Shown here: one piece after another, positions 1 to 64,000 of the stretch
How positions within the stretch are numbered: position 1 is the first letter of the stretch
Layout of the letters: the number at the start of each line of letters is the position of its first letter
Source: a candidate division Kazan bacterium
GTDB lineage: Bacteria > Patescibacteriota > Kazan-3B-28
DNA length: 64,000 nucleotides
Assembly: GCA_003647645.1 (NCBI GenBank)
Contig: QMNG01000002.1
Location: 65,151 to 129,150, forward strand
Reading direction: 5' to 3'
The notes under the pieces: generated by a model
Database searches by the model: none
Told to the model about the DNA's origin: nothing
Seen by the model: only the letters and a program-made list of their open reading frames with translations
Translations under genes and position numbers: made by a program

Positions 1-678
1 TTGAACAGAATTTTATCTACCAAGGATAAACTAACCGGAGAAGAAGCATTTAATTTGTTCTCCAGCTTTGGTTTGCCCATAGATTTTATTAAAGAAAAAA
101 TTGAGGTTGACGAAAGGGAATTCGAGGAGGCCTTTGATAAACACCGGCAGGTCTCCCGGGCTGGCGTTGAGAGTAAGTTTGGTGGACATGGTTTATCAGC
201 CGGCACCAAACTGGGTGATGAAGATAAACAAAAAATAACTCAGTTGCACACGGCCACCCACCTGCTTCATGAGGCTCTCAAACATATTTTAGGTGAGGAA
301 GTCCACCAAGCGGGTTCAGATATCAACCCCACTAGGGCCCGTTTTGATTTTTTATTTCCCCGGAAGCTTGAAGAAGGAGAGATCAGGCGAATTGAGGACT
401 GGGTGAATCAAAAAATTAAAAACGGCTTTAAAGTAAAAAAAGAAACTATGCCCTATACCAAGGCGATTGAAATAGGAGCTCATGCTTTTTTCAAGGAAAA
501 ATATCCCGATACGGTAGATGTCTATACGATATATAATAAAGTCAGTGGGGACATCATTAGCTGTGAAGTGTGCGGAGGTCCTCATGTAGCTTCCAGCAAA
601 GAACTAGGTAAGTTTAAGATTATAAAAGAGCAAAGCAGTTCGGCAGGTATCAGGCGAATTAAAGCGATATTAGAATAA
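1..678 (+). CDS. alaS: Alanyl-tRNA synthetase, C-terminal portion (5' end outside window)
   Basis: Frame is open from base 1. It carries the AlaRS/AlaX editing-domain zinc motifs HTATHLLH (HxxxH) and CGGPHV (CxxxH). ruvX lies two genes downstream, as in the common alaS-ruvX neighbourhood. Confidence 0.85.
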   Translation: MNRILSTKDKLTGEEAFNLFSSFGLPIDFIKEKIEVDEREFEEAFDKHRQVSRAGVESKFGGHGLSAGTKLGDEDKQKITQLHTATHLLHEALKHILGEEVHQAGSDINPTRARFDFLFPRKLEEGEIRRIEDWVNQKIKNGFKVKKETMPYTKAIEIGAHAFFKEKYPDTVDVYTIYNKVSGDIISCEVCGGPHVASSKELGKFKIIKEQSSSAGIRRIKAILE

Positions 679-682
679 TTTT

Positions 683-1936
683 ATGTTTTGGGGGCGCAAA
701 AAACAAGCTGATCACGAATATATCCTAGTGTTAGACATTGGAACTTCTTTCGTGAAGGCAGTAGTTTGCTTTATAGAAGATAATCAAGCGCATATTGTCA
801 GTCATCGCCGGTGCAAACAGACAGCTAATAGTATGCGCGGCGGCATGATCGTGAATTTACCAGAAGTAGTGAAGGCCTGCCGAACGGCAATTGATTTGGC
901 GACCCAAGATTTGGATACAGAAGTTACTTCGGCTGTGTTAGGAATTAACGGCCAATTGATTGAAAGTGTTACCACAACAGTCCATTATGATAGGGCCCAT
1001 AGCAATCACCCGTTGGAGCACTCGGAATTGAAAAACATTATTTATAAGATTCAGCAGCGCTCTAGCGAAAAATTAAGAAGCTCTTTAAGCGAAAAATTTT
1101 TGGAAGACCATCCGGATATTGAACTTATTCATGCCAGCGTAGTGGATGTGCAGATGGACGGCTATGTAGTGGAAAATCCGATTGGTTTTCAGGGCAAACG
1201 GCTGAGCCTGACCATTTTTAACGCCTATGTTCCAACTGTGTATATGGGAATTTTGCAAAATCTAGCGCAGGAATTAAATCTTAATATTTTAGCTGTTGCA
1301 GCGCAGCCTTACGGACTCTCTAAACTGTTTGTTAATAATGATCTCAGAAGCGACAATCCGGAAGGCATCTTTATAGATATTGGCGGGGGGACAACCGATT
1401 TGGTCGTTTTGAAGAACGGCGGCATGGAGGGAATTCAAAGTTTCGCTTTGGGCGGAGATGCTTTTACCCGCAATCTTAAAAAAGTTTTAGGCGGAAGTTT
1501 GGAGAAAGCCGAAAAAATTAAGATAGATTATGCCAACGATTTGTTAGACAAGCGCTCAACTAAAAAAATTAGTGAATCATTGATGGCCGACGCGCGTATT
1601 TGGCTCAGTGGAGTTGAAATTGCTTTAAAGGAATTCCACGAATTGAAAATCTTACCCTCGAAAATATATCTCACGGGAGGCAGCGCTCCCCTGCCGGAAC
1701 TTCGGCGGGTACTTTTAACCAAAGACTGGTCCAAGCAGCTGCCATTCTCTAAAAAACCTTATCCGTATGTCATTAAAGTCGATGAAGTGAGCGAGATTGT
1801 TAACGAGTCAAAGACAGAGTTGTGTCCAAGTGATATTCCATCGTTGGGATTAACCAAACTAAACCTTAATCTCACATCAGAAGATGACGTGGTGACCAAT
1901 ACCCTACAGAATATTATTAAAAGTATGCAGGAATAA
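683..1936 (+). CDS. ftsA: Actin-like ATPase, FtsA-type cell division protein (PilM-type not excluded)
   Basis: 417 aa. Phosphate-binding motifs LVLDIGTSFVKAVV and FIDIGGGTTDLVV are typical of the FtsA/PilM branch of the ASKHA fold. Confidence 0.65.
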   Translation: MFWGRKKQADHEYILVLDIGTSFVKAVVCFIEDNQAHIVSHRRCKQTANSMRGGMIVNLPEVVKACRTAIDLATQDLDTEVTSAVLGINGQLIESVTTTVHYDRAHSNHPLEHSELKNIIYKIQQRSSEKLRSSLSEKFLEDHPDIELIHASVVDVQMDGYVVENPIGFQGKRLSLTIFNAYVPTVYMGILQNLAQELNLNILAVAAQPYGLSKLFVNNDLRSDNPEGIFIDIGGGTTDLVVLKNGGMEGIQSFALGGDAFTRNLKKVLGGSLEKAEKIKIDYANDLLDKRSTKKISESLMADARIWLSGVEIALKEFHELKILPSKIYLTGGSAPLPELRRVLLTKDWSKQLPFSKKPYPYVIKVDEVSEIVNESKTELCPSDIPSLGLTKLNLNLTSEDDVVTNTLQNIIKSMQE

Positions 1937-2008
1937 AAATCCAGATCAAAGAAACTAAATTTTCCGACAAATTTAAATTATTAATTTATTCTAAGATCTA
2001 ACTGAATT

Positions 2009-3643
2009 ATGGCTGAACAATTAATATATTTAGAGGTTGGAGACGATGTGGCAGCTGCGATAGGTCGCCTTCAGCGGGCCAGTAGTGACGAGGTAGTGAT
2101 GGTTGTTCCCCGCCGGGCTTTGTTGCTGCAGAATGTAATCAATTTGCGAATGCTCAAACGCCAAGCCGACCTTTTAAATAAGAAGGTTAGCTTGATGACT
2201 CAAGACGAAATGGGCAGGAACTCTGCCAGCGAAGCCGGCTTTAAAATTTTAGATCAACTGGATAACGATGAGACCCCTGCCGTGAAGCCAGTTCATCTAG
2301 AAAAGACCGGAACTACTGTTGGTTCTAAAATTAGGTATCGGAAAAATCGCCCAATAAAGGCAGATGTCGTTTCTGATATTGATGTTGAGCCGGGTTCTTT
2401 GGAAAAAACCTCGTTAGATGATCGGGGCGGAAAGTGGGCTAAAGTTTCAATGGGATCAGTTGTTCGCTCTGCCAAAACAGCTGGAAAATTATTCAAGCTT
2501 GAGCGTCATCATCAAGTTTTGATTGGGTTCATAGTCCTCGGTTTATTGATTTTGGGAAGTGTGGGATTTTTTGTCATTCCCAAGGCGTACGTTGCCATTG
2601 AAGTACAGTCGGAACCCTTTTCCAAACAATTTACTTTGGTTCTGGCAGACACTCAGGATGTTCAAACGGCTGGTCCGAACGTACTGACAGGTCGATTTAT
2701 TGAGGTAACCCGGGAGAATACTGGCGAGTTTGAAGCGACAGGGGAAGAAAATAGGGGGGAAAAATCTGAGGGCAAGATAACCATTATTAACCACACGGGT
2801 TCAATCCAAGGACTTTTGGTTAATACTCGTTTTCAGAGCCCTGCAGGTTTGGTATTCAGAATCAAAAGTGAAATATTAATACCTCCGGCTCGTGGCGGTA
2901 CACCGGGACGGGCAACAGTTGAAGCCGTCGCAGACGGAGGAGGAACTAAATATAACATTTCAGCGCCCATGAAGCTAACTATTCCGGGCCTTGGTGATGC
3001 TGGTGTAGATATGGTTTATGGCGAAGTAAACGGAAGTTTTAAAGGTGGCACGGATGATATCACTAAAATAGTATCTGAGGAAGATATCGAGAAAGCCAAA
3101 ATTGAGGCAGCCACCAACGTATTTGTATCTGCTGAGGCAGAGTTAAGCAGAGAACTAAAACGAGGTGAGAAGCTTATTCCCGAACTGATTCAAAATGATG
3201 TGATCGACACAATGCCAAGTGCCAGCGCTGGCGCCAAACGGGACAAATTTGAAGTTCGGGTCCAATCCCGCAGCTGGACAATCTTAATAGATGATGAGGA
3301 CTTGAAGAAAGCTATTTCTAATTCAGCTATGTTTGGATTGCCAGAGGGTCAGCAAGTTACTGATAATACGATTGATAATGCCAGCATCGAAGTAATTGAG
3401 AGTAATTTTTTAAATCACAGAATCAACCTTCTGATAAAACTGGAAGGCAGAGTGGGTCCGAGTATTAACAAGCAAGAAATCGCTTCAATTTTGGCCAATC
3501 AGGACATTGAATCTGCCAGTGGAACACTGGATAGCATGGAGGAAATCACAACTAGCTCTATAGAAATTTGGCCCACTTTCCTGACGCGAATTCCGCTTCT
3601 ATATAATAATATCCGGATACAAGTTATTTATCTCGGCGAATGA
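2009..3643 (+). CDS. Hypothetical bitopic membrane protein
   Basis: 544-aa ORF with a single hydrophobic helix (VLIGFIVLGLLILGSVGFFVI) after a ~170-aa N-terminal domain. No motif I can assign. Its stop overlaps the ruvX start. Confidence 0.6.
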   Translation: MAEQLIYLEVGDDVAAAIGRLQRASSDEVVMVVPRRALLLQNVINLRMLKRQADLLNKKVSLMTQDEMGRNSASEAGFKILDQLDNDETPAVKPVHLEKTGTTVGSKIRYRKNRPIKADVVSDIDVEPGSLEKTSLDDRGGKWAKVSMGSVVRSAKTAGKLFKLERHHQVLIGFIVLGLLILGSVGFFVIPKAYVAIEVQSEPFSKQFTLVLADTQDVQTAGPNVLTGRFIEVTRENTGEFEATGEENRGEKSEGKITIINHTGSIQGLLVNTRFQSPAGLVFRIKSEILIPPARGGTPGRATVEAVADGGGTKYNISAPMKLTIPGLGDAGVDMVYGEVNGSFKGGTDDITKIVSEEDIEKAKIEAATNVFVSAEAELSRELKRGEKLIPELIQNDVIDTMPSASAGAKRDKFEVRVQSRSWTILIDDEDLKKAISNSAMFGLPEGQQVTDNTIDNASIEVIESNFLNHRINLLIKLEGRVGPSINKQEIASILANQDIESASGTLDSMEEITTSSIEIWPTFLTRIPLLYNNIRIQVIYLGE

Positions 3644-4038
3644 CATCGATACTAGGCATTGATCCCGGGGAAAAACGCGTCGGTGTGGCTGTCGCAGATT
3701 TAGACACCCGAATCATTACGCCTCTGGTAGTTCTTAAGAATAACCGGACGTTTATTAGCGAGCTCAAAAAACTTTACGATGAGTACAATTTCAATACGGT
3801 TGTTGTCGGCATACCCTTAACCAGCTCTGGTCTTGAGGGTAAACAAGCTCAAAAGGCGTTGGCATTGGCTAAAAAAATTAAATTGCAGTTACCGGTAGCA
3901 ATAAAATTTCAGGATGAGCGTCATACCTCCAGACTCGCCCTGACTAAATTACAAATCACCGGCCATGATAAATCAAAGGTCGATGCCCTTGCTGCTGTCT
4001 TAATTTTGGAGAGTTGGCTGGCCCGTTCAAAATCATAA
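3640..4038 (+). CDS. ruvX: YqgF/RuvX-family putative Holliday junction resolvase / pre-16S rRNA nuclease
   Basis: N-terminal ILGIDPGEKRVGVAVAD and C-terminal DERHTS motifs of the YqgF family. 4-nt overlap with the upstream gene. Confidence 0.85.
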   Translation: MTSILGIDPGEKRVGVAVADLDTRIITPLVVLKNNRTFISELKKLYDEYNFNTVVVGIPLTSSGLEGKQAQKALALAKKIKLQLPVAIKFQDERHTSRLALTKLQITGHDKSKVDALAAVLILESWLARSKS

Positions 4039-4062
4039 AAGTTCTTTGCTACAATACAATTA

Positions 4063-4091
4063 TTGACATTTGATATGCTCGTTTGTACAAT
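4063..4091 (+). promoter_or_regulatory. Sigma-70-type promoter upstream of HU gene
   Basis: TTGACA (4063-4068), 17-nt spacer, TACAAT (4086-4091). It sits ~45 nt upstream of the GGAGG RBS and ATG of the HU gene. Confidence 0.6.
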
Positions 4092-4136
4092 AGCCGTAGT
4101 TATTATATTAGCTAATGGTAATCGCTGGGAGGTGAA

Positions 4137-4409
4137 ATGAATAAATCCCAACTTATCGAGTTAATTGCCTCAAAGGCAAATCTCTCGAAAAAGTCAGCAA
4201 CTCAAGCGGTGGATATCTTTGTCGATACGGTCAAGAAGAATCTGGCCGAGAACAAGAAGGTAACCATTACTGGTTTTGGTACTTTTTCGGTCAGTTCGCG
4301 TGCAGCTCGTAACGGCGTAAACCCCCAGACTGGAAAGCCGATCACTATTCCGGCTTCCAAAGTCCCCCGGTTCAAGGCTGGCAAGGAATTACGCCATTTG
4401 GTTAAGTAA
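4137..4409 (+). CDS. hup: HU-family DNA-binding protein
   Basis: 90 aa. The MNKSQLIELIA...GFGTFSVSSRAARNGVNPQTGKPITIPASKVPRFKAGKELR pattern is the canonical HU/IHF fold signature. Strong RBS GGAGGTGAAATG. Confidence 0.92.
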   Translation: MNKSQLIELIASKANLSKKSATQAVDIFVDTVKKNLAENKKVTITGFGTFSVSSRAARNGVNPQTGKPITIPASKVPRFKAGKELRHLVK

Positions 4410-4431
4410 CCATTTTATACTAAAAACAAAA

Positions 4432-4465
4432 CTCCTCTCTTGCATAGAGGGAGGGTGTTTTGTTT
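4432..4465 (+). terminator. Rho-independent terminator after HU gene
   Basis: Imperfect stem CTCCTCTCT / AGAGGGAGG with a 5-nt loop, followed by GTGTTTTGTTTATT. Confidence 0.6.
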
Positions 4466-4493
4466 ATTATAGAGGTACATAGTTAAATCTTCA

Positions 4494-4568
4494 GCGGGTA
4501 TCGTATAGCGGCTATTATATCTGCCTTCCAAGCAGAAGATGCGGGTTCGACTCCCGCTACCCGCTCCA
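4494..4568 (+). tRNA. tRNA-Gly (anticodon TCC), CCA encoded
   Basis: Acceptor GCGGGTA/TACCCGC, anticodon stem TCTGC/GCAGA with loop CTTCCAA, T-arm GCGGGTTCGACTCCCGC, 3' TCCA. Confidence 0.9.
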
Positions 4569-4610
4569 GATGACATTAAATAGTTCTCTCTCATGCCGAC
4601 TTTTGTGTAC

Positions 4611-4639
4611 TTGACACGAAGGGTTCTTTGTGATATAAT
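4611..4639 (+). promoter_or_regulatory. Perfect consensus sigma-70 promoter
   Basis: TTGACA (4611-4616), 17-nt spacer, TATAAT (4634-4639), upstream of the 4745 ORF. Confidence 0.65.
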
Positions 4640-4744
4640 TGAATAATGTTTGGCCTAAAAGTTTAGAAAATATGTCAGAGTGTCGTGATGCTGCGGAGGG
4701 AAGTTTATTTAAAAATCGTTTGTTGAAATATTAATTAAGGATTG

Positions 4745-5134
4745 ATGAAAAACAAAAATAAAAATATTTTTAGGAAGCTTAGGTCTATTCTTATTAACTC
4801 CGGTTATGATGTGGTTCTGACTGGTCGATTCAACCCTCCCCGAGACATCAGAGGGCTGAGATTTAGAAGTGTCAAGGGATATATTGCTCCAGACAGTTTA
4901 AAAATTTATATAAACAAAGCTATGCCGGTTAATGATCGAGTTATCACTCTGATCCACGAACTTCTGCATGAAATGTATCCGGTTTGGACGGAGTCTAAGG
5001 TAGAACGGGAATCAAAAAATATTTTCCAGTCATTAACAGTTCCTCAGTTGGGTTTCATTCAGTTTTTTGTTATGACTAAGCCGGAAATCAACAGAACTCT
5101 CAAGCAACAGCCATTTCATTCCCCTATCTGTTAA
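4745..5134 (+). CDS. Small hypothetical protein with HExxH metallopeptidase-like motif
   Basis: ~129 aa. The only recognisable element is ITLIHELLHEMYP (HExxH). The ATG at 4745 is preferred over the TTG at 4742. Confidence 0.5.
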   Translation: MKNKNKNIFRKLRSILINSGYDVVLTGRFNPPRDIRGLRFRSVKGYIAPDSLKIYINKAMPVNDRVITLIHELLHEMYPVWTESKVERESKNIFQSLTVPQLGFIQFFVMTKPEINRTLKQQPFHSPIC

Positions 5135-5360
5135 TCCCAAGAATATTTTTAAGGCTTTACCTATTTCCGTCAGTCGCGGAAATTTTTTATTCTTGGATCG
5201 TTTCTTTTTGCCGATGGTTATTCGGTTTTAGTGAAAAGCAGATAGTATTTAATTTTTTGGATGTTCTCTGAAATTTGTATTTTAATTAGATTTCCATATT
5301 GCTTGTGCTAAATTTATAATGTACTCTACAACAATGTTTCTTTTATTTAAATGCGCTCTT

Positions 5361-5436
5361 GCCCCGGTAGCTCAGTGGATAGAGCATCGGTTTTCTAAAC
5401 CGAGGGTCGCAGGTTCGAATCCTGCCCGGGGTGCCA
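5361..5436 (+). tRNA. tRNA-Arg (anticodon TCT), CCA encoded
   Basis: Acceptor GCCCCGG/CCGGGGT, D-arm TAGCTCAGTGGATAGAGCA, anticodon loop TTTCTAA, T-arm GCAGGTTCGAATCCTGC, 3' GCCA. Confidence 0.9.
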
Positions 5437-5480
5437 CAAGAGGTTTTGCCCCATTAACAATCAGCGACGGTTAGTTATTA
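5437..5480. repeat. tRNA-trailer repeat (hairpin + CAATTAACAAT-type segment), copy 1
   Basis: CAAGAGGTTTTGCCCCATTAACAATCAGCGACGGTTAGTTATT aligns with the sequences following tRNA-Arg(CCG) at 6087 and preceding tRNA-Lys(TTT) at 16228. Confidence 0.6.
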
Positions 5481-5542
5481 AATATAGTTAAAGCGGTATC
5501 ATTATAGTAACCGATTTTAAATTACCGCATTGCGGTGTTCAT

Positions 5543-5619
5543 GGTGGACGTAGCTTAATGGTAAAGCTCCCGGTTGTGGTCCGGGCGATCTGCGGGTTCG
5601 AATCCCGTCGTCCACCCCA
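5543..5619 (+). tRNA. tRNA-His (anticodon GTG) with encoded G-1 and CCA
   Basis: An extra 5' G pairs with C73 (G-GTGGACG...CGTCCAC-C-CCA). Anticodon stem CCCGG/CCGGG with loop TTGTGGT. T-loop GTTCGAATC. Confidence 0.9.
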
Positions 5620-5626
5620 CCAATAT

Positions 5627-6019
5627 ATGCTTATGAAGATTGATAAAAAAGAATTTAAGTCTGCCGTTTATAAACTTGTTAAGTTAATCCCTAGGGGCAA
5701 TGTGATGACCTATGGTCAGATTGCTGCGCTGCTTGGCTATCCCAGAGCAGCCCAATATGTTGGTTGGACGCTGCACTGGGCAAAATTTGAGGATGTTCCA
5801 TATCAGCGGGTAGTTAATAGATTTGGCGGTCTGGCGTCGGGCTACTCGCGTGGCGGCAGAGAAGCTCATAGATTCGATTTGGAAACTCTTGAGGGGATTA
5901 AAGTGCGCGACGACATGACTATCGATCTTGAAAAATATATCTGGCATCCGCCCCAAGATCTGATTCCCAAGATTAGATCGGCCGGGGTGCTGGAAGACAT
6001 ACCCTTCAAGTCCCCGTAG
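5627..6019 (+). CDS. Alkyltransferase-like (Atl) / MGMT DNA-binding-domain protein lacking the active-site Cys
   Basis: IPRGNVMTYGQIAALLGYPRAAQYVGWTL plus VPYQRVVN in place of the MGMT PCHRV motif, so there is no acceptor cysteine. The start is moved to the ATG at 5627 because the longer ORF would run through tRNA-His. Confidence 0.75.
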   Translation: MLMKIDKKEFKSAVYKLVKLIPRGNVMTYGQIAALLGYPRAAQYVGWTLHWAKFEDVPYQRVVNRFGGLASGYSRGGREAHRFDLETLEGIKVRDDMTIDLEKYIWHPPQDLIPKIRSAGVLEDIPFKSP

Positions 6020-6086
6020 CTCAGCGGATTAGAGCGTTGGTTTCCGGTACCAAAGGTCGGAGGTTCGAATCCTCCCGGGGACGCCA
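6010..6086 (+). tRNA. tRNA-Arg (anticodon CCG), CCA encoded
   Basis: Acceptor GTCCCCG/CGGGGAC, anticodon stem TTGGT/ACCAA with loop TTCCGGT, T-arm GGAGGTTCGAATCCTCC. Its 5' end overlaps the last 10 nt of the preceding CDS. Confidence 0.9.
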
Positions 6087-6215
6087 CAAAAGGAGCTTTG
6101 CTCCAATTAACAATTAGCAATGGTCAATTGCCAGTTATTATTGAAGAAATATTATATAATGACAATCAATTGAGAATTAAAAATTGTGAATTGGAAATTG
6201 CCGCGCAGCGGCCTT
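6087..6215. repeat. tRNA-associated repeat (trailer of tRNA-Arg / leader of tRNA-Lys), copy 2
   Basis: GGAGCTTTGCTCC hairpin + CAATTAACAATTAGCAATGGTCAATTGCCAGTTATT ... AATTGTGAATTGGAAATTGCCGCGCAGCGGC. The same modules recur at 16228-16415. Confidence 0.7.
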
Positions 6216-6290
6216 GGGTGCATAGCTCAGCGGTAGAGCAGTCGCCTCTTAAGCGATTGGCCGCAGGTTCGAATCCTGCTGCACCCACCA
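6216..6290 (+). tRNA. tRNA-Lys (anticodon CTT), CCA encoded
   Basis: Acceptor GGGTGCA/TGCACCC, anticodon loop CTCTTAA, T-arm GCAGGTTCGAATCCTGC, 3' ACCA. Confidence 0.9.
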
Positions 6291-6443
6291 TATTAAAAAT
6301 TCGAAGCACTAAATCCGAAATCCTAAACAAGCACGAAGCACTAAATTTTAAACAGAAACAAGAAAACAGTTTGGGACATTGGAATTTAATATTTAGAATT
6401 TGTTTAGAGTTTAGATATTAGAATTTAGAATTTAACTTTTTTA

Positions 6444-6518
6444 GGCCCCATCGTCTAATGGTTAGGACGTCAGCTTTTCAAGCTGAAAACAGGAGTTCGA
6501 TTCTCCTTGGGGCTACCA
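6444..6518 (+). tRNA. tRNA-Glu (anticodon TTC), CCA encoded
   Basis: Acceptor GGCCCCA/TGGGGCT, anticodon stem TCAGC/GCTGA with loop TTTTCAA, T-arm AGGAGTTCGATTCTCCT, 3' ACCA. Confidence 0.88.
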
Positions 6519-6648
6519 AATTTTCAAGAAAGTTACAAAAAGGCAAAGCAGACAAAGCTCCAAATAGAAAGACCTCTGCTATGGATGAGAGTTTTCTAAA
6601 AGGTATCAGATTATTCATGCCTGAACTACCGAATTTCAATAATCATCG

Positions 6649-6676
6649 TTGACAGAATTTGTTCTTTTGATACACT
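6649..6676 (+). promoter_or_regulatory. Sigma-70-type promoter upstream of acidic repeat protein gene
   Basis: TTGACA (6649-6654), 16-nt spacer, TACACT (6671-6676). Confidence 0.45.
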
Positions 6677-6774
6677 CATCAATGTACAAAAGTAATCTTT
6701 TGTCGCTGTTGGGATAGCCTGATAGCGAATAGGGTCGAATGATCTAACCTTGTTTTTAAAGTAAGAGGAGAATT

Positions 6775-7080
6775 ATGAACGACGAAATGGACACAGCCCC
6801 CACGGGCGACGAAGAAAATACTGATGTTACCCCTACGGCTGATGATGCGCCTGCCGCTGATGACGACAACACTACAGGTGCAGATGGCGAAGAAGCAGCT
6901 CCCGAGGCTGCTCCTGAAACTCCTGCCGAAGAAGCAGCTCCCGAGGCCGCTCCTGAAACTCCCGCCGAAGCAGCTCCCGAGGCTCCTGCGGAAGAAGCAG
7001 CTCCCGAGGCTCCTGCCGAAGAAGCAGCTCCCGAAGCCGCCTCAGATGAAGGCGACAATAATGAAGAAAACGCAGTGTAA
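6775..7080 (+). CDS. Small highly acidic Pro/Ala/Glu-repeat protein (predicted disordered)
   Basis: 101 aa with a strong RBS (AAGAGGAGAATTATG). Repeated EEAAPEAAPETPA units. It has its own promoter-like and terminator-like signals. Other frames and the opposite strand are also open, which is a low-complexity artefact. Confidence 0.6.
   Translation: MNDEMDTAPTGDEENTDVTPTADDAPAADDDNTTGADGEEAAPEAAPETPAEEAAPEAAPETPAEAAPEAPAEEAAPEAPAEEAAPEAASDEGDNNEENAV
6889..7041. repeat. Tandem in-frame DNA repeats inside the acidic protein gene
   Basis: Reiterated GAAGAAGCAGCTCCCGAGGCTGCTCCTGAAACTCCTGCC units and shortened GAAGAAGCAGCTCCCGAGGCTCCTGC(C/G) units. Confidence 0.8.
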
Positions 7081-7103
7081 TTTCTTCTCAATAATATAAA
7101 TAA

Positions 7104-7135
7104 GATCCCCATTGAACTCAGTGGGGGTTTTATTT
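7104..7135 (+). terminator. Rho-independent terminator
   Basis: Stem ATCCCCA / TGGGGGT around a 10-nt loop, followed by TTTTATTTT. Confidence 0.6.
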
Positions 7136-7321
7136 TACCGCTTGACTAGTTTAATATAATTAAGTTGTATCCTTAGAAAGCCCTGCAGTCGACTGTAATT
7201 AGTGCTGTTGGAAACGCATAGACAACTGGGAGCAGTGTTTCCTGTTTGATTTCTGTCTTGCCTTGAAAAGAAATATAATTGAAAGACCCGAAGGTTTTTC
7301 TTAAAGTTTTCTACAAAAAGC

Positions 7322-8269
7322 ATGAATGAATATGATGTTGTTATTGTGGGGGCGGGGGCAGCTGGTTTGTCAGCTGCTTTATATACATCTCGTCGCAGAT
7401 TGAAAACTTTAATTTTGTCCAAAGACATGGGTGGTCAAACTGCTACTACTATGGATATAGAAAATTATCCGGGGGTTGATTTTTCCACCGGCCCGGATCT
7501 TATGAAAAACTTTGCTGCCCAGGCTAAGAAATTCGGCGCTGAACTAGTATTGGATGAGGTAATTGGCATTAGCCGAGATGGCCAGAAATTTAGCGTTAGC
7601 ACAAAGTCCGGTAAAACCTATTCAGCTAAGGCAATAATTTTGGGTCTTGGCAAGCGCCCCCGTGAATTGGATGTTGCCGGCGAAGAAAAATTTAGAAACA
7701 AAGGAGTAGTGTATTGTGCTACTTGTGACGCTCCTTTATTTAAAGACAAAATAGTAGCGGTCATTGGCGGAGGCAACGCGGCTTTCGACTCGGCGCTGTT
7801 ATTATCTAAGATCGCTGCCAAAGTTTATTTGATCCATAGGCGAAACGAATTTAGGGCTGAAAATATTTTAGTTGAACGGGCTAAGCAGACAGATAAAATT
7901 GAATTTATCCTTAATGCCATAGTCGACAGCATTGAGGGTAAAGATTTTGTTGATTCAGTTGTTATTAGTACCCCAAGTGGCAAAAAGACACTGGCAGTTG
8001 AGGGAGTGTTTGTGGAAATTGGACAGATAGTTCCCAGTAGCTTCATTAAGGGTTTGGTTGAGCTAAACGATGCAGGAGAAATAATTATTGATAATGTGAA
8101 CCAAACTTCGGCGTCGGGCATTTTTGCGGCTGGCGATGCCACCATAGTGCCCTTTAAGCAAATGGTGGTTTCTGCCGGTGAGGGTGCCAAGGCCGCTTTG
8201 GCTGCATACAACTATATTCAAGGGCAAAGTCTCGATACGGCTACTGCTGATCAAGGCTATATCAAATAA
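7322..8269 (+). CDS. trxB: Thioredoxin-disulfide reductase
   Basis: FAD motif VVIVGAGAAGLSAA, redox-active CATCD, NADPH motif GGGNAA, C-terminal GIFAAGD. Confidence 0.9.
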   Translation: MNEYDVVIVGAGAAGLSAALYTSRRRLKTLILSKDMGGQTATTMDIENYPGVDFSTGPDLMKNFAAQAKKFGAELVLDEVIGISRDGQKFSVSTKSGKTYSAKAIILGLGKRPRELDVAGEEKFRNKGVVYCATCDAPLFKDKIVAVIGGGNAAFDSALLLSKIAAKVYLIHRRNEFRAENILVERAKQTDKIEFILNAIVDSIEGKDFVDSVVISTPSGKKTLAVEGVFVEIGQIVPSSFIKGLVELNDAGEIIIDNVNQTSASGIFAAGDATIVPFKQMVVSAGEGAKAALAAYNYIQGQSLDTATADQGYIK

Positions 8270-8304
8270 ACAAGACATAGACACAAGGGTAAACTTTTAG
8301 GCAA

Positions 8305-9561
8305 ATGAAAGAGGTTAATCCAGCATCCCGAATTGCTCTCTCATCGGCGGTTAGGACAGCCGTTGACATTTTGGGTTTCGATAAAACATTGGTTGAAAAA
8401 TTAAACTTTCCAGACCATTTGTACGAGGATAGACTGGAAATTAAATTAGACAATGGCAAAAATTTAAAGCTCCCAGCTTGGCGGGCGCAGTACAGCAACA
8501 TTCGAGGGCCTTATAAAGGCGGTATCAGATTTCACAAGGATGTTAGCGCTGAGGAAGTTGCTCTTTTGTCAGCATTAATGGCGTTTAAGACGGCTTTGGT
8601 AAATATTCCAATGGGCGGCGGCAAGGGCGGTGTTAAGGTTAATGCTAAAAATCTTTCTGATTCAGAACGCGAACGAGTTGCTCGTGCCTATATTCGCAGT
8701 TTCCATGAAATTTTGGGCTCTAAGGTTGATATTCCAGCTCCAGACATTAGTACTGATGCCCAGACGATGGCCTGGATGATGGATGAATATTCAAACATAG
8801 TTGGCTATGTAGAGCCAGGTGTGGTAAGCGGTAAGCCACAGAGCTTGTTTGGCTCAAGGGGCCGCAACAATGCCACATCTAGGGGAGGAAAATTGGTGCT
8901 TGATAAGCTGGTTACTCATCTGAATATTAAAAAAATACCACTGACAGTTGCTATTCAGGGAGCTGGCAATGTGGGCGGCTGGCTGGCCAAATTATTGGAT
9001 GATGATAACAAATATAAGATAGTGGCTATCAGCGACAGCAATGGCGCTATCTATAATGCTAAGGGTTTGGATGTCGGTGATGTTTTGAAATATAAGCGCG
9101 AGACTGGTTCAGTTGAGTATTTTGAATATGCCCAGACATTGACCTATAGTGAAATGCTGGAATTACCGGTTGACGTTTTAGTATTGGCGGCTATCGAGAA
9201 TCAGATCAACGATGACAATGCAGATAATATCCGCGCTAAAATAATTTTGGAATTAGCTAATCATCCGGTTACCAGCCGAGCTGACGCCATATTGGATGAA
9301 AAGCACATCACAGTTATTCCTGATATTTTAGCCAATGCCGGCGGTGTGGTCGTTAGCTATTTTGAATGGGTACAAAATAACACCGGTTTCTACTGGAATG
9401 AGAATGAAGTTGCCACAAATCTTGAGCGGCTTATGAATGAGGCAGTTACACAGGTGCTGCGATCTGCCACTGAACATGATGTTAATTTAAGAGTTGCCTC
9501 ATATATCGTGGCGCTACAACGCCTTAAAAAAGCCTGGGAGTTGCGTGGTGTGATACACTAG
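8305..9561 (+). CDS. gdhA: Glutamate (Glu/Leu/Phe/Val-family) dehydrogenase
   Basis: YKGGIRFH and PMGGGKGG catalytic-lysine motifs. Rossmann motif IQGAGNVG. 418 aa. Confidence 0.88.
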   Translation: MKEVNPASRIALSSAVRTAVDILGFDKTLVEKLNFPDHLYEDRLEIKLDNGKNLKLPAWRAQYSNIRGPYKGGIRFHKDVSAEEVALLSALMAFKTALVNIPMGGGKGGVKVNAKNLSDSERERVARAYIRSFHEILGSKVDIPAPDISTDAQTMAWMMDEYSNIVGYVEPGVVSGKPQSLFGSRGRNNATSRGGKLVLDKLVTHLNIKKIPLTVAIQGAGNVGGWLAKLLDDDNKYKIVAISDSNGAIYNAKGLDVGDVLKYKRETGSVEYFEYAQTLTYSEMLELPVDVLVLAAIENQINDDNADNIRAKIILELANHPVTSRADAILDEKHITVIPDILANAGGVVVSYFEWVQNNTGFYWNENEVATNLERLMNEAVTQVLRSATEHDVNLRVASYIVALQRLKKAWELRGVIH

Positions 9562-9590
9562 AAAAGTTTACAACAACTGTAGCTGTTGAT

Positions 9591-9860
9591 ATGAAACTAC
9601 AAAAATATACAATTTATTCAACCCCCAATTGTCCCTATTGCCGTCTGCTGAAAAATTGGCTTGTTGACAAAGGTATTGCGCTTGAGGAAAAAGATGTTTC
9701 AGTGGATATTCCTGCCCGACAAGAAATGGTCGAAAAAAGCTATCAGATGGGTGTGCCAGTCAGCATTATTCAGATGGAGGACAACGGTACAACCAAAGAA
9801 ATGGTTATCGTAGGGTTTGACCAGGCCAAAATCAGCCAACTCCTAAATATTGACATCTAA
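9591..9860 (+). CDS. Glutaredoxin-like / NrdH-like small redoxin
   Basis: 89 aa. Thioredoxin-fold CPYC active site in YSTPNCPYCRLLKNWL. Confidence 0.8.
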   Translation: MKLQKYTIYSTPNCPYCRLLKNWLVDKGIALEEKDVSVDIPARQEMVEKSYQMGVPVSIIQMEDNGTTKEMVIVGFDQAKISQLLNIDI

Positions 9861-10523
9861 TTTTTCCTTAGTAACTGTTTGTTTAATGATGTCGTAATCA
9901 AATCCTTGTCGCGCCAGATAGGCGTAAATTTTTTGCGATTTTGTCTGCCAGCTTTCGTTCTTTAGTTGGCGGTATTTGTGCCGTGCCGAATTCAGTGCGG
10001 ATTGCTTGTCATAATTCTCAGTGATTTTTTTTAGGCTTGATTCGATGACTTTCGGTGAAAATTTTTTGGTCATTAGATAAAGCTTTATTTGTCGTATGCT
10101 TTTACTTTCCTGTTGAGTTAGACGCTCCACAATACTATCAGCCAGTCTCTGATCATCAATTATTTTGGCGTCAATTAATTTTTTGACAGTAGCTTGGGCA
10201 ACAGCTTCGTCAAATTTTGTCTTCAGTCGCTCGTACATTCTGTGGGAGTTTTTAGGACTAGCTTCCATTAATCTCAGGGCATATTCCCAGACGTTATGTG
10301 AGCTTTCCTGTTTTTCAAGTCTGTCTATAATAGCGGGTGTCAGAGTTAAACCAACTCTCAAACCCAGCTTCATTGCAACTAGTTTATCAATACCTCTGTA
10401 AAATTTGCCGTCCACATAAAGACTGGCTCGGTTGGGGTTCTTGGTCTGAGTTTTGATACTGGTTACTTCCATAATGTTATTATATAGGTATATATCCCCG
10501 TCGCTCGGTTCAAATGAAAACAA
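9843..10523 (-). CDS. recX: RecX-family regulatory protein
   Basis: 226 aa. Repeated three-helix pattern and N-terminal ...RASLYVDGKFYRGID...L..GL..G..L typical of RecX. Convergent 18-nt overlap with the redoxin gene. Confidence 0.7.
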   Translation of the reverse strand: MFSFEPSDGDIYLYNNIMEVTSIKTQTKNPNRASLYVDGKFYRGIDKLVAMKLGLRVGLTLTPAIIDRLEKQESSHNVWEYALRLMEASPKNSHRMYERLKTKFDEAVAQATVKKLIDAKIIDDQRLADSIVERLTQQESKSIRQIKLYLMTKKFSPKVIESSLKKITENYDKQSALNSARHKYRQLKNESWQTKSQKIYAYLARQGFDYDIIKQTVTKEKLDVNI

Positions 10524-10621
10524 GTTTTCATTTGTCTGCTTGCTAGGCAGTACAGAAGAGGTGCTACTGTTGGATATAATGCATCTATAAAAAATCGTTA
10601 CTAGAGCCAGTTTCAGAACTT

Positions 10622-12121
10622 ATGAAAGAAAAATTCTACATAACTACTTCGATCATTTACGCTAATGCTAAACCGCATATTGGCCACGCCTTGGAATTGT
10701 TACAGGCCGATGTTATTGCACGTTGGCAGAGATTGTTGGGTAAGGATGTTTTTTTTCTGACTGGTACCGATGAGCACGGCATAAAAGTTTATCAGTCAGC
10801 TAAAAATGCTAATAAAAAACCGCAGGAATTTGTTAATGAAAATACTCAATCAGCCAAAGAGTTAATCAAATTTCTTAATATCTCCAATACTGATTTTATC
10901 CGCACGACTGACAAAAAACGCCACTGGCCGGCTGTTGCTAAAATTTGGGAACTATTGAGAGCTAATGGTGATATTTACAAAGGTAGTTACAAAGGATTGT
11001 ATTCGGTGAAAGAAGAAGTTTATATCACCAAAACTGAAGCCGAATCTTCTGAATATAGGGATACTGAGATTATCGAGGTTGAAGAGGAAAACTATCTTTT
11101 CAGGCTTAGTAAATATGGAGAAAAAATTAAGAATGCCTATAAAAAATATAAAATTGTCCCGCCACATCGCCAAAAGGAGCTGACCAATTTTATTGATACT
11201 GGCCTTACCGATATTTCCTTTTCCCGCTCTAAAGACAAACTGCCGTGGGGTATTCCAGTGCCGGGTGATGACTCGCAAATTATATATGTCTGGTGTGATG
11301 CTTTGACCAACTATCTTAGTGCTCTTGGTTATCCCGGCAAAAAATACGAAAAATATTGGCCGGCAGACATCCATGTAATTGGCAAGGATATTCTCCGTTT
11401 TCATGCCATCTACTGGCCAGCGATATTGATGAGTGCTGGGTTAAAATTGCCCAGAAAGCTTTTGGTTCATGGATTTATAACTGCTGAGGGTAAAAAGATG
11501 AGTAAATCAGTTGGTAATGTTATGGATCCTCTTGAGCTGGTCAAGGAATACGGCGTTGATCCTGTGCGTTATTATCTTTTGCGCGAGATTCCGACTTTTG
11601 ATGATGGAGATTATTCCAAGAAGAGATTCGACACGCTTTACAATTCAGAATTGGCTGATAAGATTGGTAATCTTTTGAGTCGGTCGATTACAATGCTTAA
11701 AAAATATTCCAAAGCTACCGTCCCAAAGCCTGCCAAGGCTGACGGGTCACCCGATTCTACATATGGCTATTCAGTTATTGCGGATCGAATGAATGCGCTG
11801 CAGATTGATAAAGCTCTTGATGAAATAATTAATATTGCACAAGCCGAAAATCAATATATCGATTCTACAAAGCCTTGGCAACTTGCTGAGACTGGTTCAT
11901 CTAAGCTAAACGATGTTCTATACAATATTATCGAGAATCTTCGCCATATTAGCATCATGCTCTATCCCTTTCTGCCCGGAACTTCAGACAAAATTCGCCA
12001 ACAACTTGGATTGAAACCGATTGATCCAGATAATTTTGATTTAGATAAGGAAAAACAATGGGGCGGACTTAAATTCGGACATAAGCTTGGCAAATCAGAG
12101 ATCCTGTTTCCTAAAAATTAA
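10622..12121 (+). CDS. metG: Methionyl-tRNA synthetase
   Basis: Class I signatures: KPHIGHALE (HIGH) and KMSKS. 499 aa. Confidence 0.92.
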   Translation: MKEKFYITTSIIYANAKPHIGHALELLQADVIARWQRLLGKDVFFLTGTDEHGIKVYQSAKNANKKPQEFVNENTQSAKELIKFLNISNTDFIRTTDKKRHWPAVAKIWELLRANGDIYKGSYKGLYSVKEEVYITKTEAESSEYRDTEIIEVEEENYLFRLSKYGEKIKNAYKKYKIVPPHRQKELTNFIDTGLTDISFSRSKDKLPWGIPVPGDDSQIIYVWCDALTNYLSALGYPGKKYEKYWPADIHVIGKDILRFHAIYWPAILMSAGLKLPRKLLVHGFITAEGKKMSKSVGNVMDPLELVKEYGVDPVRYYLLREIPTFDDGDYSKKRFDTLYNSELADKIGNLLSRSITMLKKYSKATVPKPAKADGSPDSTYGYSVIADRMNALQIDKALDEIINIAQAENQYIDSTKPWQLAETGSSKLNDVLYNIIENLRHISIMLYPFLPGTSDKIRQQLGLKPIDPDNFDLDKEKQWGGLKFGHKLGKSEILFPKN

Positions 12122-12967
12122 ATGAATATAATACTTCTACCATTTATTGCAGTCGTTGCTAATGCTGTCTATCTCACCATTAGCAAAGCATTCTTCAAGC
12201 GTTATACCAGGCTGACTAGCCGGGAGTTTAACTGGTTGCAGTTTGCCGGTATTTTGTTTGTACTGTTTTTGCTGGTGCCATTCTTCGGAGAATGGCCAAT
12301 ATCTCTTTCCAGCACTGCTATTTGGTCTCTATTTGGCGTTGGTGCTTTAGCTATTTTAGGTAACATTCTGTATTTCTGGGGCATTGACCATGAAAAAATT
12401 TCGGACATTGAACCATTTTTGCTGTTCACTCCGCTGATAACAATTCTAATCGCTAGCTTTTTTTACAGCGATGAGCGTTCGTGGGTGATCTATTTGGCGG
12501 CCTTTTTGGCCAGTGTGGTCTTGGGTTGGAGTCATATTAAAAAACATCACCTTTCATTTACTTGGGGAATAATAACAATATTAGCCTTTTCGGTTATGTA
12601 TGGGTTTGAAGCCGTGTTGGTGAAGAGCTTGTTGTATGAGCTTTCTCCAATTATGCTCTATCTCCTTAGGTGTTTAATAGTCATTGTCGGGTTGTCTCTG
12701 TTCTCAAGGCCCGACTTGAGCATTGTTAAAAAACATCACCTAGCGCCCTTTGGCATTTTGGGGGGATTAGCTGTAGCTGCGATGATTACTACTTACACCG
12801 CTTTTCATCTTTTGGGTCTATCGCAGACAATCTTCATATTTATCCTCTCCCCTGTTCTAATTTATATTCTTTCAGTGATCTTTTTGGACGATCATTGGAA
12901 AACCAAAAACATTATTGCCAGCATTATCATTACAATCCTAGTGATTTTGGTAAATCTGGTAAAATAG
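12122..12967 (+). CDS. DMT/EamA-like polytopic membrane transporter
   Basis: 281 aa, about ten hydrophobic helices arranged as two similar halves. Starts immediately after the metG stop. Confidence 0.6.
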   Translation: MNIILLPFIAVVANAVYLTISKAFFKRYTRLTSREFNWLQFAGILFVLFLLVPFFGEWPISLSSTAIWSLFGVGALAILGNILYFWGIDHEKISDIEPFLLFTPLITILIASFFYSDERSWVIYLAAFLASVVLGWSHIKKHHLSFTWGIITILAFSVMYGFEAVLVKSLLYELSPIMLYLLRCLIVIVGLSLFSRPDLSIVKKHHLAPFGILGGLAVAAMITTYTAFHLLGLSQTIFIFILSPVLIYILSVIFLDDHWKTKNIIASIIITILVILVNLVK

Positions 12968-12973
12968 AAAGTC

Positions 12974-13753
12974 ATGGTACTTATTGATACTCATGTTCAT
13001 CTTAATTTCCCAGACTTTCGGGAAGATATGGAGGCGGTTATTAGTCGAGCCAAAGATTTTGGGGTTATCAAGATGATCAATGTCGGTACTGATCTTCAAA
13101 CCTCTCGGGAATCTATTCGTTTAGCAGAGAGATTTGGTTTCATATATGCCACTGCTGGCATCCATCCGCATTTTGCCGATAAATTTTCTGAATTTGCCGA
13201 TGAGCTGGGAGTTCTGGCTAAAAATCCACAGGTAGTGGCTGTTGGTGAAATTGGATTGGATTATTTCAGGAACTTATCAACTCATCAGGCCCAAATTGAG
13301 GCCTTTAAGTCCCAACTAGACTTGGCCCTCTCGCTCAGTAAACCAATTGTGCTTCATTGTCGAGACGCTTATACCGAAATGCTGGGTATGCTTGAAGAAT
13401 ACTATATTCCCCGTCTGCCTGATGGCCAGATACCCGGGGTTATCCATTCATTTGCCGCGGGTTCGTCGCATTTACAAAAATTTTTGAAGCAGGGTTTTTA
13501 TGTCGGAATAAATAACCTGGTTACCTATCCCAAAAATCTTTCTCTGCAAGATGCTGTAAAAATCCTGCCTTTAGATAGAATAGTATTAGAGACCGATTGC
13601 CCCTATCTGCCTCCGCAACACTTGAAAGGAGAACGATGTGAGCCCATATATGTTGCTGATGTGGCTCGCAAAGTGGCCGAACTAAAGGGAATGTCAGTAA
13701 AACAGGTGGAGGACGCTTCTGCTGACAATGCAAGAACTATCTTTAAAATATAA
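12974..13753 (+). CDS. tatD: TatD-family metal-dependent DNase/hydrolase
   Basis: N-terminal IDTHVHLNF, internal GEIGLDY and HCRDA, C-terminal ETDCPYL motifs. Confidence 0.88.
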   Translation: MVLIDTHVHLNFPDFREDMEAVISRAKDFGVIKMINVGTDLQTSRESIRLAERFGFIYATAGIHPHFADKFSEFADELGVLAKNPQVVAVGEIGLDYFRNLSTHQAQIEAFKSQLDLALSLSKPIVLHCRDAYTEMLGMLEEYYIPRLPDGQIPGVIHSFAAGSSHLQKFLKQGFYVGINNLVTYPKNLSLQDAVKILPLDRIVLETDCPYLPPQHLKGERCEPIYVADVARKVAELKGMSVKQVEDASADNARTIFKI

Positions 13754-13840
13754 TAGGTTGTTCCGTTAAAGATTCAAAAGACAAGTCAGCGCCAGGAACA
13801 GCGGTAATAATCAATATTCGTAGCAAAAATTTCCAGCAGG

Positions 13841-14545
13841 ATGCTTAAACGAGAAATCAATACCCCTATATTTTGGTTGCAAGAGGCTGGTTTTTCAGCC
13901 TATTTGGTGGGCAACCAGGTTCGCGACCGAATTCTGAATATCGGAACCGATGTTTCCGATGTTGATGTTGCCACCAACGCCCTGCCCGATCAGGTCATAT
14001 CTGTCTTACAAAATAACAATATTATCCCTTCGACCGTTGATGAAAAATTCGGAGTAGTTGCATTTAGATATAACAATATGACATATGAAGTTACCACTTT
14101 TCGCCAAGACATCTATACTTCTGATTTTGACAGAGTCAAGCGGTACCCAGACGCAATTAAATTTGTCCAAGTGGCGGCAGAGGATGCTCCTCGTCGGGAT
14201 TTAACTATTAACGCTGTTTATTTTAATCCCAAAACCGGCAGGTATTTGGATTACTTTAATGGTTTGGGAGATATTAAAGACAAAATTATTAGAATCATAG
14301 GTAACCCTTCCATTCGGTTTCAGGAAGATCCCTTGAGGTTGCTTAGGGCGGTCAGATTCAAACATCTGTTGGATTTCAAGTATGATCCAGCCACGTTCAA
14401 GGCCATGAAAAAATACAGCCATTTAGTTAAAAAGCTGTCACCCTCTGTTATAAAAAAAGAACTGCAAAAAATTCAAGATCTGCCGGGCTACAGCAGCATC
14501 ATTAAGAAAGAACTGCAAATTTTGGGACTAATTCAGACCCGATAG
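13841..14545 (+). CDS. cca: tRNA nucleotidyltransferase / poly(A) polymerase family protein (short, head+neck only)
   Basis: GNQVRD (GGxVRD-like), DVDVAT and RRDLTINA motifs of class II nucleotidyltransferases. At 234 aa it is much shorter than typical CCA-adding enzymes. Confidence 0.75.
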   Translation: MLKREINTPIFWLQEAGFSAYLVGNQVRDRILNIGTDVSDVDVATNALPDQVISVLQNNNIIPSTVDEKFGVVAFRYNNMTYEVTTFRQDIYTSDFDRVKRYPDAIKFVQVAAEDAPRRDLTINAVYFNPKTGRYLDYFNGLGDIKDKIIRIIGNPSIRFQEDPLRLLRAVRFKHLLDFKYDPATFKAMKKYSHLVKKLSPSVIKKELQKIQDLPGYSSIIKKELQILGLIQTR

Positions 14546-15072
14546 GTGGCCACTTGTTTTTTGGCAGACTCGGTTTTGGGCTTGATGACGTCGTTTGTAA
14601 ATATGACTTTGCCGGATTGAATCCGGATGACTTGTTCTGATGGAATGATTCTACTATTGCCAAATATCCCCACAGCCCCGCCGGGGCCAATGTAATATGT
14701 TCTGACCTCGGAGCTGATTGTGTCAAAAGTAAAATCTTCTATGTGGCCAAGTTTGGTCCCATTTTCAGTTTCTGCCTTAAATCCGACCAGAACGTATTTT
14801 TTAGAAATTAGTTCAGGCAGTCCGACTATTTCTTTGGGAGATACAATAGAAGCCCTATCTCGAGCTACTATCATGTTTGGACCGTATTCAATGATGTCTG
14901 CGGGAACAATAACTTGGGGCGACTTAAACGGACTGGTTTTGTCAAGCAAAAAAGCGGCCAGGCGCTGTTCCTTGGTTTTTATCACCCAATTGACAACCCT
15001 GCCCAACACTTCACCAGTTTCCAAATCCAATATGGGCATATTTTGGATTGTACTGATCTGGCGCAAGCTCAT
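14533..15072 (-). CDS. PRC-barrel-like domain protein (two repeats)
   Basis: 179 aa. Two G-x-x-LG-x-V/I-x-D/N-hydrophobic segments (GEVLGRVVNWVI, GTKLGHIEDFTFD) resemble PRC barrels. Assignment is tentative. Confidence 0.5.
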   Translation of the reverse strand: MSLRQISTIQNMPILDLETGEVLGRVVNWVIKTKEQRLAAFLLDKTSPFKSPQVIVPADIIEYGPNMIVARDRASIVSPKEIVGLPELISKKYVLVGFKAETENGTKLGHIEDFTFDTISSEVRTYYIGPGGAVGIFGNSRIIPSEQVIRIQSGKVIFTNDVIKPKTESAKKQVATYRV

Positions 15073-15123
15073 AGCTACCTCCCTTTCCCCTCATCATTAT
15101 ATCGCGATATTGTATACTAAACT

Positions 15124-16038
15124 ATGATGTCAAAATACTTTTTTAGATTAGGACTAGGAGCACTGGCTGTTGGATTAGTTTTAAGCGGCTGCTCCCTATC
15201 GAAGGCTCCTGTAAGCAGCCAGGAAGTAATGCGAAAATTTTCCCAGGCGCTGTCTGATCTAGGCAGCTTTCACTACGATGCAGAATTGGCTCTGTGGGGT
15301 AATTTGCCCAGCGGTCTGAATATTGATCTCAGCAGTTCTCGGATCAAGTTGGTGGGCGATGTTATGAGTGTCAACGATTTATCTCCTCAGTTCACGCTGC
15401 TGGCTCAGGTCTATGCCGACTCCAAAGCGGGTCCATTGAGCATTACTGGCCGGGTTATTGGTTTACAAAATTACACATATTTCAAATTAACCGATCTCCT
15501 AATTCCAACGTTATTGCCAATATCGATCGGAGCGGACTCCCAGTGGTACCGGATTAGACACATTCAGAACCAAGATAGCGATCCCAGTGTTTTGGGTTCG
15601 GGGGGAACACCGACGATTTCTCCTGATCAATTGGAGGCTATTCGGGAGCTTATTTCCAACCGTACATTCTTTAAAGTCATCGAAGAACTACCAGACGAGA
15701 CCGTGGTTGGACAACGTTCCTACCATTATTTAGTCAGGCCCAAATCAGATGTCCTAAAGCAAATAGCTGAACAATTAAGTCGGATACTTCAGGCTGATGA
15801 TGTGGCTGTTGACTTTGGTGCCTTAGAAAATTATGTTGCAGATCTGTGGATCAATAAACGGAATTTTAACCTTGCCAAGCTTCGGATAGCCGATGAGTAT
15901 ATCTCTGAAGAAGGAACAGTTGAGTTTGACTTTAATTTGGAGATGGATCGTCACAATGAACAACTGACCATTGTCGCTCCTCAAATTTCTGAGGATATTG
16001 ACGGCCTGGACTGGCTGCAAAGAGCAGGCCTGTTCTAG
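15124..16038 (+). CDS. Hypothetical lipoprotein
   Basis: 304 aa. Signal peptide with lipobox LVLSGC-S. No other recognisable motif. Confidence 0.65.
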   Translation: MMSKYFFRLGLGALAVGLVLSGCSLSKAPVSSQEVMRKFSQALSDLGSFHYDAELALWGNLPSGLNIDLSSSRIKLVGDVMSVNDLSPQFTLLAQVYADSKAGPLSITGRVIGLQNYTYFKLTDLLIPTLLPISIGADSQWYRIRHIQNQDSDPSVLGSGGTPTISPDQLEAIRELISNRTFFKVIEELPDETVVGQRSYHYLVRPKSDVLKQIAEQLSRILQADDVAVDFGALENYVADLWINKRNFNLAKLRIADEYISEEGTVEFDFNLEMDRHNEQLTIVAPQISEDIDGLDWLQRAGLF

Positions 16039-16227
16039 TTGGTATGTACTATAGTATACGGCATAGTATATACTACTGCCCGAAACAGAATTTATTATCT
16101 TTGGCGAAATCATACAGACGATGGGATATGATTGCCGGATATGCGTTCGGTTAGATATCTGGGAGCAAATGTTAGAATAAATATTGGTTTGACATCAAAA
16201 AGCCAGTAAATTAGAATCAGATACATT

Positions 16228-16415
16228 AAGGAGCTTCGCTCCAATTAACAATTAACAATGATCAATTACCAATTACCATCAAGGAAGAAGTTTTATTCTC
16301 TGAGCGAAGTCGAAGAGACACATTAATGTAATCCTTCGACTCACTTCGCTCGCTCAGGACATAATTAATTGAAAATTGTGAATTGAAAATTGGAAATTGC
16401 CGCGCAGCGGCTCAG
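16228..16415. repeat. tRNA-associated repeat, copy 3, carrying a nested palindromic MITE-like insert
   Basis: GGAGCTTCGCTCC + CAATTAACAATTAACAATGATCAATTACCAATTACC ... AATTGTGAATTGAAAATTGGAAATTGCCGCGCAGCGGC matches 6087-6215. An extra palindrome sits at 16295-16360. Confidence 0.7.
16295..16360. repeat. Palindromic MITE-like element (CTGAGCG...GTCGAAG / CTTCGAC...CGCTCAG family)
   Basis: ATTCTCTGAGCGAAGTCGAAGAG...CCTTCGACTCACTTCGCTCGCTCAGGAC forms a long hairpin. Related copies are at 48401, 48741, 50866 and 57961. Confidence 0.7.
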
Positions 16416-16489
16416 GGGTCCATAGCTTAGTGGTAAAGCAGTTGCCTTTTAAGCAATTGATGAAGGTTCGATTCCTTCTGGACCCACCA
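16416..16489 (+). tRNA. tRNA-Lys (anticodon TTT), CCA encoded
   Basis: Acceptor GGGTCCA/TGGACCC, anticodon stem GTTGC/GCAAT with loop CTTTTAA, T-arm GAAGGTTCGATTCCTTC, 3' ACCA. Confidence 0.9.
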
Positions 16490-16566
16490 GTTTTTACTTT
16501 CGGAATAGACTTTTAATTTTACCCCGCCATAAAATAATTTTATCTCTCTCGTGATAGAATAATCTT

Positions 16567-18789
16567 ATGCGTTTATCACTGTTTTTACTTGCTTTTACAC
16601 TTTTGGGATCTGGCATGCCGTCCATGAGTATAGATGCTTCATCTCCTCTTCAGGTCAGCGGTGAGATTTTGGATTGGCCGAGCTCCCCTATTTCGGTGCA
16701 GGCTATACCCAATGATCCTTATTACAGCCAGCAGTGGTACCTAAGCAGAATCAAAGCCCAAGATGCCTGGAACATTACCCGCGGAACAAATATGGTAATT
16801 GCTGTTATAGATACCGGCCTCGACATGCAACATCCAGATTTTGGCGGTAAGCTTTGGGTCAACAGCCAAGAAATACCAAACAACGAGATAGACGATGATA
16901 ATAATGGTTACGTCGACGACTATTACGGCTGGAATTTTTACAATGGGAACAATAATATTGATGATTATCACGGTCATGGCACTGGCATTGCTAGCATTAT
17001 TGCCGCCAATACTAACAATCGAAAGGGAACTGCCGGTATCAACTGGAATGCTCGAATCATGGTACTAAAGGCCCTTAATGAAGCAGGCGGGGGCGATTTT
17101 AACGATGTTGCCGAAGCTATCCGCTATGCCGTGGATAACGGGGCTAGTATTATTAACATGAGTTTTGGTTCGGAAATTAATACATCCATTTTGTCAAATG
17201 CGGTGGACTATGCTATTAACCGTGGGGTGCCCATGGTTGCAGCGGTTGGAAACAAGGGAAACAATAGAATATTTTATCCGGCTGCTTACCCCCAAGTCAT
17301 TGCGGTGACGGCTGTGGACAAAAGCGACCAGCATCCTGATTTTGCCAACACCGGTGTCAACATAGATCTGGCTGCTCCGGGCACCGAGATCACTATGGCG
17401 GGGTTAGTGGGAGGTCCTGCCGGTCAATATGTGGTTGGCAGTGGCACATCATTTGCGGCTGCTCAGGTCACGGCAGCTGCTTCACTGATTCTTGGACGGT
17501 TTCATGGCATGAGCGCCGGCATGCTGGAAAATGTTCTTAAGGCTCAAAGCGATGTTTTAGCCAATGGTACTTCCACGACTACCGGTAGCGGGGTACTCAA
17601 CATATATAAATCTTTGGTTAATGCAGCCAGTGTCGAATCCAGCAATATCTCCATCGCTAATGGCATAGTAGAGGCTAATGGTGTTGATCAAGCAACTGTG
17701 ACGGTTACTATTCGGGACAGCACCGGCCAACCTCGGCCCAATCAAACAATTGCCGTCCACAGTAATGGCTCCAATCTTGTCATTAACCATACCATTGTGC
17801 CCGCAACTGGCAGCTTATTGTTGGGTGCCACCAACGCTTTGGGCCAAGTCGTATTTAAAGTGGCGTCCACCAAGCCGGGTATCCAAGAACTGACTTTTAC
17901 AAATGTCACAACTCAGTCGTCTCTGGCTGGCAAAGCCCCGATTACCTTTGTATCTCCCACGAATGCTCATTATTCAATGCGTTGGCTGAGCCAAAGTCCC
18001 TACCCGGCGCTTAAGATCGGCGAAACCGGCGAGTTATGGGTGGAGGTGGAAAATAACGGCAATATGGCCTGGGTGAGCAGCCCATCGGCCGCGGTCGATG
18101 GCTGGGGACAGATTAAAATAGGCACTGACAGACCACTCGATCGCAACAGTGTCTTGCGGGCTAATTCTTGGCTAAGCAATAATCGAGCTGGTTATATGAC
18201 ACCAGATGTTGTGTTACCCGGAGAAAAGGCTAAGTTTTCTTTTAATATCTATGCCAGTAAAATTGGTACTTTCAAAGAATATTTTAGGCCGGTGGTTGAG
18301 TACGTGACTTGGCTTAATGATCTGGGAATCTACTGGGAAGTGAATATTGAACCAATCAACGGGTTGACCACTGAAACCAACTCCAATGAGATCGATGCCA
18401 ATCCCAGTCATTACCAAGCCGCTACATTTACCCAGAGCAGCAATGTGACCTTATCTCCCGGAGATACAACTACCCTGAGCATAACTTTAACGAATATTGG
18501 CTCAGCTGTTTGGCACGGACAAGGAGCTGGCGAAAAGCGGTATGGCGAAGTTAGGATAGGTACAACTAAGCCGCATGATCGGATAAGTTTGTTCCGTAGT
18601 ATGTCATGGATAAGTCCTAACCGTGTGATTAATGCCGGATTTAATGTGCCACCCGGCGGTCGATTAACTTTGGTATTTACCATTAAGGCGCCAGATGCTC
18701 CCGGAACATATACAGAAAGCTTTCAGTTGGTTTCGGAATATATTACTTGGTTTGGGCCTACATTTGATTGGACATTCACAGTTGTTTGA
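16567..18789 (+). CDS. Secreted subtilisin-like (S8) serine protease with Ig-like and two NBR1-like C-terminal domains
   Basis: Signal peptide. Catalytic triad contexts VIAVIDTGLD (Asp), HGHGTGIASI (His), GTSFAAAQV (Ser). A Big-like segment (ANGVDQATVTVTIRDSTGQP). Two ~125-aa repeats ending ...PGxY.E.F.(P/L)V.EY(V/I)TW(L/F). Confidence 0.88.
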   Translation: MRLSLFLLAFTLLGSGMPSMSIDASSPLQVSGEILDWPSSPISVQAIPNDPYYSQQWYLSRIKAQDAWNITRGTNMVIAVIDTGLDMQHPDFGGKLWVNSQEIPNNEIDDDNNGYVDDYYGWNFYNGNNNIDDYHGHGTGIASIIAANTNNRKGTAGINWNARIMVLKALNEAGGGDFNDVAEAIRYAVDNGASIINMSFGSEINTSILSNAVDYAINRGVPMVAAVGNKGNNRIFYPAAYPQVIAVTAVDKSDQHPDFANTGVNIDLAAPGTEITMAGLVGGPAGQYVVGSGTSFAAAQVTAAASLILGRFHGMSAGMLENVLKAQSDVLANGTSTTTGSGVLNIYKSLVNAASVESSNISIANGIVEANGVDQATVTVTIRDSTGQPRPNQTIAVHSNGSNLVINHTIVPATGSLLLGATNALGQVVFKVASTKPGIQELTFTNVTTQSSLAGKAPITFVSPTNAHYSMRWLSQSPYPALKIGETGELWVEVENNGNMAWVSSPSAAVDGWGQIKIGTDRPLDRNSVLRANSWLSNNRAGYMTPDVVLPGEKAKFSFNIYASKIGTFKEYFRPVVEYVTWLNDLGIYWEVNIEPINGLTTETNSNEIDANPSHYQAATFTQSSNVTLSPGDTTTLSITLTNIGSAVWHGQGAGEKRYGEVRIGTTKPHDRISLFRSMSWISPNRVINAGFNVPPGGRLTLVFTIKAPDAPGTYTESFQLVSEYITWFGPTFDWTFTVV

Positions 18790-18832
18790 TTTTATGGGTC
18801 TCATAGTAACTTTTTCTAATATCTTTTGAAGG

Positions 18833-19636
18833 ATGAGTGATCACATCCAAGTTATAATTTTGGGGGTGGTGCAGGGTCTGACAGAATTTATTCCCATAAG
18901 TTCGTCCGGGCATCTTGTGGCTGTTCGTCAAATCCTGGGACTTGAGGACCAAGGTTTGATGTTTGACGCTGTTTTACATTTGGCAACTTTGTTAGTAGTA
19001 ATAATTTATTTTTGGCGCGACTGGCAGGCAATGTTTTTTGCTCTGTTTGCCAAAAATTTAACCCATCGAGTTAAACAGTCCCGTCGGCTGATCGGTCTAA
19101 TTATGGTTACTACGGTTCCGGCCGCAGGTGCCGGGTTGTTGTTTAAAAACTTCATAGATAACGATGCCCGATCACTGTTATCGGTTGCTGGCTTGATGAT
19201 CTTCACCGGATTAATGTTTATATTACTGGAGCGTGTAGCGGCTGTTCGCAAAGATATCTTAAAACTTAACTTTTTTGATGCGCTAAGTATTGGGTTAGCT
19301 CAGGCCGCAGCGATTTTACCCGGCATTTCAAGATCGGGTGCCACGATTATTACAGGCATGTACCATGGCTTAAAGCGCGAAGCAGCTGCCAAATACTCAT
19401 TTTTAGCGGCTGGCCCGGTCATTGCTATGGCCGGTCTTTATTCTCTGTGGCAGTTGTTCTCAAATCCCCAGACAGTTTCTTGGACTAATTTAGGAATTGG
19501 CTTTGCTATGGCGTTGATCAGCGGCCTGATAGCGGTTCACTTTTTACTGCAGTTTCTTCGCCGCCATAAACTCGATATTTTTGCCGGATATCTGATCGTT
19601 ATCGGCCTTGGCCTAATCGTATTTAGCTTTATTTGA
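18833..19636 (+). CDS. uppP: Undecaprenyl-diphosphate phosphatase
   Basis: GLTEFIPISSSGHL signature and PGISRSGATI motif. 267 aa polytopic membrane protein. Confidence 0.9.
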   Translation: MSDHIQVIILGVVQGLTEFIPISSSGHLVAVRQILGLEDQGLMFDAVLHLATLLVVIIYFWRDWQAMFFALFAKNLTHRVKQSRRLIGLIMVTTVPAAGAGLLFKNFIDNDARSLLSVAGLMIFTGLMFILLERVAAVRKDILKLNFFDALSIGLAQAAAILPGISRSGATIITGMYHGLKREAAAKYSFLAAGPVIAMAGLYSLWQLFSNPQTVSWTNLGIGFAMALISGLIAVHFLLQFLRRHKLDIFAGYLIVIGLGLIVFSFI

Positions 19637-20121
19637 TGCTAGAAGCAATCCAGCAGCTTGATCCTTACTTATCCGTAGCAGTTACGGCTATGTCCCCGAT
19701 TCTTGAGTTACGTGGTTCCGTACCTTTGGGAATTATTGTATTTGACATGCATCCGTTGGTTGTCGGCGGGCTTTCCATCGTGGCCCTTATGATTCCAATT
19801 ATCCTATGGCTTTTATTTTTGCAATACGCAGTTGCCAAAGTCAGAACTTGGCACACCAAAATAGACAGATTTTTTGGCTGGCTGTTTAAAAGAACCTACC
19901 ATCGCCATAGTTCTAGTTTTGAACATTGGGGTAGCTTGGCACTAATGATATTTGTAGCTATTCCCCTGCCGTTTACCGGAGCGTGGACTGGCGCGCTTTT
20001 GGCTTATTTATTTGGCATTAAATTTGTGCGGGCAATTGCGTTCATTGCCGTTGGATTGTTAGCTACCTGCATCATTATGACAGTCATCAGTTTAGGCGGG
20101 GTGCATATTCTTGGGTTATAA
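19633..20121 (+). CDS. Small membrane protein, COG2426 / small-multidrug-export-like
   Basis: 162 aa, 4 TM helices, N-terminal [12 protein letters not shown] motif as I recall for this family. 4-nt overlap with uppP. Confidence 0.5.
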
Positions 20122-20128
20122 TTGGGGT

Positions 20129-21139
20129 ATGAAATCTAGGGTTGTAGACGCGAGCATCACCCCGGGGGAAGAAGAACTGGATATTAGTCTGAGACCCAGG
20201 GATTTTTCGGGCTATGTGGGCCAAGATAAGATCAAGTCCGGTCTTAAAATTTCGATTCAGGCAGCCAAACAGAGGCGCGAGCCGCTGGATCACATTTTGT
20301 TGTTCGGCCCCCCGGGTTTAGGCAAGACCACTTTAGCTAATATTATTGCCAAAGAAATGGGGGCCGGTCTGAAATCAACTTCCGGTCCGGCTATTGAGCG
20401 GACCGGTGACTTGGCGGCAATCTTGACCAACCTTCAGGATGGCAATGTTTTGTTTATTGATGAGATCCACCGCTTGAACAGACAGGTGGAAGAGGTATTG
20501 TACTCGGCTATGGAAGATTATTATTTAGATATTATTGTTGGCAAGGGACCGTCGGCCCGATCTTTGAAGCTTGATCTGCCCAAATTTACGCTGATTGGCG
20601 CCACTACCCGAATTGGTCTCATCTCTTCTCCTCTACGTGATAGATTTGGTTCAAACTATCGTTTGGATTTTTATGAAATTGCTGACATTGAAAAAATATT
20701 GCAGCGTTCCTCCAGAATATTAAACGTAAAACTAAGCGACGAATGCATAAAAATTATCGCCCGTTCTTCACGTCGGACTCCCAGGACTGCCAACCGGATC
20801 CTTAAGCGGATACGTGATTTTGCCCTAGTAAAAAACAAAGGGGAAATCACGCCGGGGATCGTATCACAGTCTCTGGACTTACTGACAATTGATGAGGCAG
20901 GTTTGGATGAAGTTGATAGGAAAATATTAAATATTTTGATCAAGCAGTTTAACGGTGGTCCGGCGGGAATTAACTCCATTGCCGTGGCAATATCTGAAGA
21001 ATCGCAAACTATCGAGGATGTTTATGAACCATTCTTGATCCAGGAGGGATTTATGAAACGGACAGCCCAAGGACGAGTTGCCACCAAGCGGGCTTATGAA
21101 CATCTTGGCCTAGCCGAATTAAAACCTGAACTATTTTGA
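20129..21139 (+). CDS. ruvB: Holliday junction branch-migration helicase RuvB
   Basis: [12 protein letters not shown], Walker [14 protein letters not shown], Walker [10 protein letters not shown], sensor [12 protein letters not shown]. The ATG at 20129 is preferred to the TTG at 20111. Confidence 0.92.
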
Positions 21140-21143
21140 GCTT

Positions 21144-21356
21144 ATGAGTGCCCTGCTATTAACTATTTCCGTCTACACTATCTTTGTTTTGTTGATTGCT
21201 GTGTATGTGGCAATCAATGCCTACAACTTAGTTAGATTTAGGCTGGACAGGTTAGAGAATGATTGTTCCAAAATGATGTTGTTTATATATCTCACAGTCG
21301 TAATTACGATATTCTTTATATCCATTATCGGGGCAACAATTTCGTATAATTTGTAA
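21144..21356 (+). CDS. Small hypothetical membrane protein
   Basis: 70 aa with two hydrophobic helices, tightly packed between ruvB and the next gene. Confidence 0.45.
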   Translation: MSALLLTISVYTIFVLLIAVYVAINAYNLVRFRLDRLENDCSKMMLFIYLTVVITIFFISIIGATISYNL

Positions 21357-21360
21357 AACT

Positions 21361-22401
21361 ATGAACCAAAATAATTCCACCCCGCCAGAGAAGCCAGAGA
21401 AAATAGAAAAGGTTTACCGCCGGCACATTTTGAATTTGCTGGTGCCAATATCTTGGTCGGTGATGGTGTTGTTGCCGTTTATTGTCGTAATTATTTTTGT
21501 ATACAGGCTCGGTTATACGTCCGAACCCCTTGTTTTAATGGGACTGTGGCTGTTCGGCGGAGTGTATATCATCTTTGTGCTCAGCTTAATGATGATGCAA
21601 TGGATTATCTGGTACCTGGATATTTGGGTGCTAACCAGTAATCATCTGATTGATACTCAACTGGTGTCTCTGTTTAATCGCAAGATTGCCCATATACCCC
21701 TTAATCAGATTCAAGATGTTCAGGTCGGGGTGAAGGGCTATCTGCCGGCCATTTTTCGATTCGGTGATGTTACAGTGCAATCAGCCGGCAAGGAGGGCTC
21801 TTTTAAATTAAGCTCTATTAGTAACCCTAAGGAAGCTGCCAGGAAGATCCGTAAATTATGTGAAGCTTATCAGCACCAAAATCTGGGAGAAGCCGCCCAG
21901 AAAATAATTAGGCCGACTCAATCTCTTGGCAATATATTAGTCAGCCAAAATAAATTATCTCATAGTGATCTGACGGCTGCTCTTAATCAACAACAACGAG
22001 ACGGTCGCCAGTTGGGTAAAATTCTTTTGGAAAAAAATCTGATCACCCGTGAAGATCTGGTTAGTGCTCTAGGGAGTCAGTACCACATTCCCAGTCTGGA
22101 TTTGTCTCGCTACGAGATTGATCCGAAAATAATTAAACGTATGTCATATGATACGGCAGTTCGATATACGGTTATTCCCATATCGCAATCCCCCGAGGCT
22201 CTGACCGTGGCGATCGCCCATCCGTCTCCCGAAACGATTGGTGAGTTGGCTGCTCAAATGGATGTTCCGCTGGCATTTATGGTGGCAGACGAAGATTATA
22301 TTAAAGAGGCAATCAGGGGATATTATCAAGGAGCCAACAAGCCCGTTTCTTCTTCAGATGATGATTCCCCAACTACTTTGGAGGATTTAGGCTTGGAATA
22401 A
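21361..22401 (+). CDS. Membrane protein: bacterial PH (YdbS/T-like) domain fused to a GspE/MshE N-terminal-like (T2SSE_N) domain
   Basis: Two TM helices followed by WYLDIWVLTSNHLID...FGDVTVQSAG (bPH_2-like). The C-terminal half carries two tandem 24-residue segments, SLGNILVSQNKLSHSDLTAALNQQ and QLGKILLEKNLITREDLVSALGSQ, then YHIPSLDL...IPIS as in T2SSE_N. Confidence 0.65.
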   Translation: MNQNNSTPPEKPEKIEKVYRRHILNLLVPISWSVMVLLPFIVVIIFVYRLGYTSEPLVLMGLWLFGGVYIIFVLSLMMMQWIIWYLDIWVLTSNHLIDTQLVSLFNRKIAHIPLNQIQDVQVGVKGYLPAIFRFGDVTVQSAGKEGSFKLSSISNPKEAARKIRKLCEAYQHQNLGEAAQKIIRPTQSLGNILVSQNKLSHSDLTAALNQQQRDGRQLGKILLEKNLITREDLVSALGSQYHIPSLDLSRYEIDPKIIKRMSYDTAVRYTVIPISQSPEALTVAIAHPSPETIGELAAQMDVPLAFMVADEDYIKEAIRGYYQGANKPVSSSDDDSPTTLEDLGLE

Positions 22402-22432
22402 AGTTGTTTTGGTCAATTTTAGGTTCAAACTC

Positions 22433-22461
22433 TTGACATTTGTAAGAAAATTTAGTATAAT
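22433..22461 (+). promoter_or_regulatory. Perfect consensus sigma-70 promoter of the surface-protein operon
   Basis: TTGACA (22433-22438), 17-nt spacer, TATAAT (22456-22461), 50 nt upstream of the ATG at 22512. Confidence 0.7.
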
Positions 22462-22511
22462 GAGATAACTAGCATGAGAACCTTCCTAGGAGTTAACACC
22501 AAAACAAAACT

Positions 22512-25500
22512 ATGCCAAGTTTAATCGACAGGATAAAAAACTGGTTTTTAATCCCCCGTAACCGTTACAGATTCATTCTTGGGGCGATTGGAGTTTTTGT
22601 ATTGGTGGGGGTTGTAGCATTTTCCTCGCAAATTGGCAATTTGCTCAGTTTGTTTGGAAGCAGGGCCTTTCAACCCTCCGACATTAGATGGCAAGCCGGT
22701 CCGGGGATCGAAGAGGGCGGCGGCAATCCTCAAAGTATCGTTGTTTCTGCAAATGATGGGAGCTGGTTATATTCGATCGGTGGATTAGATGCTGCCGGCG
22801 GTCATCGAAAAAACTCGGTGTATAGGATGAAGCTGGATGAAAATGGTCTACCGGGTGAATGGGAAGGATCCGGCCAAGGTGTCCCCCAGATGAATTTTCA
22901 AAGAGCTGGACACCGGCTCGTGGAGCATAACGGTTTTATTTATGCCATTGCCGGTGATATTCATATCTCTGAAACACCGGAAGTCGATCCCAATAGTCAC
23001 ATCATTGCCAAGGTATTTCCCCTTGCTTATTCGACAATCGAACGCTTGGACGCTAATGATCCTAGTGCCAGCTGGGAGATATTCGCCAGATTAACGGGTG
23101 TTCATTTCTTCCCCGAAGTCCTCTTAGACGGCGACTTGCTTTATGTTATTGGCGGGATTTACGGTAAAGTCGCGGGTATGGGTGGATTTGAAGAAGTGGC
23201 CAATTCTGACATTTTTAACAATAAGCCGGTGATTGGAGATGGTCTAAATGGTGTTCCCTTGACTGTCTCCGCATTTGGCACAGATGGTTTTGAGCAAAAG
23301 CTATCGCAGAGCGTCACTAACGGAACTTTTGTTACTACGGTTAGTGAGCGCTACGAAATTAATTTAGCAACTAATCCGCTCTCTTATGTAGTTGCCGAAT
23401 TGGGGTTGGACGGCGGGGATGTTTGTAAAACTTCCAGCGATGACAATACTAAATGTTTGATGGACTGGAATTGGATCAGTGCGCGGGTGGTCGGCGCCGA
23501 GATGAAGATGGGCCATTTGCGGTTCAAATTGTTTGGTGATGGTGGGTTCGCGCCAGTTCCTGTAGATGTCAAACCACTGCCCCAAGGCAGGTACGGTCAT
23601 AAAATATTTAAATCGGGCAGCGGCATATACGTAACGGGCGGAGCTGTATGGGCTGGTCCAATGAGGTTTCCAGCAGCATTTCCCCACCCAGAGCCAGCTG
23701 TCGTTTATCCATTTTGGCCAATTGGCGATACCACTTTCCCAAAAACTTACAATGGAGGAGACGATTCTCTGACTTATTGGAACAATGATTTTGTCGGGAA
23801 TACCACCTATCGATGGAATGGGTCTGTTTGGGCCGACTGGGTTGGAACGGGGCCTGAGGCCGAGGCGAAGAACAGGCACTTGGATGGTAAATATTCTTTA
23901 AAAGTTAGCGTGTCGCAAGGTTTAGACGATCCTCCGGTCATTTCGGGTCTGGCATTTATTGGCCTTGGCAGTTTCGATAGTAGTGCCAGTAATTCAACAA
24001 ACAAGCTTGTGGTTGGCGGTATCCGCAACACAAAAAATCATCTGTCAGCCACATCTGATGACTTATTATTCCATTCTACTGTCCACTACTATATGGAGTT
24101 GGACGGGGTTTCTGACAGCTTCACATTCAGTGTTGCCAGTGGCTGGACGCCGGCTGGCAATTACGGTTACAAACATTTTGGCATTGACGTAGTTGATCTC
24201 GGCAGCAAAGCAGTTGGCTTTGGCGGACAGCCATTATCTTATAGCTATCCGGGGAAAGATGGGCGAATTATTAAGGGGTGGCCACAATGGCCGCTGGGAT
24301 CAAAGGCCGGAGAAACAGACACTCAAATATTTAATGGTGCGGACTGGTCGCTATCTGGCAGTCATACTGCTGACCGGGTCGCAACTGCAGCGGTGGTTTA
24401 CAATAGCGGTGGAGACGAGGCGGTTATTTATCGCCTTGGCGGTGAGGAAATTACCGATCCTTGGCCGCCCAAGCTATGGACTATGCTGGAACACACAGAT
24501 CCCCTCACAATTTTTAATGTCCCCGATCTTAATACCTCTAAGTTTAAATTTGTCCCGGTTGACGAAGATGGAACTGTAAGAATTGGCGGTGATAATCATG
24601 ATATGGCAGCCGTGATATTCCAGCTGAACGATTTTGAGAACAATCCCATGCCCGGCATTTCTGTAGGGATTTCTACCGAGAACAATGAGGATCTAGATTT
24701 AATTGAAAAATGCATTCCTCAATACAGTGAAACCTGGGGCTGGTACTGTCCTGAAGGGGGCTGGTTCTCCGGTAGCAATCAAAATATATTGGGAACAACG
24801 GACGAAAACGGTATTGCTGAAATTTTTGTCAGATCAAAAGCTGTTATTGGCGAATCCGAATATCCAGACGGTCCAATAGTACATGATATAGTTGGTTTTT
24901 GGATTGTTGGTGGTAATACTCCGGATAATCCGACTGGGGAACACTTGTTCGGAGATCTGCAGTTATCCCGCAAGTGGACACCATTTGAGCCGAATTCAGG
25001 GGTGTATTTCTTGGATGAAAATGGGCGTCCCGAGACATCTCGCGTCAGACAGGTTCTGTCTGATAATAATGACTTCGCGGAGATAGAGGTTTTGCTTAAG
25101 GATGGCAATCCAATTACACCCCGCCCAGCCAACTTCTATGATGAATATATAAAGCTGGCTTCAACACACCTAATAACGGTGTTACAAACTGATCCGCCCA
25201 ATAATCTTCCAACTGCCGATGGCTCAGCCAGGTTTAGAGTTAAGTCAGGCGCTTCAGGAACGGCTGAAATTTATGCTTGGTATAAACCGGTTGTCTTTGT
25301 TGGGGTTGGTGAAACGGAGTGGTGGACAGATTATACTCCTTGGATTTCTCTGTCCGATTATGATTTAACTATTCAATTCGCTGGCCAGCCCGGTACCCTG
25401 ACCCCCGATAGTGCAGTACAGGGAGATCAAATAGGTACCTTGGCAGCCAATGGCAATGCTACTCGGTGGTTGCAGGGCGATACCACTGTAAAATTTATTA

Positions 25501-27470
25501 ATCCGCCTGAAATTATATTTAGTCACACCGGCGGTTTCGATGAGCTGAATAAGAGCCAGTTCTATAGTTTTGACATTAATGTCGGCAGCGAATATGCAGG
25601 CGCACTGATTGATCTTTTTGTCGTCGAAGGTGAAGGCGTTCTGCAACAAACTTCTGTAACTGCTGATGCCAATGGCTACGCAACTTTTAGATACACAACG
25701 GGCCCAGCCGCTGGAATCGAAAAGATTAGAGCCACCATTGCCAATGGACAAATTAGCAAGGAACTTTGGCTGACTGTTAAACACCCCATAGATTTATACA
25801 CGGTTGAGGTTAAAGTTGAACCCGATTCCCTTACCAGCGACAATCAATTTTCGATCATTAAGGCGCGGCTGACAAGTAATGAGACCGGCAGGCCAATAAC
25901 CGGGACTGAGCTGAGCTTTAGCTTTTCAAATAATGACAGTGGCACATTGCATCAGCCATTCTATGACAGCACGACCGGGATTGTTCAGGCTCTATATGAG
26001 GCCGGAGCTGACGGCAGAGACGCTGAGATACTGGTTGAGGCCAAATATCTGTCCAATCTGGTTATAAAACGAATTTCGATCGCCAATAATTTTGTCTACG
26101 GTGATCCGGGCATCATCTTCAACGATTCTGATTTAACGATATTAAGCGATACCGAGCTTACGCTTGGACATGTCAATGTCAGCGATAATGCCGAGGTTGG
26201 CTTCTGGATATTTAGGGTGATAACCGTTTTTGGCGACGTTACAGAAACATATGACTACTTGTTTGAAGTGCGCCCCAAAATTGTAGAAGGTGAAGGATTT
26301 ATTAACTACATCAGTCCTTCAGTCGGCCATCGGGGCATGGGTAACTTATCAGTTAATATTACTGGAATCAACACCTGGTTTAATGCCGTGGAAAACCCGA
26401 CTGTCCGGTTTACTCCAATAGACGCCGGTCAGGAATCTGGCATTCAGGTTGTCTCAGTTTCGGTTGTCGATGATTTTGATCTAACCGCCGATATAAACAT
26501 AGCCGACAATGCTGGTGTAGGATACTGGAATGTAGAAGTTGTCATCGGCAGCTATGTGTATGAAATGCCCGGTGACTTCGATTTCTTAATTGTGCCAGAC
26601 GACCCTTCGGGTTACTTTATGAATCTTGTGGTCGGCACGTACGGCGCTGGCTGGGAACCGGGTAGCCTGCCGGCCAATGGGACAGCCACTCTTAATTTAA
26701 CCGTTGCAGTCAAAAAATTTGATGTTTGGGAAAATTCGGAATACGCACTGACAGATGCAACAATTAATTCATCTATTGTTGAAGGTACGGGTGAGCTGAC
26801 GCCAATCAGCCGGCTGACCACTGGTGGCCAAGCTGCATTCACCTACCAAGCCGATACTGTTCAGGGTAATGTAGAAACATTATTCGAAAGCACAATCACT
26901 GACGAGCTTGTTGAGGGTGGTGAAGTTAATCTTGAAGCTGCTGCTACCCTCGCTAAGTTGGCCACACAAATTACATTTGATATTACTGTTCCCCTTGAAC
27001 ACAGCCGATACAACTACCGCGACAGCGCAGAGATTCGAGTAGTGGTCATAAAGGACGGCAGCTCAGTCCCGATTATAGATGACAAATTTAGGATAGATGC
27101 GAACGACAAGATCATTGGTCTGCCCAGTGTTTATGTTAGTCCCAGTGTGGAATATCACATTTGGGTAGATCCGCCCAATCATTTGGCCGTAGGGGCCACA
27201 TTTGCTGCGCCGGCGACCAGCCAGACTGTCTCTCCTGCCCTCACCTCGTACTACGGTACCCGTCTGTCATACATTGGGGATATAAACACGGGTGAACGCA
27301 ACAATAGCATTAATGCTTTTGACTATCAGGCGTTTCTTAATCAGATGTTTAAGAATCTGCTTTCCCCCTCCGCTGACTTTAATGGTGATGGCTATGTCAA
27401 TATCCTCGATTGGCCGGCCTTATTTAATAATTATTGGAAACAGGGCTATGTGGCGCCGTTTTCCGACTAA
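22512..27470 (+). CDS. Giant membrane-anchored surface protein: Kelch-like propeller + Ig-like (Big/invasin-type) repeats + C-terminal dockerin-like module
   Basis: 1652 aa with an N-terminal TM helix (FILGAIGVFVLVGVVAFSS). Repeated hhYhhGG blades (WLYSIGGLD, FIYAIAGD, LLYVIGGIYG, GIYVTGGA, VIYRLGGEE). Ig-like strands such as DENGIAEIFVRS, DANGYATFRYTTGPAAGIEKIRATI, TGGQAAFTYQAD. C-terminal DINTGERNNSINAFDY ... DFNGDGYVNILDW. Confidence 0.8.
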   Translation: MPSLIDRIKNWFLIPRNRYRFILGAIGVFVLVGVVAFSSQIGNLLSLFGSRAFQPSDIRWQAGPGIEEGGGNPQSIVVSANDGSWLYSIGGLDAAGGHRKNSVYRMKLDENGLPGEWEGSGQGVPQMNFQRAGHRLVEHNGFIYAIAGDIHISETPEVDPNSHIIAKVFPLAYSTIERLDANDPSASWEIFARLTGVHFFPEVLLDGDLLYVIGGIYGKVAGMGGFEEVANSDIFNNKPVIGDGLNGVPLTVSAFGTDGFEQKLSQSVTNGTFVTTVSERYEINLATNPLSYVVAELGLDGGDVCKTSSDDNTKCLMDWNWISARVVGAEMKMGHLRFKLFGDGGFAPVPVDVKPLPQGRYGHKIFKSGSGIYVTGGAVWAGPMRFPAAFPHPEPAVVYPFWPIGDTTFPKTYNGGDDSLTYWNNDFVGNTTYRWNGSVWADWVGTGPEAEAKNRHLDGKYSLKVSVSQGLDDPPVISGLAFIGLGSFDSSASNSTNKLVVGGIRNTKNHLSATSDDLLFHSTVHYYMELDGVSDSFTFSVASGWTPAGNYGYKHFGIDVVDLGSKAVGFGGQPLSYSYPGKDGRIIKGWPQWPLGSKAGETDTQIFNGADWSLSGSHTADRVATAAVVYNSGGDEAVIYRLGGEEITDPWPPKLWTMLEHTDPLTIFNVPDLNTSKFKFVPVDEDGTVRIGGDNHDMAAVIFQLNDFENNPMPGISVGISTENNEDLDLIEKCIPQYSETWGWYCPEGGWFSGSNQNILGTTDENGIAEIFVRSKAVIGESEYPDGPIVHDIVGFWIVGGNTPDNPTGEHLFGDLQLSRKWTPFEPNSGVYFLDENGRPETSRVRQVLSDNNDFAEIEVLLKDGNPITPRPANFYDEYIKLASTHLITVLQTDPPNNLPTADGSARFRVKSGASGTAEIYAWYKPVVFVGVGETEWWTDYTPWISLSDYDLTIQFAGQPGTLTPDSAVQGDQIGTLAANGNATRWLQGDTTVKFINPPEIIFSHTGGFDELNKSQFYSFDINVGSEYAGALIDLFVVEGEGVLQQTSVTADANGYATFRYTTGPAAGIEKIRATIANGQISKELWLTVKHPIDLYTVEVKVEPDSLTSDNQFSIIKARLTSNETGRPITGTELSFSFSNNDSGTLHQPFYDSTTGIVQALYEAGADGRDAEILVEAKYLSNLVIKRISIANNFVYGDPGIIFNDSDLTILSDTELTLGHVNVSDNAEVGFWIFRVITVFGDVTETYDYLFEVRPKIVEGEGFINYISPSVGHRGMGNLSVNITGINTWFNAVENPTVRFTPIDAGQESGIQVVSVSVVDDFDLTADINIADNAGVGYWNVEVVIGSYVYEMPGDFDFLIVPDDPSGYFMNLVVGTYGAGWEPGSLPANGTATLNLTVAVKKFDVWENSEYALTDATINSSIVEGTGELTPISRLTTGGQAAFTYQADTVQGNVETLFESTITDELVEGGEVNLEAAATLAKLATQITFDITVPLEHSRYNYRDSAEIRVVVIKDGSSVPIIDDKFRIDANDKIIGLPSVYVSPSVEYHIWVDPPNHLAVGATFAAPATSQTVSPALTSYYGTRLSYIGDINTGERNNSINAFDYQAFLNQMFKNLLSPSADFNGDGYVNILDWPALFNNYWKQGYVAPFSD

Positions 27471-27507
27471 ATAATATTCGCAAACCAATCTAAAAACCAA
27501 AACAAAA

Positions 27508-29274
27508 ATGAAAAGTAAAAAAGTTAACCTGGCTTTTTTGTCCATCACTCTGCTGGTTGTGGGGGGGTTGGTTTGGGCGGGTGCTTGGTACATAAAGTCA
27601 AATAATAAATTGTCAGTTGCGATCAGTGCCTTTAAAGCGCCATCCACGGAAAAATTGGTTGGTCTTGATGAACTTCCCCCTTCGAATATTGTCCGGCCGT
27701 TTGTGGTTGGAGATGATGTCTATACTTTGGAACTGACTTTTGATAAGCGATATATCAGTCCGCTGCCCAGATCTTCTATCAAGGGGACAGTCCGGCTTCT
27801 TAAAAACGGGAAAGTTATCAACCAGATTCCTTCGCAGCTGACCGGAACAAACAGAGTTGAGAAGTTTGGCCAGCCAGCCAGAACTAAGATTGATCCTACA
27901 AAAATCCAACTCAATTTAACTAAGTTAAATCAGAACATACATCCCAATGTTAAGTTTTTGATCAACGGCGAAGAGCCACAGGGAGTATGCGATTATACGG
28001 CTCTCGATGAGTCCTTCCGTTCTGTTGTCAATCCGTATGCTTCCTACAGTCAAATTGGCTTTGGGGCGCAACCTCAGGCGGTGTCCACCATTCAATCGTA
28101 TGTTGTATCAGCCCAAGCACTCAATGAAGGTCGTAATCTTAAGTATGGTCAACTGGATATCAGCAGCGGTCAAGCTGAGTTTGAATATGTTTTTGATGGC
28201 AAACGTATCCTCCCTTATCTCGAGTTTGAGCTTGGCACTGAACGCGGAGAGCTGTTAACCAGTCAGTCGGTTTTCTTTGAAGACCAAAAGCAATCTAGAG
28301 TTACAGTTCCAGATATCAACCGCCAGCTAAAGGGCTCCGATATATACTACGATATGGTCTTTTCTGAAAGTCGGCTTAATCTTAAAGATGAACAAACTTT
28401 CGATATTGAAATTACTTCGCGGGATACTAACAGCGGTGAAATCAACACAAATCCATTCCAGCGAGTTATACTCACACTTATTCCGCCCGCGCAGATATTT
28501 GAATTGGAGGAGATTAGACAAGAAACACGATATGATGGATCTTCTGAGTTGGCGCAGTTCTTTTATGGACATGTCAATCTAATTAGACCGGGACATTTCA
28601 TACACACGGATGAGCTGGCCGACTATTATGGGGCTATGGTCGGTCGTTATATTCCTCACCGCTCAATGTTTCCCAATAGTCGTCTCTACTATACCAACGA
28701 CTGCGAAATCGACCAGTCGTTTGCCGTTGAGCTTGATCTAATCGACGGTTATGGACGGGTTGAGTTTTCCTACTCCGGTAGCCAGGAGTGGCTGCCGTAC
28801 CTGACGTTTCTAGTCCAGCCGACCAACTACTTTTTTGAGTACGCCGGATGGCAGGATGGCGAACCTCCACATCAGGGTGCATTTAGCGGAATTTACCTGG
28901 GAAGCTTATCACTGTATGAGCAAGAAGGAATATTAGGCGATATTAAATCGATGTATCGTGAAACAGAAGATATCATTTATCCCCCGCTGGTGGATGAATC
29001 GGGCAATGATGTTCATGCTTGCCCCAATTTTACTTGGGCTACATCGCGACAAGGTTGCTACAAACTTTACGGAAATGATTGGATGGATGAAGATGAATTT
29101 CAGCAGTTTATAAATAGTGTTTATACAATAGCCAGTCTGCCAATCGGTTCAGTATCGTTGTCATCTTCTTTGAGTATTTGGTGGTGGTTCATATTGTTAC
29201 AGATATTTATTGGGCTTGGCGGCGGTTTGATCCTGAGACAAAAAATAAAATTACCAAATGGAAAAAATAAATAA
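27508..29274 (+). CDS. Bitopic surface-module protein, paralog 1 (unassigned family)
   Basis: 588 aa with N-terminal and C-terminal TM helices. Shares family motifs YTLELTFDKRYISPLPRSSIKGTVRLL, SGQAEFEYVFDGKRILPYLEFEL, FEDQKQS, YYDMVF, GEINTNPFQRV, ELDLIDGYGRVEFSY, VQPTNY, WMDEDE, VYTIASLPI. Confidence 0.8.
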   Translation: MKSKKVNLAFLSITLLVVGGLVWAGAWYIKSNNKLSVAISAFKAPSTEKLVGLDELPPSNIVRPFVVGDDVYTLELTFDKRYISPLPRSSIKGTVRLLKNGKVINQIPSQLTGTNRVEKFGQPARTKIDPTKIQLNLTKLNQNIHPNVKFLINGEEPQGVCDYTALDESFRSVVNPYASYSQIGFGAQPQAVSTIQSYVVSAQALNEGRNLKYGQLDISSGQAEFEYVFDGKRILPYLEFELGTERGELLTSQSVFFEDQKQSRVTVPDINRQLKGSDIYYDMVFSESRLNLKDEQTFDIEITSRDTNSGEINTNPFQRVILTLIPPAQIFELEEIRQETRYDGSSELAQFFYGHVNLIRPGHFIHTDELADYYGAMVGRYIPHRSMFPNSRLYYTNDCEIDQSFAVELDLIDGYGRVEFSYSGSQEWLPYLTFLVQPTNYFFEYAGWQDGEPPHQGAFSGIYLGSLSLYEQEGILGDIKSMYRETEDIIYPPLVDESGNDVHACPNFTWATSRQGCYKLYGNDWMDEDEFQQFINSVYTIASLPIGSVSLSSSLSIWWWFILLQIFIGLGGGLILRQKIKLPNGKNK

Positions 29275-30835
29275 ACAAATCTTAAATCGCAAACCATTCC
29301 CATGGTCCAAAATTGGGCTGGTTGGATTAATACTTGCATTTAGCATTACGCTGCTGTTTTGGTGGTTGAAGCCATTCTCGTTCTCCGGCCGTGCCGGCTG
29401 TGTCGTAGATGATAAATCAAAAATCTATGCGACTGCTCCCAAAGTTGCCCATATGTATGAGGGCGAGCTACTTGAATATCCACTATTAGACGACGGCAGT
29501 TTTGTTCCCTCCAACACTGTTATAAAGCACCAAGCCGTCGGTCATGAGTATGCGTTGCGGGTTTCCTTCGAAAAACCGTACATCAGCCCGGTCCCCGGTT
29601 CGTCAATTAAGGGCGAAATCCAGCTGTTAATGGACGGCAGGCCCATTATTAATATTCCCAGAGATAGTTCCGGCAACCTGAACTTGAAGTTGCCGCAAAT
29701 CGCAGTTCATATTGACGGAGTTGGCATTCAATCAAAAATTAGTTATCTCGGTCAATCCAACAATATTGTAGTTTCTTCTACACACAACCCTTTTCCCATA
29801 ACTCAGATTTATTCGCCCCAAGCTGACCCTCTGCCAAATGTGACTATGATTGGCAGCCGCTTGCAGGGATATAAAGCTAGCTATATAGATCTTTCACGCG
29901 GAAAGGCAGAGATTGAACTTTTCTATTTTGGCGAGAGAACTGCCCCGTATATTTCACTGAGGTTCAATGATCGTTTTTCCTCAATGGCAACTACAAAAAT
30001 TTTATGTTTTGAAGATCAGGCAAATCCAAGAGTCAGTTCTCCCAAAATCGATACCCAAGCCAAGGGTGAGTTCTATTACGATGTGTCAGTAGTCCCCGCT
30101 TCTTTGCAGTCAGGCCATCAGCAGGACATTAAGATAAGTATTGTCGCCAGGAATTCAAGAACAGGACGTGTTGACACTAACCCCTATCAACGGGTTAATA
30201 TCTGGGCGTATCCGCTTATAAAGCCGGAGATTCGCAGCCGCAGTTCTTCAATCAGCCAATCCGGTCCCGGAGTGAGATTTCTTCGAGAGCCTCGCGGGGT
30301 ATTTATTCTTGAAGATACCCATAACCCCAAAATCAGTAAGCTGCAAATTAAACAAGCCGCCGAAAACAACGGCGATAACAACGGATTGGAGCTTGATTTA
30401 ATCAAGGGGCGCGGAACAGCTTATTTCAATTATGGTGGCACCGATCAACTTCCCTCTACTCCTCTTACATTCGTTGTTCAGCCAACTAATTATGCCATTG
30501 ATAGTGCGGTGTCAGCGAACGGTAATGTAATGCCGCATCGGCTCGAAGCTAAGATCGAGTATCCCAGTAAACCGGCAGATTTCATTCAGGGCCCAGCCGG
30601 CAACCGTCAAGTTATTAGCTCTAGCTTTCTGTACCGAAATTGGATGGACGATGATTCTCTCAGATATGCCGTGTACACGATCAAATCATTGAACATTGGC
30701 GGTCCCAAAATAAGTTTAGAGCCCAATGTTTGGTTCTGGATCCTTGTTAGCCAAATAAGCAAACTTATATTTGCCGGCGGATTAATCTGGTTGCTGGTAA
30801 GGAAACATAGAAATAAATATGAAACGAGCAACTAA
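29258..30835 (+). CDS. Bitopic surface-module protein, paralog 2
   Basis: 525 aa. Same motif order (YALRVSFEKPYISPVPGSSIKGEIQLL, YSPQA, RGKAEIELFYFGERTAPYISL, YYDVSV, TNPYQRV, LELDLIKGRGTAYFNY, VQPTNY, WMDDDS). N- and C-terminal TM helices. 17-nt overlap with paralog 1. Confidence 0.8.
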   Translation: MEKINKQILNRKPFPWSKIGLVGLILAFSITLLFWWLKPFSFSGRAGCVVDDKSKIYATAPKVAHMYEGELLEYPLLDDGSFVPSNTVIKHQAVGHEYALRVSFEKPYISPVPGSSIKGEIQLLMDGRPIINIPRDSSGNLNLKLPQIAVHIDGVGIQSKISYLGQSNNIVVSSTHNPFPITQIYSPQADPLPNVTMIGSRLQGYKASYIDLSRGKAEIELFYFGERTAPYISLRFNDRFSSMATTKILCFEDQANPRVSSPKIDTQAKGEFYYDVSVVPASLQSGHQQDIKISIVARNSRTGRVDTNPYQRVNIWAYPLIKPEIRSRSSSISQSGPGVRFLREPRGVFILEDTHNPKISKLQIKQAAENNGDNNGLELDLIKGRGTAYFNYGGTDQLPSTPLTFVVQPTNYAIDSAVSANGNVMPHRLEAKIEYPSKPADFIQGPAGNRQVISSSFLYRNWMDDDSLRYAVYTIKSLNIGGPKISLEPNVWFWILVSQISKLIFAGGLIWLLVRKHRNKYETSN

Positions 30836-33800
30836 CAAATACTTACCTAGGCCACGGCTGATGCTGCCACAAGCCCAAAGGTCCAACCTCAGTTGGATAG
30901 CGATCGGATTGGGCGTAGCCGCCTTGGCGGTGATCATCTGGGTGCTGCTGTTGCCACCCCGGTTAACCCCTCCCCCGGTTCACATTTACGATGGTGAAAA
31001 TATACGCTATGAGCTGCGTCGGGGCACCTATGTTCAAGTTGACGAAACTAGAACTGCCAGCGTTGGGTTGGCTGAATATAGTTTGGAATTAAATTTTGAC
31101 AAACAACAGATTAGTCCGATGATTGGCTCCAGTCTCAAAGGCACTATTCAATTGTTAAATAATGGTGTGTCGGTTGACCAAATGCCGGAGTCGCTCTGGT
31201 CCCAAGTATCCAAAAGTGAGACTCCAACTCCCAGAGTTTATTTGAAAACCTATGGGGTCTATGGCTGGGGATGTTCAACCTACCAGCCACAGATGGCAAT
31301 TCTTGGTGAAACTGAATCGGGTCAATTAGCGGCCAAGGGCTTAAGTTCGTCGCTAAAGACTGACTGGGATGCGTGCGGGCCAACAACTAAATATATTTCC
31401 ATCAAAAGGTACAAAACCCCCGATCTATCTTCGTATATTTACTCTCCGCAGGCGATTCAGGTTTTGGATGAAAAAAATAATCTAGTTTCGACTTATCTTG
31501 ATCTCAGCCAAGGCCAAGCTGAATTTGAGTTTGTATATCAGGGCGGACGTTATGCTCCCTATTTGGAGTTTGAAATATTCAATTCGCTGCAGCAGGATAT
31601 CTACACTCGCAAAATTGTTCCATTTCAGGACCAAAAACAATCAGTAATTGACGTAGCCGATCCAACGATTCAAAAGGGCAGAATTAACTATCAGGTTGAA
31701 TTTAGCAGCGAGGCGTTGACTGCTGAACAGGAAGAAACTATTCGGATAGATATTACGGCTCTTGACAGTGCAACTGGCGAAGTTCACGATCTTCCCTACC
31801 AGCGCGTGAAAGTGTGGGCCTATCCTTTGGCATACTATGTCAAGTACACTCAGCGTTCGTTTGTGCCTTTTGACTCTCTGTTTGTTGAAAAAGGAATTCT
31901 GGAGCAGCCGGGTGAATTTATTGGAGATCTGACAAATGGCAAAGTTGATGATGCCATTGTTGATTCTAACAACAGGCATAAGACATTGCTCTATGACAAA
32001 GGCGAGTATATTGAGGCTGACTTGATAGACGGTAAAACTAGTGTTTATTTCAAGTACAACGGCAAGTACCGCCAGTCTCCCCATTTAGCATTTGTGGTCC
32101 AGCCCGCCAATTACGATTATGAATACACTATTGAAAAGCTTCAGAAATTTGGTGGCGATGTTTTTTCTGGAAAGCAGTTTATTTATCCGGCTGCTCCTCT
32201 TACCACGCCTAGATATTCAACCGAAATGCCTCCTCGTCCCGACTGGCCGGACGATATAGAAGATATTGAATTTTTGAAGGGAATTGATTCGGACTACGTA
32301 TTTTTGTATGAACAATGGCAGCGTAATGATGCTGTGGTCAACGAAAATTATTCAGTAACAACTTTGCCGATTAAGATCCCCAAAGGGACGGCAGAAAAAA
32401 TAAACTGGCTGTTTATTTGGCGCAGCTGGATGTGGTTGGTAGCTCCGGCTATTGCTGCTGCAGTTGGCCTCATTTTGTTTTATATTGCCCGCCGCCGCAA
32501 AGTTAATATTTTCAGCCAACGCGGCAAACGGATCGCCGCCAATCCACGAATTGGGCATCTCTCTCTTTTGTCCAAACGCGGAGTAATTGCTGTTGCGTTT
32601 GTGGCCGCTGCGGCAATACTGGTTTTTGCAATGGTGGTAAACTACGACACTAGTTTGGCTGAACTGCCTGATGCCGGGCTTAAGGACAGTTTTCCCCCGG
32701 CTAACCAACAGCAAGCAGGCCCTAGCTCTGGTTATCGATTGGATATTAGTTTTGAGAACGATATTCTTAATCCTTATCCGGGTGGCATATCCAAGGGTGT
32801 TGTTCGGGTGCTGGATGCCAACGGTCAAATCTTGCCGGTGGACGGAACAGTTAGTTTGGTCGAGGGAGTAATTGATTTTGATTTTAATATCCGTGAGACT
32901 CGTCCAGTTTTGCGCCAAACCGACAGGCGCAGCAACTACGGTGAAATTCGTGGTTTAGAAAGTATTCGCCGGGAAATTATTGATCCCGCTGTAATTGAAT
33001 TAGTTAAAGAAGAAAATAACTCTGCAGGGATATTGGAAGGCATCCTTGAGAACAATACAGATTTAATTGGCGGGGATCAGGCAGCCGATGCTGTTCGGGA
33101 TATTATTGGTACGCTTACCGACATTATTGATGAGTACTACGTTATTCCAGTTGAAGTAAAACCCAGCACCGATTTCTGGGAGCCGGGCTGCTCTGTCGAT
33201 GTATTTTCGGGCCGTGTTAAATGTAGCGAAGTGCTGCTGCTTCATAATGGCGTAGCTGAGTTTGAATATATCAGCCACGGGGTCCGGTATCCTTACACAA
33301 CCTTCTCAGTTATGGCCCGTGAGGTTCCCTCCCAACATCTAAAGATCTATAACCAAATTAATTATGAGTCGTATGCGCCAGGTCTGGCCATAGACAACGA
33401 GGAAGCGGCCAGTGCCTATCGGCTCGCCTCGTGGGGCATTGACAGAGATTTCAGACAGTATCAGGAAGACCTTGCCCGAAATGATTACTCGTTGCCTCCT
33501 GCCTCAGTTTGGACGCTTAAATCAGTTCCTTTCGGCCGATATCAGGATTTTACTCCTCCGCTTCCCGCTGATGATTCCATCCAAACCAAAGTGGATTATT
33601 ACTATGAAATTAAATCCAGTGTCGCTAAGCCCGAGTTAACCGAGGGAAACCGTTTCCAAATCACCATTGTACCCCGGGCTTTGGCCGGCAGATCGGTTCC
33701 CAGCAATATATCTAATCGCGCCATACTAACTATTTTGCCAAGCTATGATCCTGTGGATGACAATAGTGATGATGCGACTGATGTGAAAATATACGCCGCC

Positions 33801-34262
33801 AAGCTGGCCAAGCCGGGGAGCGGCGAATTGGTCGAGGAAATTAAATTGGTCCTTACTGATAAGCCAGTTACTGTCGATCTTGAGTTTACCGGGGAGGCGT
33901 CAATCCTTCCTTACCTCAAATTTAATCTTAAAGTGTTCGGAGTTGAAGGGTATCCGGAATACATGAAATTTGATGATCAAATATATAAAGATTCAATTCC
34001 ACAAGCAACACTAAATACAGTGATTCGGAACCAATCGCCTTATTATCGCGTTGAGAGTCCGGAAATTATGACTATTAGCGCGTCGGTTCCCCTGCGGACG
34101 GCCAATCTTTGGGGAGTTATTAAATCGTCTGATGTTTATCATTTTGGCTGGTGGTTCATTGCCTCACAAATTATTCAAATACTTGCTGCCGGTATGATGA
34201 TTATAATCTTTAGAAAACGTCGGCGCAGCCGCCCGAGATCGAACCATGAAAAAGAAAAATAA
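30819..34262 (+). CDS. Double-module surface protein (fusion of two paralog units), paralog 3a+3b
   Basis: 1147 aa. The first half has the full motif set (YSLELNFDKQQISPMIGSSLKGTIQLL, YSPQA, QGQAEFEFVYQGGRYAPYLEFE, LPYQRVKVWAYPL, VVQPANY). A central TM-loop-TM hairpin lies at about nt 32398-32645. The second half is a more divergent module (YRLDISFENDILNPYPGGISKGVVRVL, NGVAEFEYISHG, YYYEI) ending in the family C-terminal anchor. Confidence 0.8.
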   Translation: MKRATNKYLPRPRLMLPQAQRSNLSWIAIGLGVAALAVIIWVLLLPPRLTPPPVHIYDGENIRYELRRGTYVQVDETRTASVGLAEYSLELNFDKQQISPMIGSSLKGTIQLLNNGVSVDQMPESLWSQVSKSETPTPRVYLKTYGVYGWGCSTYQPQMAILGETESGQLAAKGLSSSLKTDWDACGPTTKYISIKRYKTPDLSSYIYSPQAIQVLDEKNNLVSTYLDLSQGQAEFEFVYQGGRYAPYLEFEIFNSLQQDIYTRKIVPFQDQKQSVIDVADPTIQKGRINYQVEFSSEALTAEQEETIRIDITALDSATGEVHDLPYQRVKVWAYPLAYYVKYTQRSFVPFDSLFVEKGILEQPGEFIGDLTNGKVDDAIVDSNNRHKTLLYDKGEYIEADLIDGKTSVYFKYNGKYRQSPHLAFVVQPANYDYEYTIEKLQKFGGDVFSGKQFIYPAAPLTTPRYSTEMPPRPDWPDDIEDIEFLKGIDSDYVFLYEQWQRNDAVVNENYSVTTLPIKIPKGTAEKINWLFIWRSWMWLVAPAIAAAVGLILFYIARRRKVNIFSQRGKRIAANPRIGHLSLLSKRGVIAVAFVAAAAILVFAMVVNYDTSLAELPDAGLKDSFPPANQQQAGPSSGYRLDISFENDILNPYPGGISKGVVRVLDANGQILPVDGTVSLVEGVIDFDFNIRETRPVLRQTDRRSNYGEIRGLESIRREIIDPAVIELVKEENNSAGILEGILENNTDLIGGDQAADAVRDIIGTLTDIIDEYYVIPVEVKPSTDFWEPGCSVDVFSGRVKCSEVLLLHNGVAEFEYISHGVRYPYTTFSVMAREVPSQHLKIYNQINYESYAPGLAIDNEEAASAYRLASWGIDRDFRQYQEDLARNDYSLPPASVWTLKSVPFGRYQDFTPPLPADDSIQTKVDYYYEIKSSVAKPELTEGNRFQITIVPRALAGRSVPSNISNRAILTILPSYDPVDDNSDDATDVKIYAAKLAKPGSGELVEEIKLVLTDKPVTVDLEFTGEASILPYLKFNLKVFGVEGYPEYMKFDDQIYKDSIPQATLNTVIRNQSPYYRVESPEIMTISASVPLRTANLWGVIKSSDVYHFGWWFIASQIIQILAAGMMIIIFRKRRRSRPRSNHEKEK

Positions 34263-36024
34263 CCCAAAAATCATTCTGGCTGTCATTGGTCTACTGATTG
34301 TAGCTGGCTTGGCTGGATGGCAACTTTATCCTCGGTCTGTGATTATGGCCGAAGATAGAGCGCTGGTTAAACAGACCAACGAGCATACTTATGAGTTATT
34401 GGTCAAATTTGAAAAGCCAATTTATCACTCAATCATTAAGTCATCAGTTCGAGCTGAAATATATTTATTGGAAGACGGCCAGCCGGTTAGCGAAATACCG
34501 GAAGAGTTCGGCAGTGATCTGTCACCGGTTCATCTTAACATTACTCCCATAGAATCTAGTGCTATTAATCGTGAAGCTAATTCAAATGATTGGAAGATGA
34601 TGACATATTTGCGCTCACCCCAGGCCCAATCCGAATGGAAGTTCGATTATCTTAACGGTACCGACACTCTGTCGGGAACGCTGGGATTGGCGGCCAAATA
34701 TACGCCAGTGTATAACGTTTACCGCCGGGAATTTACTAATGGCTACGCTGAGTTTGAATATATTTATGGGAACGCAATGAATGTTCCTGATGTTCTGTTC
34801 GAAATCGAAGCTGTATTTTTGGGAGGCTTCGGTAAAATTGAGCGGATTATCCGCTTTGACCCCCCTCCCCTCCCTAATGAACTTGTTGATGCCAAAGTAA
34901 TTTCTGCGGGAGATTTTTACTATGATGTTGAGATTATTCCAACATGGCAAAACACCACATACAATCTGTATTACACCTTTACTGAACTAGAAAAGAGCAA
35001 AATGTGGTTTGAAAAAAAGAATTTGGATGAATACTATGATCAGCTTGTTAGAAACATTCCCGAACGTGTTCTGAAAATTAAAATTATATCCCGCGACAAA
35101 GCTACCGGCGAGATAAATACCAATCCTTATCAACGCGTTAAAGTTGAAATGGTTCCGTTGTTCTATGTTGATGCCGAAGATGATACTCATTTTGAATTTC
35201 CCGGCCGGCTAGTTGGGCAGTATAGCCGGAGTGTAACGGCAATGCCCGACTATGCAGCCGATTTAGGATTTACCGGGCTGATCGAAACTATGCAAGATGT
35301 CTACTTGTCTGGGATTCTTAACTCTCGCGGCGAGTCCGTCAGGGTTTTCGCCAATGGCAAGCCCGTCGTCGGCTATGACCCAGTCCACTGGTTTGCCTAC
35401 CATTCAATTCCCTCAGGCAAACATACTGATCCATTCCGCCGAGTGCAGCTGGATGTTGATCTTGTAGACGGGGTCGGAGAGGTTGTGTTTAATCCCAATC
35501 TTCAGTATGCCGATGCCAACGTTATTACCCAGCGGGTTATCGAAGACGGGGGTAGCGAAGATATGGCTCAAAAAATTATTCGTAACGCCGGCATTAACGA
35601 AGCTGTTAAGAATAAAAGTATGCCACAAGTAATCATTACAATCAGACCCGAAAACTATAATCTTCGGGGATATTCAAAGTGTGGCCACCGTTTAACCAGC
35701 AACACCCTGAAATCTATTCCAACGGGGAGTTATCGTGAACAAGCAGAAATTTGTCTGCCGGATAAAGCTGCGTCGCAGCGAGACAGTGAATTTTTGTATC
35801 AAAAGTGGATGGACGATGAAAGTATCAAAGAGCGCGTCTACACGGCGGTGGCTTTGTCGCCCGATGATCTATTGCGCTCCGATGTACCCATAGAGCCGCT
35901 GGCACCAAAACAAGTAATTTCATGGATACTAATATTGGCCGTTTTGTCACAAGTCATTCAGGTGATCGGAGGCAGCGTTATATTAATTGTTCAAAGGCGC
36001 AAACAGAAACGCAACAAATTATGA
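34246..36024 (+). CDS. Bitopic surface-module protein, paralog 4
   Basis: 592 aa. YELLVKFEKPIYHSIIKSSVRAEIYLL, SPQAQ, NGYAEFEYIYG, FYYDVEI, GEINTNPYQRVKV, DVDLVDGVGEVVF, WMDDES. N- and C-terminal TM helices. 17-nt overlap upstream. Confidence 0.8.
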   Translation: MKKKNNPKIILAVIGLLIVAGLAGWQLYPRSVIMAEDRALVKQTNEHTYELLVKFEKPIYHSIIKSSVRAEIYLLEDGQPVSEIPEEFGSDLSPVHLNITPIESSAINREANSNDWKMMTYLRSPQAQSEWKFDYLNGTDTLSGTLGLAAKYTPVYNVYRREFTNGYAEFEYIYGNAMNVPDVLFEIEAVFLGGFGKIERIIRFDPPPLPNELVDAKVISAGDFYYDVEIIPTWQNTTYNLYYTFTELEKSKMWFEKKNLDEYYDQLVRNIPERVLKIKIISRDKATGEINTNPYQRVKVEMVPLFYVDAEDDTHFEFPGRLVGQYSRSVTAMPDYAADLGFTGLIETMQDVYLSGILNSRGESVRVFANGKPVVGYDPVHWFAYHSIPSGKHTDPFRRVQLDVDLVDGVGEVVFNPNLQYADANVITQRVIEDGGSEDMAQKIIRNAGINEAVKNKSMPQVIITIRPENYNLRGYSKCGHRLTSNTLKSIPTGSYREQAEICLPDKAASQRDSEFLYQKWMDDESIKERVYTAVALSPDDLLRSDVPIEPLAPKQVISWILILAVLSQVIQVIGGSVILIVQRRKQKRNKL

Positions 36025-37559
36025 AAAAAAATATGAACAACAAAATGATCTACATAGCAGCCAGCTTTATGGTTATGCTGTTGCTGATGGGCGGAGGTGT
36101 GCCAAGTATAGCTCAAGGACTTTTGGCATCTTCGGGCCCCTCTGCGGCGGCCTATTCACTTAGGGTGGCATTTGACGAACCGTCCATTAGTCCTCTTCCG
36201 GGATCAATTATTTCCGGTCGAGTGGTCCTGTTGCAAAATGGAGAGCCGTCCAAGTCAATTCCGGCGGACCTATGGCCGGACAATGTCCGGGAACAGTTCA
36301 CGCCGCAACTTGATATTAAAGTTGGAGGTGTGCGTAATGTTTATTATTATCGGGGCGAGTATGAATATGGACGAGAATCTTCCCAGCACCGGCTGGCGGT
36401 CAGCGAGTCTGCTCTGCTCAAGACCCAGATATTTTCCCCTCAGGCTACTAACCAGTGGGACTACCCGATTAATGGGGACAAATTTTTAGCCACGTTGGAT
36501 TTCTCGTCTGGCGATGCTCAGTTTAGCTATGTCTACGGCGGCGGGGCGGTTGGTAATAAGCTTACATTTGATTTTACTGCTCGCTTCTTTGATACAAATG
36601 TTTTAGCGTCAGAAGTTTTGCCATTTGGCAGCGGTATAGACGACATCATCCGATCTCAAGATTTAAATCGGCAGGTTAAAGGTAATTTTTATTATGACGT
36701 GAGTTTTGATACAATTTCAGTCAACAAAGACAGGCAGCGGCATGTAAAAATTACCATCACGGCTAAAGAAACACACAACAATCAGATCTATGATAATCCC
36801 TATCAGCGTGTGCGCGTGGTACTGCGGCCTATTCGGGTTGAATATGATCCCAATGCCAGAGATTTCATTGCCAAAACTACATTCTATTACCCCGGGCAGT
36901 TCCGCGGCACGAAACTTTTTGTAAATGAGAAAGCTAATTGGGCCAAGACGGCCGTTTACCATTCATCCTATAAGCTGCGTGATTATCCGCAAAATGTCAG
37001 ATCCGAGCCCTATGAAAATAATTTCAATGCAGTTGAGCTTGACTTAGTCAACGGCAAAGGCGAGGTTTGGTTTACCTACGAGGGTCAGCAGGGGTTTGTT
37101 CCCTATGTCTCTTTTCGAGTTTCCCCAACTGATTACACTCGAGGTAATCGTCAATATGCGTCAAACAGTACGTCGTACAGGACCAAATTAGAGATTCCCC
37201 GTCGGCCGCCGGACTTTGTGATGTTGTACGGCACATGGATGAAAGATGATTCGTTGGCTGAGAGAGTTTTTACGATTGCTTCCCTGCCGATTGCCAATCC
37301 AGCCGCTAATTACGTTCCTCCGTCATTGGGCAGTCCAGTTGAGGTAATTCTGGAGGACATTGAGAATAATTCACTGAAGCAAAATTACGATGCTGTCCAG
37401 CCGCAGACCCCGACTACCGATGGGGATGAATTGCCGCTTGCCAAACACAATCGGCAGGCAATCTGGTGGCTCATTGGTTTTCACATCAGTGTGGTCTTAC
37501 TTGGCGGAGCATTAATCTTTATACTAAAAAGGAAAAGAAAGAGTTATGGAAAAAACTAG
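36021..37559 (+). CDS. Bitopic surface-module protein, paralog 5
   Basis: Start placed at the ATG at 36021 (ATGA overlap with the paralog 4 stop; MKKNMNNKMIYIAASFMVMLLL signal/anchor). YSLRVAFDEPSISPLPGSIISGRVVLL, FSPQA, SGDAQFSYVYGG, FYYDVSF, DNPYQRVRV, ELDLVNGKGEVWFTY, WMKDDS, FTIASLPI. C-terminal TM + KRKRK. Confidence 0.78.
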   Translation: MKKNMNNKMIYIAASFMVMLLLMGGGVPSIAQGLLASSGPSAAAYSLRVAFDEPSISPLPGSIISGRVVLLQNGEPSKSIPADLWPDNVREQFTPQLDIKVGGVRNVYYYRGEYEYGRESSQHRLAVSESALLKTQIFSPQATNQWDYPINGDKFLATLDFSSGDAQFSYVYGGGAVGNKLTFDFTARFFDTNVLASEVLPFGSGIDDIIRSQDLNRQVKGNFYYDVSFDTISVNKDRQRHVKITITAKETHNNQIYDNPYQRVRVVLRPIRVEYDPNARDFIAKTTFYYPGQFRGTKLFVNEKANWAKTAVYHSSYKLRDYPQNVRSEPYENNFNAVELDLVNGKGEVWFTYEGQQGFVPYVSFRVSPTDYTRGNRQYASNSTSYRTKLEIPRRPPDFVMLYGTWMKDDSLAERVFTIASLPIANPAANYVPPSLGSPVEVILEDIENNSLKQNYDAVQPQTPTTDGDELPLAKHNRQAIWWLIGFHISVVLLGGALIFILKRKRKSYGKN

Positions 37560-37866
37560 CTCACACTCAATCACTTTCAGGATACTACTGTCTATTATTT
37601 GCGGCTTTGTTGTTTTGTTGGTCGTTATTTGGTTCTTTAAAGAAGATATTGATCTAGCAGTTGTTCCCGAATCTATGGCCAGTTCTGAATTAAATATCTC
37701 ATCTGTGGCCCCGGACAAAACTGATACAGACGACCTTTTGCCGTCGCAGGAATATGCCCAAAGTTTGTTGAGTGATCCCAGCAATTTTGACACCAAAAAA
37801 TTTGAGCAGATGCTGCCGGCTCAGTCGTTGATGCACAGCCAAGATATGTTTTTGATGGGCTTTTAG
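37546..37866 (+). CDS. Small single-pass membrane protein, last gene of the operon
   Basis: 106 aa with one TM helix (ILLSIICGFVVLLVVIWFF). 14-nt overlap with paralog 5. Could be a remnant N-terminal anchor of a further module. Confidence 0.5.
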   Translation: MEKTSSHSITFRILLSIICGFVVLLVVIWFFKEDIDLAVVPESMASSELNISSVAPDKTDTDDLLPSQEYAQSLLSDPSNFDTKKFEQMLPAQSLMHSQDMFLMGF

Positions 37867-37884
37867 TGAATGTCCAGCCCTCGG

Positions 37885-38577
37885 CTATTTCTTTTTAGAC
37901 TTAGCCGCCGGCCCAGTCGCCGACTTAGAGAGTCTCTGGACTCGGAGAGAGGGTCTCTTGGCCCGGAGGGTAATATTGGCCTCGCGGATGTAGATGGGCA
38001 GAACTTGTTTAAAAGTTTTCGGTAACTTGGCGTTATCCAGCATGGCCTCCATTTTGTCGGTTCGGCTAAGGTTAGGGATAAAAATCGTTCCGGCCTTTTT
38101 TAATTGCTCGTGGATTTTGGGAATGAGTTCCACATCATCTACATACACTCTGTCCCCCGCCTTAATTTGCCTGTTCAGATTATTGGTTGCGATTAACCGT
38201 GGTTTGTTTTTGTTTTTTTGGATGAAAAGTTCATTGCGTTTAGCATCGAGAATGATCAGATCAATTTTAGGATAGAATTTTTTGATAATATCAAATTCGT
38301 TCACACCCAGCACCGGAATACGCAACCCAAAACCAAAGCCGTTGGCAACTGTTATGCCAACTCTTAAGCCCGTGAACGAGCCCGGCCCCAAATTAACCAC
38401 TACTCCCTTAATTTCTTCTTTGGTTATCTTCACAGATCTTAAGAGTTTCGCAATCTGTGGCAAAAGTTCCTCGGATTGGTTGCGCCTGGATTCCCAAGTA
38501 ATAACCTCTCTGTTAATTCCAATAGCGGTTTCTGGTCTGCTGGTGTCGATTCCCAAAATATTTTTAGCTACAGCCAC
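37885..38577 (-). CDS. tsaB: tRNA t6A37 biosynthesis protein TsaB (YeaZ-like) with basic C-terminal tail
   Basis: ILGIDTSRPETAIGI and GPGSFTGLRVG motifs. The ORF is open to 38649, but the family N-terminus (xILGIDTS) and the tsaE stop at 38564 favour the GTG at 38577. The start is uncertain. Confidence 0.75.
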   Translation of the reverse strand: MAVAKNILGIDTSRPETAIGINREVITWESRRNQSEELLPQIAKLLRSVKITKEEIKGVVVNLGPGSFTGLRVGITVANGFGFGLRIPVLGVNEFDIIKKFYPKIDLIILDAKRNELFIQKNKNKPRLIATNNLNRQIKAGDRVYVDDVELIPKIHEQLKKAGTIFIPNLSRTDKMEAMLDNAKLPKTFKQVLPIYIREANITLRAKRPSLRVQRLSKSATGPAAKSKKK

Positions 38578-39031
38578 AACTTTTTGTATTCTTGAAGATA
38601 TATTTTTTCGTTTCCGGAAATTTAAACATAAATCCCCGCGATTTTTCACTTTGGTATTTTATCTCTACCCAAATCGTATCATCCGGCAGATATTTTTTTA
38701 TCTTTTCCGGCCATTCAATTGCTGTAACCACATCGCCTAATACATCCAAAAGACCAATACCGCGGATGTTGCTTCCGGTGCGGTACAAATCAAAGTGATG
38801 AAAATTAAACTTCCGTTTAGGTACTTCATAAATTCGCTCCAGCACAAAAGTTGGGCTAGTGATATTGTCCTTTATTCCCAAACCCTTGGCTAAACCTTGG
38901 GTGAAGCTTGTCTTTCCACTACCAAGCCCGCCCATAAGCGCGAATGTTTCATTGCCCTTTAGATTTTTCCCGATCAATTCACCAAGTTTGTGCGTTCCTG
39001 ACAAATTTGTGGTAATAGTTTGAATTTTCAT
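38564..39031 (-). CDS. tsaE: tRNA t6A37 biosynthesis ATPase TsaE (YjeE-like)
   Basis: 155 aa. P-loop LMGGLGSGKTSFTQGLAKGLG, SPTFVL and HFDLYR motifs. Confidence 0.88.
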   Translation of the reverse strand: MKIQTITTNLSGTHKLGELIGKNLKGNETFALMGGLGSGKTSFTQGLAKGLGIKDNITSPTFVLERIYEVPKRKFNFHHFDLYRTGSNIRGIGLLDVLGDVVTAIEWPEKIKKYLPDDTIWVEIKYQSEKSRGFMFKFPETKKYIFKNTKSCGCS

Positions 39032-40976
39032 AAATCTTCTTGTTTCTCCATACCCAGAATACTATAGCGGCCTTAGCAAAACTAACCAATAATATACCCC
39101 ACCAAGCGCGATTATGTAATCCGCTGGGCGGCAGCTCAAATAGAATTGGGGCTGCCGCGATAGGTTCATCTTCTTCCTCTAATACAACTATGTTCGGTGC
39201 TCCCGGCGTCGGTGGGTTAGCCCACGTCCACCCACCGTCATCCATCAACACATAAGCAGCACCTTTTGGCGCCTTGTCGGGATAATTAACAAAGTCAATT
39301 TCATTGCCAGAAGGGTCCAATAGCATCAGCGATTCTCCGCCGCTGTTATTGAGATGAATATCAGAAACACTTTGGACAATAATTACATACTGATCGGGCC
39401 TAATAATAGAATTGTTTACAGATTGAATGGCGAGTTGAAAATCATTGATAGTGTAAATTTTTCCACTGGCGTCTTTCAGTTGCCACTGCGACAGATTAAT
39501 ATCTTTGCCAGCCAAATTGTGCAATTCAATAAATTCGTCGCCTTCGGATGGATTGGGTAGAAGTTCGCAAATAACAATATCTCCGGCTTCAAATTGGATT
39601 GTATTGAGTTTTTCATTGGTGATTTTGTCCTTTTCATCCAATTTAAGCTTGGGTTCTGGTTCATCTTCAGGCTCGGGCTCGGCTGGCTGGGTTTCTGTCA
39701 GCACATTCGAACCATTGGGGGTCGGTGTTTTGGTCCACAGCCAGCCCTCCGGGAAGCGGGCCAAGGTCATTCCCTGCTGAGCCTTATCATAATTTAGCTC
39801 ATCCAAGATAAAGTCATTGGGCTGAATTAGATGGACCGAATCGCCGCTGTCATTGAGAGTAATTTTGCTGTCAGGTTTATAAATTATGAGGAAACTTTTA
39901 GCACCGATGGTTTTATTTTCAAAAATATAGGGGTTTGAACCTCCGTTTACAATGTCATCAAGCTGCCAGCCGGACAGGTTGATAGTTTTATCTCCAAAGT
40001 TATATAGTTCAATGTATTCGTCGTTGCTGGTGGTATTCGGTTGCGGATAAATTTCATTAATTCGAACAGTTGTGGTTAGATCATACTCCGGCGGCGGCTC
40101 TAGGATTGTAATTGCAGAGGGCAGAACGGCTATTTTCCCATCAGGATTGGTAAGTTGAATGTCCCATTCGCCGGTTTGGGCTCCAGCAATGTCAAATTTT
40201 ACATAATCGATTAACGAATCCGATACCACATTTACCTCGACGCCGACGCGGGTGGCAGAATCTCTAATTAATTTTATCTCGGGTACAGGATCAATGCTGA
40301 AATTTGTGCCGACTATTTCTTCAACCTCAAATATTTCGCCGGCCTCGATTTCATTGGGAACAACAGATGCGATTGTGGGCGGGTAAGTCAGTTCAGAATT
40401 ATTAGCTGCCGGTGTAGCTAAATCCAAAATACCTTCATCAAGGTTAACGGCTGCCACGGCGTCGTGCCAAGAAACAAAATCAGCATCTCGCTCCATCGAA
40501 GTTTTTAGCGCATTGTCTCCCGCTGGTGGAGTTTTACCGTCACCGGCAACATCAACCAAGTTGTTGGGGTTGGAAAAATCGCCGGAATACAGCTTAATTT
40601 CAAGCGAAGTATTGGATAAAGTGATTGAACTGTTTACTAGATCTGGTTCAATCGCTAAAACAGAATTTTCAGCACCAAAATTGGCTATTACAAAATATCC
40701 CCCTGCCTCAAGGCTGGTAGCATCAGGAATAGTAACCATTAATTTTTCTTCGCCTGTGTTTTTGGTGATTTCCCAATTGCCAATATCGACAGCTTCAGCC
40801 GTTGGATTATACAACTCTATCCATTCGTCTTGAGTGCTCATGGAGCTGCCTGCCCATGCCAGCTCATTGATGATGACATTAGGAGTGTTTTGGGCAGAAG
40901 TTCTTGTAACCAGCCAAGGTGACACAAGCAAAGCACCTATCGCAAGGCCAGCAACAAATTTCACAGCTCTTTTCAT
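38979..40976 (-). CDS. Secreted protein with three lamin-tail (LTD) domains and a C-terminal LPPSG + TM + basic tail
   Basis: Signal peptide. Three LTD signatures (VIINELAWAGSS..DEWIELYNPT, VRINEIYPQP..DEYIELYNFG, IVICELLPNP..DEFIELHNLA). C-terminus FELPPSGLHNRAWWGILLVSFAKAAIVFWVWRNKK. The 3' end overlaps the tsaE start by 53 nt. Confidence 0.82.
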   Translation of the reverse strand: MKRAVKFVAGLAIGALLVSPWLVTRTSAQNTPNVIINELAWAGSSMSTQDEWIELYNPTAEAVDIGNWEITKNTGEEKLMVTIPDATSLEAGGYFVIANFGAENSVLAIEPDLVNSSITLSNTSLEIKLYSGDFSNPNNLVDVAGDGKTPPAGDNALKTSMERDADFVSWHDAVAAVNLDEGILDLATPAANNSELTYPPTIASVVPNEIEAGEIFEVEEIVGTNFSIDPVPEIKLIRDSATRVGVEVNVVSDSLIDYVKFDIAGAQTGEWDIQLTNPDGKIAVLPSAITILEPPPEYDLTTTVRINEIYPQPNTTSNDEYIELYNFGDKTINLSGWQLDDIVNGGSNPYIFENKTIGAKSFLIIYKPDSKITLNDSGDSVHLIQPNDFILDELNYDKAQQGMTLARFPEGWLWTKTPTPNGSNVLTETQPAEPEPEDEPEPKLKLDEKDKITNEKLNTIQFEAGDIVICELLPNPSEGDEFIELHNLAGKDINLSQWQLKDASGKIYTINDFQLAIQSVNNSIIRPDQYVIIVQSVSDIHLNNSGGESLMLLDPSGNEIDFVNYPDKAPKGAAYVLMDDGGWTWANPPTPGAPNIVVLEEEDEPIAAAPILFELPPSGLHNRAWWGILLVSFAKAAIVFWVWRNKKIYENSNYYHKFVRNAQTW

Positions 40977-41402
40977 CCCCCAATTACCTCTTAATTATTA
41001 TTTTTAGTGTATATGCTTTTGAAGCGTATACACAACAAAATATTGATTGTAACCGATAGTGGGCAATCCAAACAGACGTGGACAACAAAAAGTTGGCGTC
41101 TAATACGGAAGGATTAACGCTTGACTTGGGCTGATTTTTAAGATAAGCTAGGCGTGATTGGGCTCTTGGAATTACTCTATTTTTATCCCAATCAACCATA
41201 TAATTTTAAAGTTTTCAGGTTAATGGCCTTACTTTTGTCGTTGTTAATGGGACCTATTGTAGAATACTTTGATGTTTTAGAGCAGCCGCTTAATGTTATC
41301 GGTTTCTCGTTCTTCTTTTAGGATTTGCTGAATTAAACAAGCCAGAATTTGCCTTGTGACAGGGGTATAAGTGGCCGTTTTCCTGATATTTCAGGAGACA
41401 AT

Positions 41403-42950
41403 ATGTCAAATATCATAATCGGAGCTATAGCCATTATCGTTGGAGCTGGTTTGGGCTACGGACTTCGCATTTGGCTGACGCGACAAAAAATTGACAATGC
41501 TGAGAAGGAAGCCAATAAAATTTTAGCTAAAGCCAAAGAAAAACTGGCCGGGGCTGATGCACAAGGCAAGGAGCTGATTCTGAACGCCAAAGAAGCAGCC
41601 TCCAAAATTCGGGACCGTATAGACAAAGAAGAGAAGGAGCGCCGTCGCGAACTCAGTGATCTGGAAAAAAGGCTGATCACCAAGGATGAAAATCTGGACA
41701 AGAAGATGGAGGATCTGGAAAGGCAGAAAGAAGCCATTATCGCCAAAGATAAGGAGATATTGGAAGTCCGGGAGGAAATTCTAAAAATTCGTGACAACCA
41801 AAAGGCCAAGCTGGAGGAAATCGCCAAACTGACCGAAGCTAAGGCTAAAGAACAGCTGTTTGCCCGCCTTGAAAAAGAGTACAAGGAGGAGGCGTTGAAG
41901 ATGATCAAAGATATCGAGGCCGAGGCCAAAGAAACTGCTGATGACAAAGCCCGTGAGATTATTTCAGCATCAATTCAGCGCTATGCGGCCGAGGTAGCCA
42001 CTGAGGGCACCACTTTTTCCGTGGCGCTGCCTAGTGACGATATCAAAGGTCGGATTATAGGCAAGGAAGGACGCAACATTCAGGCATTCGAAAAAGCTTC
42101 GGGTGTAGATGTAATTATTGACGACACTCCCGATGTGGTTACTATTTCTTGTTTTGATCCCATCCGCCGGCACATCGCTAAGCGGGCGTTGGAGCGGCTG
42201 GTCAAAGACGGCCGGATCCAGCCGGCTCGCATTGAAGAGGTATTAGAAAAAGCTGAAGCCGAGATAAACCAAGAGATAAAAAAGGCTGGTGAAGCTGCCG
42301 TCATGGAACTTGGCTTGACCGGTTTGCATCCTGACTTGATCAAGATTATCGGCCGGCTGCAATTCAGGACCAGCTACGGACAAAATATTCTTAAACATTC
42401 GATTGAGACGGCCCATCTGGCTGCCTTGATGGCCCAGCAACTGGGGATGAAAGATATCCGTTTAGTGAAATTGACTGCGTTGATGCACGATATCGGAAAA
42501 GCGCTGGATCATGAGTATGAGGGTAGCCACATCGAATTGTCTCGCGATATCGCCAAGAAATACGGCCTGCCTGAGGAGCTCATTCATGCTCTGGAAATTT
42601 CGCATGAAGGTTTTGGCGGTCCCACTACGCAGCTAGACTTCATTACCATGGCGGCGGATGCCATTTCGGCCTCTCGTCCGGGTGCCCGCCGGGAATCAGC
42701 CGAAAACTTTGTTAAAAGGCTGGAAGATTTAGAGAAAATTGCCACCAGCTATGAGGGTGTGGCCAAAGCCTATGCCATTCAGGCTGGCCGTGAAATACGG
42801 ATTATGGTCCAACCGGACAAAATTGACGACTTAGCTGCCGCTAAAATGGCCCGCGAAGTTGCTCGGCAGATAGAAAAAGAGATGACCTATCCCGGTCAGG
42901 TAAAGGTTATGATTATCAGGGAAACTCGGGCCGAAGATGTTGCCAAATAG
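41403..42950 (+). CDS. rny: Ribonuclease Y
   Basis: N-terminal TM helix, long K/E coiled coil, KH motif GRIIGKEGRNIQAFE, HD motif LMHDIGKA. The ATG at 41403 with upstream AGGAG is preferred over 41349. Confidence 0.92.
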   Translation: MSNIIIGAIAIIVGAGLGYGLRIWLTRQKIDNAEKEANKILAKAKEKLAGADAQGKELILNAKEAASKIRDRIDKEEKERRRELSDLEKRLITKDENLDKKMEDLERQKEAIIAKDKEILEVREEILKIRDNQKAKLEEIAKLTEAKAKEQLFARLEKEYKEEALKMIKDIEAEAKETADDKAREIISASIQRYAAEVATEGTTFSVALPSDDIKGRIIGKEGRNIQAFEKASGVDVIIDDTPDVVTISCFDPIRRHIAKRALERLVKDGRIQPARIEEVLEKAEAEINQEIKKAGEAAVMELGLTGLHPDLIKIIGRLQFRTSYGQNILKHSIETAHLAALMAQQLGMKDIRLVKLTALMHDIGKALDHEYEGSHIELSRDIAKKYGLPEELIHALEISHEGFGGPTTQLDFITMAADAISASRPGARRESAENFVKRLEDLEKIATSYEGVAKAYAIQAGREIRIMVQPDKIDDLAAAKMAREVARQIEKEMTYPGQVKVMIIRETRAEDVAK

Positions 42951-42952
42951 GA

Positions 42953-42981
42953 TTGACGCCCATCTCTATTTTTAGTTTAAT
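42953..42981 (+). promoter_or_regulatory. Sigma-70-like promoter upstream of zinc-ribbon gene
   Basis: TTGACG (42953-42958), 17-nt spacer, TTTAAT (42976-42981). Confidence 0.4.
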
Positions 42982-43060
42982 AGTCAGGTACCCGTATTTC
43001 GGGTGTTGGCTGTCTTAGTGATAGCAGTTAATGTACCTTTAATCCAAGATGGGAGGAATT

Positions 43061-43294
43061 ATGCCGAGTGACTCGAAATATAATCCAAGGTTCCCGGACC
43101 CTCCGCCGAAGGCCCAGTGGCAGGAGTCGGGCAGTTTGTCAGAAACAGCGCCCAAACGATTTGTCTGCAGCAGATGTCGAGGTCCTTATTGGGGTGATAG
43201 GGCGCTTGAGTTTTGCCCCCGGTGTGGGGCAAAGATGATCAATGCTGCCCCGAGGAAAGATTATGCCAGAGGTGGCAAATCAAGCGCGGCCTAA
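43061..43294 (+). CDS. Small zinc-ribbon protein
   Basis: CSRC...18 aa...CPRC pattern. RBS GGGAGG 5 nt upstream of the ATG at 43061. Followed by a strong terminator. Confidence 0.6.
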   Translation: MPSDSKYNPRFPDPPPKAQWQESGSLSETAPKRFVCSRCRGPYWGDRALEFCPRCGAKMINAAPRKDYARGGKSSAA

Positions 43295-43322
43295 ATTCCC
43301 CGGACCATCTGTTCTTAAAATC

Positions 43323-43358
43323 GCCCCGTGCACCAGAGTGTGTACGGGGCATTTTTCT
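43323..43358 (+). terminator. Rho-independent terminator
   Basis: Stem GCCCCGT / ACGGGGC followed by ATTTTTCT. Confidence 0.75.
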
Positions 43359-43421
43359 GGCTTTCCAATCTTCTTTTGTCGCGTATGTTAAGATAAAAAC
43401 CAGACGGCTTTTTATAATCCT

Positions 43422-44696
43422 ATGATAAAAACGAAAAAAACCACTCTCAAGAACAAGTTGCGCATATTGGTTTCGCCGATGAAATCAACAGAGGCTGTTA
43501 CAGTGATGATTTTGTGCCGAGCCGGTTCGCGCTACGAAACAAAAAAAATCAATGGCATAGCTCACTTTTTAGAGCATATGTTCTTCAAGGGTGGCGATCG
43601 TTATCCTACTCCCCGCTCGGTATCAGAGGCAATTGACGGCATCGGGGGTGTTTTTAATGCTTTCACCGGCAATGAATATGTCGGTTACTACGTGAAGGTT
43701 GCCAAAGAAAAAATAGATACCGCTTTTGATGTGCTATCTGATATGCTCGTCAATGCCAAATTTGATAAAGACGGATTAAATCGCGAGCGGGGCGTCATCC
43801 TAGAGGAATACAATATGTACGAGGACCTCCCAATGCAAAATATCGGAGATACTTTTGAACGGATGTTGCTGGGTGATCACCCCTTAGGCTGGCCAACTAT
43901 CGGCTCAAAGTCAGTAATTAAGTCAGTCAAGCGGCAGGATTTCATCAACTATCGCAAAAAGTTATATACTCCGCCGAACCTTGTGGTATCGGTCTCCGGC
44001 AATACCTCCACAGCTGAGGTGAAAAAACTTGTAAATAAATATCTGCCGTTTAAAACCAGCGGGAAAAAGAATCGCCCGCTTCCCTATCGAGCTCCCCAAA
44101 AGCATTCTAAAAAAATTAAGGTTATTTATAAAAAAACTGAACAGGCCCACCTCGTTCTCGGGGTGCCCACCTTCGGCGGCACACACCCCGATAAGTATGT
44201 TGCTAAGGTGTTAGCCACCATATTGGGCAAAGGCATGAGTTCTCGGCTGTTTACGAGCGTTAGGGAACGTCTGGGGCTAGCTTATTATGTAAGAGCAGGT
44301 TCCAATCACTACACCGATGCCGGCTATTTTGCTGTTAGTGCTGGTGTAGATGTAAATCGCATCAATTTGGCAATAAAAACTATTCTCAATGAGTTTAGGG
44401 AAATAACTAATAAGTTGGTATCAGCCAAAGAATTAAAAAAAGCCAAAGAGTATATGATTGGCGGATTGGTTTTGGGGTTGGAGGATTCTGAGGCAGTCGC
44501 TTATAGTTTTGGCACTCGCGAACTGCTGTATGATGATATTGTTACTGTCAATGAAATAAAGAAGAAAATCCGCTCTGTTACGGTCAAACAGATTCAAAGA
44601 CTAGCCAAACGGATATTTAGAGACCAAAATCTGGTGTTGGCGGTCATCGGACCCTATAAAAATACTGATAAAATTAAAAAAGTCGTTAAATTGTAG
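43422..44696 (+). CDS. M16-family (pitrilysin-like) zinc peptidase
   Basis: Inverted zinc motif HFLEHMFFKG (HxxEH) near the N-terminus. 424 aa two-domain architecture. Confidence 0.85.
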   Translation: MIKTKKTTLKNKLRILVSPMKSTEAVTVMILCRAGSRYETKKINGIAHFLEHMFFKGGDRYPTPRSVSEAIDGIGGVFNAFTGNEYVGYYVKVAKEKIDTAFDVLSDMLVNAKFDKDGLNRERGVILEEYNMYEDLPMQNIGDTFERMLLGDHPLGWPTIGSKSVIKSVKRQDFINYRKKLYTPPNLVVSVSGNTSTAEVKKLVNKYLPFKTSGKKNRPLPYRAPQKHSKKIKVIYKKTEQAHLVLGVPTFGGTHPDKYVAKVLATILGKGMSSRLFTSVRERLGLAYYVRAGSNHYTDAGYFAVSAGVDVNRINLAIKTILNEFREITNKLVSAKELKKAKEYMIGGLVLGLEDSEAVAYSFGTRELLYDDIVTVNEIKKKIRSVTVKQIQRLAKRIFRDQNLVLAVIGPYKNTDKIKKVVKL

Positions 44697-44705
44697 GAGG
44701 CAATT

Positions 44706-45230
44706 ATGGAAAGAAGTTTTGTCATGCTCAAACCAGATGCGCTGAAAAGAGGTCTGGCAGATAAGATTATCAAACGATTTACTGATGCCGGGCTCAGTAT
44801 TACAGCTCAAAAGAAAATGACAGCTAGTCAGGAAATTGTGGAACAGCACTACCCTATTGATGATGAGGACTATGTTATCGGGCTGGGTCATAAAGACACC
44901 AGTAATCTGTCAGAAACCGAAAAAACAGAAATTTACGACAAAAATATGTTCATCATCAAGGCTATGCACAAATTTATGCGCTCTGGTCCTGTTATTGCTA
45001 TGATTATTGAAGGGCCAAAAGGCACGATTAAAAAAATCCGTGAAATAGTTGGGAAAACCAACCCGCCTGAAGCCGCTCCTGGTACTATCAGAGGCGATTT
45101 TGGCGAGGATTCCTATGAGCAGGCCGACAAGGAGGGCAGATCTGTCCACAATCTCGTTCACGCTTCCGGAACCTCGGCAGAGGCCGAGCGTGAAATCAAG
45201 CTCTGGTTTCCTGAACTGGCGCAGAAGTGA
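44706..45230 (+). CDS. ndk: Nucleoside diphosphate kinase (with internal insertion)
   Basis: ERSFVMLKPDA, TIRGDFG and active-site NLVHASG motifs. At 174 aa it is longer than the usual ~140-150 aa. Confidence 0.85.
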   Translation: MERSFVMLKPDALKRGLADKIIKRFTDAGLSITAQKKMTASQEIVEQHYPIDDEDYVIGLGHKDTSNLSETEKTEIYDKNMFIIKAMHKFMRSGPVIAMIIEGPKGTIKKIREIVGKTNPPEAAPGTIRGDFGEDSYEQADKEGRSVHNLVHASGTSAEAEREIKLWFPELAQK

Positions 45231-45257
45231 ATTGACGTTAAAATTATCTAGAATTGA

Positions 45258-45295
45258 TGAACGGCTCATAATATGAGCCGTTCACCTTTTTCTTG
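45258..45295 (+). terminator. Rho-independent terminator after ndk
   Basis: Perfect 12-bp stem TGAACGGCTCAT-AAT-ATGAGCCGTTCA followed by CCTTTTTCTT. Confidence 0.85.
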
Positions 45296-45663
45296 TCCCT
45301 ATCTCCTTGCGTTCTACTCTTCACTTTTCCATCATTTGACATTGTTTTAGAATTTGTTTTATATTTAGCTGGACTGGGGAAAACATTAGACTAAACTTGT
45401 CCCTTAACAATCAACAGGTATATTGCTTCACCGTAATAGTTGCTTGTTCTTTGTTGAGGGAGAGACAGGGCTAGCGCATAGAGCCCCCATAACTTAATAG
45501 CACAAGTTTGTCTCTCCCCTTTTTGAATTTAAAATTGTCTCCCGTCGCCCAGTATTTATGTACTTATTTTTGTGTTTCTATGCGGTTATTGTTTCCTCTT
45601 GACAAATCCTATGGTATCTTTCCATATCACGAATTTTTTTATTCCAAAATTGGCAAAAGCCAA

Positions 45664-45753
45664 TGTGGATAACTCCCCTCTTTTTAAAAGTTATCCACAT
45701 TAATATACAAAATATTTATGGCATAAATATTTTCAAAAAGAGAGTTATCCACC
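45664..45753. promoter_or_regulatory. Cluster of DnaA-box 9-mers (two perfect, one 8/9)
   Basis: TGTGGATAA at 45664-45672 (reverse-strand TTATCCACA), TTATCCACA at 45691-45699, TTATCCACC at 45745-45753. A fourth perfect box (TGTGGATAA) lies at 46363-46371. Confidence 0.6.
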
Positions 45754-45760
45754 TACAAGA

Positions 45761-45825
45761 GTGTTGTAGGTGTTTTGATTATTCCGCTTCCATATTATAT
45801 AAAAGACCTACAAGACCCTTGTAAC
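45761..45825 (+). repeat. 65-bp perfect direct repeat, copy 1
   Basis: GTGTTGTAGGTGTTTTGATTATTCCGCTTCCATATTATATAAAAGACCTACAAGACCCTTGTAAC, identical to 46202-46266. Contains a TTGATT-17-TATAAA promoter-like element. Confidence 0.9.
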
Positions 45826-46201
45826 TTGACAAATTAATAAAAAAATGACGATTTTTTTATAGGTGTAGAAAAATCAAAAAATATTATGACATAAAACTGA
45901 CCTACAAATCAAATGTAGGTACCTACAAGACCCTTGTAACCTCACCTACAACGCCCTTGTAGGTCATGACAATTTTGGTTACAAGCGTGTTGTAGGTCTA
46001 CAATCTTTGAAAATCCGCTACCATACTATATATGTGTATGTCAGTGTTTTATAATGATCAAAAAATATAGGCAAAAAAATTGGGGGTTGCAAGACCCTTG
46101 TAGGTTGACCTATAATGGTCTTGTAGGTACCTACAAGACCATGTTAACCCTCGCAGCAATTTTTGCCATTTTAGTGATTTTTTACGCCAGCACCTAACAC
46201 G

Positions 46202-46266
46202 GTGTTGTAGGTGTTTTGATTATTCCGCTTCCATATTATATAAAAGACCTACAAGACCCTTGTAAC
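46202..46266 (+). repeat. 65-bp perfect direct repeat, copy 2 (immediately upstream of the MerR-like gene)
   Basis: Identical to 45761-45825. The embedded TTGATT (46216-46221) / TATAAA (46239-46244) pair lies ~60 nt upstream of the ATG at 46307. Confidence 0.9.
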
Positions 46267-46306
46267 CCCCAAAATTACGATTTGCTAATATAACTTCGAA
46301 AAAATT

Positions 46307-46891
46307 ATGAAAATTGAACAAAAAGTCGAATTGAAAAAAGTCGAAAAATCGAGAAATCCCAATGTGGATAACTTTCAAGTCTCGTCCGATTCTAATATTG
46401 AAACTTACTCTTTATCCGAAGTTGCCAAATATTTAAATGTTAATGAGGGGACTCTGCGCAACTGGGAGAAAAGATTCAGTGAATTTCTTTCTAATTATCG
46501 TAATCAGCTTAATCATAGGGCCTTTACCGAAGGTGATGTTAAGGTGTTAGAACGTATCAAAGCTCTAATAGAATCAGGTCTTTTCACCCAATCTGGCGTT
46601 AAGCACATGCTGAGCAATAAAAGGGGTTCCCGGTCCGGGGGCGCCAATCAAGAGGGGATTGTTCCGGTAGAAAATATGTTCGCCAAACCTCCTTCAGGAG
46701 TAGCCCAGATGGATGACAAGTACAAAGAAAAGCTACTGATGGCGCTCAACTCCTTAGGTTCAGAAATTCACGCTCTCAGACGCGAAACTAGAGAGGATTT
46801 AAAAGAATCGCTAAAACGTGAGATTGAACATCTAACTTTATTGCTTTTTCCACCAGAAAAGCCAAAACGACCTTGGTGGAAGATCTGGTAG
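46307..46891 (+). CDS. MerR-like helix-turn-helix protein with C-terminal coiled-coil region
   Basis: 194 aa. YSLSEVAKYLNVNEGTLRNWEKRF is a MerR/HTH_17-type recognition unit. A perfect DnaA box lies within codons 19-22. Confidence 0.65.
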   Translation: MKIEQKVELKKVEKSRNPNVDNFQVSSDSNIETYSLSEVAKYLNVNEGTLRNWEKRFSEFLSNYRNQLNHRAFTEGDVKVLERIKALIESGLFTQSGVKHMLSNKRGSRSGGANQEGIVPVENMFAKPPSGVAQMDDKYKEKLLMALNSLGSEIHALRRETREDLKESLKREIEHLTLLLFPPEKPKRPWWKIW

Positions 46892-46992
46892 ATTCCGCCG
46901 ATCGGTGAAGAGGAAGGGGGACTCAGTATTCTTTTCCTCAGGTTGTGTACATTATCAATCGGGAGAGAACATCTTCCCAAAGGAGGTAACAG

Positions 46993-47256
46993 GTGGCCGA
47001 GGAAACCTCTGTACAGGAGGTAGTGATGTGTGACTTCCACAAAAGAGTCCTTCCCGGAAGGTTAGTGGATGTGCCCGTCGGAAGCAAGAGATTCGGTTTT
47101 CACGGTGTCGAAGAAACCAGCTTAGCACTGCGCTTTCTCTGTTATCAGTGTGCCGATCGGGTTGAAAGAAAGGATATGTTTCTTTCAACCGATCTGGTTA
47201 CATACCTTGACGGAAGCGGCGAACCAATCAGGCCAAGTCGGGAGATGTTAGTTTAG
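46993..47256 (+). CDS. Small hypothetical Cys/His-containing protein
   Basis: GTG start 6 nt after AAGGAGG. 87 aa with C-x2-H ... C-x2-C spacing (CDFH, CYQC). Followed by a terminator. Confidence 0.5.
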   Translation: MAEETSVQEVVMCDFHKRVLPGRLVDVPVGSKRFGFHGVEETSLALRFLCYQCADRVERKDMFLSTDLVTYLDGSGEPIRPSREMLV

Positions 47257-47257
47257 C

Positions 47258-47290
47258 GGCGGTTATCTCCGGATAGCCGCCATTTTTTAT
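47258..47290 (+). terminator. Rho-independent terminator
   Basis: 10-bp stem GGCGGTTATC / GGATAGCCGC(C) followed by ATTTTTTAT. Confidence 0.8.
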
Positions 47291-47400
47291 CTGTAAGATA
47301 TTTGTCTCGCTAAAAAAGTTTATAAAACGGGCTGACAAACGCCATAATCAGGGTATCATTGGTGAAGATAACAAAATTTCTAGATAATTAGTAGTGTGCT

Positions 47401-48684
47401 ATGAAAAAAGCCATTGTGAAGCCAAAAAAGGTGAAAAAACGTAACTGGCGGGATCACTTTAAGCCCAGTGAAAACTTCAAGTTGGATAAAAACTATCCCA
47501 AACCAACTGTTTTTGTAGCGATGAGTGGGGGGGTGGACTCCTCCGTAGCCGCCTATTTGCTGAAAAAAGAGGGTTATCAGGTGGTGGGGGTGTTCATGAA
47601 GAACTGGTCTTTCCCTGAAGTTTCTCTGAAACACTGCCAATTGTTCAAAGATTACAAGGACATGGTAAAAGTCTGTAAATTTCTGAAGATTCCATATCTG
47701 GTCTTTAGCTTTGAAAAGGAATACAAAAAACGGGTGATGGAAAGGTTTTTTAGGGAATACAAGACCGACCGTACACCAAATCCGGATATTTTGTGCAATA
47801 CCGAGATTAAGTTTGACCTGTTTTTGAAGAAAGCAATCAAACTGGGCGCTGATTTAATCGCTACCGGACACCATATAAGGCGCAAATGTGCCAATGACCA
47901 ATTATCAATTACCAATGGTCAATGTAAGAAATATCATTTATTAAAGGGAAAAGACGCTATAAAAGACCAAACTTACTTTGTTTATAATTTAACACAAAAC
48001 CAGCTCTCACACTGTCTTTTTCCGATAGGGGAGTACTCAAAAGACCAAATCCGCAAGATTGCTCATAAATTAGGGCTTCCGACTGCCTACAAACGGGATA
48101 GCCAGGGGATTTGCTTCATCGGCAGGATCAACGTAAAAGATTTTCTTAAGACCAAAATTGCAGAGCGGGAAGGAAATATTGTCGATATGAAAGGAAATGT
48201 GCTTGGCAAACATGAGGGAGCTTGGTTTTACACTATCGGCCAGAGGCGAATTGACGGACTTTCTGGAACTACTAAGCCGTTGTATGTGGTAGCCACGGAT
48301 GTAAAGAAAAATCTGGTAATTGTTGGTCCAGACAGGGCGACCTATCGCAAAGGCGTAATTCTGGAGAAGTTCCATCTGATTGATAAAAGTTACTTCAGTT
48401 GTCATCCTGAGCGAAGCGTAGCGAAGTCGAAGGATCTTATAAAACAGATTCCTCGACAAGCTCGGAATGACAGGGGAAAAAGCGGAAATGAAAGCTATGG
48501 TGGTTTAACTGCCAAACCCCGCTATGGGCCTGAAGTTTATCCCGGAAAACTTGAAAAAAGAGGCAGAACATGGCGTTTCATGTTTACTAAGCCCCAAAGG
48601 GCTCTCACCCCGGGACAATCTCTGGTAATTTATGACAAAGATGTCTGTTTGGGCGGGGGAGTTATAAAGAAAATTATCAATTAA
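47401..48684 (+). CDS. mnmA: tRNA-specific 2-thiouridylase MnmA carrying two in-frame repeat-derived insertions
   Basis: PP-loop VAMSGGVDSSVAAYLL, RTPNPDILCN, ATGHH, KDQTYF, GICFIG and C-terminal TPGQSLVIYDKDVCLGGGVI match MnmA. At 427 aa it is ~60 aa longer than the E. coli protein as I recall it. The extra segments coincide with dispersed repeats. Confidence 0.88.
   Translation: MKKAIVKPKKVKKRNWRDHFKPSENFKLDKNYPKPTVFVAMSGGVDSSVAAYLLKKEGYQVVGVFMKNWSFPEVSLKHCQLFKDYKDMVKVCKFLKIPYLVFSFEKEYKKRVMERFFREYKTDRTPNPDILCNTEIKFDLFLKKAIKLGADLIATGHHIRRKCANDQLSITNGQCKKYHLLKGKDAIKDQTYFVYNLTQNQLSHCLFPIGEYSKDQIRKIAHKLGLPTAYKRDSQGICFIGRINVKDFLKTKIAEREGNIVDMKGNVLGKHEGAWFYTIGQRRIDGLSGTTKPLYVVATDVKKNLVIVGPDRATYRKGVILEKFHLIDKSYFSCHPERSVAKSKDLIKQIPRQARNDRGKSGNESYGGLTAKPRYGPEVYPGKLEKRGRTWRFMFTKPQRALTPGQSLVIYDKDVCLGGGVIKKIIN
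47891..47925. repeat. CAATTA(A/C)CAAT-type short repeat inside mnmA
   Basis: CCAATGACCAATTATCAATTACCAATGGTCAATG resembles the tRNA-associated repeat segment at 6105-6140 and 16243-16280. It encodes ANDQLSITNGQC. Confidence 0.6.
48401..48472. repeat. Palindromic MITE-like element inserted in frame in mnmA
   Basis: GTCATCCTGAGCGAAGCGTAGCGAAGTCGAAGGATC...GATTCCTCGACAAGCTCGGAATGAC. The termini are inverted complements. It encodes SCHPERSVAKSKDLIKQIPRQARND. Confidence 0.75.
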
Positions 48685-48703
48685 CAATTACCAATTGACA
48701 ATG
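48676..48703. repeat. CAATTAACAAT-type short repeat overlapping the mnmA stop
   Basis: ATCAATTAACAATTACCAATTGACAATG. Confidence 0.5.
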
Positions 48704-48740
48704 AAAGACAGTGAACAGAGTGTAGAGAAATAATAAAAAT

Positions 48741-48800
48741 ATCTCCTGAGCGTAGTCGAAGGACTACCCAATGTAACTCTTCGACAAGCTCAGAGAATAA
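48741..48800. repeat. Palindromic MITE-like element
   Basis: ATCTCCTGAGCGTAGTCGAAGGAC...CTCTTCGACAAGCTCAGAGAATAA. Confidence 0.7.
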
Positions 48801-48867
48801 AAAATAATGATTCCAGATTCTAACTTAATTGTAATATAACTAACCTATAAAACGGATATAACTAAAT

Positions 48868-49428
48868 ATGGCAGAATCTGCTTCTCGCAAGGCCCCGAGC
48901 ACAACCGAAGGGCAACAACTGAATAAATTAGCTCTTAATGCCCAAAATGGCGACGATGAGGCCTTTGGACAGATTTTTGATGAAATTTCGGATAGAATAT
49001 ACAGATTTTTAGCTTTTAGAGTAGTAAATCAGGAAGATGCCAAAGATCTGACCAGCCAGACATTCCTCGAGGCGTGGCAGAATTTGTCCAGGTTTGACCC
49101 AAATAAGAGCTTTTTAACCTGGATTTTCACAATAGCCAGATATAAATTAATCGACCATTATCGTAAATATAAGTCCACAGTTTCACTTGATGCTGTAACA
49201 AATCTGGTAGACAGTACGGATATACAGACAGAAACGGAAAATAAAGCGGCATCAGAGCAAGTTTTGTCTGCTCTCAACCGCTTGCCCGAACTTTATCAGA
49301 CAGTTTTGAAGCTGAAGCTGGTCGAAGAGCTGAAATATTCAGAAATTGCCGAGATCACCGGTAGAAGTGAGAATAATTTAAGAGTCATAGTTAAACGGGG
49401 ATTAGATAAATTGCGAAGCAATTTATAA
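48868..49428 (+). CDS. ECF-type (group 4) sigma-70 family sigma factor, copy 1
   Basis: 186 aa. Region 2 (DAKDLTSQTFLEAWQNLSRFD, FLTWIFTIARYKLIDHYRK) and region 4 HTH (YSEIAEITGRSENNLRVIVKRGLDKLR). Confidence 0.85.
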   Translation: MAESASRKAPSTTEGQQLNKLALNAQNGDDEAFGQIFDEISDRIYRFLAFRVVNQEDAKDLTSQTFLEAWQNLSRFDPNKSFLTWIFTIARYKLIDHYRKYKSTVSLDAVTNLVDSTDIQTETENKAASEQVLSALNRLPELYQTVLKLKLVEELKYSEIAEITGRSENNLRVIVKRGLDKLRSNL

Positions 49429-49466
49429 AATAATAAAACTTGTCCTCTCCAATAACAAAACTTGTC

Positions 49467-49811
49467 CTCGGGCTTGACCCGGGGACCCAGAAAGAAAAAT
49501 GGCTGGTTATTTATATATTCTTTCTAATCAGAAAAACGGTACTCTGTATATTGGTGCGTCATCTGCTCTAGTTAAAAGAATTTGGGAACATAAAAACAAA
49601 TTTATACCTGGGTTTAGCCAAAAGTATCATCTCAACAGATTAGTATATTATGAACAATTTGGCGATGTTATCTCAGCTCGCGCCAGGGAAAGGCAACTTA
49701 AGAAATGGAAACGGAGCTGGAAGATAGATCTAATCGAAAAAGATAATCCAACCTGGAAAGATTTATATCCATCAATAATTGGTTTTTCTGGACCTCCGGG
49801 TCAAGCCCGAA
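49467..49811. mobile_element. GIY-YIG nuclease cassette bracketed by 15-bp inverted repeats, inserted between sigma factor and its partner gene
   Basis: TCGGGCTTGACCCGG (49467-49481) and its exact complement CCGGGTCAAGCCCGA (49797-49811) flank the ORF body. The second sigma/partner pair in the window lacks such an insert. Confidence 0.5.
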
Positions 49812-49846
49812 GGAAAGAAGAAAAAGAGCCCGAAGGAAAGAAATAA
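49499..49846 (+). CDS. GIY-YIG family small nuclease
   Basis: GYLYILSNQKNGTLYIGASSALVKRIWEH (GIY...YIG) plus RERQLKKWKR. Confidence 0.85.
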   Translation: MAGYLYILSNQKNGTLYIGASSALVKRIWEHKNKFIPGFSQKYHLNRLVYYEQFGDVISARARERQLKKWKRSWKIDLIEKDNPTWKDLYPSIIGFSGPPGQARRKEEKEPEGKK

Positions 49847-49848
49847 TT

Positions 49849-50778
49849 ATGAATATGAAAAAGCCTAATTTAACTGACAAAGAACTAGCCAAAATTCTGA
49901 AAAAAGCAGGAGCTGGCTTCAAATTATCCGATTTTGACAAGGGGATTATGCGGGCTGAGCTTAGCGATGTAATAAAAACAGATTTACAACGAAATAACAA
50001 AGGGTCGAAAATTAAAGATATTATTAACCCAAGGAGGTTAGCTATGCCATTAATACCTATGATCATTGCGATTATCATTGCTTTGGGCGGCGGAACTGCC
50101 GTTTTGGCCGACAGCGCCAATCCCGGTGACTTTCTCTACCCTGTAGATCAATGGGTTGAGGGGATTCAGGGCAGATTCATGCGCTCCGACGAAGCTAGAG
50201 CCATTTGGCAAGCTCGTTTGGGTGAAGAAAGGCTCAAAGAATACCAAGCTCTTCACAGCATCGATCCCGCTAATCTGACCGAAGAGCAGGCGGCTTTGCT
50301 TGAACAGCATAGACAAGAAGCTACTGAGCGCCTGCAGAATCGCCTTAAAGGCGTCCGTAATGCTCAGGAACAGCTTGAGGCTAAGCTGGAGTCTGCTACT
50401 GACGATACCGTTTATCAGGGAGTAGAAAATGCCCTGAAACGACTGGAGGAGATCGAAGCCCGCCAGGAGGCCAGGATCGCCGAGATAGAAAGAGGTATCG
50501 ACTTTCCCAAGATCAACGCCGAGGCTAAGCGCAAATTCGAAGAGATGAGACGCGAACACAAGGCCGAGATGGAAAAAATTCGTGAGCAAATTCGTGAACA
50601 GATTGACGAATGGGTTGAAGATTTGAATCCTTATCAAGTTCCTAAAAATCCTGTTCCTGAGCCGGAGCCGCTTGATGATGAAGCTGTGGTAAATGATAGT
50701 TCCGACAGTGACAATTCAGAGGCCGGTCAGAACGACAGGTTCGGTGGCTTTGGGAGAGTTATAAAGGATATTTTCTAA
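49849..50778 (+). CDS. Single-pass membrane protein, sigma-factor partner (candidate anti-sigma; DUF5667-like ectodomain + coiled coil)
   Basis: 309 aa. TM helix MPLIPMIIAIIIALGGGTAVLA followed by DSANPGDFLYPVDQWVEG. Paralogous to 51850-52836, which has the same TM-PGSFWYP arrangement. Confidence 0.65.
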   Translation: MNMKKPNLTDKELAKILKKAGAGFKLSDFDKGIMRAELSDVIKTDLQRNNKGSKIKDIINPRRLAMPLIPMIIAIIIALGGGTAVLADSANPGDFLYPVDQWVEGIQGRFMRSDEARAIWQARLGEERLKEYQALHSIDPANLTEEQAALLEQHRQEATERLQNRLKGVRNAQEQLEAKLESATDDTVYQGVENALKRLEEIEARQEARIAEIERGIDFPKINAEAKRKFEEMRREHKAEMEKIREQIREQIDEWVEDLNPYQVPKNPVPEPEPLDDEAVVNDSSDSDNSEAGQNDRFGGFGRVIKDIF

Positions 50779-50803
50779 ACCCGAGCAAGATTATCGAAAA
50801 TTT

Positions 50804-50835
50804 AAAACCTCTCCTTTTACCGGGGGAGGTTTTAG
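50804..50835 (+). terminator. Rho-independent terminator
   Basis: AAAACCTCTCC-TTTTACCG-GGGGAGGTTTT. Confidence 0.7.
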
Positions 50836-50865
50836 TTGGTTGTTATCTCTTTATCGTTATTCTAA

Positions 50866-50952
50866 ATATATACTATTTCCCGAGCCTGTCGAAGGATTAC
50901 ATTGTAGTTGTTTATATTTCCCTTTCGGGATTTCTAGTCAAGCTCAGAATGA
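50866..50952. repeat. Palindromic MITE-like element
   Basis: ATATATACTATTTCCCGAGCCTGTCGAAGGAT...GGGATTTCTAGTCAAGCTCAGAATGAC. Confidence 0.65.
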
Positions 50953-51143
50953 CAGTAGGGTATTTTATTCTCTATTCCTTGTATTTTTATCTGCAAATAG
51001 CTACAATACTAGAAGTTGAAGGGACTTAAACAGTAACGATTTGTGCATTAAGTCAAATGGAGAATGTTCGGTACTAGAGCAGGTTTTTAATACATTGTGT
51101 AACAAAAATATGGTTATAATCGTTATAGATAGTGTAAGGTCAT

Positions 51144-51698
51144 ATGCCTGATCTGCAACTTAAAGAAAAACAGGATACTGAAATTGAGCTAAGACTGATT
51201 AAACGGTCCCAAAGTGGAGACGAACAGGCCTTTGGTGAACTCTACGATATTTGGGCCGGGCGGGTTTATCGCTTTGTTTTTTTCAAAGTCAAGAATACAG
51301 CAACAGCCGAAGATCTCACCTCTGAGATTTTTCTCAAAGCGTGGCAGAAAATCCATCAATACAAAATTCGAAGCGGTGCCAACTTCTCATCTTGGCTTTA
51401 TACGGTCGCTCGCAACAGCATCATCGACCATTATCGGATGAATCGTAAAACGGAAATATCTTTCGAGGATTTGCCGGAGATAGCCGACCTTGAAGGACCA
51501 GAACCGTTTGCTGAAGAATTAACGATGGAAAGAGCTTTGCGGAGCCTGCCGGATGATTATGAAAGGGTGTTGCGCCTGCGTTTCGTAGAGGATCTGCCGA
51601 TAGCCAAAGTTGCTCAGAAAATGAAAAAGAAAGAAAGCAATGTCCGCGCTATCACTCATCGGGCACTCAAAAAACTAAAAGAAGAATTGGAAAAATAG
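51144..51698 (+). CDS. ECF-type sigma-70 family sigma factor, copy 2
   Basis: 184 aa. AEDLTSEIFLKAWQKIHQY, FSSWLYTVARNSIIDHYRM and region 4 HTH IAKVAQKMKKKESNVRAITHRALKKLK. Confidence 0.85.
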   Translation: MPDLQLKEKQDTEIELRLIKRSQSGDEQAFGELYDIWAGRVYRFVFFKVKNTATAEDLTSEIFLKAWQKIHQYKIRSGANFSSWLYTVARNSIIDHYRMNRKTEISFEDLPEIADLEGPEPFAEELTMERALRSLPDDYERVLRLRFVEDLPIAKVAQKMKKKESNVRAITHRALKKLKEELEK

Positions 51699-51849
51699 AA
51701 CAATTCCTAAGGATTCCTTGAAGAATTTTTGGGAGATGGCATCCAGCCCAGTCTCCGACTCGGAGAGTCTCAAGACTCAGAGAGAGGGTAACTAAAACCC
51801 GGAGGGGGAAAAGAAAAACATCTCTTATAAAAGCATCAAGGAATCAAGC

Positions 51850-52836
51850 GTGAAAACCAGTGAGTTAGAAAATTTGGAGAAGAACTTGAGCATTCTAGGC
51901 AAGAATGCGCATTTAAATATTGCCCAGCGCCAGCGTATTCGCGATCGGCTTTTCCGCCAGATCGGCCAGTTGGATATTATGGATGCGGTTCAGACAGATA
52001 CCGACACCAGCGAATTAGTGGTGCCGCTTAACCGCTTAAAACAGATATTCCAGCCCCGTCGGACAATGATAAGCCTGCCCGCAACTTTGGGTATAGTTGC
52101 CCTGGTATTTGTGGCTACCCTTGCCACCAGTGTGGCAGCCAAAGACGCCCTGCCGGGTTCTTTCTGGTATCCGGCTAGAAAGGCCTTTGACAGCGTAAAG
52201 GTCGTGATCACCCCCAGCTCGCAGAAGGCCGATGTTTTGCTTTCTATCGCCTCAGAGCGCATTGGTGATATAGCGGAGGCCCCTAACCTTGATGCGGCGC
52301 TGCGGGAGTCCCGAAAGGCCATTGTTAGCGCTCAAACCGCTGTGGCAGCTCTGAGTGAAGCAGATGAAGAAACATCTGCGGAGCTTTTGAATAAATTAAA
52401 AGCCATCATCGATTCCCAAAAAACGATTCTGGCGACCATCGTCAAAGAAAATATTGATGACGAAGCTATTCAACAGAGCGTAATTGCAGTTCGGGAAGAA
52501 TTAGATGAGCTACTGCCCGAGACAACCACACCGGCAGAGAAGGCGGAGGATAGTGCAGAAGAGGCTGTCCCTACAGAGGGCTATGTGTCGTTCAGCGGCA
52601 CGATGGGCAGCTACACCGCCAAGCCGACTATCATGGTCGGCGACACCCGCTATTTCTTGGCTGGCAGCGATATTAGTTTGATCCAGTTTATGGGCATCGG
52701 CGATGCCACTGCTTTTGGATATTTAGAAGGAGATACAATCACGCTTTCCAAACTGTTGATCGGCGGAAAGGTCGTGTTCGAAGCAAGTCATAATAGTTTA
52801 AATCAATCCGCTGACGGTGGCGCGTCAGCTTTGTAA
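51850..52836 (+). CDS. Single-pass membrane protein, sigma-factor partner 2 (DUF5667-like)
   Basis: GTG start, 328 aa. TM helix LPATLGIVALVFVATLATSVAA followed by KDALPGSFWYPARKAFD. Helical region, then a beta-rich C-terminal domain. Confidence 0.6.
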   Translation: MKTSELENLEKNLSILGKNAHLNIAQRQRIRDRLFRQIGQLDIMDAVQTDTDTSELVVPLNRLKQIFQPRRTMISLPATLGIVALVFVATLATSVAAKDALPGSFWYPARKAFDSVKVVITPSSQKADVLLSIASERIGDIAEAPNLDAALRESRKAIVSAQTAVAALSEADEETSAELLNKLKAIIDSQKTILATIVKENIDDEAIQQSVIAVREELDELLPETTTPAEKAEDSAEEAVPTEGYVSFSGTMGSYTAKPTIMVGDTRYFLAGSDISLIQFMGIGDATAFGYLEGDTITLSKLLIGGKVVFEASHNSLNQSADGGASAL

Positions 52837-52939
52837 TTGCCATCTAAACCTTGGGTCGAGGACGCAAAATAATGTCCGGGTTAGATTCAAAAACAACCAA
52901 CACACAAATTATAGAATTCTTAAGAAAGATAATAACTAA

Positions 52940-55900
52940 ATGAGTACAGTTCTTTTACAGAAAAGTACAAGAGCAATCGCTTGGTTAATTGCCGCCAGCG
53001 TAGCTATTGCTTTCGCGGCTCCCCAAGCTCTTGCTTTTGAAAACCTTGGTACCTTTAGGTATCAATGGAAGTCTCAGAGTGGTACTATCTCGGCTGATGG
53101 AACAGCTCACGAAGTGGCCGTCAATCCTGGCGACACTGTTTCGATGAGCTTGACCATCACCAACCGTTCGACCAACCCAAGAGCGTTGGTAATGTACGGT
53201 ACTAGTGCTCTTCTGGACGAAGGTGCCAGCTATCCATATGCTCACGCAGTGGGTCTTGGCACTTCACACCCAAGGGACAATGTACCAGCCTGGATTGATA
53301 GCTCGAGCTTTGCGATCAATGGTAACAGGTTTACCTACTATGATGGCGAACCAGTAAATCCGGGTGAGGATATGACATTGACCTTTGACGTAAAGATCTC
53401 CAGTACTGCCGCAAACGGTACTTATGATCTTTACACAGAAATTGTTCGCGAGTGGGATGGTTGGGCCCAGCAGGTAACTGCCGCTGGTGTTCCCATCGGT
53501 AACGGCGACATTTTCTGGAGGTTCCTCATTGGTGGCACGGTCACCGGTGGTGGCGACCTTAATGTTGGCATTGCTGGTGATACTCCAGCTAGTGATGATG
53601 TAGCCAACGGTGCTGTTGATGTGGTTATGGCCAAGATCAACTTTACAGCTGGTGCATCTGACAATGCCTTAGTCAGCAGTCTTGCAATTCGCAGAACTGG
53701 TCTGTCAGCTGATGATGATGTTAGTGATATCAAGCTTTATGATGGAACAACTAAGATTGGTTCCACTCAGGGCTTAAATACTACTACTCACAAGGCTACC
53801 TTTACTGGTTTATCTTGGCTAATTCCAGCTGGAACAACCAAAACTCTGACCATTAAGGGCTCAATTCCATCTGCGACTGCCGATACGGGTAAAATTATTA
53901 CCCTGGGAATTCAATCAGCGTCCGATGTTGTCCTGTCTGGGGGCGGCACAGTAGCCGGTAATTTCCCAGCCTATGGTAATGAATTCACCGTCGGTGGTAT
54001 TTCTGTTGGTCAGTTGGATGTTGACGTTCAGACGTCGCCAGCTGCTGCCAATATCTTGTCTGGAAGCACCGATCAAGCCATCGCCTCGTGGAAGTTTACT
54101 GCCAATTCAACCGAAGGATTTGATATAAATTCAATTACCTTCACTGAGATTGGCACCTCCGTTGATAGCGACCTAAGCAATATGGTGCTGAAGATTAACG
54201 GTGTTCAGATTGGTACGTCAGTGGCTAGTTTGGCTAATGGTAAGGTTACTTTCACGGGTAGTCCACTATTTAGTGTAGCTGCTGGTAACAGTGAGTATCT
54301 CTACATTTATGCTGATATCGCTGATGGTGTCACCTCTGAACGGACCGTCCGCTTTGAGATCAATGCCGCCACGGATATTGTGGCCTACGGCCAAAATTCG
54401 AATGGCATTGTAACCGTTACCTACTCAAGTAATACAACGTTTGTTGCTCAGCAGGGTAAGGTAATGACTATTGTTCAGGGTACATTAACCGTTGCGAAGC
54501 ATGCTACCAACTTAGCCGCTCAAACCTACATCGTAGGCGAGGAGCAGGTTGAGATTGGTAAATGGAAGTTCAGCGCCGGTTCGCGCGAAGGTCTGAAGAT
54601 CACCAAGCTGATCTTCAATGAGGACTCAACTGCGACCAGCACTGATTACCAGAATGCCAAGCTCTACATTGATGAGTCGGAAACACCAATCTCCGCCGGG
54701 GGTTCAATCAGCAGTACAACCATTACCTTTGAGGACGGCAACGGCTTGTTTGAAGTTCCCAAGAGCGGAAACACTGTCGTTACTCTGAAGTTTGATATTT
54801 CATCTTCAGCTGTGGCTGGCGATGACTTCCGCGTTGGTATCGGTACCGATTCAAGTTCATACACAAATATCACGATGTATGGACTGACTTCAGGTGACAA
54901 GATCGATCAGGATTCAAGCCATATCACTCTGACATCGTGTTCAGACGGTGATATGAATACCCACACAGTTGCTGCTTACGGTACTTTGGTTGTTTCTAAC
55001 GGTCCGAATACTCCGGCTGCAGCCAATTATGCGCTGGGGACTGACGACTATGAATTCCTGCAGTTTAGAATGCAGGCTAGCAGTGAAGCTATGCGGGTTA
55101 CAGCCCTGACAGTTCGCTTCTATGATGATGCTTCTAGTTCAGATGCTTATGCAAGCGGTGATGAAATTGCCACAGGTGATGTAACAAATGTTGCTTTGTA
55201 CTACTGGGATGGCAGTGCTTGGATAATGCTGGGATCGGAAGTAAGCAGCCCGACTACGGGTGTCGCTTCCTTCACCTTTGATCACACCATTCCCAAAAAC
55301 ACCACAGAAACTTACAAGGTTGTTGGTGACATTCCTACAACCTCGGCTGCCAGCTATATCTACGCTGATGTTGGTGCCACCACTGGTGCTACTACAGGCG
55401 TAACCACCGCCGCTGATATAACGACGACGGGTGTGTCCTCCGCTGCCAGCATTGATGAAACCGGTTCGGCCGATGGTAATCTGATGACCAAAGTCACTCC
55501 GATTATCACTGTGAACGCTTCAACCGTTCCAGCTGCCAGAACCGTGATTAAAAACGGTAATGATATTCTGCTTGGCAAATTCTTCCTAACTGCTAATGAT
55601 GTTGAAGACATCAAGATTAGCACACTGAAGATATATGCCGACGATACCGATGCGATGAATTCGACATCCGGTGTCGATGGTGATATCTCCACTGTTTACC
55701 TTCGCTTTGACGACGGCGGCACTTGGAGAACAACCAAAACAGAAAACTGGGTCAGCGACACGCCGGATTACATTACCTACACCGGTTCGGACTTTAATGA
55801 TCCGAACGAGTGGGTAGTGCCCAAAGGCGGCAGCTTGGTTGTTGAGATTCGTGGAGATATTACCGATACAGGTACCGCTTATGTAGGTATGACCACTGCA

Positions 55901-57595
55901 TCAACCAACGTTGTTGGTTCGGGCTTAAGTTCAGGTACATCAGCTACCATTTACGATTACCAGAACAACGCCTACAACCAGGTTTGGGCGTCTCCCAAAC
56001 TGACTCTAGCGGCTTCCGGAACGCTCACTGTTACCGCTGCAACTGATACACCATCAGTTCAGATGGTGACGGCTACTTATGACACGGATAACCGGACAAC
56101 TCCAACCTTCTTCCGGATTAAATTGGCAGGCGCCAATGAAGCCATTGAAGTTGATGCTCTCCGCGCTAAAGTTGCCGACGCCGGCGATGCCAGCGAGGAC
56201 GATAACTTCTCTGGCACCGTGTATGTTTACGAAGGCGGTACAATGAGCGACAATGTTCTGACTGGCGGTACGCTGGTTGGTTCAGGCACGCTCATTCCTG
56301 TCAGCAGCGCTGATGCGGCTGCCGACATCATCTTCGATACAGTGGTTACAGTGCCTGAAAATGGCAATGCGTATCTGACGCTTTTGGCAGAGCTCAACTC
56401 CATGACAGAGGGCGCTGACAGTATGGATGTTCCTTATCTTGGTCTTGATTACAATGTCCAGACCGGTATTTGGGACGCCAACTATGCGGACGACTACAAC
56501 ATTCGGGCTACTGGTACTCAGTCCAACTCCAAGATTTACTCGGCTGGAACCATTACTTCCATTCTCAAGGGAGAAGCCGCTGTAGTTGCCAAGACCGCGT
56601 TGGGTATGGCCAAGCACAGCAACTCGCCGTCTGGCACTGCTACTCGTCATGCCAACCACACTATCTTCAAACTGGCGATGACTAACACCAACCCAGACCA
56701 AGATGCTCTGTTCCGGGCTGGCGCTGCGCAGTACACTGCCACTACCGCTTCTGCGGGAGTAGGCACTTGGACGGCCTGTACAGTTGGAGATACCGTAGCT
56801 AACGATAGTACGAATTACATCACCGGTTCAGGCGCGGTTAAGGTAACACTTGACACGCCGGCAGCCGTTGGTGATGGTATGTACTGGAAAGCGGACGCCG
56901 CTACCGATCTGTCAGACTACGAGCGGGTTAGTGTCTGGGTTCGCAGCTCAGTGGCTATTGCAACTGCCGGAGATCTTGAGTTCGAAGTTGATGACACAGA
57001 CGCACTGGCTTCGCCTGAGCTTAATAGCGATCTGCCAGTGTTGAATGCCAACACTTGGTATCGCCATGACGCGGCGTTAGGTGACGCCATTGAAGATGAT
57101 GCTCAGTATTGGGGAGTTCGGGTGGCTGCTAATCATACAACTTACAACTCGGCTGTGATTACACTCGATAATATCGTCTTCTACAGAGACGCCTTGACTG
57201 TCAATCTGTCTTCGAATGGTGGCTTGTTCAACACTACCGGCGCTACTAATACGGCGATAACTCTGAAGGATGGTACAACCACCTTGGCGACGGGTTACTA
57301 CTCTGGCACCGGTACGGCTAAGTTGTCCACCAGTAACGGAGAGGTCACATTTATTCCAACTACCGAGCGGACAATTCCCGCCAGCGGTAAGACTTGGGAT
57401 ATTGTTGCTGATACTTCTACATTGGTAACGAATACCAGCAAGGACCTGACGATGCTGATAGATCTCGGCTCGGCCAGTTCAGCAGGCGCGATCACAGAGG
57501 GAGATGTGTTGTGGAACGACAACAGCTATACGCTCAACATCGGTTGGGTGGATAACCGCGATACATCCACACTGAGCGCTGGTCTGAACTTCTAA
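52940..57595 (+). CDS. 1551-aa secreted repeat protein (NBR1-like N-domain + many Ig-like ~100-aa repeats + C-terminal lectin/CBM-like region); S-layer or major surface protein candidate
   Basis: Signal peptide ending AFAAPQALA. The N-terminal FRYQWKSQSGTISADGTAHEV... domain is related to the C-terminal domains of 16567 and 58597. Thr/Ala/Gly/Ser-rich with very few Cys. Reiterated motifs (ITFTE/LIFNE, KLYxDxT, GxxxxFTFxxxIPxGTTxT). Strong terminator. Confidence 0.8.
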   Translation: MSTVLLQKSTRAIAWLIAASVAIAFAAPQALAFENLGTFRYQWKSQSGTISADGTAHEVAVNPGDTVSMSLTITNRSTNPRALVMYGTSALLDEGASYPYAHAVGLGTSHPRDNVPAWIDSSSFAINGNRFTYYDGEPVNPGEDMTLTFDVKISSTAANGTYDLYTEIVREWDGWAQQVTAAGVPIGNGDIFWRFLIGGTVTGGGDLNVGIAGDTPASDDVANGAVDVVMAKINFTAGASDNALVSSLAIRRTGLSADDDVSDIKLYDGTTKIGSTQGLNTTTHKATFTGLSWLIPAGTTKTLTIKGSIPSATADTGKIITLGIQSASDVVLSGGGTVAGNFPAYGNEFTVGGISVGQLDVDVQTSPAAANILSGSTDQAIASWKFTANSTEGFDINSITFTEIGTSVDSDLSNMVLKINGVQIGTSVASLANGKVTFTGSPLFSVAAGNSEYLYIYADIADGVTSERTVRFEINAATDIVAYGQNSNGIVTVTYSSNTTFVAQQGKVMTIVQGTLTVAKHATNLAAQTYIVGEEQVEIGKWKFSAGSREGLKITKLIFNEDSTATSTDYQNAKLYIDESETPISAGGSISSTTITFEDGNGLFEVPKSGNTVVTLKFDISSSAVAGDDFRVGIGTDSSSYTNITMYGLTSGDKIDQDSSHITLTSCSDGDMNTHTVAAYGTLVVSNGPNTPAAANYALGTDDYEFLQFRMQASSEAMRVTALTVRFYDDASSSDAYASGDEIATGDVTNVALYYWDGSAWIMLGSEVSSPTTGVASFTFDHTIPKNTTETYKVVGDIPTTSAASYIYADVGATTGATTGVTTAADITTTGVSSAASIDETGSADGNLMTKVTPIITVNASTVPAARTVIKNGNDILLGKFFLTANDVEDIKISTLKIYADDTDAMNSTSGVDGDISTVYLRFDDGGTWRTTKTENWVSDTPDYITYTGSDFNDPNEWVVPKGGSLVVEIRGDITDTGTAYVGMTTASTNVVGSGLSSGTSATIYDYQNNAYNQVWASPKLTLAASGTLTVTAATDTPSVQMVTATYDTDNRTTPTFFRIKLAGANEAIEVDALRAKVADAGDASEDDNFSGTVYVYEGGTMSDNVLTGGTLVGSGTLIPVSSADAAADIIFDTVVTVPENGNAYLTLLAELNSMTEGADSMDVPYLGLDYNVQTGIWDANYADDYNIRATGTQSNSKIYSAGTITSILKGEAAVVAKTALGMAKHSNSPSGTATRHANHTIFKLAMTNTNPDQDALFRAGAAQYTATTASAGVGTWTACTVGDTVANDSTNYITGSGAVKVTLDTPAAVGDGMYWKADAATDLSDYERVSVWVRSSVAIATAGDLEFEVDDTDALASPELNSDLPVLNANTWYRHDAALGDAIEDDAQYWGVRVAANHTTYNSAVITLDNIVFYRDALTVNLSSNGGLFNTTGATNTAITLKDGTTTLATGYYSGTGTAKLSTSNGEVTFIPTTERTIPASGKTWDIVADTSTLVTNTSKDLTMLIDLGSASSAGAITEGDVLWNDNSYTLNIGWVDNRDTSTLSAGLNF

Positions 57596-57645
57596 ATCTG
57601 AATAACATGTTTGGCAGTTGAACTCTAATTAAAAAAAACTGCACG

Positions 57646-57680
57646 AAAAAGCCCCGTCTGCTGACGGGGCTTTTGGTTTG
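57646..57680 (+). terminator. Rho-independent terminator after the 1551-aa gene
   Basis: Stem GCCCCGTC-TGCT-GACGGGGC followed by TTTTGGTTT. Confidence 0.85.
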
Positions 57681-57786
57681 CATTATTTGATAAATAATAG
57701 AACCCAAACGCAAGCTGGCGTTTGATCCAGCGGTACTTTTGTCTTGCCAAAAGTACCCAAAAGCGTTTACGCGTTCGCTTTCGTGT

Positions 57787-57891
57787 CTAAATACTAAATA
57801 AACCGTCTTACTGCTTACGCCCAAACTCACCTCGATACTCCGTATCGGGGTTCAAACAGTGGGCTTCGCAACGACAGTTTATTTGATTTAG
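57787..57891. repeat. Long imperfect palindrome (~105 bp) in non-coding region
   Basis: CTAAATACTAAATAAACCGTC...centre CGATACTCCGTATCG...GACAGTTTATTTGATTTAG. The arms are imperfect inverted complements. Confidence 0.6.
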
Positions 57892-57960
57892 TTCCCTCAA
57901 GCTCAACGCTAGTTATTTGCTTCGCAAAGTGGAGGAGATAAATAGTATATACTATGTTAT

Positions 57961-58030
57961 ATACTATTTCCTGAGCTTGTTGCAGGACTACTTTGGGTTT
58001 TGTATCTCTTCGACTACGCTCAGAGAATAA
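57961..58030. repeat. Palindromic MITE-like element
   Basis: ATACTATTTCCTGAGCTTGTTGCAGGAC...CTCTTCGACTACGCTCAGAGAATAA. Same family as 48741-48800. Confidence 0.65.
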
Positions 58031-58070
58031 AGAATATTTTTCTCTACTCTCTATACTCTATTCTCTGCTT

Positions 58071-58288
58071 AATAAAAAAGGCCGCCGATCAGTGGGCCCT
58101 AAGTAAATATGTGGCTACGACCGGCGGCGCAAAGAGCACCGTACCGTCATGTCGAGCTTTATTGTCTTAGGACCAAAGAAGGGGACAAATTTCTTTATCC
58201 GCTTGTCTGGTCCCAAAACCAGCTCGAAAATTTTTGAAAATGTGCAACAACAAGTTTTATGTTGATGTTACCACAACAGAACGGCAAC
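58071..58288 (-). ncRNA. Candidate small RNA of unknown class (orphan promoter + terminator on minus strand)
   Basis: Minus-strand TTGCAC (58323-58318), 17-nt spacer, TATAAC (58300-58295). Minus-strand terminator: stem GCCGCCGGTC/GATCGGCGGC (58081-58128) followed by CTTTTTTATT. No ORF of 60 aa or more in between. An internal nested hairpin CGAGCT..GGACC..GACAA..TTGTC..GGTCC..AGCTCG. Confidence 0.3.
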
Positions 58289-58386
58289 GGTTTAGTTATA
58301 CCATAGTTGTCTAGTTTGTGCAAGGGTTTTGTCTCGGAGATATAAAAATATTGGCTCTAGAACAGTATAATTTATTTAATTTTTCT

Positions 58387-58415
58387 TTGAGCTTAAGAGC
58401 TAAAAACGGTATAAT
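58387..58415 (+). promoter_or_regulatory. Sigma-70-type promoter upstream of FN3 protein gene
   Basis: TTGAGC (58387-58392), 17-nt spacer, TATAAT (58410-58415). Confidence 0.5.
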
Positions 58416-58464
58416 ATGGTTAGAGTACAGAGAATAGAGAGTAGAGAATAAGAACAACATTGCT

Positions 58465-58539
58465 GTCATTGCGAGGAACGGAAGTGACGAAGCAATCTAT
58501 ATCTAGGCACTTAGATTGCCACGCTCCGCTCGCAATGAC
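58465..58539. repeat. Palindromic MITE-like element (GTCATTGCGAGG...CTCGCAATGAC type) in 5' leader
   Basis: GTCATTGCGAGGAACGGAAGTGACGAAGCAATCT...AGATTGCCACGCTCCGCTCGCAATGAC. Confidence 0.7.
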
Positions 58540-58596
58540 AAATGATAGGAAGATAATATAAAAGTTAATTCGGGGACGACACAAAAGGCAAAGAGG

Positions 58597-59808
58597 ATGA
58601 AAATTAAAATCAGTTATATATTTTTGGGGATATTGTTGCTATCAGCAATGATTGCGCCACTACGCGCTGTAGCCGCCATTGATGCGCCTTGGGGCGTGGT
58701 GGTCGAGGAAGGTGACAGTAAATATGATCTGCGGCTCTGGTGGGCCAATCCTAATATCGCTAACTTGGATCATATTAATTTGTATATGGCAGCCGGCTCT
58801 CTTGAGCACCCCAGCGTGATAGAAGTTGGCGGAGAGCAAGCCCGGCCGCATCAAATTGGCACCTACCAAGTTGAAGATTTAATTTCGGGGGTTTGGTATT
58901 ATTTCTATTTGGTTGCAGTTGATACAAAAGGGAATGAAAGTCCTCGCACCGACTATTACAAACGCCGGACTGGAATAGCTGCCGATGTTACATCACCGTA
59001 TAGTGTCAGTTCTGTGTTTGTTAATGATGTTCGGCACGATGGGTTGACTCTTAATTGGGCAAATCCGGGTGATGACGATTTCTACCGAACTTTAATATAT
59101 CGTTCAACCGACAGCAATGTTCTGGCCAGCGAAACTAACTTGCTTGGACGGCAAGTGGCGCTGCCAAGCACCGTTAAAAAGTATGTTGACAGCGGTCTCG
59201 AGCCGGAAACTACTTATTACTATCGCCTGGTAGCAGAAGACGTTAAAGGCAATAAAAGCGAGTCAGTTATCGTGTCAGAAACAACACAGGCCGCGCCAGT
59301 AGCGGAACCCGAGCCGGAGCCCGTTGAACCAAGTGAATCTGAAGATCAAGATGACGCTGGCATCGTTCCGGATGTGATGCCGAATCCGGCCCTGTTTGAT
59401 TACCGAGCCGAATGGGTGAGTCAAAGCGGAACAGTAAATAACGCCGGCACTGCTCATGTAGTCACGGCCAGTGTTGGTGAAACAATTACCCTGGAATTAA
59501 CTTTAAAAAATACCGGCTCATCCTGGTGGTATTTTAAAACTCCGGATAACGCTCATGAAGTAAAGATTGGAACTTGGAATGAGGCTGACAGAATAAGTTT
59601 ATTTAAAGCTGACAGTTGGCTATCCGTTAATCGCGCTTCTACGCTCGATGCGGTTGTGCCGACAGGCAGTATGGCTACATTTAGTTTTGATTTGACAATT
59701 CCCGCCGATACAGCGGCCGGAGTCTATTCCGAATACTTTCGGCCGGTGGCAGAGTATGTTGAGTGGTTTGGCCCAACGGGAATATTTTGGGAAATAGAAG
59801 TGAACTAG
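58597..59808 (+). CDS. Secreted protein with two fibronectin type III-like domains and a C-terminal NBR1-like domain
   Basis: Signal peptide. FN3-like segments (LRLWWANP...YYFYLVAVDTKGNES and LTLNWANPGDDDFYRTLIYRS...TYYYRLVAEDVKGNKS). A Pro/Glu linker. C-terminal YRAEWVSQSG...GVYSEYFRPVAEYVEWFG domain. Confidence 0.8.
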   Translation: MKIKISYIFLGILLLSAMIAPLRAVAAIDAPWGVVVEEGDSKYDLRLWWANPNIANLDHINLYMAAGSLEHPSVIEVGGEQARPHQIGTYQVEDLISGVWYYFYLVAVDTKGNESPRTDYYKRRTGIAADVTSPYSVSSVFVNDVRHDGLTLNWANPGDDDFYRTLIYRSTDSNVLASETNLLGRQVALPSTVKKYVDSGLEPETTYYYRLVAEDVKGNKSESVIVSETTQAAPVAEPEPEPVEPSESEDQDDAGIVPDVMPNPALFDYRAEWVSQSGTVNNAGTAHVVTASVGETITLELTLKNTGSSWWYFKTPDNAHEVKIGTWNEADRISLFKADSWLSVNRASTLDAVVPTGSMATFSFDLTIPADTAAGVYSEYFRPVAEYVEWFGPTGIFWEIEVN

Positions 59809-59843
59809 AATCATGAATCATGAATCAAGGGAAACCGCCACTC

Positions 59844-59918
59844 GTCATTCTGAACTTATTTCAGAATCTAGATCCTGAACTAAACCTGTGCTGGTCTTGC
59901 CGAATGTATTCAGGATGA
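59844..59918. repeat. Palindromic MITE-like element (GTCATTCTGAAC...TTCAGGATGAC type)
   Basis: GTCATTCTGAACTTATTTCAGAATCTAGATCCTGAAC...GTATTCAGGATGAC. Confidence 0.65.
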
Positions 59919-59980
59919 CAATAGATAAGAAACAAAAACATCCATAATTCGTAATTCTTTATTCATAATTCAAACTTATC

Positions 59981-60313
59981 ATGTCCAAAACAACAACTTA
60001 CGTTCTAATTGCAGGGGTCATAATTATACTCGCAGGAGTCGCTGGATACTCTTTCATGCGGAATACCGGTGAAAGTTATGCCAGCAATGCGATTGAGTTA
60101 TTTTTAGACGGTAAATATGACGAGGCACTGACTGCTGCTGAACAGGCCCGCAGGAAAGGATACAATTCTACTAACTTTGGAATTATGTATGGTCAATTGC
60201 TGGCTGAACTGGGCCGGTACGACGAAGCCCGAGCCCAGTACGAGTTAGTCAAAACAGAAGACCCAAGCGCTATCATGGCTGTTGATGAATTGTTAAACAA
60301 ACTTCCCAAATAA
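59981..60313 (+). CDS. Small membrane-anchored TPR-like protein
   Basis: 110 aa. N-terminal TM helix (YVLIAGVIIILAGVAGYSF) then TPR-like helices (GKYDEALTAAEQA..., GRYDEARAQYELV). Confidence 0.55.
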   Translation: MSKTTTYVLIAGVIIILAGVAGYSFMRNTGESYASNAIELFLDGKYDEALTAAEQARRKGYNSTNFGIMYGQLLAELGRYDEARAQYELVKTEDPSAIMAVDELLNKLPK

Positions 60314-60321
60314 AATAACCC

Positions 60322-60373
60322 GTCATCCTGAATTTAGTTCAGGATCTAGATACTGAAACAAGTTCAGTATGAC
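60322..60373. repeat. Palindromic MITE-like element upstream of the second GIY-YIG gene
   Basis: GTCATCCTGAATTTAGTTCAGGATCTAGATACTGAAACAAGTTCAGTATGAC. Confidence 0.65.
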
Positions 60374-60707
60374 AATATTAAGTGGCAGAATGACAATACT
60401 ACAAATATGAAAAAAGGATTTGTGTACATTCTGACTAATAAACCCAAGGGAGTTTTGTATGTTGGGGTAACTAGTGATATAGAAAATCGTATTGGTATAC
60501 ATTCGCTCAATAAAAATAATTCATTTGTTGCCAAATATAAACTATATAAATTAGTCCATTTAGAAGAGTTTAGTAGTATTGAAGAAGCAGTAAGAAGAGA
60601 AAAACAAATAAAAAATTGGCATAGAAATTGGAAAATCAACCTGATTGAAACGAATAATCCAAAATGGGATAATCTATTATTAGATTCTGAAACAAGTTCA
60701 AAATGAC
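60347..60707. mobile_element. GIY-YIG nuclease cassette flanked by ~27-bp direct repeats
   Basis: TAGATACTGAAACAAGTTCAGTATGAC (60347-60373) and TAGATTCTGAAACAAGTTCAAAATGAC (60681-60707) bracket the ORF. Confidence 0.45.
60407..60706 (+). CDS. GIY-YIG family small nuclease, copy 2
   Basis: GFVYILTNKPKGVLYVGVTSDIENRIGIH and REKQIKNWHR. Paralogous to 49499-49846. Confidence 0.85.
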   Translation: MKKGFVYILTNKPKGVLYVGVTSDIENRIGIHSLNKNNSFVAKYKLYKLVHLEEFSSIEEAVRREKQIKNWHRNWKINLIETNNPKWDNLLLDSETSSK

Positions 60708-60719
60708 GATAAAATATAT

Positions 60720-62927
60720 ATGAAATTTCTGAAATTAATCAACAGCAGTTGGATTACAAATATAGCTCTCTGGGGAATTTTGTTGACGCCGCTGTTTTTT
60801 GTCGAGGATTTTAAACCAAATCCCCATTTTGCCAAGGGCATATACTTTTTTGGCATCAGCACGATTTTTTTTGCCTTTGCTTTCTTTACTGTCAATTGGT
60901 CACAAATAAAACGCTGGTTTAAACATCCGTTGGTGCTGATTGCCACCGCTTGGCTGTTAATTGCAGCTTTGGCCTCGGTTTTTGGTATTAATTTATATGT
61001 TAGTTTTTGGGGCAACCCCGAGCGTTTGGGTGGGTTGATAACGGCAATTTACATATACGTGCTGCTGATCGTATTGCTGGCATATTTACAAAAAAATATT
61101 GCGGTTAAAATTCTTTCGATTATGAGTTGGGTCGGCGGACTTGTTGCCCTGTTTGCGATTGCCCAAAAATTGGGGTTTGTTTCGTGGTGGCCCAGCTTCG
61201 AAAGGCCCATCAGCGTTATGGGGAATGTGATTTTCTTGAGCACATTTTTGATAATGACGATATTTATTACCCTGTATTTTGCGTTGCAGAGCCGCACGGT
61301 ATGGCTCAAGCTGACATACGGGATGCTTTTCATCGCGCAAATTATCGCACTGTTTTTGGCGATGTCCCGCGGGCCGTCAATAGGACTGGTGGTGGGTCTG
61401 CTTACTTTTACTATTGGCTGGTTGTGGATAAAATATGCTAAATCTCAGACCAAATTTTGGAAGACAGTTGGTATTGTATTTCTGGCTATGATTATGCTGA
61501 TTGGGGGATTGTACTTGGTAAGAGAACCGCTTGGTATTCAAAGGCTTTTCAGATACTCGGTTACAGAGGGCGGCGCATCACACGCCCGTTTGATTGTTAT
61601 GCAGTCAGTTTTTAACGGGGCCTTAAAAAGACCAATCTTGGGATATGGCCCGGAAAATATCTATGTGGCATACAACGATAGCTATCGCCCTGAGTTAGCC
61701 CGGTATGACTATCGCGAGACTTTTGCCGATAGGGGGCATAGTGTATTGATCGATCAGCTGGCTGCTAATGGTATTTTAGGGTTGATTGCTATGTTGCTGT
61801 TTGTCGGTGGTTTATTTATCTATAGCATAAAGTGGCTCAAACGGGCCGATACCTATTCTGAGAAAATTTTGGCGGTGGCTTTCCTGACCACGATAACGGC
61901 CTACTTTGTCCAAGATTTGGTTGAGTTTGAAATGATATCAAATTATATCTATGGGGCAATTCTGGTTGCTCTTTTGCTGTGTTTGGGTGCCAAAGACAAC
62001 TCGGCGGTTGCCAACATTAGAATGAACTGGCTCAACTGGACAAGCGGGGTAGTTTTATTGGTAGTCAGCTTTTTGGTGGTGTTCGGCGTTTCTTTTTCCT
62101 CGTGGCGGGGCTATTTATACAGCCGTCAGGCGTACAAAGCTTATGCGTTTTCGAGCGACTATGAACTTGCAAAGGGGTACTATGATCTGGCCTTTGAGAT
62201 CAACTCCCCGTTTGCCCATTGGTATCTCCGCGAAAATTATGCGCCGTATGTTGCCGAATATGCCAACAGACTATTCAGAGATAACCCCGGGGTTACTTCA
62301 ATTATATTAGATGACGGCATTCAGAGATTAGCAAAGTTTATTGAGCGCGAACCGGCGGATATCCAAACCCGGGCCAACTACGCCAGTTTGAATTTAATTT
62401 TGGATGATCTGTTGGAGGGCCGAACAGAGGGAGACAGATTATTCAATGAATTGCTACGGGAAAATCCCAATCGGGAATTCTTTTACTTGGCTTGGGGCAA
62501 AAGTTTATTTTTGTCCGGCAGAGTTGAAGATGCTAAAGAAAAAATATTGCAGTCGATGAGTTTGGGAAGTATTCCGGCGGAAGCATATTTCTGGCTTGGT
62601 ACAGTTGAAGCTTACCAGGAGAACGAAGCGGAAGCTCTGGAGAATTTCCATAAATTTGCTATGCGGCCAGTGAAGCATTTTAAGTTTAAGAATCATCTCC
62701 AATATGCCCTCGATTATTTATTAGAGCGGGAAGTTTTTGAAGATGCCATCCCGTTGCAAAAGTTTTTAATTGAATTAGAGCGCGATAATCAGCAATACTG
62801 GCTTAACCTTTCAGTGTTATACCGCGACACCGGGCAAATTGAGATGGCCCGTCAAACAGCCCTGCGGATACTCGAGTTATTCCCAGAGACGCGAGAAGAT
62901 GTTCAGGATTTTATTAATTCCCTTTAA
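60720..62927 (+). CDS. O-antigen ligase/polymerase-like (Wzy_C-type) polytopic membrane protein with C-terminal TPR region
   Basis: 735 aa, about 12 TM helices. LAMSRGPSIGL loop motif, GYGPEN and RGHSVLIDQLAANG motifs typical of the family. C-terminal ~250 aa is helical-repeat/TPR-like. Confidence 0.7.
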   Translation: MKFLKLINSSWITNIALWGILLTPLFFVEDFKPNPHFAKGIYFFGISTIFFAFAFFTVNWSQIKRWFKHPLVLIATAWLLIAALASVFGINLYVSFWGNPERLGGLITAIYIYVLLIVLLAYLQKNIAVKILSIMSWVGGLVALFAIAQKLGFVSWWPSFERPISVMGNVIFLSTFLIMTIFITLYFALQSRTVWLKLTYGMLFIAQIIALFLAMSRGPSIGLVVGLLTFTIGWLWIKYAKSQTKFWKTVGIVFLAMIMLIGGLYLVREPLGIQRLFRYSVTEGGASHARLIVMQSVFNGALKRPILGYGPENIYVAYNDSYRPELARYDYRETFADRGHSVLIDQLAANGILGLIAMLLFVGGLFIYSIKWLKRADTYSEKILAVAFLTTITAYFVQDLVEFEMISNYIYGAILVALLLCLGAKDNSAVANIRMNWLNWTSGVVLLVVSFLVVFGVSFSSWRGYLYSRQAYKAYAFSSDYELAKGYYDLAFEINSPFAHWYLRENYAPYVAEYANRLFRDNPGVTSIILDDGIQRLAKFIEREPADIQTRANYASLNLILDDLLEGRTEGDRLFNELLRENPNREFFYLAWGKSLFLSGRVEDAKEKILQSMSLGSIPAEAYFWLGTVEAYQENEAEALENFHKFAMRPVKHFKFKNHLQYALDYLLEREVFEDAIPLQKFLIELERDNQQYWLNLSVLYRDTGQIEMARQTALRILELFPETREDVQDFINSL

Positions 62928-62935
62928 TTTTGGCT

Positions 62936-64000
62936 ATGAGTTTTTTTAAACTTCTTCACAGTAACGGGCTGGCTAATTTATTTTTTTGGCTGATTCTACT
63001 GACACCAGTGTTGTTTGCGTATAATACGATTTATGCGAGCATATTCGGCAGGGGAATATGGTTTTTTATACTGTTGGCATTACTGCTGAGCGCCTCATTG
63101 TTTACCATGCAGTTTCATGCCATTAAACAACTGTTTCGGCATCCAATCTTCTGGATTATTTTGGGCTGGCTAGCTCTCAGTACTGTATCTGCTGTGTTGG
63201 GCGAGAACTTCTTTGTGAGTTTTTGGGGTCCGGTAGGCAGGTTAGGCGGGTTAATCACAATGATCAATGTGTTTTTACTCTTTGTTCTGGCTGTTACCCA
63301 AATCCAATATCGGGGGGTTGGCAACGTTTTAAGAATAATGACACATGTCAGCTCGATAGTGGCGCTATATGGGATTATTCAATTTCTACGGAATATTAAC
63401 TCTGATTTTTTGTTTAATGAAAGGCTGGTTTCTAGTTTGGGTAACCCGCTCTTTTTGGGCTCGTTCCTGCTCCTGACCGTATTCTTTGCATTATATTTTG
63501 CTCTCACATCCCATAGCCGATGGGCTAAAATTCTCTTTGGAACTGAATTTATTGTTCTATTTTCGGCGATAGTTATGACCATCTCGCGCGGGCCTAATAT
63601 TGCCCTATGCCTTGGCCTAATTGTTTTTATTGTTGGCGGGGTCATAATTCTGTCGCGGAAGTGGCAAACTGCTGTTCTGCGGCTGCTGGCAGTTGCAGTA
63701 GGTCTAGCTCTCATTGGCGGCACGGGGTATCTTCTCCGGGAGCCGCTCGGCATTGAAAGACTCTTTAATTATTCTATGACTGGCTCAATCCAAAGTAGAC
63801 TGATAACTTATGAAGCCCTCTGGAAATCCGTGTTGGAAAGACCGCTGCTTGGATATGGGTTAGAAAACGTCAATCTGGCGCATGATCTGAATTATAATCC
63901 CATTCGTGAGCAATCCGGGTATAAAGAATCCTTCACTTCGCGGGCCCACAATGTGTTTATAGATCAGCTGACTACCAACGGCTTTGCCGGAGGCGTTTTT
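62936..64000 (+). CDS. O-antigen ligase/polymerase-like membrane protein, paralog (3' end outside window)
   Basis: ATG at 62936, frame open to the window end (not in the supplied ORF track because no stop is reached). MTISRGPNIAL, GYGLEN and RAHNVFIDQLTTNG parallel the motifs of the preceding gene. Confidence 0.7.
   Translation, partial: MSFFKLLHSNGLANLFFWLILLTPVLFAYNTIYASIFGRGIWFFILLALLLSASLFTMQFHAIKQLFRHPIFWIILGWLALSTVSAVLGENFFVSFWGPVGRLGGLITMINVFLLFVLAVTQIQYRGVGNVLRIMTHVSSIVALYGIIQFLRNINSDFLFNERLVSSLGNPLFLGSFLLLTVFFALYFALTSHSRWAKILFGTEFIVLFSAIVMTISRGPNIALCLGLIVFIVGGVIILSRKWQTAVLRLLAVAVGLALIGGTGYLLREPLGIERLFNYSMTGSIQSRLITYEALWKSVLERPLLGYGLENVNLAHDLNYNPIREQSGYKESFTSRAHNVFIDQLTTNGFAGGVF

What the first reader, a model, noticed from the sequence alone, without database searches (positions are those of the whole stretch)
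27279..27470. Dockerin-like calcium-binding module at the C-terminus of the giant protein, with no recognisable cohesin
The last ~60 residues read DINTGERNNSINAFDYQAFLNQMF...SADFNGDGYVNILDWPALFNNY. The second segment fits the dockerin/EF-hand loop pattern D-x-N-x-D-G-x-[IV]-[ND]-x-x-D followed by a helix. The first segment is a degenerate copy, giving the usual duplicated-segment layout of type I dockerins. Dockerins normally bind cohesins, and I see no obvious cohesin here. The six co-operonic beta-sandwich modules are therefore candidate non-canonical receptors, though this is speculation.
Basis: partly seen in the sequence, partly recalled or inferred. Interest (0 to 1): 0.6.

Follow-up and report, generated by a model that had tools for sequence, protein, structure and literature searches.

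The report
X-module plus dockerin tail, Kazan bacterium
The last 168 residues of a 1652-residue membrane-anchored surface protein of an uncultured Kazan (Patescibacteria) bacterium form a divergent calcium-binding docking unit, best known for fastening cellulosomes to clostridial cells, and its binding partner here is unknown.

Summary
The peptide is at 27279-27470, and the strict calcium-loop motif occurs only once in all six frames of the window.

- On its own the tail scores below the curated dockerin cut-offs (Pfam 18.7 bits against 22.9). A profile built from its homologues settles the matter. It finds solved dockerins (E down to 6e-7) and proteins that pass Pfam's Dockerin cut-off (10 of 10 tested). 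The calcium-ligand positions are conserved in 51 family representatives.
- It is not a lone type I dockerin. It is an X-module plus dockerin pair (26964-27467). The AlphaFold2 model has pLDDT 93.8, and its ten best PDB matches are all type II cohesin/X-dockerin complexes.
- The pair ends a family of N-terminally anchored surface proteins of mostly 1500-3000 residues, held in a conserved gene cassette.

No cohesin is detectable in the window. The six neighbouring modules are a real paralogous family. They also follow the giant gene in one more distant relative, but they are missing at that position in the closest relative, which keeps the dockerin 72% identical. They show no cohesin signal, so their role as receptors is unsupported but not excluded.

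This is a new, unannotated member of a known module family in an unusual setting. Interest is moderate.

The parts
22512..27470 (+). Giant surface-protein gene (1652 aa). In NCBI it is RLC37702.1, 'hypothetical protein', candidate division Kazan bacterium. In UniProt it is A0A420ZDL7, 'Big-1 domain-containing protein'.
   Evidence: ORF list and translation. Homologues share both termini. Exact look-up of names. The conserved N-terminus supports the ATG at 22512 rather than the shorter database start of P0001.
22572..22625 (+). N-terminal transmembrane anchor (FILGAIGVFVLVGVVAFS). It lies inside a highly conserved N-terminal motif, PRNR.R...FS[ST]QIGNL[LF]SLFGS[RK]A.
   Evidence: Read directly from the sequence. 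The first 63 aa are 50-73% identical to the window's sequence in five homologues, with 27 invariant columns. The orientation, with basic residues before the helix and the bulk of the protein outside, is inferred from the positive-inside rule.
26964..27266 (+). X module: a beta-sandwich of about 100 residues directly before the dockerin (conserved VPLE..YD ... GLP..YL....Y..W.KG..HLA).
   Evidence: Alignments A2 and A3. The A3 profile aligns through the second half of the X module and the dockerin of the solved X-Doc chains 5k39_B and 2b59_B. AlphaFold2 predicts strands across residues 2-106 at high confidence. Foldseek aligns about 168 columns to X-Doc chains.
27276..27467 (+). Dockerin module: two F-hand segments plus a short C-terminal tail (GDIN...PFSD).
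   Evidence: Pfam Dockerin_1 and NCBIfam dockerin_GC are the best hits but below cut-off. The family profiles hit PDB dockerins. Foldseek aligns the dockerin part to 2y3n_B at rmsd 1.6 A over 59 columns.
27279..27323 (+). First calcium-binding loop, DINTGERNNSINAFD. Assigned positions are D1, N3, a 3-residue insertion GER, then N5 N6 S7 I8 N9 A10 F11 D12.
   Evidence: Family conservation in 51 representatives: D1 51/51, D/N5 46, N6 49, I/V8 49, N9 43, D12 51. Spacing compared with P0002 and CipA. Which residues actually bind calcium is inferred.
27315..27344 (+). Dockerin helix 1 (AFDYQAFLNQ).
   Evidence: DSSP on the AlphaFold2 model gives a helix at tail residues 118-127. Coordinates computed.
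27375..27410 (+). Second calcium-binding loop, DFNGDGYVNILD. This is a canonical 12-residue loop.
   Evidence: Unique strict-motif hit in the window. Family conservation: D/N1 51/51, N/D3 33, D/N5 49, V/I8 50, N/D9 50, D/E12 51.
27411..27428 (+). Dockerin helix 3 (WPALFN), followed by the conserved N[YFW]..G motif.
   Evidence: DSSP gives a helix at tail residues 150-155. N156 and G161 are invariant in A3.
21144..22401 (+). Context: two conserved genes directly upstream. One is a 70-aa protein with two TM helices (21144-21356). The other is a membrane protein with bPH_2 and MshEN (c-di-GMP-binding motif) domains (21361-22401).
   Evidence: Pfam and NCBIfam. Same order in L001, L003 and L007; L002 has only the bPH_2 part.
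27508..37559 (+). Context: five genes encoding six paralogous modules (20-31% identical). Each module lies between an N-terminal TM helix and a C-terminal TM helix with a basic tail.
   Evidence: Translations and alignment. Orthologues of M1, M2 and M3a lie in the same order downstream of the giant gene in L007. No match in L001-L006 or L008. No Pfam or PDB-sequence match to cohesin. Low-confidence all-beta model.
37546..37866 (+). Context: conserved 106-aa single-TM protein ending ...FLMGF. Its orthologues lie directly after the giant gene in L001 and L003, and after one intervening 1310-aa gene in L002.
   Evidence: Translations from the window and from L001, L002 and L003. Gene tables.

Best explanation
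Residues 1485-1652 of the giant protein (26964-27467) are an X-module plus dockerin pair. A roughly 100-residue beta-sandwich packs against a two-loop, calcium-binding F-hand dockerin. The unit is homologous to the type II X-Doc units that fasten cellulosomal scaffoldins to cohesins on clostridial cell surfaces.

Here it ends an N-terminally membrane-anchored, Ig-domain-containing surface protein of a candidate division Kazan (Patescibacteria) bacterium. The most likely mechanism has three steps:
1. The protein is exported and held by its N-terminal helix.
2. The dockerin folds around two Ca2+ ions at the far end of the protein.
3. Supported by the X module, it acts as a plug for a beta-sandwich receptor that is not identifiable in this window.

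What is shown: homology, predicted fold, ligand conservation, terminal position and conserved gene order. What is inferred: calcium binding, topology, and that the function is protein docking. What is unknown: the receptor. On present evidence the six adjacent modules are not the conserved receptor.
For: Sequence:
- Dockerin models are the best hits for the tail.
- Profiles of the tail family hit almost only dockerins in the PDB. A1: the top 17 are all dockerins, best E 1.8e-6. A3: 5k39_B E 6.3e-7 and 2b59_B E 2.7e-5, aligned through the second half of the X module and the dockerin.
- In 1.84 billion representative proteins the A2 profile finds 852 hits at E<=1e-3. About 51 carry the whole X+Doc unit within 19 residues of the C-terminus of mostly 1500-3000-aa proteins.
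- Ten of ten other hits tested pass Pfam's Dockerin_1 cut-off, and one of them also has a Cohesin domain.
- 11 of 33 family tails hit Dockerin_1 at E<=0.01, best 1.5e-8.

Structure:
- The AlphaFold2 model of the 168 residues has pLDDT 93.8 and pTM 0.89.
- Its ten best Foldseek PDB hits are all X-Doc chains of type II cohesin-dockerin complexes. E is 8e-7 to 6e-6 and TM 0.56-0.63 over about 168 columns; the next hit has E 1e-2.

Conservation:
- Calcium-ligand positions are kept in 51 representatives.
- Between the window and its closest relative the dockerin is 72% identical, X+Doc 56%, the N-terminal 63 aa 73%, and the whole protein 40%.
- The gene cassette is conserved in five other genomes.
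Against: - The single sequence is below both curated cut-offs (18.7 against 22.9 bits; 22.4 against 29).
- Identity to solved X-Doc chains is only 14-18%, and rmsd is 4.6-5.9 A over the whole unit.
- The first loop has a 3-residue insertion here, and up to about 20 residues in relatives. Its calcium binding is therefore uncertain.
- No cohesin was found in the window or in about 20 kb around five orthologues, so the docking function has no identified partner.
- Dockerin-like modules outside cellulosomes are widespread and most have no tested function (as reviewed in PMC9012536).
- The protein already has its own membrane anchor, so the cellulosomal role of anchoring to the cell cannot simply be carried over.
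Confidence: 0.7

Rival explanations
1. The six adjacent beta-rich membrane modules (27508-37559) are non-canonical receptors of the dockerin. The giant protein would plug into them to build a surface assembly.
For: - The modules lie directly downstream on the same strand with overlapping start and stop codons, so they are probably co-transcribed.
- They are predicted to be extracellular and all-beta, between two TM helices.
- The same array (orthologues of M1, M2 and M3a, 36-51% identical) follows the giant gene in L007, a more distant relative (RuvB 78% identical). The linkage is therefore older than this genome.
Against: - They are absent after the giant gene in the closest relative, L001 (RuvB 90%, S8 peptidase 81% identical). 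That relative keeps a 72%-identical dockerin with intact loops and near-identical helices. They are also absent in L002, L003 and L008.
- About 51 family representatives carry X+Doc, but modules were seen in only two genomes.
- No Pfam Cohesin hit at E<=1 and no cohesin among PDB sequence hits at E<=10.
- Two pattern scans of JGI metagenome contigs found no further copies. These are weak negatives.
- The model is too poor to judge the fold (pLDDT 52.6), and its Foldseek hits are generic tandem Ig-like arrays with TM 0.13-0.17.
Confidence: 0.12
2. The module has the dockerin fold but does not bind a cohesin. It would bind something else, such as a host-cell surface glycan or protein, or another domain of the same or a neighbouring giant protein. 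Alternatively it may only act as a calcium-stabilised cap of the fibre.
For: - No cohesin in the window or in orthologous flanks.
- The protein has its own TM anchor, so it does not need a cohesin to stay on the cell.
- Published work treats non-cellulosomal dockerins in Patescibacteria and Omnitrophota as possible adhesins. Examples are an essential dockerin-domain protein, SEML1_0315, in Southlakia (PMC10633639) and giant ORFs with many dockerins (PMC10066038; bioRxiv 10.1101/2023.11.21.568195).
Against: - The closest solved relatives are all cohesin binders.
- The X-Doc arrangement and both helices are conserved across the family, as expected for a specific protein interface.
- Only 64 kb of a roughly 0.5 Mb genome was visible, so a cohesin may lie elsewhere.
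- One related X-Doc-like protein in the database does carry a Pfam cohesin (P0071).
Confidence: 0.3
3. It is a chance or generic EF-hand-like D-x-N-x-D-G motif of the kind found in FG-GAP repeats, thrombospondin type 3 repeats or calmodulin-like EF-hands, and not a dockerin.
For: - Sub-threshold single-sequence scores.
- The top phmmer hit of the tail alone against the PDB is an EF-hand protein at a non-significant E of 0.12.
- A weak FG-GAP hit (E 0.069).
Against: - The motif is unique in the window with about 0 expected by chance.
- The two segments are significantly similar to each other.
- The family profile hits are dockerins, not EF-hand proteins.
- The whole-unit structural matches are X-Doc chains with a gap of about 2000-fold in E-value to the next fold.
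- The module sits at the extreme C-terminus in all 51 representatives.
Confidence: 0.03

Closest known systems
Type II X-module/dockerin (X-Doc) pairs of cellulosomal scaffoldins. Examples: Clostridium thermocellum CipA X-DocII (PDB 2B59, 5G5D, 3KCP, 4FL4), C. thermocellum 5K39 and 5M0Y, and the ScaA X-Doc in Coh3ScaB complexes (4WI0, 4U3S).
   Same: - A beta-sandwich X module lies directly before, and is packed against, a two-segment calcium-loop dockerin at the extreme C-terminus of a long multi-domain extracellular protein.
- The first loop has the form GD-x(n)-DN-x-IN-x-x-D, as in CipA (GDIVKDNSINLLD) and 5K39 (GDVERKGVQDNAINMVD).
- A [FY]G motif follows helix 3.
- The profile match runs through the second half of X and the dockerin, and the whole unit superposes.
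   Different: - Only 14-18% identical.
- The host is a Kazan/Patescibacteria bacterium with no cellulosome genes in view (no cohesin, SLH module or glycoside hydrolase in the window).
- The carrier protein has its own N-terminal TM anchor, so the pair is not needed for cell attachment as it is in CipA.
- The insertion in loop 1 varies in length (0 to about 20 residues).
- The partner is unknown.
Type I dockerins of cellulosomal enzymes (Pfam PF00404 Dockerin_1; for example CelS 1DAQ, Xyn10B 1OHZ).
   Same: Duplicated segment of about 22 residues with a D-x-N-x-D-G-x-[IV]-N-x-x-D loop followed by a helix. The second loop of the query is fully canonical. Spacing between the loops is 32 residues.
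   Different: - Type I modules stand alone without an X module.
- They rank lower than X-Doc chains with the full A3 profile and do not appear among the top ten whole-unit structural hits.
- The query scores below Pfam's cut-off.
Non-cellulosomal dockerin-bearing surface proteins of ultra-small or symbiotic bacteria. Examples: the essential dockerin-domain protein SEML1_0315 of Southlakia epibionticum (PMC10633639) and the 'Dockerin-type' giant proteins of Omnitrophota (PMC10066038; bioRxiv 10.1101/2023.11.21.568195).
   Same: Dockerin modules on large envelope proteins of reduced-genome, probably host-dependent bacteria with no cellulolytic lifestyle. The proposed role is adhesion.
   Different: - As described in the passages read, those proteins carry Pfam-recognisable dockerin repeats, often many in tandem.
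- No X-Doc pair is mentioned there.
- Here there is a single, terminal, sub-threshold dockerin fused to an X module, in a conserved cassette.
- Homology to SEML1_0315 was not tested.

Membership tests
Dockerin (Pfam PF00404 / dockerin superfamily) | Significant sequence relationship to established dockerins | tested here: met
   The single sequence is below the curated cut-offs (Pfam 18.7 bits, or 17.1 in the 168-aa tail, against 22.9; NCBIfam dockerin_GC 22.4 against 29). At family level the test is met. Profiles A1 and A3 hit PDB dockerins at E 1.8e-6 and 6.3e-7. 11 of 33 family tails hit Dockerin_1, best 1.5e-8. The A2 profile retrieves proteins that pass Dockerin_1's cut-off in 10 of 10 tested.
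Dockerin (Pfam PF00404 / dockerin superfamily) | Two tandem F-hand segments, each a 12-residue calcium loop followed by a helix | tested here: met
   Loop 2 is canonical. Loop 1 is a recognisable copy with a 3-residue insertion. Segment self-similarity has p of about 5e-5. The model places helices at tail residues 118-127 and 150-155, straight after the loops.
Dockerin (Pfam PF00404 / dockerin superfamily) | Acidic or amide calcium ligands at loop positions 1, 3, 5, 9 and 12, conserved in orthologues | tested here: met
   In 51 representatives: loop 1 D1 51, D/N5 46, N9 43, D12 51; loop 2 D/N1 51, N/D3 33, D/N5 49, N/D9 50, D/E12 51. Position 3 of loop 1 is not conserved, because of the variable insertion.
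Dockerin (Pfam PF00404 / dockerin superfamily) | Calcium-dependent folding and calcium occupancy | not testable with these tools
   AlphaFold2 does not model ions and no coordinates were available. This needs ITC, CD or a crystal structure.
Dockerin (Pfam PF00404 / dockerin superfamily) | Binds a cohesin module | not testable with these tools
   No cohesin in the 64 kb window or in orthologous flanks. The rest of the genome could not be read.
Type II X-module/dockerin pair | Beta-sandwich X module immediately N-terminal to the dockerin and packed against it | tested here: met
   pTM is 0.89 for the two-domain unit. Ten X-Doc chains align over about 168 columns at E around 1e-6. The A3 profile aligns positions 58-158 to residues 59-155 of 2b59_B.
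Type II X-module/dockerin pair | Partner is a type II cohesin of a cell-surface anchoring protein, in a cellulosome context | tested here: not met
   No cohesin, SLH module or glycoside hydrolase appears among the window's ORFs. The organism is a Kazan/Patescibacteria bacterium. It is therefore filed as an X-Doc-like pair (fold and homology), not as part of a cellulosome system.
Cohesin (tested for the six downstream modules) | Sequence match to Pfam Cohesin (PF00963) or to solved cohesins | tested here: not met
   No Cohesin hit at E<=1 for any of the five ORFs. The profile of the six modules finds no cohesin in the PDB at E<=10.
Cohesin (tested for the six downstream modules) | Nine-stranded jelly-roll beta-sandwich fold | tested here: inconclusive
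   The model of module M2 has pLDDT 52.6. It is all-beta between two TM helices. Foldseek returns only generic tandem Ig-like arrays at TM 0.13-0.17 and no cohesin in the top 50.
Cohesin (tested for the six downstream modules) | Co-occurrence with the dockerin across genomes | tested here: not met
   The modules follow the giant gene in the window and in L007 only. They are absent from that position in L001 (the closest relative), L002, L003 and L008. Whole genomes could not be checked.

The most novel reading that the evidence does not exclude
A clade of Patescibacteria uses an X-module/dockerin plug at the outer tip of a fast-evolving, membrane-anchored giant fibre as a calcium-dependent grappling device. 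Its receptor would be neither a classical cohesin nor part of any cellulosome. It could be a host-surface component or the lineage-specific two-anchor beta modules. The whole cassette may be under c-di-GMP control through the adjacent bPH_2/MshEN membrane protein. That would place the 'cell-surface attachment' branch of the cohesin-dockerin system in episymbiont biology and outside the Firmicutes.
Probability: 0.2. Interest if true: 0.7.

Novelty: new member of a known kind. Interest (0 to 1): 0.42.

Why it matters
How Patescibacteria (CPR bacteria) attach to other cells or organise their envelope is largely unknown. Most of their large surface proteins are annotated 'hypothetical'. This one is 'hypothetical protein' in NCBI and 'Big-1 domain-containing protein' in UniProt.

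Recognising a conserved, high-confidence X-Doc pair at the free end of a syntenic giant-protein family gives a small, expressible 168-residue bait. That bait can be used to fish for the receptor. The family also shows that the X-Doc architecture, so far solved only from cellulosomal scaffoldins, occurs in a very different lineage and setting.

It remains a domain assignment with an unknown partner, so the importance is moderate.

Tried and rejected
- Single-sequence searches gave only sub-threshold or non-significant dockerin hits: Pfam, NCBIfam, and phmmer against the PDB. They were not decisive alone.
- A word-indexed homologue search with the tail alignment found only one fragment, P0009.
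- The same kind of search with the six-module alignment found only the query's own protein, P0153. It missed the real orthologues later seen in L007, so its negative result carries little weight. My interim conclusion that the modules were an orphan insertion specific to this genome was wrong and was revised.
- The genome scan with the N-terminal motif recovered only two genomes already in hand.
- Two metagenome scans with module patterns found nothing.
- The module structure prediction was low-confidence and its fold matches are uninformative.
- phmmer of the whole giant protein against the PDB gave nothing useful.
- Conserved neighbours were checked as possible cohesin carriers. The C-terminus of the S8 peptidase consists of repeated NBR1-like Ig domains. 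The 304-aa protein is a lipoprotein with an LSGC lipobox. Neither looks like a cohesin by sequence. No fold test was possible.
- Kelch-like repeats in the N-terminal half are my reading of the sequence. Pfam does not support them for this protein. There are only faint precomputed hits for the homologue in L008.
Full report
**Observation.** ORF 22512..27470 (+) encodes 1652 residues. DFNGDGYVNILD (27375-27410) is the only match to the strict dockerin/EF-hand loop pattern in all six frames of the window. None was found in 100 shuffles. The preceding segment, DINTGERNNSINAFD plus its helix, is a degenerate copy of the second. The ungapped BLOSUM62 score is 29 over 19 residues, which shuffles reach in about 5e-5 of trials.

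**Is it a dockerin?** Scored alone, the tail is a near miss.
- Pfam Dockerin_1 gives 18.7 bits against a cut-off of 22.9.
- NCBIfam dockerin_GC gives 22.4 against 29.
- phmmer against PDB sequences gives collinear but non-significant dockerin alignments at E 0.24.

I therefore collected relatives. Eight homologues of the giant protein share a conserved N-terminal anchor and a conserved C-terminal tail; those that carry a source name are from Patescibacteria.

A profile of the eight tails (A1) hits dockerins and little else in the PDB. The top 17 are all dockerins, with 2y3n_B at E 1.8e-6. There is a full-length alignment to the CipA type II dockerin, including the 'DNSINLLD' first loop and the terminal 'HFG'.

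A profile of the last ~170 residues (A2) was searched against 1.84 billion representative proteins. It returned 852 hits at E<=1e-3. About 51 carry the whole unit within 19 residues of the C-terminus of proteins mostly 1500-3000 aa long. The remainder are largely proteins with several tandem matches to the dockerin part. All ten of those I tested pass Pfam's Dockerin_1 cut-off, and one also has a Cohesin domain. Eleven of 33 family tails reach Dockerin_1 at E<=0.01, best 1.5e-8. Sequences such as P0062 (DLNDDNEINSLD...DFNGDGEVNSLD) link the divergent members to textbook dockerins.

The calcium-ligand positions are strongly conserved in the 51 representatives:
- Loop 1: D1 51/51, D/N5 46, N6 49, N9 43, D12 51.
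- Loop 2: D/N1 51, N/D3 33, D/N5 49, N/D9 50, D/E12 51.

**It is an X-Doc pair, not a lone type I dockerin.** The roughly 100 residues before the dockerin are conserved across the family (VPLE..YD ... GLP..YL....Y..W.KG..HLA). With the 33-sequence alignment A3, the best PDB sequence hits become X-module/dockerin chains, aligned through the second half of the X module and the dockerin:
- 5k39_B, E 6.3e-7, profile positions 61-157 on residues 62-157.
- 2b59_B (CipA X-DocII), E 2.7e-5.
- 4wi0_B, 4u3s_B and 3kcp_A also match.

AlphaFold2 on A3 gives a confident two-domain model with pLDDT 93.8 and pTM 0.89. It has a beta-sandwich followed by helices at tail residues 118-127 and 150-155, immediately after the two loops. 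Foldseek against the PDB returns ten hits at E 8e-7 to 6e-6. Every one is the X-Doc chain of a type II cohesin/X-dockerin complex, aligned over about 168 columns at TM 0.56-0.63. The next hit is at E 1e-2; transthyretin-like sandwiches, which match the X module alone, dominate the weaker hits. The dockerin part superposes on 2y3n_B at 1.6 A over 59 columns.

The first loop follows the X-Doc style, GD-x(n)-DN-x-IN-x-x-D:
- The closest relative, P0002, has the same 12-residue spacing as CipA (GDIEPNNNINTFD against GDIVKDNSINLLD).
- The window protein has three extra residues.
- Other members have up to about 20 extra residues.

The feature therefore spans 26964-27467, not only 27279-27470.

**Context.** The protein is RLC37702.1 / A0A420ZDL7 of a candidate division Kazan bacterium. 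It is annotated only as 'hypothetical' or 'Big-1 domain-containing'. A relative is annotated 'Ig-like domain-containing protein [Patescibacteria group bacterium]'.

The gene order is conserved in L001, L003 and L007, and with minor differences in L002 and L008:
S8 peptidase, BacA, small exporter, RuvB, a 66-70-aa two-TM protein, a bPH_2/MshEN membrane protein, the giant gene, a ~110-aa TM protein, TsaB(-), TsaE(-), LTD protein(-), RNase Y.

Basic residues precede the N-terminal helix, so the bulk of the protein, dockerin included, should be outside the cell. This is an inference.

Between the window and its closest relative, L001 (RuvB 90% identical), identity varies along the giant protein:
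- whole protein: 40%
- N-terminal 63 residues: 73%
- X+Doc: 56%
- dockerin: 72%

Both ends are conserved while the middle evolves fast. This fits a fixed anchor, a fixed plug and a variable shaft.

**The partner.** No ORF of 150 aa or more in the window hits Pfam Cohesin. None is recorded in the precomputed Pfam tables of the five orthologous loci.

The five downstream genes (27508-37559) do encode six paralogous modules, 20-31% identical. Each lies between an N-terminal TM helix and a C-terminal TM helix with a basic tail, and the genes have overlapping start and stop codons.

I first took them for a genome-specific orphan insertion, because the word-indexed search found only the query's own protein. 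That was wrong. L007, a more distant relative (RuvB 78%), has orthologues of M1, M2 and M3a in the same order right after its giant gene.

Yet the closer relative, L001, lacks them at that position, as do L002, L003 and L008. L001 nevertheless keeps near-identical dockerin loops and helices. The simplest reading is that the array was ancestral to this sub-clade and was lost or moved in L001 without relaxing the dockerin. That argues against the modules being its sole receptor.

Other evidence on the modules:
- They have no cohesin signal in Pfam or PDB sequences.
- The structure model of M2 is poor (pLDDT 52.6), and its fold matches are generic Ig-like arrays with TM below 0.2.
- Two pattern scans of JGI metagenome contigs found no more copies. 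These are weak negatives.

The hypothesis is unsupported but not excluded (about 0.1).

**Mechanism proposed.**
- Shown: homology and predicted fold of an X-Doc pair, conserved ligand positions, extreme C-terminal position, and a conserved cassette.
- Inferred: two Ca2+ ions organise the F-hands. The X module buttresses the dockerin, as in the type II complexes that are the best structural matches (Adams et al. 2006, cited in PMC12484212). The unit then plugs into a beta-sandwich receptor.
- Open: the protein has its own anchor, so the plug is more likely to capture something at the distal end. That could be another envelope protein, giving two-point attachment or a lattice. It could also be a partner cell. 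Published work on Patescibacteria and Omnitrophota proposes adhesion roles for non-cellulosomal dockerins without identified receptors (PMC10633639; PMC10066038; bioRxiv 10.1101/2023.11.21.568195; general background in PMC9012536).

**Verdict.** It is a dockerin, but more precisely a type II-like X-Doc pair. There is no cohesin in view, and the six-module receptor idea is weak. This is a new, unannotated member of a known module family in an unusual lineage and architecture. Interest is 0.42.

Noticed in passing
window 21144-22401: Two genes lie directly upstream of the giant gene, in the same order in L001, L003 and L007 (L002 keeps only the bPH_2 part). One is a 70-aa protein with two TM helices. 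The other is a membrane protein with a bPH_2 domain and an MshEN-type c-di-GMP-binding motif (NCBIfam NF053729, 49.8 bits against a cut-off of 38). This suggests c-di-GMP control of the surface protein, which would be unexpected in such a reduced genome.
   Followed up: partly
window 37546-37866: A 106-aa single-TM protein with a conserved C-terminal block ending F[LM][LVM]GF. Its orthologues lie directly after the giant gene in L001 and L003 and after one intervening gene in L002. In the window it follows the module array. It may be a partner or accessory of the giant protein.
   Followed up: partly
window 22512-22700: The N-terminus of the giant-protein family is far more conserved than a plain TM anchor needs: PRNR[SY]R, then the TM helix, then FS[ST]QIGNL[LF]SLFGS[RK]A, with 27 invariant columns among six proteins. 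It could be a sorting or processing signal. The database entry P0001 starts 30 residues too late.
   Followed up: partly
window 27508-37559; L007 15401-19164: A family of beta-rich modules of about 500-600 aa, each lying between an N-terminal and a C-terminal TM helix with a basic tail. There are six copies in five genes, and one gene (30819-34262) is a fusion of two modules. Starts overlap stops in ATGA style. Orthologues were seen only in one other MAG (GCA_043801895.1). There is no Pfam, NCBIfam or PDB-sequence match, and the function is unknown.
   Followed up: partly
L002 15246-19178: In the OY968788.1 genome, the slot after the giant gene holds a different 1310-aa secreted protein with Kelch/beta-propeller hits instead of the module array. 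This position looks like a variable hot spot for surface-protein genes.
   Followed up: no
window 15124-16038: A conserved 304-aa lipoprotein (LSGC lipobox) with no Pfam match. It is present at the same position in L001, L002, L003 and L007.
   Followed up: partly
window 48868-57595: Two consecutive pairs of an ECF sigma factor and a DUF5667 protein (a putative anti-sigma factor) precede a second giant ORF (52940-57595, 1551 aa). That ORF has only a weak NPCBM_assoc hit and no dockerin match to the family profile.
   Followed up: no
window 16567-18789: The S8 subtilase at the head of the conserved cassette carries a Big_1 domain. Its alignment (A6) appears to show two NBR1-like (N_BRCA1_IG) Ig-like repeats, of which Pfam matched only the C-terminal one (628-733). 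A surface protease so tightly linked to the giant protein could process it.
   Followed up: no
P0073 (787 aa): A related X-Doc tail with near-canonical loops sits on a protein that its source names as an ErfK/SrfK L,D-transpeptidase. P0071 combines a Pfam cohesin with a related dockerin. X-Doc-like tails therefore occur on quite different carriers in uncultured organisms.
   Followed up: no
window 4494-6518: A cluster of six tRNA genes (Gly, Arg, His, Arg, Lys, Glu). The mechanical ORF 5558-6019 overlaps tRNA-His and tRNA-Arg and is probably spurious.
   Followed up: no

Follow-up and report, generated by a model that had tools for sequence, protein, structure and literature searches.

In-frame palindromic and heptad repeats in the tRNA 2-thiouridine synthase gene mnmA of a candidate division Kazan bacterium

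The mnmA gene of a candidate division Kazan bacterium carries two in-frame inserts derived from dispersed repeats, and we consider it likely that the gene was colonised by selfish hairpin DNA, whose insertions have been kept as tolerated loops in a working enzyme. The colonisers would be a 73-nt two-armed palindrome with GTCAT...ATGAC ends and, separately, one heptad array of the type that flanks such palindromes. Palindromes of the mnmA type may represent the short, gene-less form of larger units that hold a gene for a GIY-YIG protein of ~95-115 aa between their arms. These units would be of the NTS/SRM-Ssn kind, in which the nuclease binds the hairpin on single-stranded DNA and cuts beside it. 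Inserts would persist only at tolerant sites, namely a β-hairpin tip of the catalytic domain and the linker that leads into the C-terminal barrel, and only in a stop-free frame of the element. After transcription and translation the insert would form a disordered loop of a still functional enzyme, and the element itself would be preserved by its own constraint or by being corrected time and again against other copies. We interpret these in-frame palindromes as a further instance of a phenomenon already known and not as a new kind of system. The stretch analysed, hereafter the window, comprises 64,000 nucleotides, and all features below to which a strand is assigned lie on its plus strand.

Two repeat-derived inserts in mnmA

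The gene at 47401-48684 encodes a protein of 427 aa, the tRNA 2-thiouridine(34) synthase MnmA. Pfam searches recovered all three MnmA domains (PF03054, PF20259 and PF20258), and the product scored 397.6 bits against the NCBIfam MnmA equivalog NF001138 (cut-off 284). It displays the PP-loop SGGVDS, the two catalytic cysteines, and the succession of HUP catalytic domain, PRC-barrel and C-terminal barrel typical of the family. An earlier note on this DNA had described the ORF as an MnmA with two extra segments, both in frame, free of stops and built of sequence that recurs in the window; the domain matches, the ORF translation, and the repeat and profile searches bear out this description. Alignment with orthologs likewise agrees: two genes of 75-77% identity and shared synteny (MerR...mnmA...sigma70; P0004 and P0005) are devoid of both segments, and hence the inserts are derived.

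The first insert, CANDQLSITNGQC, is flanked by ATGHHIRRK and KYHLLKGKD and is translated as ANDQLSITNGQ. At the DNA level (47891-47925) it consists of five imperfect tandem CAATnnn heptads (CAATGAC CAATTAT CAATTAC CAATGGT CAATG), which were delineated by repeat search, ortholog alignment and structural modelling. The pattern CAATTAMCAAT, with at most one mismatch, occurs 19 times in the window against 5.1 expected, a number reached in 0 of 100 shuffles. Its occurrences cluster at 6104-6200, 16242-16399, 47892-47916 and 48678-48702, and the first two clusters lie directly upstream of tRNA-Lys genes, in line with the earlier remark that the repeat adjoins tRNA genes. The similarity of the insert to an intergenic copy is significant on formal alignment (92% identity over 26 nt to 6103-6128, E 3e-5).

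The second insert (48400-48473), defined by profile search, folding and ortholog alignment, is a palindromic element of 73 nt with GTCAT...ATGAC ends. Its left arm (48401-48437) runs from GTCATCCTGAGCG to GTCGAAGGATCT and is followed by a loop and by the right arm AGATTCCTCGACAAGCTCGGAATGACA (48447-48473). These arms are identical, at 37/37 and 27/27 positions respectively, to copies from unrelated phyla. The element is predicted to fold into a single hairpin (-29 kcal/mol, z = -3.6), and two of its six frames are open. Its translation is CHPERSVAKSKDLIKQIPRQARND, within a protein segment that begins SCHPERSVAKSKDLIKQIPRQARND, and the resulting loop is basic and rich in K/R.

An AlphaFold model of the protein (mean pLDDT 91.4, pTM 0.89) placed insert 1 in the loop of a β-hairpin of the catalytic domain, between strands E158-163 and E178-182 (pLDDT ~72-79), and insert 2 in the linker preceding the C-terminal barrel, between strands E315-326 and E364-372 (pLDDT ~54). 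Thus, both inserts occupy loops modelled with low confidence in a structure that is otherwise confidently predicted, as had been anticipated if they were tolerated at the surface of the enzyme.

The same two loops hold other repeat-derived inserts in many Patescibacteria. An ortholog of 85% identity (P0002) contains both of the inserts described above, and another of 76% identity (P0003) has different repeats in these places: site 1 holds (GAATCTG)4, and site 2 a GTCATTCCCGA...GCGGGAATGAC palindrome. In the set of the 120 closest orthologs, 53 are longer by at least 8 residues at site 1, 22 at site 2 and 11 at a third loop, in the barrel. The DNA of P0026, P0012 and P0063 revealed GTCAT...ATGAC palindromes at these recurrent insert loops, and in P0063 whole heptad-palindrome-heptad composites lie in frame within mnmA. 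A filter of structural tolerance may account for these insertion hot spots.

The palindrome family and its association with small GIY-YIG nuclease genes

A profile constructed solely from copies of other organisms matched five sites in the window: insert 2 itself (48399-48473, E 3.7e-17), 48744-48794 (E 6e-10), 16309-16360 (E 1e-5), 57969-58023 (E 4e-4) and 50888-50955 (E 6e-4). Additional GTCAT...ATGAC palindromes belonging to other subtypes are found at 58465-58539, 59844-59919 and 60322-60373, so that the initial estimate of six or more other sites was approximately right.

Many of these copies occur together with heptad arrays, which we describe here for the first time as companion modules of the palindromes. 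One array (48672-48702; CAATTAA CAATTAC CAATTGA CAATG) provides the stop codon of mnmA with its first unit, and 42 nt past it lies the intergenic copy at 48744-48794, which is conserved at the orthologous spot in a related locus of 21 kb (L001). Repeat and profile searches delineated a composite upstream of the tRNA-Lys(UUU) gene (16241-16399), comprised of (CAATTAA)n, a palindrome (16296-16360) and inverted (AATTGNN)n; the same heptad module, with the central palindrome missing, lies upstream of the tRNA-Lys(CUU) gene (6104-6200). Three further composites carry no strand assignment: the copy at 57969-58023 followed by (TTCTCTA)4 at 58040-58066 (together 57969-58066), (TAGAGAA)5 followed by the GTCATTGCGAGG...GCTCGCAATGAC palindrome at 58465-58539 (58421-58539), and (GAATCAT)3, the GTCATTCTGAAC...TTCAGGATGAC palindrome at 59844-59919 and (CATAATT)4 (59808-59972). 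A degenerate intergenic copy at 50878-50955 retains an intact right end, GCTCAGAATGAC.

Beyond the window, a scan with the pattern CCTGAGCG-N0-12-AGTCGAAGGA-N10-40-TCGACAAGCTC recovered at least 119 stretches, against a chance expectation of ~0.002 in 596 Gb by our own estimate. The matches listed span Patescibacteria, Verrucomicrobiota, Bacteroidota, Pseudomonadota, Chloroflexota, Planctomycetota and others, as well as Rickettsiales, where three MAGs (L013, L033 and L106) contain the family. The outer stem shows covariation, with A-T/G-C at position -2 and G-C/T-A/C-G at position -5. Family copies were detected in frame within genes for UvrB, TsaD, iPGM, PurL, GlnE, YjbH, a GT1 glycosyltransferase and a sigma-54 activator, and all intragenic copies examined preserve the frame of the host gene and contain no stops. 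A family of this kind, with near-identical arms in many phyla and in-frame genic copies, is reported here for the first time. In one locus (L125) left ends are stacked in tandem. A separate metagenome scan that sought identical donor copies through a 32-mer specific to the loop returned 0 matches and is uninformative, as it also missed the source contig.

The earlier label of MITE-like elements calls for some qualification: inverted ends are present, no target-site duplication was evident in the flanks of 123 copies, read in loci of ~8 kb each, and the relatives of the element bracket small GIY-YIG genes. In the same loci no transposase was found between the arms, only GIY-YIG genes, and no defined target motif for the palindromes was seen. 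Searches against Rfam yielded only tRNAs at the gathering threshold over the whole window, and nothing at E<=1 over four canonical family loci and 57900-58600; the palindrome therefore does not correspond to any RNA family, ribozyme or intron described so far. A hammerhead-like core (CUGAnGA...GAAA) was considered and set aside, with the conserved positions misfitting by eye and Rfam silent, as were integron attC sites and IS200/IS605 ends, on the grounds that the termini are of another kind (GTTRRRY is absent) and that no Y1 transposase turned up.

Two small GIY-YIG genes lie in the window itself. The first (49499-49846, 115 aa; unit 49462-49846), found by Pfam and arm searches, is accompanied by inverted arms, GTCCTCGGGCTTGACCCGGGGACC at 49462-49487 and GGACCTCCGGGTCAAGCCCGAAGGA at 49791-49815, and is missing at the orthologous site of L001. 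The second (60407-60706, 99 aa; unit 60322-60707) follows the palindrome at 60322-60373, and its 3' end is formed by the hairpin arm AGATTCTGAAACAAGTTCAAAATGAC. In both proteins PF01541 is the sole Pfam domain; the nearest solved structure to a window GIY-YIG protein is 1ZG2, a UPF0213 protein, and homologs (E 1e-23 to 1e-30) have NTS-like hairpins in their flanks. Besides these two, GIY-YIG ORFs bracketed by arms were recovered in L108, L026, L077 and L014; the arms in L108 share the subtype of the mnmA palindrome, and an arm in L014 matches the Neisseria NTS consensus perfectly.

In the NTS/SRM-Ssn systems repeats bracket a small GIY-YIG gene, and the encoded Ssn nuclease, a single-domain protein of ~94 aa assigned to cd10448 (GIY-YIG_unchar_3), acts on single-stranded DNA, where it binds the cognate hairpin and cuts adjacent to it (Chenal et al. 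2025, PMC11893778). On comparison of sequence and gene order, the arms that bracket the GIY-YIG genes described above match this architecture, a link that is new here: they combine an oriented GTCAT-type leader, a hairpin, repeats on both sides of the small gene and a single-domain GIY-YIG protein of the ~94-aa class (115 and 99 aa in the window). An exact search of the window with the published SRM motif, HGTCWYN(0-2)YYVSBRHN(0-5)WNVSBRGN(0-2)RNCYNB (Chenal 2025), yielded 0 matches (0.09 expected); allowing a single mismatch gave 4, where 4.4 are expected, in no case at the elements. The window copies were accordingly rejected as strict SRMs, the degenerate motif giving no signal, and are best described as SRM-like by architecture and gene association and not by the published definition. 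A strict SRM, TGTCATTCCCGCGCAGGCGAGAATCCAG, is present within the mnmA insert of P0003 (L003 4802-4829), one base off the Neisseria NTS.

Conservation of the palindrome and the state of the host gene

Between the window and L001 the palindrome forms a perfect run of 73 nt, in mnmA genes that are 80% identical as a whole; in 20,000 simulated trials no identical run exceeded 54 nt. Such complete identity of the element between genomes with saturated synonymous sites is a new observation. Within the run, 16.3 synonymous sites show 0 changes against ~11 expected, a degree of conservation beyond protein-level selection. Furthermore, the arms are just as frozen in copies from many phyla, whether these lie between genes or within them, which indicates that the constraint travels with the element and not with mnmA. 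What preserves the sequence is thus either a constraint on the element itself or its repeated correction by other copies, and selection on the host protein does not explain it. Neither the 64-kb window nor the L001 locus (21 kb) contains a second copy identical to the mnmA palindrome, and so they offer no direct evidence of a donor for copy-correction. The linker immediately after the palindrome (48474-48497; RGKSGNES in the window, KREDGNNS in L001) is fast-evolving (dN 0.48). The heptad insert shares an identical run of 28 nt with L001, which is not significant alone (P = 0.18), and its conservation was dropped as a sign of constraint.

The identity between the two genomes could instead mean that one variant was recently transferred or re-inserted into an element already present in both lineages, in other words turnover with no standing constraint, and we take this to be a genuine possibility even if we are inclined to doubt it. 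Several observations suggest an active turnover: the other element at this site in P0003, an additional partial left end, CGTCATCCTGAACTTACC, at the mnmA palindrome site of L001, the tandem stack of left ends in L125, and the presence/absence polymorphism of the first GIY-YIG gene. Nevertheless, neither locus supplies an identical donor, and the near-invariance of the arms across phyla points to constraint.

It is improbable that the inserts have been exapted, such that the insert-2 loop aids tRNA binding, or a hairpin in mRNA or DNA regulates mnmA, with host selection freezing the 73 nt. The perfect conservation beside a rapidly changing linker and the stable hairpin are consistent with such a role, as is the location of insert 2 between the central and C-terminal domains, both of which contact the tRNA in the E. 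coli MnmA-tRNA complex (2DER/2DET). However, the freezing of the arms extends to intergenic copies, the same site carries a different element in P0003 and none in P0004 and P0005, and the want of synonymous change lies outside the reach of selection on a protein loop.

The suspicion that mnmA is a cryptic pseudogene whose frame is open by chance was prompted by its two foreign inserts, and a repeat even supplies its stop codon; we find this very hard to uphold. With the inserts removed, comparison with the closest ortholog over 1131 sites gave a dN/dS of 0.039, at a dS of ~2.1, i.e. synonymous saturation, and this ratio shows that the gene is not a pseudogene. The PP-loop SGGVDSS (S42-S47), Cys132, Cys238 and ~48 further columns are invariant in the 120 orthologs, the three-domain model matches the solved MnmA structures 2HMA and 2DET in Foldseek (TM 0.89-0.92, normalised to target length), and the insert-bearing form has been retained in two diverged genomes. 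Hence, mnmA of the window is functional and under purifying selection, and the inserts are tolerated in its loops.

By frame and selection, the inserts are probably translated. A strong hairpin inside a coding region might suggest that they are removed from the mRNA like introns or bypassed by the ribosome as with mitochondrial 'byp' elements, a scenario to which we give very little credence. All intragenic copies examined are in frame and free of stops, although only two of the six frames are open in the mnmA copy, a pattern that would be expected only if the inserts are translated; in addition, no intron or other family was matched in Rfam, and neither a take-off/landing codon pair nor a splice-like boundary was noticed by eye. 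That the segments are ancestral, family-specific MnmA loops resembling the repeats by chance is scarcely credible: the same loops do vary in length across MnmA (the window inserts add 9 aa and 28 aa relative to the S. pneumoniae protein), but this notion is refuted by the syntenic insert-less orthologs, the profile match of insert 2 from other phyla, the identity of its arms to copies in unrelated phyla and the heptad match to 6103-6128.

Relation to known repeat systems

In-frame palindromic inserts in housekeeping genes have been a textbook curiosity of Rickettsia. The closest precedent for the mnmA palindrome is offered by the Rickettsia palindromic elements (RPEs; Ogata et al. 2000), which, according to the review PMC10969869, are ~150 bp long and lie in frame in unrelated housekeeping genes, where they are read through, at places tolerated by the fold. 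The likeness is one of behaviour: here too palindromes lie in frame within unrelated conserved genes (UvrB, TsaD, PurL, GlnE and others), and in mnmA at positions compatible with the fold, whereas the host belongs to the Patescibacteria, the element measures ~73 and not ~150 bp, and heptad arrays are present. A literature search retrieved no paper joining 'Rickettsia palindromic' and 'GIY-YIG', and searches by the terminal sequences and by Patescibacteria with MITE gave nothing relevant.

With NTS/SRM repeats (PMC11893778) the elements share the order of GTCAT leader, hairpin and ATC(Y), the bracketing of a ~94-aa GIY-YIG gene on both sides, the occurrence in many phyla and the local clustering. 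They differ in that the window arms have G-A mismatches or AT-rich stems and pair together into one long hairpin. NTS are reported to be rarely intragenic (2% in N. meningitidis), and in-frame insertion, Patescibacteria and heptad arrays do not feature in Chenal et al. 2025 (PMC11893778).

Two other classes of repeats offer more limited parallels with the window elements. REP/BIME repeats are dispersed, clustered hairpins that are extragenic and species-specific, and are linked to a RAYT gene (IS200/IS605-like, HUH Y1). They resemble the present elements in the small, domesticated, single-strand-acting nuclease gene flanked by hairpin repeats and in the lack of an evident target-site duplication; in contrast, the nuclease here is of the GIY-YIG type, and the arms are near-identical across phyla. 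IS-derived MITEs (Correia, QMITE, Nezha) are likewise small, multicopy, non-coding elements with terminal inverted repeats and occasional in-frame ORF fusions, but neither target-site duplication nor a transposase-bearing parent was seen for the elements studied here, a GIY-YIG nuclease gene being the only one found between the arms.

An in-frame insertion of the Rickettsia type is thus now found in a Patescibacteria genome, and is tied by sequence and gene neighbourhood to the NTS/SRM-Ssn systems. Both the mobility and the homogenisation of the elements may be driven by the nuclease; the 100% identity of the element, the near-identical arms and the repeatedly hit loops make such a role in mobility or copy-correction directly testable. 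A broader proposal, which we offer as speculation more apt to fail than to hold, is that GTCAT...ATGAC hairpins and heptads constitute one pan-bacterial selfish class that is mobilised or copy-corrected by Ssn-type GIY-YIG nucleases. Its members would habitually occupy, in frame, the permissive loops of housekeeping genes, safe havens where deletion is risky, and would be kept sequence-perfect via nuclease-triggered gene conversion, with RPEs as a local instance. If this were true, the Ssn family would gain a role in mobility, and a 25-year-old puzzle of in-frame palindromes would be explained. For annotation, the recurrent inserts carry a warning: Patescibacteria proteins of outlying length often owe it to repeat insertions and not to new domains.

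The mnmA gene and its two inserts

The open reading frame at 47401..48684 on the forward strand encodes a 427-residue protein that matches MnmA in both Pfam, through the three MnmA domains PF03054 (1.9e-72), PF20259 (1.3e-21) and PF20258 (1.1e-12), and NCBIfam, where it scores 397.6 bits against the MnmA equivalog NF001138 (cut-off 284). The nearest database relatives of the product carry the name Patescibacteria (candidate phyla radiation) MnmA. Insert 1 (CANDQLSITNGQC), encoded at 47891-47925 (forward strand), is flanked by ATGHHIRRK and KYHLLKGKD in a loop of the catalytic domain. Insert 2 (SCHPERSVAKSKDLIKQIPRQARND...) is encoded by a palindrome at 48400-48473 (forward strand), and lies in the loop before the C-terminal barrel.

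An earlier note had left two options for such a gene: tolerance of the inserts in surface loops, or a cryptic pseudogene. The second is rejected on several grounds. With the inserts removed, comparison with the locus of the closest relative bearing both inserts (L001) gave 169 differences at 240 synonymous sites (dS ~2.1, saturated) and 68 at 891 non-synonymous sites (dN 0.081), and the resulting dN/dS of 0.039 places mnmA under strong purifying selection. The PP-loop SGGVDSS, Cys132, Cys238 and some 48 further columns do not vary across 120 orthologs. Furthermore, an AlphaFold model computed from the 120-sequence alignment is confident (mean pLDDT 91.4, pTM 0.89), and matches the solved MnmA structures 2HMA, 2DET, 2DEU and 2DER with target-normalised TM scores of 0.88-0.92. 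The model supports the first option, as both inserts fall in loops of lower pLDDT: insert 1 forms the tip of a hairpin between strands 158-163 and 178-182 (pLDDT 72-79), and insert 2 spans residues ~331-363, with strands 315-326 and 364-372 on either side (pLDDT ~54). Relative to 2HMA, the MnmA of S. pneumoniae, they add 9 and 28 residues, respectively. Because the frame is kept and stops are avoided in every intragenic copy examined, and only two of the six frames of the mnmA copy are open, we infer that the inserts are translated.

The end of the gene is also shaped by a repeat: a heptad array at 48672-48702 begins within the final codons, and the TAA of its first CAATTAA unit is the stop codon. 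The ortholog P0003 likewise stops at the TAA of its first CAATTAA heptad (5063-5095 of its locus, L003).

Heptad arrays and the palindrome family

Both inserts are in-frame members of dispersed families, as the earlier note had held. The DNA of insert 1 consists of five imperfect heptads (CAATGAC CAATTAT CAATTAC CAATGGT CAATG). Matches to CAATTAMCAAT with at most one mismatch number 19 in the window against 5.1 expected, a count reached in none of 100 shuffles, and form four clusters (6104-6200, 16242-16399, 47892-47916 and 48678-48702). The first two each lie immediately upstream of one of two tRNA-Lys genes, bearing out the claim that the repeat also occurs beside tRNA genes; BLAST aligns insert 1 to 6103-6128 with 92% identity over 26 nt (E 3e-5). 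The single strand of insert 2 folds into one long hairpin (-29 kcal/mol, z = -3.6), and none of 200 shuffles folds equally well. As simple string searches for the palindrome within the window gave a weak signal, we derived a family pattern, CCTGAGCG-N0-12-AGTCGAAGGA-N10-40-TCGACAAGCTC, and with it searched bacterial genomes, one for each species, recovering at least 119 stretches against our chance estimate of ~0.002. A profile made solely from foreign copies then found insert 2 at E 3.7e-17 and four additional sites in the window (48744-48794, 16309-16360, 57969-58023 and 50888-50955; E 6e-10 to 6e-4). Three more palindromes have GTCAT...ATGAC ends with differing interiors (58465-58539, 59844-59919 and 60322-60373).

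The heptad arrays belong to the same system as the palindromes. Of the window's nine period-7 tandem arrays, seven have a palindrome no more than 45 nt away, as compared with a mean of 0.10 and a maximum of 3 in 20,000 trials of random placement. The composite layout is seen at 16241-16399, where heptads are followed by a palindrome and inverted heptads; the same heptad pair occurs without a palindrome at 6104-6200, and the array at 48672-48702 is followed by the palindrome at 48744-48794. The heptad unit itself varies between sites and between genomes. A module of ~120 nt, GGAGCTTYGCTCC-(CAATTAA)n...(AATTGNN)n-GCCGCGCAGCGGC, lies upstream of both tRNA-Lys genes (6087-6215 and 16233-16415), within or adjoining the tRNA cluster 4494-6518, and a palindrome is inserted centrally in its second copy. 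At 58040-58454, the inverted arrays (TTCTCTA)4 and (TAGAGAA)5 bracket ~330 nt (58070-58400) that contain neither an ORF of at least 80 aa nor an Rfam match at E<=1, a candidate for an undescribed non-coding RNA or for cargo carried by a composite element.

Beyond the window, the palindrome family is cross-phylum and hairpin-constrained. The 123 foreign copies among the matches listed share a plan of outer stem, CCTGAGCG(±AGCGNAGCG)AAGTCGAAGGATC, variable loop, GATYCCTCGACAAGCTC(R)GG and outer stem. Among these matches, the outer stem is GTCAT/ATGAC in 50 and GTCGT/ACGAC in 11, with further self-complementary versions such as CGTTCGT/ACGAACG, and at least six of seven outer positions are paired in 84 of the 123. 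Compensatory changes are seen, again among the matches listed, at position -2 (A-T in 75 vs G-C in 24 copies) and position -5 (G-C in 79, T-A in 17, C-G in 5); the end-to-end hairpin is therefore under selection. The hosts among the matches listed include Patescibacteria, Verrucomicrobiota, Kiritimatiellia, Bacteroidota (Pedobacter, Chryseobacterium), Alpha-, Beta- and Gammaproteobacteria, Rickettsiales, Chloroflexota, Planctomycetota, Eremiobacterota, Clostridia, Nitrospinota and others. The left arm of insert 2 is identical at 37/37 positions to a Kiritimatiellia copy, and its right arm at 27/27 to copies in Rickettsiales, Bdellovibrionales, Saccharibacteria and Moraniibacteriota MAGs. In-frame copies of the family also occur in UvrB (Parcubacteria) and TsaD (Saccharimonadales), in both iPGM and PurL of an alphaproteobacterium, and in GlnE, YjbH, a GT1 glycosyltransferase and a sigma-54 activator; in several of these proteins the copy splits or stretches the Pfam domain match.

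Acquisition of the mnmA inserts and freezing of the palindrome

Aligning orthologs with and without the inserts, a check the earlier note had proposed, shows that the segments are derived rather than ancestral. Four orthologous loci share a MerR...mnmA...sigma-70 neighbourhood. The ortholog P0002 (85% identity) has both inserts; P0004 and P0005 (75-77%) have neither, and the spacer after mnmA in the P0004 genome is compact and repeat-free. P0003 (76%) has other repeats at the same two places, (GAATCTG)4 at site 1 and a GTCATTCCCGATTTAGTCGGGGATCC...GGATTCTCGCCTGCGCGGGAATGAC palindrome at site 2. Insert-less orthologs and different repeats at the same sites thus mark the inserts as lineage-specific acquisitions.

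Different members of one kind of element have repeatedly hit the same MnmA loops. In the 120 closest orthologs, the modal length is 12 residues for the site-1 loop, with at least 8 extra in 53 and up to 80 extra; the site-2 loop has a mode of 18, with at least 8 extra in 22, and 11 proteins show expansion of a third loop, which belongs to the C-terminal barrel. The site-1 DNA is CGTCATCCTGAACTTGTTTCAGGATCT...ATTCCGGATCAAGTCCGGAATGACG in P0026 and GTCATTCCGACCGTAGTGGAGGAATCT...CCCTCGACTTTGCTCAGGATGAC in P0012, and P0063 carries the complete composite twice in frame, as (GTCGCGA)n heptads, a GTCAT...ATGAC palindrome and (CTCGTCA)n heptads. These hot spots may mark positions at which MnmA can accommodate additional residues, perhaps together with a bias of incoming elements towards those already in place. 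The L001 ortholog has a 28-residue N-terminal extension (TITLRTGPQIQRTSRFGEGPHGPVA...), whose DNA (L001 10001-10090) holds a CCTCCGGACC-type hairpin sequence resembling the arms around a GIY-YIG gene of the window (49499-49846); the extension is possibly a third element in frame with mnmA, this one at the 5' end.

The mnmA copy of the palindrome is frozen in sequence. At the nucleotide level the window gene shares 80.0% identity with that of L001, with synonymous changes in 150 of 365 identical-residue codons; the inserts supply the two longest stretches of perfect identity (73 nt at 48400-48472 and 28 nt at 47890-47917), ahead of a third of 20 nt. In 20,000 simulations with codon-position-specific identities, perfect runs never exceeded 54 nt; by the same simulation the 28-nt heptad run is not significant (P = 0.18). 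The palindrome has no change at 16.3 synonymous sites, where ~11 would be expected. The nine codons that follow it have a dN of 0.48, and therefore the insertion with its linker is old enough for divergence, yet the palindrome is unchanged. Either the element's own constraint (hairpin formation, nuclease recognition) or repeated overwriting from other copies or by transfer would account for this. Site 2 shows turnover, with a different element in P0003, an extra partial left end in L001 and stacked left ends in another locus (L125); no identical donor copy of the palindrome was found in the 64-kb window and the L001 locus.

Small GIY-YIG genes and known hairpin systems

The palindrome family also brackets small GIY-YIG genes. 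Searching the ORFs of all loci with the small GIY-YIG protein encoded at 49499-49846 (forward strand) recovered a second window copy (60407-60706, forward strand) and homologs in the loci L014 (two), L108, L077 and L026 (E 1e-21 to 1e-30), and in every case two hairpin arms flank the ORF. The first window gene lies between GTCCTCGGGCTTGACCCGGGGACC and GGACCTCCGGGTCAAGCCCGAAGGA; the second follows the palindrome 60322-60373 and terminates with AGATTCTGAAACAAGTTCAAAATGAC. The arms in L108 (Patescibacteria), GTCGTCCTGAGCG..GAGTCGAAGGATCC and AGATCCCTCGACAAGCTCGGGACGAC, are of the mnmA-insert subtype; those in L026 are GTCATCCCAGCGCAGGCTGGGATCC and its complement, and the right arm in L014, on the opposite strand, is TGTCATTCCCGCGAAGGCGGGAATCCAG. 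PF01541 is the sole domain of both window proteins, and their closest solved structure is the UPF0213 protein 1ZG2. The first gene (in the arm-bracketed stretch 49462-49846) is absent from the orthologous L001 spacer (12324-12581), which has palindromes instead, a presence/absence polymorphism that suggests recent mobility.

This architecture of hairpin arms around a small GIY-YIG gene is that of the NTS/SRM-Ssn system. Ssn proteins (CDD cd10448) are single-domain, ~94-aa GIY-YIG site-specific single-stranded-DNA nucleases that cut next to an oriented hairpin repeat to which they bind; the repeat is termed NTS in Neisseria (CGTCATTCCCGCGMAVGCGGGAATCYRG) and 'Ssn-related motif' (SRM) in general, lies on both sides of 42% of ssn genes, and the system has been likened to insertion sequences and REP/RAYT (Chenal et al. 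2025, PMC11893778). That study makes no mention of in-frame insertion, Patescibacteria or Rickettsia palindromic elements (RPEs). The published degenerate SRM motif has no match in the window and is not enriched there when one mismatch is permitted, likely owing to arms with G-A mismatches or AT-rich stems and to a subtype that begins GTCCT; it does match the right arm of the P0003 mnmA insert (TGTCATTCCCGCGCAGGCGAGAATCCAG), one base off the Neisseria NTS. Given the shared architecture and the lack of motif matches in the window, we class the window elements as SRM-like on the basis of their architecture and associated genes, and not as members under the published definition. Ssn-type nucleases might drive the spread of the elements or their copy-correction. 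RPEs are the precedent for palindromes lying, like the mnmA family, in frame in housekeeping genes (reviewed in PMC10969869), and none of the papers searched pairs 'Rickettsia palindromic' with 'GIY-YIG'. The mnmA case belongs among already known kinds, RPE-like in-frame palindromes and NTS/SRM-Ssn-like elements; the leads worth pursuing are the identity across phyla, the heptad arrays that accompany the palindromes, the repeated targeting of the same loops and the frozen sequence.

With a single exception, the GTCAT...ATGAC-type elements of the 64-kb window are confined to a 13-kb stretch (47.9-60.4 kb), resembling the local clustering reported for NTS in Neisseria. Of the four perfect DnaA boxes (TTATCCACA) in the window, three lie in the segment 45664-46371 together with one that has a single mismatch, amid many ACCTACAAGRCC inverted repeats (45745-46258); the segment's 83% identity to L001 exceeds that of neighbouring genes, and it is a possible replication origin. 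At 6821-7036 there are tandem repeats of 39 nt and 27 nt (GAAGCAGCTCCCGAGGCT...), unrelated to the mnmA finding; were they part of a gene, their product would be a low-complexity stretch rich in Pro, Glu and Ala.
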